Assembly: GCA_016927185.1 (NCBI GenBank)
Contig: JAFGND010000009.1
Location: forward strand, 1-33,194
DNA length: 33,194 bases
Reading direction: 5' to 3'
From: Candidatus Coatesbacteria bacterium
GTDB taxonomy: Bacteria; JAFGND01
The notes below the pieces were generated by a model, which did no database searches, had not been told where the DNA came from, and saw nothing but the letters and a program-made list of their open reading frames with translations. Below are positions 1 to 33,194 of this stretch, piece by piece. Both the position numbers and the translations under genes were made by a program. Numbering within the stretch: the first letter of the stretch is position 1; every line of letters starts with the position of its first letter.

Positions 1-59
1 AAAAATATACAAAATGCTTATTCCATAAGGATTTATAAAGACTAATAGGGAGGTTAAAA

Positions 60-1604
60 ATGAAAAGCATTACAATTTTAATGTTGCTGGGATTAATATC
101 TTCTCTTTTTTCAGCTCCCGGGGATTTAATATGGAGATATAAGACTGGTTTTTTGATTGACTCCTCCCCTTGTGTTTCAGATGGAGTTGTTTATATTGGA
201 AGCTGGGATTATTACCTTTATGCAGTAAACTGTTTAAATGGAACTCTTAAGTGGAGATATCGGACATCTGATAGGATTTACTCTTCACCTTGTGTCTCAG
301 ATGGAGTTGTATATGTTGGAGGTAATGATACTTATCTCTATTCAATAAACAGCGCAGACGGATCCCTTAAATGGAGATATGAAACAGGTAATTGGGTTCG
401 TTCTTCACCTTGTGTTTCAGATGGAGTCGTTTATATCGGTAGTCTAGATAGTTATCTTTATGCAATAAACTGTTCAGATGGAACTCTTAAATGGAGATAT
501 CAGACAGGTGATGATGTTTACTCCTCCCCTTGTGTTTCAGACAGAGTTGTTTATGTTGGGAGTAATGATGATTATCTTTATGCAATAAACTGTTCAGATG
601 GAACCCTTAAATGGAGAGACTGGATAGATTCTTGGGTTGAATCCTCTCCTTGTGTTTCAGAAGGAGTTGTTTATGTTGGAAGCTGGGATTGGTATCTTTA
701 TGCAATAAACTGTTCAGATGGAACTCTTAAATGGAGATATAAGACTGGTTATAAGGTTGACTCTTCTCCTTGTGTTTCAGATGGAGTTGTTTATGTTGGA
801 AGTTGGGATGATTATCTTTATGCAATAAACTGTTCAGATGGAACTCTTAAATGGAGATATCAGACTGGTGGTAGATCTTCTCCTTGTGTTTCAGATGGAA
901 TCGTTTATGTCGGAGGGGGTGTCGGAGCGGGGTATTATCTTTATGCAATAAACTGTTCAGATGGAACTCTTAAATGGAGATATCAGACAAATGGTAATGT
1001 TTCATCTTCTCCTTGTGTTTCAGAAGGAGTTGTTTATGTTGGAAGTTATGATTATTATCTTTATGCTATAGATACTGGAAAACCTGTTATAAAGGTTTAT
1101 TCTCCAAACGGTGGAGAAGAATGGGATATTGGTTCTGTTCATGATATTACATGGACATCATTGAATGTTGATACTGTTTTAGTAAAATTCACTTCAGATG
1201 GTGGAAGCTTATGGACTGAGATTACAAAGATGCCAGCTGATGAAGGCAAATATTCATGGACTATTCCAGATACTCCTTCAGAAAACTGTCTTGTAAGGAT
1301 AGATGATATAAAAGCTAATGCTACTGATACAAGTGACAGTACATTCACTATAAAGAGAGTTGGTTTCCAAGATAACAAATCAACTTCTTATCTTCCTTCC
1401 AAATCCTTTTCAGTTTCTCCCAACCCATTCACTGACAGACTTACGATTTCCCTTCCTTCCTCTGCTTCAATCTATTCCCTTACTGGTCAATTGATTATGA
1501 AACTGGATAAAGGAAAACATTCTCTTGATACTAGCAGCTGGAAACAGGGAGTATATATTGTGAAGAGCGGGAAGGAAACAAAAAGAATAGTAAAGATAAA
1601 CTAG
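60..1604 (+). CDS. Secreted PQQ-like (BamB-type) 8-blade beta-propeller protein with Ig-like domain and T9SS-type C-terminal sorting domain
   Basis: Signal peptide; eight ~40-aa repeats GTLKWRYxTxxxVxSSPCVSDGVVYVGSxDxYLYAINCSD; Ig-like module VYSPNGGE..ITW..YSWTIP..SDSTFTI; tail SVSPNPF..IYSLTGQ..GVYIVK..RIVK; GGGAGG RBS upstream. Confidence 0.88.
   Translation: MKSITILMLLGLISSLFSAPGDLIWRYKTGFLIDSSPCVSDGVVYIGSWDYYLYAVNCLNGTLKWRYRTSDRIYSSPCVSDGVVYVGGNDTYLYSINSADGSLKWRYETGNWVRSSPCVSDGVVYIGSLDSYLYAINCSDGTLKWRYQTGDDVYSSPCVSDRVVYVGSNDDYLYAINCSDGTLKWRDWIDSWVESSPCVSEGVVYVGSWDWYLYAINCSDGTLKWRYKTGYKVDSSPCVSDGVVYVGSWDDYLYAINCSDGTLKWRYQTGGRSSPCVSDGIVYVGGGVGAGYYLYAINCSDGTLKWRYQTNGNVSSSPCVSEGVVYVGSYDYYLYAIDTGKPVIKVYSPNGGEEWDIGSVHDITWTSLNVDTVLVKFTSDGGSLWTEITKMPADEGKYSWTIPDTPSENCLVRIDDIKANATDTSDSTFTIKRVGFQDNKSTSYLPSKSFSVSPNPFTDRLTISLPSSASIYSLTGQLIMKLDKGKHSLDTSSWKQGVYIVKSGKETKRIVKIN
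121..1080 (+). repeat. Eight tandem ~120-bp intragenic repeats (propeller blades)
   Basis: 120-nt periodicity; the 48-mer TATCTTTATGCAATAAACTGTTCAGATGGAACTCTTAAATGGAGATAT is identical at 453, 693, 813 and 936. Confidence 0.97.
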
Positions 1605-1655
1605 TCTTAACATCTAATAGAAAAGGCTTTTCTTGATAGAATAGCTCAATTTTTA

Positions 1656-1743
1656 ACCTCACCCCGTCTTTCAGACTCCCCTCTCCTACAAGGAGAGGGG
1701 TATAGGGGGTGAGGTGTCAACAAAGAGAGGGGTAGGGAGTGAG
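1656..1743. repeat. GC-rich nested inverted repeat (REP-like palindrome) plus a partial second right arm
   Basis: ACCTCACCCC 1656-1665 / GGGGTGAGGT 1706-1715; CCCCTCTCCT 1678-1687 / AGGAGAGGGG 1691-1700 with a 3-nt loop; degenerate arm GAGAGGGGTAGGGAGTGAG 1725-1743. Confidence 0.75.
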
Positions 1744-1858
1744 ATTTCCAACTCAGTCCACCATGTCCCTGAGCTTTTCCAGGTTTGTTTTCATTTTGTC
1801 TTGACACTTGCTTACATAAAAATTCTTATGCCATTATGCATTGTAAGGTAATACTGTA

Positions 1859-3085
1859 TTGAAAATTCTATTCCTGAGTGACAGAGTGCCATATCCTCTT
1901 GATTCTGGGTGCAATATAAGAGGTTATAACATACTGAGGGCAGTTGCAGAGTCTCACGAAATTGACTTTCTGTCTTTCGATGTTCCTGACAATGAATCAA
2001 GCGAACGAATAGCAGGTATTCAAAAAATGTGCAGTCAGGTGACAATTATCCCGAGAAAACCTCAGAAGAAGTGGCAATTATCGCTGCTTGTATTGAAAAA
2101 CCTTTTCGAGGATGATCCACTTTTCTGGATAAGATACAGGCAAAACGAGATGAAAAATGAGCTGGAGAAAATGCTCAGGAAAACTGATTATGATGCAATA
2201 CACTGCGAACATTTGCATATGGCAGGATATTTATCAAATATTTCCCATCCATTCAAGATACTTGATGCCCACCAGATAGAGACAATCCTTCTTTTAAGAT
2301 ATGTAAAACAGGTAAGAAATATTTTCAAGAAGAATGCACTCCTGAAAGAGGCAATAAAACTGAAAAAGTGGGAAACGAAAAAGATAAGTGAATTCTCTGC
2401 AGTGTTGACTGTTTCAAGAAACGAGCAGGAAATACTGAAAAACATGGGTTCCAGAATGTCAGTTCTTGCACCAAATGGGGTTGATCTTGATTATTTCAAT
2501 TTCAGGGAAAAAGAATCTGACGAACCATGCATTGTTTTCACCGGTTCGCTGGCATGGGAACCGAATGTTGATGCAGTTTTATGGTATTACAAATTCATAC
2601 TGCCTTTCGTCAAAGACGTAATCCCTGATGTCAGGTTTCTTGTTGTTGGACAGAATCCTCCTCCTGAAATACTTGCATTGACAAGAGACAAATCCATTAC
2701 AATCACAGGTTATGTCCCTGACATAAGACCATTTCTTGCCAAGGGGACTGTTTTTGCAGTTCCACTGAGAATAGGTGGTGGAACAAGGCTGAAGATACTT
2801 CAGGCTTTTGCTTCAGGTATTCCTGTCTTGTCAACAAGCATAGGAGCAGAAGGTATTGAAGCTACACCTGACAAGGACATAATAATCAAGGACGACATTG
2901 AGGGACTTATTCAATCTACAATAAGTCTTCTTCAGGATGGAGGACTGAGAAAGAGAATTTCACAATCAGCGAGACTGCTTGTAGAGACAAACTATGACTG
3001 GGTACTTATAAGACAGATAGTTGCTGATCTCTACAAGAGAAGAAAAACGATAATTGAAAAGCAGCATCAGGAACAATCCATATAG
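1859..3085 (+). CDS. Glycosyltransferase family 4 (GT-B)
   Basis: MKILFLS..PYPLDSG; PNGVD; FTGSL..PN.DA; VPLRIGGGTRLKILQAFASGIPVLST.IGAEG; TTG start. Confidence 0.9.
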   Translation: MKILFLSDRVPYPLDSGCNIRGYNILRAVAESHEIDFLSFDVPDNESSERIAGIQKMCSQVTIIPRKPQKKWQLSLLVLKNLFEDDPLFWIRYRQNEMKNELEKMLRKTDYDAIHCEHLHMAGYLSNISHPFKILDAHQIETILLLRYVKQVRNIFKKNALLKEAIKLKKWETKKISEFSAVLTVSRNEQEILKNMGSRMSVLAPNGVDLDYFNFREKESDEPCIVFTGSLAWEPNVDAVLWYYKFILPFVKDVIPDVRFLVVGQNPPPEILALTRDKSITITGYVPDIRPFLAKGTVFAVPLRIGGGTRLKILQAFASGIPVLSTSIGAEGIEATPDKDIIIKDDIEGLIQSTISLLQDGGLRKRISQSARLLVETNYDWVLIRQIVADLYKRRKTIIEKQHQEQSI

Positions 3086-3099
3086 AATGAAGGGATTAT

Positions 3100-3588
3100 A
3101 TGAAAAATGAGATAGCATGCCCCAAATGCGGTAATCCAGTAAGTATATACAGAAATCCAATCCCTACAGTGGATTGCATAATAGAGTTGCCATTTATGGG
3201 CAATCCCGCTCCAATAGTCCTTATATCAAGACTTAATCCACCATTCGGATGGGCTATTCCAGGAGGCTTTGTTGATTATGGAGAAAAGGCAGAAGATGCG
3301 AGTGTAAGGGAAGCGCTTGAAGAAACGGGACTTAAAGTCGAACTTGTGGGACTGCTCGGTGTTTATTCTGATCCAGAACGTGATGAAAGGCATCATACAA
3401 TAAGTTCTGTTTATATAGGGATTGCAAACTCCATCCCACAGGCAGGAGACGATGCTTCCCTTGCTGCATGGTTCCAGGAAGACAGCCTGCCTGATGAGAT
3501 TGCATTTGATCACAAGAAGATTCTCAAGGATTATTATGATCTGAGATACAGGACAAAAGATAATCCTCTGTATATAGGCAAGGAATAG
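3100..3588 (+). CDS. NUDIX hydrolase (ADP-ribose pyrophosphatase-like)
   Basis: Nudix box [37 protein letters not shown]. Confidence 0.92.
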
Positions 3589-4284
3589 ATGCGAAGGAAA
3601 TGGAAACTGATTTTATCAGGAGCCAACTATGCAACTTATAACATGGAATTTGATGAAAAGCGCTTCAGAAATGCTTCAAATGATATTCCTTCACTGAGAT
3701 TGTTCTCTTGGAAAAAGCCATCTATAACTATTGGTTATCTTCAGAAAAAAGGGCTGGAAAACTTATATAAACTTGCCTGTCAGCATGATGTTCCTGTTGT
3801 CAGGAGACCAACTGGAGGACGTGCCGTTTATCATGATCGGGAAATCACATATTCCATAGTGCTTCCACCAGATGATGAGCTGTTCAAGATGGGTAATCTG
3901 GAAATCTATGCTGAAATAGCCAGTGTATTCAAGAAAGCTCTTGTTTCTCTCGGAATACCTGCCGTCATAAATCAAAAAGGAAATTTAATGGGCAGCTCTT
4001 CAAGAATCCTTTGTTTTGGCTCAGTTTCTCAATCCGAGATAGAAGTTGAGGGCAGGAAAATTCTCGGAAGTGCCCAGAGAAAGGCTGATTTCGGTTTCAT
4101 TCAGCAAGGATCCCTGCTTCTCAGGGGAACCCAGTCCATACTTGAAGAGCTGGAAGGATATGAGAAACAGCCATTTACAGGTATTTATGAATGGATTGAA
4201 GAAACTGAAGGGATAAAGGACAAGATTATCAAAGTAATAATTAATTCGTTCAAAGAAGCTCTCTACATTGAATGGGAGAAATAA
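3589..4284 (+). CDS. Lipoate-protein ligase / octanoyltransferase (LplA/LipM family)
   Basis: NMxxDE, LRLFSW..PSITIGY.Q, VVRRPTGGRAVYHD.EITYS, GRKILGSAQ, QQGSL. Confidence 0.88.
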   Translation: MRRKWKLILSGANYATYNMEFDEKRFRNASNDIPSLRLFSWKKPSITIGYLQKKGLENLYKLACQHDVPVVRRPTGGRAVYHDREITYSIVLPPDDELFKMGNLEIYAEIASVFKKALVSLGIPAVINQKGNLMGSSSRILCFGSVSQSEIEVEGRKILGSAQRKADFGFIQQGSLLLRGTQSILEELEGYEKQPFTGIYEWIEETEGIKDKIIKVIINSFKEALYIEWEK

Positions 4285-4428
4285 CAATCCAGCAAGGACT
4301 TCATGACATGCTTGTTTTATCTGCTCTGAATATTGATTCTGGATTTGACTGCAAGTTTCTATTGACATAAATCAAGTTTCTTCAAGAGAAATCAATATGC
4401 TTTCAAATCTACTTGAAAAAACAAAAAA

Positions 4429-5517
4429 ATGAGAACAAGAGCTGAATATCTTGCACTAGCTGTCGAGGTTACTCACGAATCAGCAGAGGTTGATTTCAAG
4501 CGGAAGTTTGACGTATTTTCAAAAGAAGACTGGTGCGAAATCCTCAAAGATTTTGCAGCTATGGCAAATTCAGGTGGTGGAATAATAATAATAGGACTGG
4601 AAGACGATTGTTCATTTTCAGGTTATAATGTGGAAGAACTTGTTAAATACGATCCTGCAAAAATTACTGACAAGATTGCCAAATATACAGGAAGGCAGTT
4701 TGCAGATTTCGAGATAGAACAATTCAACAGGGATGGATACAATCTGGCTATCATGATAATTTATGATGCCTTGGTCCCGCTTATTTTTACAAAACCTGGA
4801 GTATATCAGGTCGACAGGAAATATAAAACTGCATTCAAGGAAGGAACCATATATTTCAGGCACGGTGCAAAAAGCGAGCCTGGAGATTCGGATGATTTGC
4901 GTTCTGCAATAGAAAGGGAAGTTGAAAGGCAGAGAAAAATATGGCTAGGAAATGTTCGGGAAAGTCCTGACATATTTGACGTAATGGCTGAAATCAAGTC
5001 AAGGACAGTGCCGCTTTCCCAGTCAATTGCTGAAACTCTTATTATTGCACTTAAACTCAATAATTACGAGCTTGAAAGATTCTGCAGGAATGAACTTACT
5101 GGATGGACTAAGGATGCCCTGCAGGAACTTGATGAACACAAGGATCCCCAGCCAACCTACAGATTGATAGATGGATATGTCTCAATGAATACCAATGTCA
5201 ATCTTGAGACAAAGCTGGGAAGCTCCTTGACATTGTTTCATTACATGAAAAAAAATCCAGACAAATTCCTGCCTTATGCAATGTTCATAAAAGAATCTGT
5301 TTCAAAGATAGAAGCAAAACAGCCAACTTCTGATAATAATGAAGGAATTATCACAATAACTTTTACCCAGAAGGAAATAAATCACAAATCACAGACTCCT
5401 GATGCTCCTGCCTACGTATATTTCAAGGCAGATGCCTATGGAAAGGTTCTTAAATCAATTAGATCAGAGCTTATAAGAAGACTTCTTGATCTTCTGCCAA
5501 AACTGGGAATAGAATAA
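4429..5517 (+). CDS. Schlafen/AlbA_2-domain protein with C-terminal AbiTii-like domain
   Basis: N-term ESAEVDFK and AAMANSGGGIIIIG (AlbA_2); C-term PLSQSIAETLIIALKLNNYELERFCRNELTGW..PTYR..ESVSKIE..VLKSIRSELIRRL resembles AbiTii. Confidence 0.75.
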   Translation: MRTRAEYLALAVEVTHESAEVDFKRKFDVFSKEDWCEILKDFAAMANSGGGIIIIGLEDDCSFSGYNVEELVKYDPAKITDKIAKYTGRQFADFEIEQFNRDGYNLAIMIIYDALVPLIFTKPGVYQVDRKYKTAFKEGTIYFRHGAKSEPGDSDDLRSAIEREVERQRKIWLGNVRESPDIFDVMAEIKSRTVPLSQSIAETLIIALKLNNYELERFCRNELTGWTKDALQELDEHKDPQPTYRLIDGYVSMNTNVNLETKLGSSLTLFHYMKKNPDKFLPYAMFIKESVSKIEAKQPTSDNNEGIITITFTQKEINHKSQTPDAPAYVYFKADAYGKVLKSIRSELIRRLLDLLPKLGIE

Positions 5518-6113
5518 TGCTTGGAATAGGAATTCTTGTATCTCATGGTGGATCAAATATGCAGAAAATAATAGAGAACTGCAGGAATGGCTATATAAAT
5601 GGGAAGGTAACAGCTATTGTATGCAATAACAGGAACGCTAATGCCATCAGGATTGCTGAAGACAATAATATCAAGCTGAAAATTCTCAATGATGAGAAAT
5701 TTCCTGTCCAGGAAGAGCTTGACTTTGCTATTGCAGAATATTTCTTGACGCAAGAAGCTGAACTTGTAGCAATGGCAGGCTATATGAAGTACAGAGGTCC
5801 GGGATTTCTGAAAATGTTGAGAAAGCGTGTTACAAATATCCACCCGGCATTACTCCCAAAATATGGAGGAAAAGGCTTTTTTGGCAAATCTGTTCATGAA
5901 GCAGTTATCCGCTCAAAAGATGCTGAAACAGGTGTAACAATCCACTGGGTAGATGATATTTACGATCACGGGAATATAATAAGGCAGGAAAAAATAAAAG
6001 TGCTTGAAAATGATACTGCTGAAACCCTTGGAAAGAGAGTGTTAGAACTGGAACATAGATTATATAGTGAAGTTTTAAAGGATATTGCGCTTGGGATAAT
6101 CCCAATGCCATAA
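5517..6113 (+). CDS. purN: Phosphoribosylglycinamide formyltransferase
   Basis: SHGGSNMQ, AGYM, NIHPALLPKYGG.G, VH.AV, TGVTIHWVD..YDHG.II.Q. Confidence 0.95.
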   Translation: MLGIGILVSHGGSNMQKIIENCRNGYINGKVTAIVCNNRNANAIRIAEDNNIKLKILNDEKFPVQEELDFAIAEYFLTQEAELVAMAGYMKYRGPGFLKMLRKRVTNIHPALLPKYGGKGFFGKSVHEAVIRSKDAETGVTIHWVDDIYDHGNIIRQEKIKVLENDTAETLGKRVLELEHRLYSEVLKDIALGIIPMP

Positions 6114-6130
6114 GCTTCAAGGAGAGGAAA

Positions 6131-7408
6131 ATGGCAAATCTATATGAAATTCTTGGGGTAAAGGAAAATGCATCTCCACAAGAGATAAAGCAAGCCTATT
6201 TCAAAGCTATAAGAAAATTCCCGCCAGAAAAATTCCCTGAAGAGTTCAGAAAAGTAAGGCAGAGTTACGAAATCCTGAAAAATACTCAGACAAGACAGCA
6301 ATATGATCATCTGAATAATTACGGACCGGAACTGAAACGAAGGCTAACTAGCGGGTTAACTTTGCTTGAAAACCAGGATTTCAGCAGAGCTATTACCGAG
6401 TTCCAGTCTCTTCTGAATGAATATCCTGATGCTACTTTCATAAGGCATTATCTCGGTCTCTCATTCCTGTACAATCAGATGTATCTTGAATCAATGATGG
6501 AGTATGAAACCCTTACTGGCATTGATCCATCAAACAGGGTATTCTGGCAGAATCTTGGAAGATCACAGCTTGGTATTGGACAGAGTGAAGCTGCCATAGA
6601 TTCATTCGAGAAAGCCTATCAGATAGATCCGACGGAGGCTGGTATTGTGCTTGACTATATTGAGATTCTTGTTGATGGTGAGAACTACTCGAGAGCTGAA
6701 GAAATACTCATCTCCAGAATAAGGGAGCTTAATGAAGGTGATTTCGAGATGTTCGTATATCTCTTCCCGCTGGTAAGGCTTTATGGGCTGCAGGATTCAC
6801 AGGACAAGGTAGAGGCAACAATAGCAAAAATCAGGGAGAACATTCCTTCGGATCAGGAAACAAAGAATTATGTAGGCTTGAAACTTGCCCAGCTTGCGCA
6901 ATTGCTTTTCAAGACTAAGTTATTCCATCTTGCAAAGCAGATCTCGCTTGAAGCCAAGGAAATAAGCCCCAATAATCCATTGATACAGGATCTGTATGAA
7001 GATGCATTTGAAAGAGATTCTCTTGAAAGAGACCTTAAGCATCTGTATGAAGACAAAGATATTCCAGCCCAGGTCAAGGACTTGTGCCATTTCTTTTATG
7101 ACAAGTCAACTACCGGTGAAAACAGAGATAACTGGCAGAACAAGGTACTTGAAGAATTGAAGGATGTACCGAAAGAGCATCTATTGAATGCCATATACAA
7201 GATAAAGACTGATTACAAGCATATATATGAGACAAATGAGGATTTCTTTGAATATTACATTTCTGCAGAACTGGGTGGAGATAGCGAACAGATAAAAAGC
7301 GTTAAGGATTATTGCAAGAAATGTGGCAATAATGCAACTGAAAGTTATCTGGCATCACATGGTGGATATTGCCCTGTTTGCTTCAGGGAAGAAAAAGGCA
7401 AGTCTTAG
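6131..7408 (+). CDS. Atypical J-domain + TPR protein with C-terminal Zn-ribbon
   Basis: NLYEILGV..ASPQEIKQAY..(PPE in place of HPD)..F..V.QSYEIL..RQQYD; TPR-like helices; CKKC..CPVC at C-terminus. Confidence 0.82.
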   Translation: MANLYEILGVKENASPQEIKQAYFKAIRKFPPEKFPEEFRKVRQSYEILKNTQTRQQYDHLNNYGPELKRRLTSGLTLLENQDFSRAITEFQSLLNEYPDATFIRHYLGLSFLYNQMYLESMMEYETLTGIDPSNRVFWQNLGRSQLGIGQSEAAIDSFEKAYQIDPTEAGIVLDYIEILVDGENYSRAEEILISRIRELNEGDFEMFVYLFPLVRLYGLQDSQDKVEATIAKIRENIPSDQETKNYVGLKLAQLAQLLFKTKLFHLAKQISLEAKEISPNNPLIQDLYEDAFERDSLERDLKHLYEDKDIPAQVKDLCHFFYDKSTTGENRDNWQNKVLEELKDVPKEHLLNAIYKIKTDYKHIYETNEDFFEYYISAELGGDSEQIKSVKDYCKKCGNNATESYLASHGGYCPVCFREEKGKS

Positions 7409-7448
7409 GAAAACAGGCTTGCAAAAACTTGATTTTTTACCATAAATA

Positions 7449-8879
7449 ATGGCTAATATTCTATTCGTACAGGACTTCTGGTTTGAATACCTGGGACCAA
7501 TTTATATTTCTGAGCAGCTTGAAATAAATGGTCACAGTGTTGACGTAATTGTAGAAGCGGATCATTCAAGACTTATAAAAAAGCTGAAGCCTTTCAATCC
7601 AGATATTATAGCTTTTTCCTGTACAACAGGAACTCATAGATGGGTTGTTCAGGCAGCCAATCTCTTGAAGAAATTATTCCCTGATGTGCTTACTATAGTA
7701 GGTGGGGCACATGCTACTTTCTTTCCTGAATTCATAGAGAATGAAGGAATTGACGTCATATGCAGGGGTGAGGGAGAAGAAGCAATAGTAGATTTTATCA
7801 ATGCCTTTGAAAAAAAGGAGGATTATTCAACTATCAGGAATTTGTGGGTTAAGAAACCTGATGGCGAGATAATCAAGAATGATGTGAGAAATCTGATTGA
7901 AGACCTGGATTCCCTTCCATTCAATAGACGAAGGTTATACAGGAATATAAAGTTACTTAGACAGAGTCCAAACAAGCATTTCCTTACAGGAAGGGGTTGC
8001 CCCTATGATTGTTCATTCTGCTTCAATCACAAGAGCAAGGAATTATACAAGAACAAGGGCAGCTATCTGAGAAGACACTCTGCTGAAAGAGTGATTGAAG
8101 AAATAGAATATGTAAAGAAAAATTATGGTTTGAAAAGTGTCAGATTTGACGATGATTTGTTCATTCTCAACAAGAAATGGCTGATTGATTTTCTCGAGAT
8201 TTATGCAAAAAGGATAAGACTGCCTTTCTTCTGTCTCGTGAGAGCTAATCTTCTGACAGATGAAATAGCTGAAGCACTTGGCAAAAGTGGATGCTCAAGT
8301 GCCTATTTCGGAATAGAAAGTGGTAATGATTTTCAGAGAAATGAAGTATTAAGAAAAAATATAAGCAAGGATCAGATAATAAACTGCTCCAATCTCTTGA
8401 AGAAATATAAAATTAAAACAGGCACTTTCAATATGCTTGGATTGCCAGGGGAAACAATCGAGCAGGCATTCGAAACTGTCCATATAAATCAGGAATTGAG
8501 AAATGAATTTGTATGGGTCAGTCTTGTCCAGCCCTACCCCAGAACTGCTCTTGCTGAATATTGCATGAAACATGAGTATATAGATAGCGAGATTTCCCTT
8601 GATAAAATCCACAGCAGCTATTTCAAGCAGAGTGTTCTAAAAAATCCCGAAAAAAACCAGCTTGATAATCTCCACAAGCTGGTTTTTATTGCAGTGAGAT
8701 ATCCTTCACTTGAGAAAATTATTAGAAAGCTCATAAAGATTAAACCAAATCTCGTATTTGATCTTATATTCTACCTTTTCTATACCAGAAGATATATGAA
8801 AACTTATCATATGCCATTCTGGAGAGTAATCTTGACAGGCTTGAGAAGCAAGACACATCTTAAAAGGCAAAAAAACTAG
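7449..8879 (+). CDS. Cobalamin-binding radical SAM protein
   Basis: GGAHATF.P, GEGE (B12-binding); GRGCPYDCSFC; FDDD.F; FGIESG; MLGLPGET. Confidence 0.92.
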   Translation: MANILFVQDFWFEYLGPIYISEQLEINGHSVDVIVEADHSRLIKKLKPFNPDIIAFSCTTGTHRWVVQAANLLKKLFPDVLTIVGGAHATFFPEFIENEGIDVICRGEGEEAIVDFINAFEKKEDYSTIRNLWVKKPDGEIIKNDVRNLIEDLDSLPFNRRRLYRNIKLLRQSPNKHFLTGRGCPYDCSFCFNHKSKELYKNKGSYLRRHSAERVIEEIEYVKKNYGLKSVRFDDDLFILNKKWLIDFLEIYAKRIRLPFFCLVRANLLTDEIAEALGKSGCSSAYFGIESGNDFQRNEVLRKNISKDQIINCSNLLKKYKIKTGTFNMLGLPGETIEQAFETVHINQELRNEFVWVSLVQPYPRTALAEYCMKHEYIDSEISLDKIHSSYFKQSVLKNPEKNQLDNLHKLVFIAVRYPSLEKIIRKLIKIKPNLVFDLIFYLFYTRRYMKTYHMPFWRVILTGLRSKTHLKRQKN

Positions 8880-9995
8880 ATGATTTCAATATTGATAGTA
8901 TTCTGCTGCATCCTGTCTTATAATAATGAAGCAGAATCCAGGAAATTTCTTATCAGAAATCTGCGTTTCCCTCATGAGGCATTGCTTTTAAAAGATGCTG
9001 ATGAAAATACTTTTAACAGGAGGCTTGCAGGCAGTTTCTCAGGAGCTGTTGCAACAGTGTGGGAGTATGGAAAGGAAGATATAACAATATCAGCAGGTAT
9101 GGCTGAGATAACAGACAGTATAAGGTTTATGACAAGAGACACATACTTTGATCTTGCCTCTCTTACCAAGCAGTTATGCACTGCTCCATTGATACTTATG
9201 CTTGCAGATAAAGGCAGGTTATCCTTGAATGATAATCTAAAAAACCATTTCAAGGAATTCGTTGATACTCCTTATGCACAAACAACCATATATGAACTTC
9301 TTGCCCATAAAAGCAAAATAATCTCACACTACAGATTTTTCAGATATAATATTGAAAGGGAAAAACTCATTGAATTCCTGTCCAGGGAGAAACCTTTAAA
9401 AAAGAGTATATACAGCGATTTAAATTATATAATTCTTGGGATGCTTCTTGAGAAAATAGAGGGGGAAAAACTTGATAAACTATTTGATGAAAAAATAGCA
9501 AAACCCTTGAATCTCAGCATTACATTCAATCCTGATGAAAAGATGGATATTGCTTCTTCCCAGTATTGCAGATGGAGGAGAAGACAATTAAGAACAACTG
9601 AAGTTCATGATGAAAATGCATGGTTCTGGAATAACATCAATGGACATGCTGGCTTGTTTGGAAATGCATCAGATATTGCAAATTTAATGTCAGCATACAT
9701 GGGATATTCCAGAAACCTTTTTTTTTCTCCCTTTACATTAAATAGATTATTATCATATTCTGGCAATAAAACAGATATAGCATTAGGTTTCAAATCAAAC
9801 AAGAATAGCATGGCAGCAAAAAATCTTGGTAAATATGCAATTGGGCATACCGGTTATACTGGTTCATCAATATGGATGGAGCATTCAAGAGGATTGGTTG
9901 TAGTATTATTAACCAATAGCCTTCATCCTTCTTATCACAGAAACATCAATAATATCAGAAAAGAATTCCATGATATGATATTAAGAAAGGAGTGA
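8880..9995 (+). CDS. Serine hydrolase, beta-lactamase class C / PBP-like family
   Basis: FDLASLTK (SxxK), LLAH.S, YSD.NY, VHDENA, GHAGLFG, GHTGYTG, VLLTN. Confidence 0.88.
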   Translation: MISILIVFCCILSYNNEAESRKFLIRNLRFPHEALLLKDADENTFNRRLAGSFSGAVATVWEYGKEDITISAGMAEITDSIRFMTRDTYFDLASLTKQLCTAPLILMLADKGRLSLNDNLKNHFKEFVDTPYAQTTIYELLAHKSKIISHYRFFRYNIEREKLIEFLSREKPLKKSIYSDLNYIILGMLLEKIEGEKLDKLFDEKIAKPLNLSITFNPDEKMDIASSQYCRWRRRQLRTTEVHDENAWFWNNINGHAGLFGNASDIANLMSAYMGYSRNLFFSPFTLNRLLSYSGNKTDIALGFKSNKNSMAAKNLGKYAIGHTGYTGSSIWMEHSRGLVVVLLTNSLHPSYHRNINNIRKEFHDMILRKE

Positions 9996-11569
9996 CTATC
10001 AACAAGGCAAGAATTCTCTGGGTAGATGATGAGATTGACATTCTCACTGCCCATATAAGATTTCTCAACAAGAGAGGTTATGAAGTAGATAGTATAAATA
10101 ATGGTCATGATGCTTTGTATCACCTTCAGAAACAGACTTATGATATAATATTTCTGGATCAAGCTATGCCAGGTCTGGATGGGCTAGAGACGCTTGAAGA
10201 AATAAGAAAAATCAATCCGCAAATTCCTGTTGTAATGATAACAAAAAATGAAGAAGAGCATCTGATGGCAGAAGCTATTGGCAAGGAGATAAATGATTAT
10301 CTTACCAAACCTGTCAATCCAAGCCAGATACTGCTCGTTCTCAAAAAGCTTCTTGAAAGCAAAAATATCAAGAAAAATCTTGCAGGGAAAAACTTCTCCA
10401 AGCTTTTCAAGGATATCACAGACAGGCTGGAAACACCTCTTACATCAAATGATTGGTACGAAATATATCTTCAGATTACACTTTTCGAGTTAGAAATGTC
10501 ACAAATAATGAATGACGAAATAAAGGAATCTTTCCATGGACTTATAGAAACCTGCAATGAATATTTTGGTCATTTCATAGAAGAGAATTATCTTACATGG
10601 CTTGAAGAACAAAAACAGCCTGTGCTTAGCAACAAAGTATTCTCCACTTTTGTCTCTCCTTTCATCAAGAAAGGTCAGAAAGTCATAATGATGCTTATAG
10701 ATTGCCTCAGACTGGATCAATGGTATGCAATTTCCGAGATCCTGTCTGAATACTTCAACATAGAACAGCATCATTACTATTCAATACTACCTACCTCAAC
10801 TGCATATTCAAGGAACTCGTTATTTTCTGGTTTGCTCCCTATTGATATTTATTCAAGATATCCACAATACTGGGAAGTACTTAAGGATGAAAGATCAGTA
10901 AACAAGTATGAAAAAGAACTTCTTAGAGAGCAATGCTTGAGATTGGGACTGGATAAGGCTCAAGAGAATATTTTCTACCTCAAGATAATAAACGAGGAGA
11001 AGGTGGAGGGCTTGATAAAGCATTATGAGAAGAATATTCACAAATACCAGTTGTCTGCTTTTGTTTATAATTTTGTTGATCTTCTAAGCCATAATAGATC
11101 GCACTCAGATCTTATCAGAGAGATATCAACAGATGAAAGTGCTTTCAGATCAGTCACTGTTTCATGGTTTCAGCATAGCGGCATGTATACCCTGTTGAAG
11201 CATCTTTCTGAAATGAAGGATATATGCATAGTTCTTACAACTGATCATGGAAGCATTCTTGCAAGAAAACCCTCCAAAATAATCGCTTCATGGAATGCCA
11301 CTTCAGGTCTCAGATACAAGTTTGGTCATGCTCTTGAGACAAAGCCAAAAGAAGCTCTGGTTATCAAGAATCTTACACAATTTAAACTTCCAAAGGAAGA
11401 AGATAAACCTGAATGTATTCTTGCAAAAAGTGATTATTATCTTACATACAATATAGGGTTCAAGAATTTCATAGAAAATTACAAACCTTCATTTATTCAT
11501 GGTGGAATTTCACTTCAAGAAATGATATTACCTATTGCTGTTATGAGTTCTAAAAAGCATAATGCATAA
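9992..11569 (+). CDS. porX: PorX-family response regulator (REC + PglZ/alkaline-phosphatase domain)
   Basis: ILWVDDE..LDQAMPGLDG..VVMITKNEEE..YLTKPVNP; IDCLRLDQW; SILPTSTAYSRN; TTDHG; HGGISLQEMILP; GTG start. Confidence 0.88.
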   Translation: MTINKARILWVDDEIDILTAHIRFLNKRGYEVDSINNGHDALYHLQKQTYDIIFLDQAMPGLDGLETLEEIRKINPQIPVVMITKNEEEHLMAEAIGKEINDYLTKPVNPSQILLVLKKLLESKNIKKNLAGKNFSKLFKDITDRLETPLTSNDWYEIYLQITLFELEMSQIMNDEIKESFHGLIETCNEYFGHFIEENYLTWLEEQKQPVLSNKVFSTFVSPFIKKGQKVIMMLIDCLRLDQWYAISEILSEYFNIEQHHYYSILPTSTAYSRNSLFSGLLPIDIYSRYPQYWEVLKDERSVNKYEKELLREQCLRLGLDKAQENIFYLKIINEEKVEGLIKHYEKNIHKYQLSAFVYNFVDLLSHNRSHSDLIREISTDESAFRSVTVSWFQHSGMYTLLKHLSEMKDICIVLTTDHGSILARKPSKIIASWNATSGLRYKFGHALETKPKEALVIKNLTQFKLPKEEDKPECILAKSDYYLTYNIGFKNFIENYKPSFIHGGISLQEMILPIAVMSSKKHNA

Positions 11570-12332
11570 AATGAATAGCTCCAGCAAAAATGTACTGATA
11601 AAGGTAAGCGATCTTTACAGGAATTTTGAAGATAACAGCGTTTTGCAGGGAGTCAATCTTAATATTTATGAAGGTGAAACACTTGTAATAATAGGCGGAT
11701 CAGGAAGCGGGAAAAGTGTATTACTAAAGCATTTAATAGGTCTGCTTAAACCAGAAAAAGGTGAAGTAGAAGTTGAAGGCATAAAAATGAGCTCTGTCAA
11801 ACAGAAGGATCTTTTCAGGATAAGAAGGAAATTCGGCATGCTTTTTCAGGGAGCTGCATTGTTTGATTCATTGACTGTATGGGAAAATGTAGGTTTAGGA
11901 TTGATTGAGCATGAAAATATGAAGAAAAAGGAGATTCTACCAATAGTAAAAGAAAAACTTGCTATGGTCGGAATGTCAGGCATTGAGGAACTGAAACCTG
12001 CTGAATTGTCAGGTGGAATGAAAAAAAGGGTTGGATTGGCAAGAGCAATAGCAATGAATCCGGAAATAATCCTCTATGATGAACCAACAACTGGTCTTGA
12101 TCCCATCATGAGTGATGTAATAAACAAGCTTATTCGCAAATTGCAGAAAACACTTAATGTTACAAGCATTGTAGTAACTCATGACATGAAAAGTGCCTAC
12201 CATGTAGGGGACAGAATGGCAATGCTTTATGAAGGAAAAATCATTTTCGATGGAAGCATAGAGAATATCAAGACTTCAGAAAATCCTTTCATACGTGATT
12301 TTATTGAAGGAAAAAGTGAAGAAGAAATATGA
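11562..12332 (+). CDS. mlaF: ABC transporter ATP-binding subunit, MlaF/Mkl family
   Basis: Walker A GGSGSGKS; GMLFQGAALFDSLTV; LSGGMKKRVGLARA; YDEPTTGLDP; next to an MCE gene. Confidence 0.88.
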   Translation: MHKMNSSSKNVLIKVSDLYRNFEDNSVLQGVNLNIYEGETLVIIGGSGSGKSVLLKHLIGLLKPEKGEVEVEGIKMSSVKQKDLFRIRRKFGMLFQGAALFDSLTVWENVGLGLIEHENMKKKEILPIVKEKLAMVGMSGIEELKPAELSGGMKKRVGLARAIAMNPEIILYDEPTTGLDPIMSDVINKLIRKLQKTLNVTSIVVTHDMKSAYHVGDRMAMLYEGKIIFDGSIENIKTSENPFIRDFIEGKSEEEI

Positions 12333-13198
12333 GAAAAACTGAAATAAAAGTTGGTATAATGACTGTAATAGGCATTATAGTCCTTTTCTTTGGCGCTTTA
12401 TATTTGAATGATCAATCTTTGACAAGAAACAAGACAAGATTGACTATTTATTTCAATGAAGCCGAAGGACTGAACAAGGGTGATTTGGTAAAGGTAAGAG
12501 GAGTAAAGAAAGGTCAGATTGAAAAGGTTTCGCTCCAGAATAACAAGGTTGTAGTATCTGCCAATATTGATAATGACATATCAATAAGAGATGATTATGA
12601 AATTCAGATAAGGAATCTGAGTCTCATGGGAGGACAGTTCCTTGAAATAAATCCTGGAACAGGAAATAAACCTGCTGACACAAACAATCTCAAAGGTACT
12701 CCAGAAGGCTCAGTAACCAGGATGCTAGGGGAAATGGTCAAGATAGTCATAAAACTTGATACGACTATAAATAAGATAAATCAGATATTGGAAAAAAAGG
12801 ATTTAGACAAGCTTCTTTCCAACACTACTGAGTTGACCGGTAACTTGAATGATGTAGTGATTGAGAACAGAAAGGATTTAAAAGCAACAGTAAGGAATTT
12901 AAGGACTTTGAGTGTCAGATTGAATAGCCTTATAACTTCACCTGAGATTGATATGGCAAAAAAATCATTCGGGAGAATTGGGCCTCAGGTAGAAGATCTT
13001 GTGATAAAGCTGGACAGAATAGCTGATGATATGGAATATATAACATCAAATGTCAAGAAAAGCAAGGGAACACTTGGCAAAGTAGTAAATGAAGATGATT
13101 TATATAAGGATTTGAAACAAACTGTAAAGGAAGTAAAAAACCTGCTTGAGGATATAAAGAAGAATCCCCAGAGATATATTAAAGTAAGGGTTTTTTAA
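12329..13198 (+). CDS. MlaD/MCE family protein with coiled-coil tail
   Basis: N-terminal TM; F..AEGL..GD.V..RGV..G; SLMGGQFLEINPG; GTLGK.VN...LY; DIKKNP.RY. Confidence 0.9.
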   Translation: MRKTEIKVGIMTVIGIIVLFFGALYLNDQSLTRNKTRLTIYFNEAEGLNKGDLVKVRGVKKGQIEKVSLQNNKVVVSANIDNDISIRDDYEIQIRNLSLMGGQFLEINPGTGNKPADTNNLKGTPEGSVTRMLGEMVKIVIKLDTTINKINQILEKKDLDKLLSNTTELTGNLNDVVIENRKDLKATVRNLRTLSVRLNSLITSPEIDMAKKSFGRIGPQVEDLVIKLDRIADDMEYITSNVKKSKGTLGKVVNEDDLYKDLKQTVKEVKNLLEDIKKNPQRYIKVRVF

Positions 13199-13215
13199 AT
13201 ATCGAAGCTTTTTTC

Positions 13216-13243
13216 TTTACAAGAAATCATTGAATTGTAAGAT
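13216..13243 (+). promoter_or_regulatory. Putative sigma70 promoter of rplU
   Basis: TTTACA-16 nt-TAAGAT upstream of an AGGAGG RBS. Confidence 0.4.
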
Positions 13244-13281
13244 TGGTTTTAATTTCATAATGGATTGTTAGGAGGCATTTA

Positions 13282-13596
13282 ATGTACGCTGTTTTTGAAT
13301 TTGATGGACGTCAATTCAAAGTTGCTGAGGGTGAGATTGTTAAAGTAAGCAGGATTGGTAAAAATATAGATGATACTGTCATTTTTGACAAGGTTCTGTT
13401 GATAGGCGATAATGATAAAATCCATCTTGGCCAGCCTTATATTGGCAAGGCAGAAATAGAAGGCAAAGTTTTAGAGCATGCAAAAGACAATAAGAAGCTT
13501 ATTGTAAAATATAAGAAACGCAAGGATTATAGAAGAAAAATAGGTCACAGACAGCCAATAACAAACATCAGGATAGAAAAAATCAGAATTTCTTGA
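13282..13596 (+). CDS. rplU: 50S ribosomal protein bL21
   Basis: MYAVF..GRQFKV.EG; G.PY; KYK.RK.YRRK.GHRQP.T.I.I. Confidence 0.97.
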   Translation: MYAVFEFDGRQFKVAEGEIVKVSRIGKNIDDTVIFDKVLLIGDNDKIHLGQPYIGKAEIEGKVLEHAKDNKKLIVKYKKRKDYRRKIGHRQPITNIRIEKIRIS

Positions 13597-13657
13597 TATA
13601 AAGGGGGGAATTAATATTTAGAATTTTTAGGAATTTAGATTCTAAAAGGGAGGCAAT

Positions 13658-15142
13658 ATGAAGCGTAATTTCACTATAGTAATAACTATAATTCTCTTAA
13701 CTTTCATATGGAGTTGCTATGACGACCCAGTTGATGAAAATAACAATTCAACAGGTACTAAGGCAAAGAGATTGTTCGGTACTGATGGCAATGAATACAA
13801 TCCCATTCTTTCACCAAATGGTCAATTCATAGCTTTCAACTCTGATATTGCGGATGAATCTGGCGGAAGTGGAACACTGGTAGTGCTATGGAAATATATA
13901 CTGAGCTCACAAAAAATTGAAAGACTTTGCACTGCTTATGAATATACAGATACTGTTATTCTGGGACAAGAAGGTGTTGACTGGGCTTACAGGCAAATAA
14001 CAGAAGAATATATGGTTAGTGAAGCTGATACGATGGGTAGTACAAAACACAATCAGCCATGCAGCATTCCTTTGCAGCAGTGGCAATGTTTCCTGAATTA
14101 TTGTGATCCCAATTCTGTTAATTTCAAGCTTAACGGAGTAAAACTGGACAGCGTTGAAGTAGTATGGGATCAGCTGGTACAACCCTATAAAAGCAGGATC
14201 AATAATCTTCACAAGGCAGCCAACAAGAAGTTTGGAGTTGGGGATGTTCTTCAAATAACTTATAGTGCATGGACATCAGCTGATAGTACTAATGCATATG
14301 AAAAACATGCTGGATCAGATTCACTATTTATCAGATCCATACAACTCAATACTATAAACCTTAATCAGATTATTGATGATAGAACTGCCCTTGTCTCTAT
14401 GTCAGAAAGCTGGTCAAGAACGCAACCATCTGCCACTACTGCAAATGTTAAATCTTATACTTTATACAGAATTGCAAAGATAAGCACTGAAAAAACAACA
14501 ACTAAACCTTTTCAAGATACACTTGTAGAACTTGTTAGAAGCAAGGATTTAAAGATTGCTTATCCAAACATTGCAGGAGACAAGCTGGTTTTTTGCATTT
14601 ATGCAGAAGTTTTGAAAGATCCTACTCAATACAAGGGTATGGATATGGATAAGTTATTCGATGAAGGAGAATCATATCAAGTCTGGGCGTATAATGTAGC
14701 TACAAAGGAATTAACAACTAAAGTACCATTAAGTAATGGTCTGGTATCAATAAATATTCGCCCAAGAATAAACAAGAATGGTAACACTGTTCTGTTCCAG
14801 ACTCTCACCAGTGGTAACTGGGATATCTATAAAGTCAACTTTGATGGCTCAGGATTGGCAGCACTTATCACAAGCGAATATGATGATGAGAATCCCCGCT
14901 GGCATTCCACGGCAAACAAGATACTCTATACCAGCAATCCTTATGAAACATCAGTTTACAGGAATTCAGATATTTTTGAATTCAATCTTGATAATGGCAA
15001 ATCTGAACGTCTGACAATAGACTCTTCAGTTGATCAGGATCCATGCTATGGACCTGGAAATCGCATATATTACAGTTCCAATAACAAGATGTCTACTACT
15101 GAGGAAAGAACCCAGTATGATGTCTGGTATTTAGACAGATAG
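13658..15142 (+). CDS. Lipoprotein with TolB-like/PD40 beta-propeller repeats
   Basis: Lipobox-like IWSC; NPILSPNGQFIAFNSD; GNWDIY.VN.DGSG; DENPRW; RLT...DQDP..GP..IYYSS. Confidence 0.75.
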   Translation: MKRNFTIVITIILLTFIWSCYDDPVDENNNSTGTKAKRLFGTDGNEYNPILSPNGQFIAFNSDIADESGGSGTLVVLWKYILSSQKIERLCTAYEYTDTVILGQEGVDWAYRQITEEYMVSEADTMGSTKHNQPCSIPLQQWQCFLNYCDPNSVNFKLNGVKLDSVEVVWDQLVQPYKSRINNLHKAANKKFGVGDVLQITYSAWTSADSTNAYEKHAGSDSLFIRSIQLNTINLNQIIDDRTALVSMSESWSRTQPSATTANVKSYTLYRIAKISTEKTTTKPFQDTLVELVRSKDLKIAYPNIAGDKLVFCIYAEVLKDPTQYKGMDMDKLFDEGESYQVWAYNVATKELTTKVPLSNGLVSINIRPRINKNGNTVLFQTLTSGNWDIYKVNFDGSGLAALITSEYDDENPRWHSTANKILYTSNPYETSVYRNSDIFEFNLDNGKSERLTIDSSVDQDPCYGPGNRIYYSSNNKMSTTEERTQYDVWYLDR

Positions 15143-15163
15143 CAGCAATTTAATTTCAGATAG

Positions 15164-15197
15164 AAGCATCTCTTCACAAAAGGGATGCTTTTTTTTT
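15164..15197 (+). terminator. Intrinsic terminator after the rplU-lipoprotein unit (overlaps the 3' end of dus)
   Basis: AAGCATCTCTT-CACAA-AAGGGATGCTT stem (one G:U) followed by a T run. Confidence 0.75.
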
Positions 15198-16169
15198 CAA
15201 TTCGGTAACCAGAAAAACAATTTCTGGATAGGAGCTTTCATCAAGTCTTTCCCATTTATCATGCAAAACATTGTACAACTCATAAAAAGATGAAGACTGG
15301 AAAATATTCCTTCTCAGTTCAGCTCCATGACTGATACCCTTTGTAAATGCTGCACAGTAAGGTTTTGAGCTCCAGAAAGCTTTTTCTCCTGATGCAAGAA
15401 ACGACCTTAATAAATAAAGTAATGCTACTGAAATCCTGTCTTTGTCATCTGGCAAGACATATGGATTCGTGAAAATAAAGGGATTGCTCCTTGCCTCTCT
15501 TCCTACAAGAACTGAGAAGCAGGATGTGCTATTCATTATAAAAACAGCTTTTTCAAAAGAATCAATATCACCGCTTGCTATAATCGGCAAATCAGTACTT
15601 GAAACAGCTTCTTTCAAGAGATCATATGATGCATTACCTTCATATCCCTGCACTGCAAGTCTTGGATGCAATATTATAGCTTCAATTCCACTGTCTTCGA
15701 CAGCCCTGATTATCTCCTTCAAATTGACACGGCTCCATCCAGAGCGGATTTTCACTGTTACCGGAGTTGGTTTTACTGCTTCATGGAGTTTCTTCAAGAT
15801 AAGATTAAGCGTTTTCAAATCCTTAAGTAAAGCTGCTCCTGAATTCTTTTTTACAACCTTCCTGACAGGGCATCCTGAATTGAAATCTATGAAATCTGGT
15901 TTCAATCTCTCATTTATTATCTGGCCTGCTTTTGATACTGTTTCAAAAGAATACCCGAAAAGCTGTACCCCCAGGGGACGTTCATAATCATCAAATTCAG
16001 CCAACTGGAATGAATTTGCATGGTTTCTTGTAATTGCATCACTGCTTATCATGCCTGTAAAAACAGGATATGCTCCCATATATTTACATATCTGCCTGAA
16101 GATCTTATTGTTTATCTCAGACATGGGAGCCAATCCGAGTTTGCTTTTACTGAATATATAATCAATCAT
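15174..16169 (-). CDS. dusB: tRNA-dihydrouridine synthase (DusB-like)
   Basis: LAPM, QLFG, IDFNSGCPV.KV..GAALL, PVTVKIRSGW, HPR...Q.Y.G.A, SGDI. Confidence 0.88.
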   Translation of the reverse strand: MIDYIFSKSKLGLAPMSEINNKIFRQICKYMGAYPVFTGMISSDAITRNHANSFQLAEFDDYERPLGVQLFGYSFETVSKAGQIINERLKPDFIDFNSGCPVRKVVKKNSGAALLKDLKTLNLILKKLHEAVKPTPVTVKIRSGWSRVNLKEIIRAVEDSGIEAIILHPRLAVQGYEGNASYDLLKEAVSSTDLPIIASGDIDSFEKAVFIMNSTSCFSVLVGREARSNPFIFTNPYVLPDDKDRISVALLYLLRSFLASGEKAFWSSKPYCAAFTKGISHGAELRRNIFQSSSFYELYNVLHDKWERLDESSYPEIVFLVTELKKKASLL

Positions 16170-16175
16170 AAAACC

Positions 16176-16288
16176 TGTGGATAACTTTTCAAGATATTCA
16201 CTTGCAAGTCAATACAAAATCAATTATAATTGTAAATATTGAATTTGAATATTGTGGATAAGTTTGGGGAAAACCCTGGTTATCCTTT
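16176..16288. promoter_or_regulatory. DnaA-box cluster in a divergent intergenic region
   Basis: Perfect TGTGGATAA (= TTATCCACA) at 16176-16184 and 16253-16261; degenerate TGGGGAAAA 16265-16273 and TTATCCTTT 16280-16288; very AT-rich spacer. Confidence 0.65.
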
Positions 16289-16369
16289 TACCAAAATTGC
16301 AAAAGCTTTTAAAATCAACATTTTTCAAAATATTCTTGCTTGAAATTCAAGGTATATTAAGCAGAAACT

Positions 16370-17524
16370 ATGCAACCAGAAGCACTAATAAATTTAAGAT
16401 TGCTGGAACTATCCGAGATTTTGCAAAAGGAACGAGCAAAATATAGAATAAAAGCTATCCTTGGATTATCGTTTTTCATGATTCTTCTATTCATATATTG
16501 TGAGCTTATCATTCACAAGCTTTTACTTCTTCCAGGAGATATGGTTGATACATTGATAGGGTTGACACTGACTTCATTGATAATTTTCTTCCTTTCATAC
16601 ATTGCTTCTCCATTTTTCATAAATCATCTTCTCAAACCAAAACCGATAGTGCTTCAATTCTATCCAGAGTTCAAGAAGATTATTGAAATACTTCTGAAAA
16701 GATCCAATATAAAATCTGTTGATTTCTATGTTTCTCATCATCTCTCAAAAAATGCCATGGTTTATACGGAAGCAGGCAGATACAGAGTTGTTTTTGCAGA
16801 TGATATAATGGATCTTTTAACTCCAGAGGAATTTGCAGGTGTTTTGGGTCATGAGCTGGGACATATTTATAATAATGATCTTTATCTTAATGGCATGTTA
16901 TGGCTTGGTTTCAGGATTCTTTGTTTCATAAAAAAAGTGAGCCTTGTGATCATTGTTATTAGCAGCAGATTGCTGGCAACACTTTCCAAGGCAAGGGAGC
17001 AATTCAAGAACTGGTCAAACTCGTATTCTAATTTTACAGCTGTATTGTTAGCGCTTCCTGTTGCCTTCCTGCTTTTCATAATTGGTGTTTTATTGCTTGC
17101 TCTTGGCCTCTTTCTGAATCTTGGAGTCGCTATATTCAACTGGATTAACAGGAGCAGGGAATATGCTGCTGATTTATATTCAGCAATTTATACTTCTCCT
17201 CATGCAGTCTGCCAGGGTTTAAAGAAAATATACTATCTTAATCAAAACAAGCAAGCAGTTGGATTCAGGTTTCCAGAATACTGCACTCTGGCTAATGAAT
17301 TTGATTCCATGTCTCAACCTGATATTTTTGAAATGCTAAAAGGGCTTCTTGCATCTCATCCATTCACTTATAACAGACTGAGGAGATTGAGAAAATATGA
17401 GACCATAGAAGAAAGAATATTTCTGGAAGCAAGAGACTATTCAGCAATTGTCAAATTTCCATGCAAGAGAATACCAAAAGCCAGGCGAGTTCCACCAACG
17501 CAGCTGACATTACCTTTCCAATAG
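16370..17524 (+). CDS. M48-family (HtpX-like) membrane zinc metalloprotease
   Basis: Four hydrophobic segments; NA, EEFAGVLGHELGH (HExxH), SREYAAD, ASHP...RL. Confidence 0.88.
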   Translation: MQPEALINLRLLELSEILQKERAKYRIKAILGLSFFMILLFIYCELIIHKLLLLPGDMVDTLIGLTLTSLIIFFLSYIASPFFINHLLKPKPIVLQFYPEFKKIIEILLKRSNIKSVDFYVSHHLSKNAMVYTEAGRYRVVFADDIMDLLTPEEFAGVLGHELGHIYNNDLYLNGMLWLGFRILCFIKKVSLVIIVISSRLLATLSKAREQFKNWSNSYSNFTAVLLALPVAFLLFIIGVLLLALGLFLNLGVAIFNWINRSREYAADLYSAIYTSPHAVCQGLKKIYYLNQNKQAVGFRFPEYCTLANEFDSMSQPDIFEMLKGLLASHPFTYNRLRRLRKYETIEERIFLEARDYSAIVKFPCKRIPKARRVPPTQLTLPFQ

Positions 17525-18081
17525 TATTTATAAAGAAGCCCCAGAGACATGTCACCATTTATTCCAGTTCTATCATTTATTTCTGCTATACGCCATGTCA
17601 AATCGCTTTCCTGACGCAAGTAAAATATAACCTGCCCTTGCGATGTTTTTTTCTCGTTATTTTTGTATGCATGTATGAAAAGTGTCCGTGGTGCCTCATA
17701 TAATAATGAATCAAATGAAGCCCTGTAATAACTATCACCCTGTAAATCGCATTTGATACTGTCTATCTTGAACATCTCTATGTGAATATCTTTCAAGGTA
17801 TAATAATCATAAAATCCATCTTTGTAATTATCACCATCATAATCCCATCTATCCTCGGATCTCAAATAAAACCTTATCTGGCTGTCAATGTAAGTCTTCT
17901 CCAGATTTGTCCAGTTTTTGTCTTTATAGGCATTCTGCCATGTTAATAATGTCCTCTGTATTGTTGCCAGATCCTCATCCTCGGCTTGCTTCTCTGGATC
18001 AGTTGTGCAAGAGAAAATTATGAGGAAAACTAAGCTACTTAGCTTCCAGTATTTCAATAGCTTTTTTTGCAGCACTGTCAT
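17437..18081 (-). CDS. Putative lipoprotein, possibly NTF2/SnoaL-like fold; start and end uncertain
   Basis: Hydrophobic stretch plus IFSC lipobox; co-directional with and overlapping the S41 gene; ..VIFYL....WRIAEIND. Confidence 0.6.
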   Translation of the reverse strand: MTVLQKKLLKYWKLSSLVFLIIFSCTTDPEKQAEDEDLATIQRTLLTWQNAYKDKNWTNLEKTYIDSQIRFYLRSEDRWDYDGDNYKDGFYDYYTLKDIHIEMFKIDSIKCDLQGDSYYRASFDSLLYEAPRTLFIHAYKNNEKKTSQGQVIFYLRQESDLTWRIAEINDRTGINGDMSLGLLYKYYWKGNVSCVGGTRLAFGILLHGNLTIAE

Positions 18082-19516
18082 TTCTCAACATATATTTGAT
18101 TGAGGACTCTTCGCTTGATCCAATGAAATAAGCCTGTGAAGTTAATTCATCAACAATGTCTTCTTTTGCAGCTTCAAAAAGCTCATTGAATGGATCAAGA
18201 CTATGTTTCTTCAATATTCTCATCAGTATTACATCACCAAAAATCTCTTTTTTCAATTCCTCGTTCTTGTCATTATTGACAAAAGCATAGAACTCGTCCA
18301 GCATTGCCTTATCAACCTTGAAATCACCGTAACTTATTCTCTTGTCCTTAAGCTTCTTCTGAACAAATTTCCTGAAATAATCATGCTTTCTCAAATAAGC
18401 AATATACATTGGATATCTATCATCTTCAACAAGTATGTCAGGATCAATTCCTTTCTCATGAATAGAAACTCCTGAAGGAGTATAATACAAGGCTACTGTT
18501 ATTTTAAGTGCATCATCCCTGTTCAACTTGATAACATTCTGTACACTTCCTTTTCCGAAAGTCTTGGAACCTATTATAGTAGCTCTTTTATGGTCCTTGA
18601 GGGCTCCAGTGACAATTTCAGATGCTGATGCTGAACCAAGATTAACCAATACTACCATCGGCAGATCCTCGAACTCAGAACCACCTGTTGCCTTGAATAT
18701 GCGCTTCTGTGAATCCACCCTTCCCTGAGTAGATACTATAACCTTTCCCTGAGGCAGGAAAAGATTGCTTATTTCAACAGATGATATCAATAAGCCACCT
18801 GGATTATTTCTCAGATCCAGTATCAGTTTTGTCATACCTTCACTTTTAAGCTTTTTCAATGAATCAATAAGCTTGCTTGAGGTAGGTTTTTCAAACTCAG
18901 TCACTTTTACATAACCAATATCCCTTGTTACCATGAAAGATGCTGGAATGCTGTTCAATTCAATAATTGCTCTTGTAATTGTATATTCAAGTGGCTTGGG
19001 GACACCTTCCCTTATTACTGTTATTGTAACCTGGGTTCCCGGCTTACCCCTCAGTTTGCCTATTGCATCCATCTGGGTAATTCCTTGTGTTGATTCACCA
19101 TTTATCTTGCTTATTATATCTCCAGGTTTAAGTCCTATCCTTTCAGCAGGCGTTCCAACCATCGGAGTTATTATGGTAAGTACTCCATCCTTGACTGAAA
19201 TCTGTATTCCAAGACCTCCAAATGATCCGCTTGTTTCACTTGTAAGCATCTGGAATGATTGCTTGTCCAGGTAAACAGTATGCTTGTCCAGTACTTCAAG
19301 CATTCCTTTTATAGCTCCAACCATCAATGAATCCTCGTTTATTTTCTTCTGGTCATAATAATTATCCTGAACAAGTTTCAGAACCTCTGTAAAGGTACTT
19401 AATTGTTCAAAAAAGTCTTCATTATAAGCTTGCGCATACTTGGTTCCAAAACCTAATGAAAGGCTTGTGAATAAGGATGCAATCAGAAGAACGACCAAAA
19501 TAGACTTTTTGCTCAT
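18035..19516 (-). CDS. Carboxy-terminal processing protease, S41 family (PDZ)
   Basis: FGGLGI (PDZ), LILDLRNNPGG, SASASEI..GAL.D, TFGKGSVQ, YYTPSG..I...GI.PD. Confidence 0.95.
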   Translation of the reverse strand: MSKKSILVVLLIASLFTSLSLGFGTKYAQAYNEDFFEQLSTFTEVLKLVQDNYYDQKKINEDSLMVGAIKGMLEVLDKHTVYLDKQSFQMLTSETSGSFGGLGIQISVKDGVLTIITPMVGTPAERIGLKPGDIISKINGESTQGITQMDAIGKLRGKPGTQVTITVIREGVPKPLEYTITRAIIELNSIPASFMVTRDIGYVKVTEFEKPTSSKLIDSLKKLKSEGMTKLILDLRNNPGGLLISSVEISNLFLPQGKVIVSTQGRVDSQKRIFKATGGSEFEDLPMVVLVNLGSASASEIVTGALKDHKRATIIGSKTFGKGSVQNVIKLNRDDALKITVALYYTPSGVSIHEKGIDPDILVEDDRYPMYIAYLRKHDYFRKFVQKKLKDKRISYGDFKVDKAMLDEFYAFVNNDKNEELKKEIFGDVILMRILKKHSLDPFNELFEAAKEDIVDELTSQAYFIGSSEESSIKYMLRNDSAAKKAIEILEAK

Positions 19517-19524
19517 CTATATCC

Positions 19525-20532
19525 TCACTTTAATCTGGTTCCTATTGCAATTGTCTGCATCTTTGTTTCCCATTTGCCTGCCTGATCCTGGGTTTTCAGT
19601 TGTATTATATATATTCCTGCAGGTAAAAATCTTGATAGATCATCTCTTCCATCCCATGTATAAAACAGCAAACCACCACTTCTGTTCTGCATTATATTAA
19701 GCTTCTTTCTACCCTTGATGTCATATACTGCAACATTGACTTTATAAGTTGCAGGAGTTCCAATACTGATAAGGCATGTTTCCCCATTTTTCGGATTAAA
19801 AAGATTTTTCTCTGTTTTTATGAAAACTTCATAAGTGGTTCCTTCCATTTTCAGTTTTATAATATCGCTTTGCTGTCGGGGAAGAAGCTGGTATCCATCA
19901 AGATAAGGTTCTTCAGGATCATATTGTCCCCCAATGCCTGTTACTATTATCTTATCTCCCTTTCTGATGTTCTTTACATCTATGCCTGTTTCTGGATAAA
20001 TATATATCTCGAAGCTTGTCTTTCCCCATAAAGCAGTTATTGCATATCCAGTTCCTGATAATGAGGGATTAGTGCCAACTTCAACAACTTTCCAGTTCGC
20101 AATTGATCCCCTGCAATCCCCAAAAGAGAGTAGTGATCCTTCATATTTCTCTGAAAGTGAAGTGCTATATGGCATATTGAAAGGTGAAACACTATTACTC
20201 TTGCTTATCAGTTTTATGTCTTCTTCAGATGAAGGTTTTATTTCAGTCAAACCCTTGTAAAATGTTACAACTCCAGTGACTTCTATCTTGTCCCCTATAT
20301 AATAGGTTGTTGACAGTTCAGAGATGTATATGTTTACTCCTGCTGTTTCATCTTGTATATAGAAGAGAATATTTGAATTGCCTATACAGATTCCCTGTAC
20401 AGTAACAGTTTCTCCTTCCCTGTCAGGGATTCCATCATTGTTTGCATCTTTTCGTGCCTCAGCAATAGTAATAACTTCTGCATTAATGAAACTGAAGAAA
20501 ACAAGCAAGAATAAACAATTCATGAACTTCAT
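19525..20532 (-). CDS. Secreted tandem OB-fold protein with FlgD-Ig/T9SS-like C-terminal domain
   Basis: Signal peptide; VTVQG..FYIQDETAG..GDKIEVTG....Y.GLTEI; second GD.I.VTGI.GQY..YQLLPR...DI; tail FNP..VYDIKGR..WDGRD...PAGIYI. Confidence 0.75.
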   Translation of the reverse strand: MKFMNCLFLLVFFSFINAEVITIAEARKDANNDGIPDREGETVTVQGICIGNSNILFYIQDETAGVNIYISELSTTYYIGDKIEVTGVVTFYKGLTEIKPSSEEDIKLISKSNSVSPFNMPYSTSLSEKYEGSLLSFGDCRGSIANWKVVEVGTNPSLSGTGYAITALWGKTSFEIYIYPETGIDVKNIRKGDKIIVTGIGGQYDPEEPYLDGYQLLPRQQSDIIKLKMEGTTYEVFIKTEKNLFNPKNGETCLISIGTPATYKVNVAVYDIKGRKKLNIMQNRSGGLLFYTWDGRDDLSRFLPAGIYIIQLKTQDQAGKWETKMQTIAIGTRLK

Positions 20533-20628
20533 AAAGTACTTCCTCTCCTGGTTGTTTTGTTCCCTGTTGCCAATAAAGGACTAACTAGTCAAGTTATTTG
20601 TTAGCCAAATAAATGCAAACGCTTGAAG

Positions 20629-21363
20629 CTATCGATCTCTTTTCATAACCTGAATTTTCCTCCATACTGGCATTTTCTCGATTGCATATCTCAAAGCTGT
20701 TCTTGGCATAGTTTTCTTTCTGGCAAGAACGAAGGAGTAAACTTCATCTTCATAATGCTTGCCGGCTTCCTTGAGCATCCAGCCATAGCCTTTCTGAACC
20801 ATGTCCTCCCTGTCTTGAAGCAATATTTCTGCTATTTTAAAAGCTTCCTTCAGATATCTCTCTTTCTGAATGGAATATATCAATGAAACAGCTGAAGCTC
20901 TCCTGAACCATTTATTTCTGGATTTAGTCCATTCAAGCAGTACTTTTATCAACTGTTCATTTTCAAAAATCAGGAATCCAACAGGTCCGCAACAAAGCGA
21001 ATCACAATAAGCCCAGTTATCAACATATACGTTAATCCATCTTTCGAAAACCCTGATATCATCCTCTTTCAAATCATCCTTTTTTCTGTATGCCCAGTTG
21101 AAAGCAATAAAAGATTCTTCATTTGTTTTGTTTGAAAGAAGTTTCTCGCAAATATCGAAGATCTCCTCTTTGGATGCATCTTTTATCTGCCTGAAACTTG
21201 CATTGCTTATCTTGCCTATTATTTTGGATTTAAGAATTCTTGGCTGTTTTAACTTTTCCTTGAAAAATCTCTGATAATCCATTGAATCCTCTGGTTTGGT
21301 ATAAGATGCTATATCTAGCTTGATTTTATTAATAATCTCATCATGATTAATCCTGTTTCCCAT
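20629..21363 (-). CDS. DNA alkylation repair protein (AlkD-like HEAT-repeat glycosylase), copy 2
   Basis: VDNWAYCD, WFRRAS, D.EDMVQKGYGWMLKE, MPRTALRYAIEK. Confidence 0.9.
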   Translation of the reverse strand: MGNRINHDEIINKIKLDIASYTKPEDSMDYQRFFKEKLKQPRILKSKIIGKISNASFRQIKDASKEEIFDICEKLLSNKTNEESFIAFNWAYRKKDDLKEDDIRVFERWINVYVDNWAYCDSLCCGPVGFLIFENEQLIKVLLEWTKSRNKWFRRASAVSLIYSIQKERYLKEAFKIAEILLQDREDMVQKGYGWMLKEAGKHYEDEVYSFVLARKKTMPRTALRYAIEKMPVWRKIQVMKRDR

Positions 21364-21384
21364 TTCTATCCTTTCTGCTTGCGT

Positions 21385-22110
21385 TTAGTCCCTTTTCATA
21401 ACCTGTTTTTTTCTTTGTGCTGGCATTTTCTCTATTGCATATCTCAATGCTGTTCTTGGCATGATTTTCTTTCTTGCAAGTACAAACGAATAAACTTCAT
21501 CCTCATGATGCTTGCAGGCTTCCTTGAGCATCCAGCCATAACCTTTCTGAACCATATCCTCTTTGTCCTGAAGCAGAATTTCAGCTATTTCAAGAGATTC
21601 TTTGAAATATCTCTTTTTTCTTAGTGAGTAGATAAGAGTAACTGCAGAAGCTCTTCTGAACCATCTATTATCTGATGAAGCCCATCGTTTCAAATCCTTC
21701 AAGAATTCTGGAAAAGCGAAGATAAAGCAACCTAATGCTTTCGTGCATAAAACATCACATAGAGCCCAGTTATCTATGTGCTTTTCTATCCAGTTTTCAA
21801 AAGTTGCAAAATCCTCCATGGAAAGAGTTTTTCTTATTCTGTATACCCAGTCGAATGCAATGAATTTCTCTGCATTCTTGTTTGAAGAAAGCAATTCATT
21901 GCAGACCATAACAATGTTCTCCTTGCCTCTCCCTTTCACATGCTTGAAATGCTCCTGAGAAATACTCTTTATTATTGATGATCTTAAAATATAAGGTTCC
22001 TCAAGTTTGTCTTTGCAAGCCATCTGAAAATGAATGAAATTCTCCCTTGATTTATAAGAGGCAATATCCTCTCTCAGATTCATCAGAATCTTTTCCAAAT
22101 CATTATTCAT
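21385..22110 (-). CDS. DNA alkylation repair protein (AlkD-like HEAT-repeat glycosylase), copy 1
   Basis: IDNWALCD, WFRRAS, D.EDMVQKGYGWMLKE, MPRTALRYAIEK; own AAAGGAG RBS. Confidence 0.9.
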   Translation of the reverse strand: MNNDLEKILMNLREDIASYKSRENFIHFQMACKDKLEEPYILRSSIIKSISQEHFKHVKGRGKENIVMVCNELLSSNKNAEKFIAFDWVYRIRKTLSMEDFATFENWIEKHIDNWALCDVLCTKALGCFIFAFPEFLKDLKRWASSDNRWFRRASAVTLIYSLRKKRYFKESLEIAEILLQDKEDMVQKGYGWMLKEACKHHEDEVYSFVLARKKIMPRTALRYAIEKMPAQRKKQVMKRD

Positions 22111-22122
22111 ATCACTCCTTTC

Positions 22123-22158
22123 AAAAAAGACTTCACCTTTCTCGAAGATGAAGTCTTT
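22123..22158 (-). terminator. Intrinsic terminator after the GyrI-like gene
   Basis: Minus strand GACTTCATCTT-CGAGA-AAGGTGAAGTC then TTTTTT. Confidence 0.75.
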
Positions 22159-22180
22159 AAAAATTATATGATTATAAGCT

Positions 22181-22663
22181 TTATTGAATAGGCCATTGCA
22201 CCTCAGTCACTATTTTTTCTTCAGGAGTGTTGTAGCAATCTCCAATATATATCTCTCTCGGAGCTTCAGTAACAGTAAGTTCTTCTTTATTGATTATTTC
22301 AAACAGGAAATTATATGCTTCAAATATTTTATTATATGGTCCTTTATGAATGACTGAAAGAACTCTCATCACAGGTACTTCTTTTATTCCAATATTATCC
22401 TCGAATTCAGCTATTTTTTCCCCTATCGGCCACTGAACCTCGCATTTGCATTTGTCATGGCCAACCTCACTCGGATCATCATAATATACTGTTATTGGAG
22501 GATAGATTATTGTATAACCATTATCTTCTATCCATTTCTTCACTCTCTTTATCTCGTCAGCAATTCTTGGGATTCCTGAAAATACTGAATAAGCAACAAT
22601 CATTGGTTGAGAGTACTTATCTATTGGTGGAAATTTGTCCTGATAAAGTTTACTGTTTCCCAT
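22181..22663 (-). CDS. Stand-alone GyrI-like small-molecule-binding protein
   Basis: Internal duplication EVQWPI x2; YYDDP; HKGPY..I..AY; PREIY; no DNA-binding domain. Confidence 0.88.
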   Translation of the reverse strand: MGNSKLYQDKFPPIDKYSQPMIVAYSVFSGIPRIADEIKRVKKWIEDNGYTIIYPPITVYYDDPSEVGHDKCKCEVQWPIGEKIAEFEDNIGIKEVPVMRVLSVIHKGPYNKIFEAYNFLFEIINKEELTVTEAPREIYIGDCYNTPEEKIVTEVQWPIQ

Positions 22664-22909
22664 TTTTTTCCTTTCATTTCACTTTGGTTAATTTCACACT
22701 TTTATTTCCTGAACAATCTGTCAATCAAGATAAAAACCAATATACCTCCTTTCCTTTTTTATCTTCAAATACATGAATAAATGAGCAGTATTGCTTGCAT
22801 ATAAAATATTGTCTTATCAGCAATTTTTAGATATTTAATTTGAATGTTTGCATATTATTTGTTATATATTTTGTCAAGAAATTATACTAAATTTAGATTA
22901 ATTATTCAA

Positions 22910-22997
22910 GAAAGGAAAGGACAGTAACTCAAACCAAAGGAGGATTGATTGGAAAATAGACTAATCTACTTACACCATAAAGAACGCTGCCCTTTCC
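22910..22997 (-). ncRNA. Candidate ~85-90 nt structured small RNA or leader RNA (no family recognised)
   Basis: GGAAAGGGCAG (22997-22987) pairs with CUGUCCUUUCC (22924-22914), fully paired only on the minus strand (G:U); promoter directly upstream; UUUCUU after the stem. Confidence 0.4.
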
Positions 22998-23003
22998 GTT
23001 TCA

Positions 23004-23033
23004 ATTAGACCTGAAAAAAGCACTTTTTGTCAA
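23004..23033 (-). promoter_or_regulatory. Putative sigma70 promoter firing leftward
   Basis: TTGACA (23033-23028)-18 nt-TCTAAT (23009-23004); predicted start near 22997. Confidence 0.45.
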
Positions 23034-23134
23034 GCTTGATTTTTATCAGGTTTAATCTTTTCAATATAAGTTCTTTTAAGAAGCATTTTTGCTCTCTTGA
23101 CAGGATTCTATGAAATACAACTTTAGATTGAATT

Positions 23135-24484
23135 ATGACCGAACCGAGAGTAGCAATAGTAATAGTCACATGGAACAAGAAGGACTATCTTATAAACCTT
23201 CTTGAAAGCCTCAGGGAAATAGACTATCAGAATTTTTCGATTATCCTTGTAGATAATGCTTCAACTGATGGAACTGCAGAATACGTCAAGGAGCATTTCC
23301 CTGATATTACATTGCTCCTTCAGAAAGAGAATATTGGTGGAACTGGTGGTTTCAATGCAGGAATGACTTACGTTGTTAAGCAGGGAAAACATGATTATGT
23401 ATGGTTGCTTGATAATGATGTAAAAGTGGAAAAAGATGCATTAAGAAATCTTGTCTTGGCACTCGAAAACAGGCTTGATTCAGCGGTAGCTGGTTCTGTG
23501 ATAAGGAATATGGATTTCCCTGATTTTACTGTTTCAGCTGGGGGAAATCTTGATGAAAAGAACATGATCCCTGTAAACAGAGAGAGGAATTCCGTTTATA
23601 TTTCTAGTAATGGTATTATTGAAGTAGAGTATGCACCCTCATGTTCTTTCCTGACAAGAGTTAAAATAATAAAAGAAATAGGAATTTTTGATGAAAATTT
23701 CTTCTTGAATCTTGATGACATTGAATGGACAATGAGAGTAAGTTGGGCAGGTTATAAAGTATTAATAGTTAGAAATTCAGTTATATACCATCCGTCATTC
23801 TGGGAAAAGGGTACAAATCTTGTTTATATATATTATCAGAGAAGAAACAGACTTTATTTTGCTTTGAAATATATTAAAAAAGGCAATTTTAGACCAGTTT
23901 TTAGAATACTCTTAGGACTGTATTGGTTAAAGTATCAGTCAGAAGAAAAAAGAGACGGCTTATTTGCAAGTGTAGTAGAAAAAATAATAGAAGATATTAA
24001 GAGCTCAAAAATGGGAAGAATCGAAAATTATAATTTCTCACCAAGTAAACAAGTTAAACTAGTAAAATGGAATAATATCTGTGAGATTATAAAGAATAAA
24101 AAATTGCTTATTCTTCCAACAGTAAAAGGGGATGATATAAAATCCTGGTATAATAATTTGAAACAGGAAGTATCTTTAGAAAACGTGTTTCTGGGAGTGG
24201 AAAAAGACAGGAGGAAGTGCCTTTCTTCTTTTGCATTTAAATACATTGATTATGCAGAAAGTAGTTTTTTTAAAAAATTCCTTATTTCTTTTGGAAAGAT
24301 TGCTATCATTTCTCAAGAAACTGATAAATCAGAAAGCTTGTTTAATATTGGTCTTTTGCCTGTAGAAGAGGGAGTTTTGGTTTTTCAAGGAAGCAAGACA
24401 AACTGGTTAGTAACGTTTATAAAAGCGTTTTTCAAGGCATTTTCAGAAACAAGATACCTTTTAAGGAATAATCCATTTAAATAA
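23135..24484 (+). CDS. Glycosyltransferase family 2 with C-terminal extension
   Basis: IVIVTWN, VDNASTDGT, N.GGTGGFNAG, LLDND, FDE.FFL..DDIEW..R, YY..RN. Confidence 0.92.
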   Translation: MTEPRVAIVIVTWNKKDYLINLLESLREIDYQNFSIILVDNASTDGTAEYVKEHFPDITLLLQKENIGGTGGFNAGMTYVVKQGKHDYVWLLDNDVKVEKDALRNLVLALENRLDSAVAGSVIRNMDFPDFTVSAGGNLDEKNMIPVNRERNSVYISSNGIIEVEYAPSCSFLTRVKIIKEIGIFDENFFLNLDDIEWTMRVSWAGYKVLIVRNSVIYHPSFWEKGTNLVYIYYQRRNRLYFALKYIKKGNFRPVFRILLGLYWLKYQSEEKRDGLFASVVEKIIEDIKSSKMGRIENYNFSPSKQVKLVKWNNICEIIKNKKLLILPTVKGDDIKSWYNNLKQEVSLENVFLGVEKDRRKCLSSFAFKYIDYAESSFFKKFLISFGKIAIISQETDKSESLFNIGLLPVEEGVLVFQGSKTNWLVTFIKAFFKAFSETRYLLRNNPFK

Positions 24485-26424
24485 TGCATCTGCTATTCTT
24501 ACAGCTTCCCATTCCGTCACTTCAATTCGGGATTACCAGAGAAAATGTTCCCCTTGCGTCTGCCAAACTGGCTTCGTATATTAGCTCAAGATTCAGAGAT
24601 ATCAAGATATCGCTGATGGACAGGACTTTGCAGGATACTTTGTCTGATGAAGGAATGATTGAAGCAATACTCAAGCATGATCCCGATGTAATCGGTTTCA
24701 CAAGTTATCTATGGAATATTGAGAGGAGCTTGTTCATAGCTGGAAAAATCAAATCCCTGAATCCTCAGATAATAACTATATTTGGAGGTCCTGAAATAAC
24801 AAATGATAATGAATGGATTTTAAATAATCCAGCAGTTGATCTGGCAGTTATGGGTGAAGGAGAGATAGCTCTCGAAGAGATTATTGGAAAACTGTTATGC
24901 AATGACAGGGATTACTTTGAAGCAGCTCAGTACAAAGTCAGGAAAGGCATGCTTGAATTGAATTATCTTCATGATTTAAGTATGATATCATCTCCATATC
25001 TGAATAGCATACTGGAGAGAAGATATGATGATTGCATGTATCTTGAGACTCAAAGAGGTTGCCGCTTCAATTGCTCATATTGTGAATATTCCCATTTCTC
25101 TGGCAAAATCAGGTTTTTTCCGAAAAAAGAAGTTGAAATGCACATTAAGAAAGCTATAGAGAAAGGTTATAAGGAACTGTTCATACTTGATCCAACAATG
25201 AATGCAAGAAGTGATATTCATGAGTTTCTTGAAGTAATAGCATTATCTAATCAGGGAATACTTGAATTGTATGGAGAGCTGATAGCTGAGCTGCTTGACA
25301 ATAAGCAAGTTGATCTTCTTGCAAAAGCGAATTTCAAGGAACTTGAGATTGGTCTTCAGACAATAAACAAGAACTCACTGAAAGCAATCTGCAGAAGTTT
25401 CAACAAGAGAAAATTTCTAGATGGAGTCTTCAAGCTGAAAGAGGCAGGTATAAGGGCAAAGATAGATATCATAATAGGACTTCCTGAAGATGATCTTTCC
25501 TCATTCAAGGAAACATGCAATTTCATATACAAAAACGATATTTTTGATGATATCCAGTTATTCATACTCTCTGTTCTTCCTGGAACCAGACTGAGAAGGG
25601 AAGCGGGAAAATCAGGTATATCTTTTCAGGACAAGCCTCCCTATTATGTCATAGAAACTGACAGGTTTTCGCGAAGAGACATGGAAAAAGCAATTCATGT
25701 TGCGGAGGATCTTTTCGAGATGGATCTCATTACTTTGTCTGATCCAGTATTCCCTGTATCGGAAGTTTTTTCTGAAAGAAAATATATAAGCCATTTCAGG
25801 GCAGATTGCAGCATCCTGAAAGTTGAAATCCCAGATAAAGCTAATCATTTTACTGTCTTTGTTTCAGTGAAAAGCCTTCTGTCAGGTAACATCATTTCTG
25901 TAATATCTTCCCATTTTACCTGTAACCCACATATTCCTCTTCAGATATTCTTCGAGATGGATAGTGAATTGGAGATTAACGAAATAGAAAGAAAACTGGC
26001 AATTCTGCCTTTTCCTGAAAGAGGGTTTCTTGACAGGGATCTTCAGGCAATTGTTGGAGATAACTCACATCTATATCTTCAATACAAATTTCTTGTCTAT
26101 CAGGGCAGTCCGTTTGATACAGATGAAATAAGTAATCTCACAGACATTGCACCGGCTTATATGTCAGTAAGGGACAGCATTAAATCAATAGAATATCACT
26201 TGAAAAAAACTTCTTTAAAAAAGATGTCAGGGTTATGGTATGAACCTTTGGAAAAATTCGAAGACAGCTTTTCTTACATGCTTGAATCTCTTTATGAAAC
26301 TACATTATCACTGGATATCAGCCTGGATTTCAAGGATTGTATCTGGCAGATGGAATGGAATAATATAAGGGAAACAGAGTATATTTATCAACCAGTATTT
26401 ATCAATCAATGTCACAAGGAATGA
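24484..26424 (+). CDS. Cobalamin-binding radical SAM protein with long C-terminal extension
   Basis: GFTSYLWN, GGPE, GEGE, SPY, ETQRGCRFNCSYC, EIGLQT, IIGLP.D, VLPGT. Confidence 0.9.
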   Translation: MHLLFLQLPIPSLQFGITRENVPLASAKLASYISSRFRDIKISLMDRTLQDTLSDEGMIEAILKHDPDVIGFTSYLWNIERSLFIAGKIKSLNPQIITIFGGPEITNDNEWILNNPAVDLAVMGEGEIALEEIIGKLLCNDRDYFEAAQYKVRKGMLELNYLHDLSMISSPYLNSILERRYDDCMYLETQRGCRFNCSYCEYSHFSGKIRFFPKKEVEMHIKKAIEKGYKELFILDPTMNARSDIHEFLEVIALSNQGILELYGELIAELLDNKQVDLLAKANFKELEIGLQTINKNSLKAICRSFNKRKFLDGVFKLKEAGIRAKIDIIIGLPEDDLSSFKETCNFIYKNDIFDDIQLFILSVLPGTRLRREAGKSGISFQDKPPYYVIETDRFSRRDMEKAIHVAEDLFEMDLITLSDPVFPVSEVFSERKYISHFRADCSILKVEIPDKANHFTVFVSVKSLLSGNIISVISSHFTCNPHIPLQIFFEMDSELEINEIERKLAILPFPERGFLDRDLQAIVGDNSHLYLQYKFLVYQGSPFDTDEISNLTDIAPAYMSVRDSIKSIEYHLKKTSLKKMSGLWYEPLEKFEDSFSYMLESLYETTLSLDISLDFKDCIWQMEWNNIRETEYIYQPVFINQCHKE

Positions 26425-27895
26425 AAACAGTGAAAACTGTCCCTTTCCTGGATTTGCTTTCTACTGTTATCCTCCCTTCATGATTATCCACAATCTGCTT
26501 TACTATCGCCAACCCGAGACCGGTTCCCTGTTTCTTGCCAAATGACTTGAATGGTTCGAATATCTGTGGCAGTATTTCCTTGCTTATCGGATTACCTGCA
26601 TTCATTATGGAAAAATATATCTCTTTTGTCTTTTTATTGTAACCTGTAGAAATTAAAATCCTTTCATTTTCAAAAGAGGCATATATAGCATTATCTATTA
26701 AATTCACAATTACACGGCTCAGTTTTATCACATCACATTTTATCCTGCCATCATAATCATAGTTTCTTTCTATTTCAAGTTTCTTTTCTTCCAGAAGTAC
26801 TGAAAACTGAATTATGTTTTCGTCTATCAGGTTATTCAGATTAGCTTCCTCAAGCTTGATATCCTGAATTCCCTTGGAGAAATCCAGTATTTCCTGGGTA
26901 TATGAAACCATCTTGTCTATATCTGTCTGCATTCGCTCTATGAATTTCTTTTTCTTGTCAGGCGACTGTTGATCTGACTCCAGTATTTCAGTATATCCTC
27001 TCAGAGTAGAGAAAAAGTTCCTTAGATCATGTATGATTTTCGCTGCTACCTGACCAACTGATGCCAGTCTTCCCTGAAATACCTTCGCCTTGATTAGACT
27101 GTGAGTCTTAATAGCTATTGCAGCTTGCTTGGCAAATAGCTCCATATATTCCACATCATCAGTATTGAAAGTGTTCTTTGCTTTGGAATTATCCAGATAT
27201 ATCAAGCCAAATACTTCATTCTCCATCTCGAGAGGTACAGCAAGTATGCTTTTCAGAGATAGTTTTATTACTGACTCCTCAAGTCCTATTTCATCATCAT
27301 TCTCCAGATTTGTGGAATAGATTGTTTTTTTGTCTTCAAATACTCTGTTTATTATGCTTTCACTATATATTATAGAATCATTTTCTAAAGTATTACCATC
27401 CTTATCTTTTGCTATATATATTCTTGTTTTGTCAGATGCACCTTGCTGGAGGAAGATGATGAAGCCTCTTTCAGCTTGAACAAGATCTATTGCCTTTTGT
27501 ATTATCAAATCAAGGATTTCCTTTATATCATACTTGGATATCAGTTCCTGAAAAATTTCCTGAAGCATTAAAAATCTTGTTCTTTCCTTTTTCTGGGTTT
27601 TCAGTAGATATGCGAAATAATAGGATTTGCTTCCAAAACGTATTTCCTTGTTAGGTTCGAGTATTGCCTTGTCAATCCTGACATTATCTAAGAAGGTGCC
27701 TAGCCTGCTTTTAAGATCCTCTATATACCATTTATTATCCTGATAGTATAACCTTGCATGATTCCTTGATGTAGACATATCAGGAATGAAGATATCTGCA
27801 TTATCTCCCCTGCCGATAATCTGTTCAGCATTCAGTTTGAATCTTTTCTGGTATCCGTAAGGATCTTCAACATAAAGATAAAAAACGTCTTTCAT
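26402..27895 (-). CDS. FHA + GAF + histidine kinase
   Basis: FHA IGR..SRNHA..IEDLKS..GTFL; GAF SILAVPL..GLIYLDN..F; H-box IIHDLRN; NLIDNA; IFEPF; GTGLGL. Confidence 0.92.
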   Translation of the reverse strand: MKDVFYLYVEDPYGYQKRFKLNAEQIIGRGDNADIFIPDMSTSRNHARLYYQDNKWYIEDLKSRLGTFLDNVRIDKAILEPNKEIRFGSKSYYFAYLLKTQKKERTRFLMLQEIFQELISKYDIKEILDLIIQKAIDLVQAERGFIIFLQQGASDKTRIYIAKDKDGNTLENDSIIYSESIINRVFEDKKTIYSTNLENDDEIGLEESVIKLSLKSILAVPLEMENEVFGLIYLDNSKAKNTFNTDDVEYMELFAKQAAIAIKTHSLIKAKVFQGRLASVGQVAAKIIHDLRNFFSTLRGYTEILESDQQSPDKKKKFIERMQTDIDKMVSYTQEILDFSKGIQDIKLEEANLNNLIDENIIQFSVLLEEKKLEIERNYDYDGRIKCDVIKLSRVIVNLIDNAIYASFENERILISTGYNKKTKEIYFSIMNAGNPISKEILPQIFEPFKSFGKKQGTGLGLAIVKQIVDNHEGRITVESKSRKGTVFTVFIPCDID

Positions 27896-27961
27896 ACCGG
27901 AATCATCCCGTAAATATTGAAATTACTTGTCAAGCTCAGTATATATTTCTGGATATGCTGA

Positions 27962-29338
27962 ATGAAAATAACTGACAGAAAACCTAATTATATGCTATTT
28001 TTGCTGATTTCCCTCAGTTTTCTTCTCCTGAGATTTCTTTATCCACTCGCAGATCCAGGACTGAATCTCTCAAATAGTACAGGAATATTTACAGATGAAG
28101 GTTTCTTTATTCTGGAGCAAAGAAATCAAATACTTAGTCATGGCACTCTTTTAAGTGAATTCAAACCTTTGTGGACAAATCCTATATTCTGGACTTGGAA
28201 TTCACTGGTGCTTAGAATAACAGGATTATCAAGACTAAATTTCAGGTTATTCAATATCTCTATTTATGTCATATTGACATTTCTTCTCTGGATATTGTAC
28301 CCAAACAACAAGAACAAGTTCATTCTTTTTATAATATGGTCGTCTTGTTACACTTTGTTCGGTTACGGCAGATTGGGAATGGGAGATAGCCTGGGCTTAT
28401 ATTTTCAATTGCTTGTTTTTGTGATTTATTTGCGAAGAAAAGAGGGGAAATTCTGGTATTTCGGTTTAATCCTTGCTCTGATATTCATTTACAGAATACT
28501 TCATATACCTCTAATCATGGTCATCATGATTGATTTGTTTTTTAGGTACGCAAAAACAAGAAAAGTTGAGCTTTTATTTTTAGTTATATCCTTCCTGATT
28601 CCTGTTGTTACATGGTATGCATACTTTTTCCTGACCTGCGATAATCCACAGACTTACATAATTTTTTATAAAAGTCATATATCTGCAGGAATATACGATT
28701 ATCTTCAGAAAATCTATTATTCTTACAGAAATCCAGTGATACTGCAGAATATAATTGTCATATTGCTTGCCTTGACTGGCATTACTGTCAACTTTTACAG
28801 AAAAACGTGGACAAGAGAAGAACTGCTGATTGGAGGTTATATAGTTCTGGAGCTTCTTGTCTTTGTAATAGTAAGGCATAAGGCTACAAGATACTTCATT
28901 GTAATAATTCCTGTTTGTGCGATGTTTGTGCAACTGATGTATAATAAGTACAGGAAATATAATAAACTGATTTTTGCCGTGATAAGCTTGTTTTTTTTCA
29001 CTCAGGTATACCTGATTACAGACTATTACTTGAATCTCAAATACACGCAGGTGAATCTGGACAACAAGTTTGCCTCATTCCCCCAGTCAGAAATAATTGC
29101 AGGAAATCCATCAACCGGTTGCTGCTTCAAGGGAACTTTCCGCTGTTTTCCTGTATGGTTTGATTACTTCAATGGTACTGAATTCATTGAAAAACATAAG
29201 CCGAGATATCTCACTATAGAATATGACAAGGATGACTGGCAGCGTTTCATGAAACAGGATGAACTGAAGCTGAAGTATAAAATAATTGACAGGTGTCCTC
29301 TTGGTAAAATTGATGCAATAATAATGGAGAGAAAATAA
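27962..29338 (+). CDS. Multi-pass membrane protein, probable GT-C (ArnT/PMT-like) glycosyltransferase
   Basis: About 10 hydrophobic segments; LLR...ADP..TDEG in first loop; RYF....P near end. Confidence 0.6.
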   Translation: MKITDRKPNYMLFLLISLSFLLLRFLYPLADPGLNLSNSTGIFTDEGFFILEQRNQILSHGTLLSEFKPLWTNPIFWTWNSLVLRITGLSRLNFRLFNISIYVILTFLLWILYPNNKNKFILFIIWSSCYTLFGYGRLGMGDSLGLYFQLLVFVIYLRRKEGKFWYFGLILALIFIYRILHIPLIMVIMIDLFFRYAKTRKVELLFLVISFLIPVVTWYAYFFLTCDNPQTYIIFYKSHISAGIYDYLQKIYYSYRNPVILQNIIVILLALTGITVNFYRKTWTREELLIGGYIVLELLVFVIVRHKATRYFIVIIPVCAMFVQLMYNKYRKYNKLIFAVISLFFFTQVYLITDYYLNLKYTQVNLDNKFASFPQSEIIAGNPSTGCCFKGTFRCFPVWFDYFNGTEFIEKHKPRYLTIEYDKDDWQRFMKQDELKLKYKIIDRCPLGKIDAIIMERK

Positions 29339-31062
29339 TGGGAATCATCTTGATATTACTTCTTGGTCTGATACAGGGATTGACTGAATTCTTGCCGATA
29401 AGCTCGTCAGGACATCTGGTTGTCCTTCAATCATTTTTCCCTGAAATAAGAATACCCTTATCATATGACGTGCTGGTTCACATAGGAACACTTGTTGCTG
29501 TACTGATATACTTCCGAAGGGATATCTTGAAGCTATTCAATTTCGTTAAATTCAATACGGAAGAAGGAAGAAAATCATTGAGATTGATTTTCATGTTATT
29601 CATTGCAACAATACCTGCTGCCATAGCAGGTCTGCTTTTTGAAGATATCATAGAGGAGATTTTCGAAAACCCAAGACTTGTTGCTGTTGCATGGTTTGTA
29701 ATGGGATTGATTCTCATGGCAACAAAACTCATGAAAAAATCCGAAAATGAAAAAGGGGAGAATGAAATATCTTATCTTGATGCAATTATCATAGGGATAG
29801 CTCAGGCGATAGCAATTCTTCCCGGAGTTTCAAGAAGCGGAAGCACTATAATAGCTGGACTATTGAGAGGCTTGAAACCGGAAGCATCTGCAAAATTCTC
29901 GTTTCTCATGTCAATTCCAGTAATACTGGGAGCTGGCATATTGACATTGAGAAAAGCCAGTTTTGGACAGAATACTTCTTATTTTCTTTCAGGAGCACTG
30001 ATTTCTGCAATCGTAGGTTACATATCCATAATACTTCTCCTGAAGATCCTTGAAAAAAGGAGATTCTTCTATTTCGGAATTTACCTTATCATAATAAGCA
30101 TATCTACTTTCATATTTTTCACTTATGGGACGAAATTACTTGTTCCCAAACCTGCAGTAACTAATATAGACAAGAATCTGAGTTTCAAGACGCTCATCAA
30201 AAAAGGAATTATAACTGAAAAGGAAGCCGAAAATATTGATGCTGAAAACTCTTCAGTAGCAATGCCAAAAGAGGAATTCTACAAGAAATTTTCCCTGTGG
30301 CATATGAAATTGATGGAATGGACTAAAAACAGGAACATTGTTATACTGACAGCACCACAAAGAATCAGGGATGAAAGAGATGATCCTTTTCATCCTGCGC
30401 ATTATATGTTGAAAAGAAGCTTCTGGGATCTTGTATATTTTGATGATTATTATTTTGTATACATGAACAAGAACAAGAAAAGTGACTTTGCATATAGGCT
30501 TCTTGTTCCTGAATCATCATCTCTGATAAACGAAGATGTGAATGATATTTCAATACAGAAAGTGAAAAAAGAAGTGGAAAGAGCATTATCTGATGCACCG
30601 GATCATATAAGAGTGAAGGAATACGCTGCACTGGTATATGGAAAGGTTGGCTTGCTGGAAGAGGCTATTCCCCTTCTGGAAGATCTTACCAGGGCATATT
30701 CAGGAGAGACACGCTTTCTCTTCAATCTGGGGATAACTTATATAAGAATTGGAAAACCTCAGAAAGCTGAACAGCCTTTATACAAAGCGTTGAAAATTCA
30801 TAACAGACCTCAGTATGTTTCTGCACTTGCAAATTGCTATATACTTCAAGGCAAGACAGGTGAGGCAGAAGACCTTCTCAAATACTGGCTCAAGAAAGGT
30901 ATAATTGATTCAAATGGATATTATCTTTATGCTAATATCATGTTTCAGAGGGAAGAGTATGAGAAGGCAGACAAGCTCAATAAGGAAGCATTAAGGACAG
31001 ACAAGGATAACCTGAAGGCACAACAGCTTCAGGAGAAAATTCAGAAAAGGATAGGGAAATGA
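29338..31062 (+). CDS. uppP: Undecaprenyl-diphosphate phosphatase (BacA/UppP) fused to a soluble domain and TPRs
   Basis: QGLTEFLPISSSGHL, H.GT..A, PGVSRSGSTI, FSFLMSIP; ~310 extra residues with TPR-like repeats. Confidence 0.9.
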   Translation: MGIILILLLGLIQGLTEFLPISSSGHLVVLQSFFPEIRIPLSYDVLVHIGTLVAVLIYFRRDILKLFNFVKFNTEEGRKSLRLIFMLFIATIPAAIAGLLFEDIIEEIFENPRLVAVAWFVMGLILMATKLMKKSENEKGENEISYLDAIIIGIAQAIAILPGVSRSGSTIIAGLLRGLKPEASAKFSFLMSIPVILGAGILTLRKASFGQNTSYFLSGALISAIVGYISIILLLKILEKRRFFYFGIYLIIISISTFIFFTYGTKLLVPKPAVTNIDKNLSFKTLIKKGIITEKEAENIDAENSSVAMPKEEFYKKFSLWHMKLMEWTKNRNIVILTAPQRIRDERDDPFHPAHYMLKRSFWDLVYFDDYYFVYMNKNKKSDFAYRLLVPESSSLINEDVNDISIQKVKKEVERALSDAPDHIRVKEYAALVYGKVGLLEEAIPLLEDLTRAYSGETRFLFNLGITYIRIGKPQKAEQPLYKALKIHNRPQYVSALANCYILQGKTGEAEDLLKYWLKKGIIDSNGYYLYANIMFQREEYEKADKLNKEALRTDKDNLKAQQLQEKIQKRIGK

Positions 31063-31559
31063 GAATTATTTATCCGGGGACTTTTGATCCGATAACAAAT
31101 GGTCATCTGGATCTTGTAGAAAGATCAGCAAGAATATTCGAGGAAGTAATCATAGCTGTAGCAAAGAATCCCAAAAAAAGAACGCTTTTTGATTGCGAAG
31201 AGAGGAAGTTTCTTGTTCTGAAATCAACTTCCCACATAGCAAATGTAAGTATCGAGATTTTCGATGAACTCTTGATTGACTATGCAAAAAGAAAAGGAAT
31301 AAACCAGATATTGAGAGGCTTAAGAGCTATCAGTGATTTTGAGTATGAATTCCAGATGGCTCTCATGAACAGGGCAAATGCACCTGAAATAGAATTTTTC
31401 TACATGATGCCAAGCCAGACATACACATTTCTTAGCTCAACTTTGGTAAAGGAATTGGCTTTCTACAAAGGAAATATTGATGCATTTGTGACAAATGAAG
31501 TCAAGATGGCATTGACAAGAAAAATGAACAAGCTATCCGGAAATGAAGTTATCACTTAA
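31059..31559 (+). CDS. coaD: Phosphopantetheine adenylyltransferase
   Basis: YPGTFDPITNGHLD, RGLRAISDFEYE.QMA.MN, SS..VKE. Confidence 0.97.
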   Translation: MRIIYPGTFDPITNGHLDLVERSARIFEEVIIAVAKNPKKRTLFDCEERKFLVLKSTSHIANVSIEIFDELLIDYAKRKGINQILRGLRAISDFEYEFQMALMNRANAPEIEFFYMMPSQTYTFLSSTLVKELAFYKGNIDAFVTNEVKMALTRKMNKLSGNEVIT

Positions 31560-33117
31560 GAAAGCGCTTTTCTCTACATCAATCCTTACAGCACTTGCGA
31601 GAGTATTTGGATTCATAAGGGAAGTAGTTTTCCTTGCTCTTTTCGGTTCATCTCAGATAACGGATGTGTATTTATTCGCCTTCAGGTTAACAAATCTCTT
31701 CAGGCAGATACTGGGGGAGAGCAATGCAGATAGTGCTTTCATGCCGAGTTTCATACAACTGTATGCAAAAGGAGAAAAGGCTGAAGCATGGCGTCTTGCA
31801 AGAAGCATACTGGGTTATCTCATAATATTCTCAATAATTGCGATGCTTTCACTGTTCTTCCTTTTTCCCCCGCTTGCTCATATCCTTGCTCCCGGATTTC
31901 CCAAAGAGACTCTCCCCAAGCTCATCTGGTACGTAAAGACAATGATCCCGATAATAATAATGCTTGCATTATCAGCATATGCAGGAGCGATATTGCAGGC
32001 TTTCAAACGTTTCAGTCCGGTTTATTTCGCACCAGCTCTCTCTTCTATTGGATTCATACTCGTTCTTTATCTATACAAGCAGAAGCTGGGAGATAATGTT
32101 CTGGCTTATGCAATATTAACTGGTTCGCTGCTTCAGATGATTTTCATGTGGATTTTCCTTGTTCCTGTATCATGGAAAGCTGAAGCATTTTCTTTTGGCA
32201 GGATAAAAGGAAAAGTGAAGGGATTGAGGCAGGTGGCAAGGCTTTCAATTCCCATATTGTTTTCGACAGCACTGGAGAAGCTGGCAAGCCAGGTTGATCT
32301 TCTTTTTGCATCTTTGCTTGAAGTCGGATCAATAACCGCTCTTTACAGTTCATACAGACTGTTCCATCTTCCTTTTGCAATAGTAGGGCTCACAATAGGA
32401 AAGGTTTATCTGCCTTATCTTTCGAAAGATACAGTGGAAAAGGACTTCAATTTTTTCGTAAAGAGACTTAATGAAGCAATAAGACTGAATTTCATACTCC
32501 TAGTTCCTGTAATAGTATTCATTGTGATGCTTGCTGAGCAGATAGTAAATGTAATCTATCAGAGAGGTTCATTTGATGCAAGAGCTTCCGGAATGACAAG
32601 TTTCGCTCTTCAGTGTTATGCACCAGGTCTTCTTCCAACTGGATTGATAGCCATTTTAAGCTCCGCTTTTCATTCAAATCTCAATACAAAGAAACCAGTT
32701 ATAGCTGCAGCTATTGGCATGGCACTCAATATAATATTCAATTACATACTAATGCATACATTTCTTACTTATGGAGGATTGGCTCTTGGTACCAGCCTTG
32801 CTTTCATGTTTCAGACAGCTCTTTTATACATCTGGTTCAGGGAGTTTGCAAGGAAGAAGGGAGTTGATATTATGCAGAAAGACGATTTCAAATTCCTGTT
32901 AAGACTGCTACTTGTCAATATCCTGCCTTCATTATCATTGATTCCTTTCTATATTTTCTTTCCGTATGATAAATCCATTATAATAAGAGCTTCTTTTCTG
33001 ATTGCTGCATCAATTATATTCACACTGTTCTTTCTTGCATCGGGTCTGTATCTGTTTCCTATACAAGAGATTAAGGATTCACTTCTTTCAAGAAAAGACA
33101 GAACTGATAATAAATGA
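31543..33117 (+). CDS. murJ: Lipid II flippase MurJ (MviN)
   Basis: R.FGFIRE..A.FG..D....AFR..N.FR...GE; LAPGF; RL..LP..I.G; YQRG.F; GLALGTS. Confidence 0.93.
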   Translation: MKLSLKKALFSTSILTALARVFGFIREVVFLALFGSSQITDVYLFAFRLTNLFRQILGESNADSAFMPSFIQLYAKGEKAEAWRLARSILGYLIIFSIIAMLSLFFLFPPLAHILAPGFPKETLPKLIWYVKTMIPIIIMLALSAYAGAILQAFKRFSPVYFAPALSSIGFILVLYLYKQKLGDNVLAYAILTGSLLQMIFMWIFLVPVSWKAEAFSFGRIKGKVKGLRQVARLSIPILFSTALEKLASQVDLLFASLLEVGSITALYSSYRLFHLPFAIVGLTIGKVYLPYLSKDTVEKDFNFFVKRLNEAIRLNFILLVPVIVFIVMLAEQIVNVIYQRGSFDARASGMTSFALQCYAPGLLPTGLIAILSSAFHSNLNTKKPVIAAAIGMALNIIFNYILMHTFLTYGGLALGTSLAFMFQTALLYIWFREFARKKGVDIMQKDDFKFLLRLLLVNILPSLSLIPFYIFFPYDKSIIIRASFLIAASIIFTLFFLASGLYLFPIQEIKDSLLSRKDRTDNK

Positions 33118-33194
33118 TGATTTTATAATTGATGTTTGTTTTCACATCTGCTTCTTGATTTACTTCATAACTTTTGTCCATAACTCTTTGGGGC

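Follow-up and report, generated by a model that had tools for sequence, protein, structure and literature searches.

Fusion Gene and Its Surroundings

The window analyzed here, meaning the whole stretch of DNA, is 33,194 nucleotides long. The gene for P0001 is located at positions 4429..5517 of the forward strand and consists of 362 codons and a TAA stop. It encodes a Schlafen-AbiTii fusion protein. Both flanking genes are on the same strand and are of housekeeping types. The upstream gene (3589..4284, +) encodes a protein with the catalytic domain of LplA/B-type lipoate/octanoyl ligases (Pfam PF21948, E 8.8e-25), and the downstream gene (5517..6113, +) encodes a PurN-like formyltransferase (Pfam PF00551, E 2e-42). 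Neither of them has a PADLOC match. The TAA stop of the fusion gene (5515-5517) and the ATG start of purN (5517-5519) overlap by one base in the sequence TAATG (5515..5519, +). An earlier note on this DNA had described the housekeeping setting and this overlap, and both are confirmed by the Pfam matches of the neighbors and by the coordinates.

The 144-nt intergenic region upstream of the fusion gene (4285..4428, +) is presumed to contain the promoter and the 5' UTR. A sigma-70 scan shows no site within 4285-4428. In the range 3000-7600, the scan gives 17 sites, which is not above the 13.8 ± 3.8 sites in shuffled sequences. At the stretch 4419-4426, contigs from other populations (X2, X3, and X4) have about 12 inserted bases.

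In the 2.99-Mb assembly, genome searches with the protein itself, with PF04326, and with PF18864 all find this gene only. Searches of P0001 against PDB sequences show no match at E<=10, and those against NCBIfam show nothing meaningful.

The earlier note considered the gene to be a captured solitary insert. This is not supported, based on three observations. First, the GC content, GC3, and codon usage of the gene match those of its neighbors. Second, there are no tRNA, integrase, defense, or mobile genes in the 33-kb window besides the fusion gene. The other PADLOC matches in the window correspond to generic folds: two B12-radical SAM proteins, a PglZ-domain response regulator, and an ABC ATPase beside MlaD. 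No CRISPR or cyclase gene is seen among the Pfam and PADLOC results of the window. Third, contig pieces of X2, a run from another study, bridge both junctions of the same gene arrangement. Two other studies provide four runs in which no joint skips the fusion gene. Contigs from these runs match portions of the gene, mostly at 95-99% identity, with no indel listed inside it.

Schlafen Head

The N-terminal half of P0001, residues 1-178 (4429..4962, +), is composed of a Schlafen/AlbA_2 nuclease domain and a C-terminal helix (residues ~154-174) ending with WLGNVRE, based on Pfam, AF2, and Foldseek. SLFN_AlbA_2 (PF04326) is matched at residues 17-151 with E 8.8e-14 and 52.5 bits, compared with a cut-off of 25.3 bits. 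The score in the six-frame genome search is 54.7 bits. The catalytic motif is E17-x4-D22-x-K24, followed by R25 (4477..4500, +). This corresponds to Ex4(E/D)xK, the motif given for prokaryotic Schlafens in the main text of PMC13056530. The two head motifs quoted in the earlier note, H16-E17-S-A-E-V-D22-F-K24-R25 and AMANSGGGIIIIG, are both present in the sequence. Of 48 aligned members of the head family, 46 retain E17, 47 have D or E at position 22, and all 48 have K24.

The head and the tail were modeled with AF2 as two separate modules. The head model (residues 1-184) has pLDDT 94.0 and pTM 0.87. When it was searched separately against PDB with Foldseek, 29 matches of the Schlafen/AlbA_2 type were obtained at E<=0.001. 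The best is DIP2311 (3lmm; E 1.4e-7, TM 0.54 by query). SLFN5, SLFN11, SLFN12, SLFN13, SLFN14, and the tRNase domain of SAMD9 are among the 29. Entries titled as DNA/RNA-binding (7q3z and 6rr9) and the DNA-binding domain of SAMD9 (7ksp) are also included. The Pfam match, the catalytic triad, and the fold all agree with the N-terminal Schlafen/AlbA_2 assignment proposed earlier. The head is predicted to be a nuclease domain of the Schlafen fold with an intact metal-dependent catalytic center of E17, D22, and K24.

AbiTii Tail

The C-terminal half, residues 181-362 (4969..5514, +), corresponds to an alpha+beta domain of the AbiTii type, based on Pfam, PADLOC, and AF2. In the Pfam search with the whole protein, AbiTii (PF18864) is matched at residues 191-355 with E 8.3e-7, and the score of 29.8 bits is barely over the cut-off of 27.6. 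The tail alone scores 32.3 bits against PF18864. The PADLOC model of AbiTii matches residues 186-356 of P0001 with E 7e-8. Among 14 members of the tail subfamily, 12 match PF18864 at E<=0.01, the best with E 9e-11, and no other Pfam family is matched. P0002, the closest relative of P0001 described below, scores 22.2 bits by itself, under the cut-off. Although the match of P0001 itself is marginal, the profile matches across the subfamily indicate that the tail is an AbiTii-type domain. The AbiTii-like call of the earlier note is thus borne out by PF18864, PADLOC, and 12 of the 14 subfamily members.

Eight residues are invariant in the tail subfamily: F218, C219, E222, Y244, R245, E295, R345, and E347. 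Of the 14 members, 13 retain E216. The description of AbiTii in 2013 was an alpha+beta domain of ~180 aa with a "highly conserved glutamate" (PMC3710099). The AF2 model of the tail (residues 176-362) contains helices and four strands, with pLDDT 88.9 and pTM 0.84. A separate Foldseek search of this model against PDB gave 0 matches at E<=0.001, that is, no solved structural relative. The structure search of the Atlas shows a similarity of TM 0.62 between the tail and an AbiTii cluster, which is a lead only. The complex prediction for self-association of two tail copies gave a score of 0.22 (mark, 0.42), which counts neither for nor against it.

Junction and Parent Families

The head and the tail are joined by three residues, E178-S179-P180 (4960..4968, +). 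R177 is the last residue of the head family, and D181-I182 are the first residues of the tail family. WLGNVRE ends at residue 178 (nt 4960-4962). When P0001 is searched exhaustively, 149 of the best 150 matches listed stop aligning near residue 178, with a few reaching ~210. Alignments of the relatives of the tail start at D181-I182. The switch of domains after WLGNVRE, as noticed earlier from the letters, is therefore seen in where the homologues of the two halves end and start aligning.

The one exception among the 150 best listed matches is P0002, which aligns to the end of P0001. It is the only other cluster with a Schlafen-AbiTii fusion and has the same junction. The two proteins are 59% identical over their full length, and the halves are equally conserved: 106 of 178 residues are identical in the head and 106 of 184 in the tail. 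All catalytic residues and all invariant tail residues of P0001 are kept in P0002. Metagenome scans for the 3.6-kb contig of P0002 found only L003, which is a member of the head family.

Against the 47 other rows of the family alignment, the head shows 41-54% identity, and the similarity includes the helix that ends with WLGN(I/V)R. The family contains 229 relatives among 185,579 species genomes, and based on record titles they are distributed in many phyla including archaea, with 39-55% identity. Of 221 tails in the family, 184 are REase-like, and Pfam assigns PF18740 to one such protein, P0006. Another 22 of the 221 are ~245 aa long and have no Pfam match. The tail of P0001 clusters with that of P0002 only, and PF18740 is not found in the Pfam results of P0001 at E<=1.

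The tail subfamily shows another set of heads. Its 22 clusters include 16 with a TIR head, two with a Schlafen head, one with another head (P0122), one solo, and two truncated. The TIR head is represented by P0121 (TIR_2, E 1.7e-31), and no TIR match is seen in the head of P0001. The head of P0122 appears HNH-like by eye only; Pfam finds AbiTii alone in the whole protein at E<=0.1. The tail of P0001 is 32-50% identical to its TIR-AbiTii relatives over its whole length. These sequence comparisons indicate that P0001 is a rare chimera, with its head derived from the Schlafen-REase-like family and its tail from the TIR-AbiTii family. The variety of heads among the 22 clusters, together with the published AbiTii-HEPN fusions (PMC3710099), argues that the tail is an exchangeable partner of effectors.

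Distribution and Split Forms

The head family behaves like accessory genes: its 229 relatives among 185,579 species genomes are scattered over many phyla. No family of neighboring genes is seen in more than 3 of 80 head-family loci. The nearest neighbors (148 ORFs from 37 loci) are mostly housekeeping singletons. Among the best 25 of 143 neighbor families, the only hints of defense or mobility are N6_Mtase (3), ResIII (3), HEPN (2), and rve_3 (2). The earlier note had looked to enrichment of homologues in defense islands, and for the head family this is weak in the sample of 148 ORFs and 37 loci.

According to the main text of PMC13056530, 69.6% of prokaryotic Schlafen genes are located within 10 kb of a defense gene, and the remaining 30.4%, without such neighbors, may be non-immune. 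A neighborhood of defense genes is thus typical of the class, not defining, and the gene of P0001 has none in the window.

The AbiTii domain is also found next to separate Schlafen or TIR genes. In an unrelated genome (L086), a canonical AbiTii gene (E 1.2e-39) has a Schlafen gene immediately upstream. This Schlafen gene is supported by Pfam (E 7.6e-11) and by hhalign against the head family (97.8%). The pair is flanked by a DUF4145/HEPN gene and an integrase gene. On a plasmid of Lactococcus lactis (L087), an annotated TIR gene adjoins an AbiTii-like gene.

Searches with the whole protein of P0001 against plasmids and phages (tblastn) show no match. When the 40 nearest genomes were compared, the strongest match to P0001 was a weak one in a single genome (E 9.9e-4). 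All of these 40 belong to other families, and the source genome is the sole one of its phylum in the collection. Across 81 head-family loci, an HMM of the tail matched only the window of P0001 itself. An HMM of six canonical AbiTii sequences misses even the tail of P0001 at E<=1 in these loci, and is too weak to inform. AbiTii was also sampled in 401 genomes of one phylum, where it was seen at one locus, too few for frequencies.

Comparison with Known Systems

The closest comparison is with RorSlfn5 and the series pSlfn1-55 (Perez Taboada et al., Nat Microbiol 2026, PMC13056530). Like P0001, these proteins combine a single-lobe Schlafen nuclease with Ex4(E/D)xK at the N terminus and a non-catalytic domain at the C terminus of the same chain. 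RorSlfn5 detects a phage protein through its C-terminal domain and cuts the anticodon arms of tRNAs with its head (PMC13056530). The tails described in the main text are Ig-like, HisKinase, HTH, DUF5929, DUF262, and TBP-like, whereas that of P0001 is AbiTii. The gene of P0001 also differs in having no defense neighbors, and its activity is a prediction. The word "AbiT" is absent (0 occurrences) from the main texts of this paper and its preprint; 55 domain compositions are listed in its Supplementary Table 2. No description of a Schlafen-AbiTii fusion was found in the papers searched, three of which mention AbiTii.

CbCash, a CRISPR-associated Schlafen (Nat Commun 2026, PMC13462974), has a Mg2+ center of E17, D22, and K24 that was mutated experimentally, and R25 lines its pocket. 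The residue numbers are the same as those of P0001. According to the available text of this paper, CbCash is a Mg2+-dependent endonuclease of the T-loop and the anticodon loop of tRNAs, and it is controlled through the oligomeric state of its fused domain (PMC13462974). The fused domain is Csx15, a Rossmann-like sensor of cyclic tetra-adenylate, and CbCash depends on type III CRISPR (PMC13462974), while P0001 has an AbiTii tail.

Lactococcal AbiT (AbiTi and AbiTii) shares the AbiTii domain with the tail of P0001. In the available text of a 2026 review, AbiT is an abortive-infection system, the partner of AbiTii is predicted to be nuclease-like, and escape mutations are located in the major capsid protein as well as in hypothetical proteins (PMC13064643). 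AbiT consists of two genes, whereas P0001 is encoded by one gene and its match to AbiTii is marginal. Structural superposition places AbiTi on 8VER, a structure of the YicC RNase, over 78 of 286 aa (PMC13064643), and not on a Schlafen. A fusion of AbiTi and AbiTii, with AbiTi itself being Schlafen-like, was also considered for P0001 and was rejected, since the structural match of AbiTi, 8VER, is E. coli YicC RNase (PMC11417398, available text).

The AbiTii-HEPN fusions of the c2405 and Ymh families (Anantharaman et al. 2013, PMC3710099) resemble P0001 in that AbiTii and a predicted RNase toxin domain are in one protein. Their AbiTii is N-terminal and their RNase is HEPN (PMC3710099), whereas in P0001 AbiTii is C-terminal and the RNase is Schlafen. 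The N-terminal position relative to HEPN is typical of published AbiTii fusions, not defining, and it is not seen in P0001.

The two parent families are uncharacterized. The donor of the head is the single-gene family Schlafen-EC042_2821 (REase-like), which stands alone without a conserved neighbor like the gene of P0001. After residue 178, its members have a shared linker and either the REase-like tail or the ~245-aa tail, where P0001 has AbiTii. The donor of the tail is the TIR-AbiTii family. It shares LERFC..EL, YR, E295, and R345-x-E347-L...LLDLLP with the tail of P0001, and differs in that its head is TIR instead of Schlafen.

Possible Function of the Fusion

By analogy, P0001 is a candidate one-protein system of phage-triggered growth arrest (abortive-infection type) in the prokaryotic Schlafen class, and we consider this reading somewhat probable. 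The AbiTii tail would be the sensing or regulating part and would hold the nuclease inactive as long as no phage product is present. Upon this trigger, the Schlafen heads might come together, as in other Schlafens that work in the form of dimers or larger oligomers. The assembled heads could then cut tRNA loops, translation would stop, and the phage yield would fall.

This reading is favored by the triad at the residue numbers of CbCash, the confident head model with its 29 structural matches, and the precedent of the Schlafen class. According to the main text of PMC13056530, E. coli is protected against phages by prokaryotic Schlafen tRNases that carry variable fused sensor domains. Protection was given by 2 of the 7 Schlafen fusions tested there, and a fused Ig-like domain sets the specificity of the trigger. 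The split forms at L086 and L087 and the equal conservation of both halves between P0001 and P0002 also favor it, as do the exchangeable tail, the triad kept across the head family, and the accessory-like distribution of that family. Several facts count against it. There is no surrounding defense island, the neighbors of the head family are mostly housekeeping genes, and tblastn shows no relative on plasmids or phages. The AbiTii score is marginal (29.8 vs 27.6 bits), and that of P0002 is below the cut-off (22.2 bits). No biochemically shown function for any AbiTii domain was found in the papers examined.

The overlap with purN, the native composition, and the same position in another study also fit a resident cellular function. 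The head could be a non-immune RNase that processes or degrades cellular tRNA or rRNA in the control of growth or stress, with a regulatory tail and co-expression with purN in a housekeeping operon. The co-directional housekeeping array, the X2 pieces bridging both junctions, the lack of a skipping joint in the four runs from two other studies, the window without defense or mobile genes, and the 30.4% of prokaryotic Schlafens without defense neighbors (PMC13056530, main text) are consistent with it. It is nevertheless unlikely. Both modules are patchy and chimeric like accessory genes, the exact fusion is present in two clusters only, and the head family has the 229 relatives given above among 185,579 species genomes. 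Moreover, the relatives of the tail are mostly TIR-headed, the split form at L086 is beside an integrase gene and a HEPN gene, and nothing stronger than E 9.9e-4 is seen in the 40 nearest genomes, all of other families.

The roles of the two halves could instead be reversed or doubled: the head would chiefly bind nucleic acids as a sensor, and the toxic step would fall to the AbiTii tail or to a partner that it recruits. The structural matches titled DNA/RNA-binding (7q3z, 6rr9, and 7ksp) would fit this. So would the usual REase-like tail of the head family (184 of 221; PF18740 on P0006), possibly an effector itself, and the lactococcal AbiTii, for which no HEPN domain is predicted even though AbiT is two-component (PMC13064643, available text). 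We regard this arrangement as quite improbable. Nearly every member of the family retains the triad, which indicates catalysis rather than binding alone. TIR and HEPN, the other partners, are recognized effector domains, which makes the tail the constant non-effector part, and no match to a known enzyme fold is seen for the tail model. An inert remnant, in the sense of a fusion, domesticated or in decay, that persists by chance and has no present function, would agree with a solitary and rare gene, but it is very hard to reconcile with the intact 362-codon frame, the 59% identity of P0002 over the full length with equally conserved halves and kept key residues, and the mostly 95-99% identical contigs of other studies with no indel listed inside the gene.

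Returning to phage-triggered growth arrest, it was not until 2026 that prokaryotic Schlafen tRNases were demonstrated to act as immune effectors (PMC13056530, main text), and P0001 joins this class to AbiTii. The Schlafen class and the AbiTii domain are already known; what appears to be new here is a Schlafen head and a C-terminal AbiTii in one protein. Since the gene is compositionally native, overlaps with purN, and is located in a housekeeping array, scans based on defense islands would miss it.

The rare natural chimera suggests that AbiTii is a plug-in module serving several kinds of suicide enzyme. Its partners in cis are HEPN (published) and Schlafen and TIR (this study). Its partners in trans are the YicC-like AbiTi (published), a Schlafen gene (L086), and a TIR gene (L087). 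It can be speculated further, with considerable doubt, that AbiTii is an activation module in anti-phage immunity, both portable and effector-agnostic, shared by at least four unrelated killing domains and fired in all of them by one class of phage trigger, such as a capsid protein. No mechanism explaining AbiT and the AbiTii domain was found in the papers examined. If AbiTii is portable in this way, the fusion and the split pair at L086 would be a Rosetta stone tying Schlafen tRNases to the mechanism of AbiT. The three-residue junction, the TIR-AbiTii relatives, and the split relative provide ready-made constructs to ask whether AbiTii senses, what it senses, and whether it drives unrelated effectors.

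Fusion Gene and Its Domains

The ORF 4429..5517 (+) has an uninterrupted frame of 362 codons and encodes P0001. Pfam detects two domains: SLFN_AlbA_2 spans residues 17-151 with E 8.8e-14 and 52.5 bits (cut-off 25.3), and AbiTii spans residues 191-355 with E 8.3e-7 and 29.8 bits (cut-off 27.6). The PADLOC AbiTii model also matches P0001 (E 7e-8), and an NCBIfam scan of the protein finds nothing beyond the Pfam domains. Both domain calls of the earlier note are thus confirmed, and the Schlafen/AlbA_2 motifs it quoted are present in the protein. Its domain switch after WLGNVRE is exact, as the homologue alignments end or start there. When 1.84 billion cluster representatives are searched exhaustively with a profile, 1435 hits reach E<=0.001. 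Among the best 150 of them, 149 align only to about residue 178 (a few of them to about 210), and only P0002 aligns through to the C-terminus of P0001. The relatives of the tail begin to align at D181-I182.

The head model (residues 1-184, folded from a 48-sequence alignment) has a pLDDT of 94.0 and a pTM of 0.87. The tail model (residues 176-362, folded from 14 sequences) is an alpha+beta fold with a pLDDT of 88.9 and a pTM of 0.84. The separate structural comparison of the two halves suggested earlier is positive for the head, with 29 PDB matches by Foldseek at E<=0.001, and negative for the tail, with 0 solved relatives at the same threshold (best TM 0.24). Among the head matches are SLFN5/11/12/13/14, the SAMD9 tRNase domain and DIP2311, an AlbA_2 protein from a bacterium.

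The motif E17-x4-D22-x-K24 corresponds to the Ex4(E/D)xK of prokaryotic Schlafens, as defined in PMC13056530. E17, D22 and K24, together with R25, have the same residue numbers as the Mg2+ centre of CbCash, a CRISPR-associated Schlafen, and mutants of the E17/D22/K24 centre of CbCash lose tRNA cleavage (PMC13462974). In the head alignment, E17 is seen in 46/48 sequences, residue 22 is D or E in 47/48, and K24 is seen in 48/48. The putative catalytic centre of the head is shown to be intact.

Pfam AbiTii, and no other family, is matched by 12/14 aligned tails, so that AbiTii membership holds at the subfamily level, the score of P0001 itself being marginal. P0002 alone reaches 22.2 bits, under the cut-off. 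An ESM Atlas structure search with the tail gives TM 0.62 to an AbiTii cluster, in agreement with the assignment; the ESM Atlas feature scores of 0.79 for the tail are leads only.

Origin of the Two Halves

The head family contains 729 proteins by word-indexed search, and 229 relatives are found among 185,579 species genomes. Of 268 fetched proteins, 253 have the junction, and 221 have a sufficient tail after trimming of the shared linker. The tails of 184/221 are REase-like (PF18740 on P0006), 7/221 form the third cluster in clustering order, and the AbiTii tail is seen only in P0001 and P0002 (2/221). Four more clusters contain 2, 2, 1 and 1 of the 221. In 22/221, such as P0030 and P0039 (proteins of about 420 aa), a tail of roughly 245 aa without Pfam match replaces the REase-like tail, as a third, unannotated tail type.

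The tail family is small, with 22 clusters. The head is TIR in 16/22 (TIR_2, E 1.7e-31 in P0121) and Schlafen in 2/22, the two fusions. One cluster (P0122) has another head, HNH-like by eye only, with no Pfam match at E<=0.1 in that region; one is a solo 203-aa protein, and two are truncated. Judged from these sequences, P0001 is shown to be chimeric in origin, with the head of a Schlafen-REase-like family and the tail of a TIR-AbiTii family. P0001 and P0002 are 59% identical overall. Their junction is common and the identity is equal in both halves (106/178 in the head and 106/184 in the tail), which points to a single fusion event older than their split, with both halves retained since.

Partners of AbiTii

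Among 401 sampled genomes from one phylum there is a single AbiTii gene, at the locus L086 of an unrelated genome (G130:C5:88520-92083, 1-3564). It lies in a small one-strand island with a DUF4145/HEPN gene (3..344, 5' end open), a Schlafen gene (473..1132), the canonical AbiTii gene (1444..2397) and a tyrosine integrase (2664..3245). The Schlafen gene (Pfam E 7.6e-11) has its own Ex4DxK motif and matches the head family by hhalign with 97.8% probability. The AbiTii gene (Pfam E 1.2e-39) matches the tail family by hhalign with E 7.5e-5 and a probability of 62%. This pair is a two-gene form of the Schlafen-AbiTii fusion. By tblastn, the canonical AbiTii finds 141 plasmid records, 62 of them conjugative.

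Among six inspected AbiTii loci, a number too small for frequencies, a Schlafen gene is adjacent in one (L086), a divergent adjacent gene annotated TIR is seen in one (L087), and HEPN genes are nearby in two (L086 and L088). L087 (L087:1330-3376) is on the Lactococcus lactis plasmid NZ_CP129293.1. Its TIR-annotated gene (1563-2240, minus) and AbiTii-like gene (2477-3376, plus) lie back to back, near genes for an Fst toxin, a recombinase and an IS3 transposase. They are a split counterpart to the TIR-AbiTii fusions. In published AbiTii fusions, HEPN domains are C-terminal (PMC3710099). The Schlafen and TIR fusions, the six loci and the HEPN fusions show that AbiTii is accompanied by several unrelated effector domains, in the same protein or in a neighbouring gene. 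Varied partners of this kind usually mark a module for sensing or regulation. At the level of sequence, the effector partners of the tail are shown to be exchangeable.

In 80 head-family loci, every neighbour family is limited to three loci at most, and housekeeping singletons make up most of the 148 ORFs nearest to the gene in 37 of these loci; the head family therefore behaves as a stand-alone gene, broadly scattered by transfer. Among the top 25 of 143 neighbour families, only N6_Mtase (3), ResIII (3), DEAD (3), SNF2 (2), HEPN (2) and rve_3 (2) suggest defence or mobility, a weak sign of the defence-island enrichment that the earlier note named as a check.

Genomic Setting

As described earlier, the stop of the fusion gene overlaps the purN start as TAATG, and its neighbours are a gene with an LplA/B-type ligase domain upstream and a PurN-type formyltransferase gene downstream. 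Apart from the fusion gene, nothing in the 2.99-Mb assembly (93% complete) matches Schlafen or AbiTii; the assembly is the sole genome of its phylum among 199,900 species genomes. The gene's GC (0.385), GC3 (0.331) and codon-usage distance (0.154) are inside the range of the neighbours.

Among 27 neighbouring ORFs of the 33-kb window, five without match or not scanned, all Pfam domains are housekeeping-type: glycosyltransferases, NUDIX, the ligase-domain protein, PurN, DnaJ-TPR, two B12-radical SAM enzymes, a beta-lactamase-fold protein, a response regulator with PglZ domain, an ABC ATPase followed by MlaD, Dus, M48 and S41 peptidases, a histidine kinase, BacA-TPR, a cytidylyltransferase-like protein, and MurJ. 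Also of this type is a beta-propeller protein at 60-1604, which contains very similar repeats (…SSPCVSDGVVYVGS.D.YLYAIN..DGTLKWRY…) and, at its C-terminus, a sorting domain for type IX secretion. No tRNA gene is found in the window.

Every PADLOC match in the window except AbiTii of the fusion gene traces to generic folds. The B12-binding radical SAM paralogues (7449-8879 and 24484-26424) both match the PADLOC candidate family PDC-M51A (E 1.5e-10 and 3.2e-44), probably through a generic fold and not as defence genes. The PglZ-domain regulator (9992-11569) matches PglZ models used for BREX, and is similar to PorX, a regulator of type IX secretion. The ABC ATPase adjoining MlaD (11562-12332) matches mad3, mad8, AriA, HEC-02A and AbiLi models. 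The last two are housekeeping proteins triggering defence models.

Possible Function

Two 2026 Schlafen studies and the partner pattern suggest that the AbiTii tail would silence the nuclease until a phage cue arrives. The Schlafen heads would then assemble and cleave tRNA loops, leading to translation arrest. By analogy only, the cue for P0001 may belong to the structural or the early proteins of a phage; AbiT escape mutations are in the major capsid protein as well as in hypothetical proteins (review PMC13064643). The main rival reading makes the fusion protein a resident RNase that has no role in immunity and is co-expressed with purN. The housekeeping setting favours this rival; both modules, however, are patchy and chimeric in distribution, and the split form at L086 is mobile and HEPN-flanked, which speaks against it.

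Single-gene defence by a Schlafen tRNase with a fused sensor is a class already known. P0001 has the same plan, a Schlafen with a fused tail, but differs by its AbiTii tail, which is C-terminal, unlike in the published fusions where HEPN takes this end. In the searched literature, where three papers mention AbiTii, no description is found of the Schlafen-AbiTii combination, C-terminal AbiTii, the TIR-AbiTii family, or Schlafen and AbiTii genes side by side. The main text of PMC13056530 and that of its preprint contain no occurrence of "AbiT"; Supplementary Table 2 of PMC13056530 may list the combination.

The Locus in Other Populations

Parts of the locus are seen in contigs of four sequencing runs from two other studies, with identity mostly 95-99%. 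Contig pieces of run X2 span 4081-4495 and 5087-5576, corresponding to both gene/neighbour junctions. No joint skipping the fusion gene is seen in the contigs of the four runs; gene-less variants may still exist. Just 5' of the start codon, at 4419-4426, contigs of X2, X3 and X4 carry insertions of about 12 bases that are not all alike. The untranslated leader of the fusion gene thus varies among populations, with the coding region near-constant.
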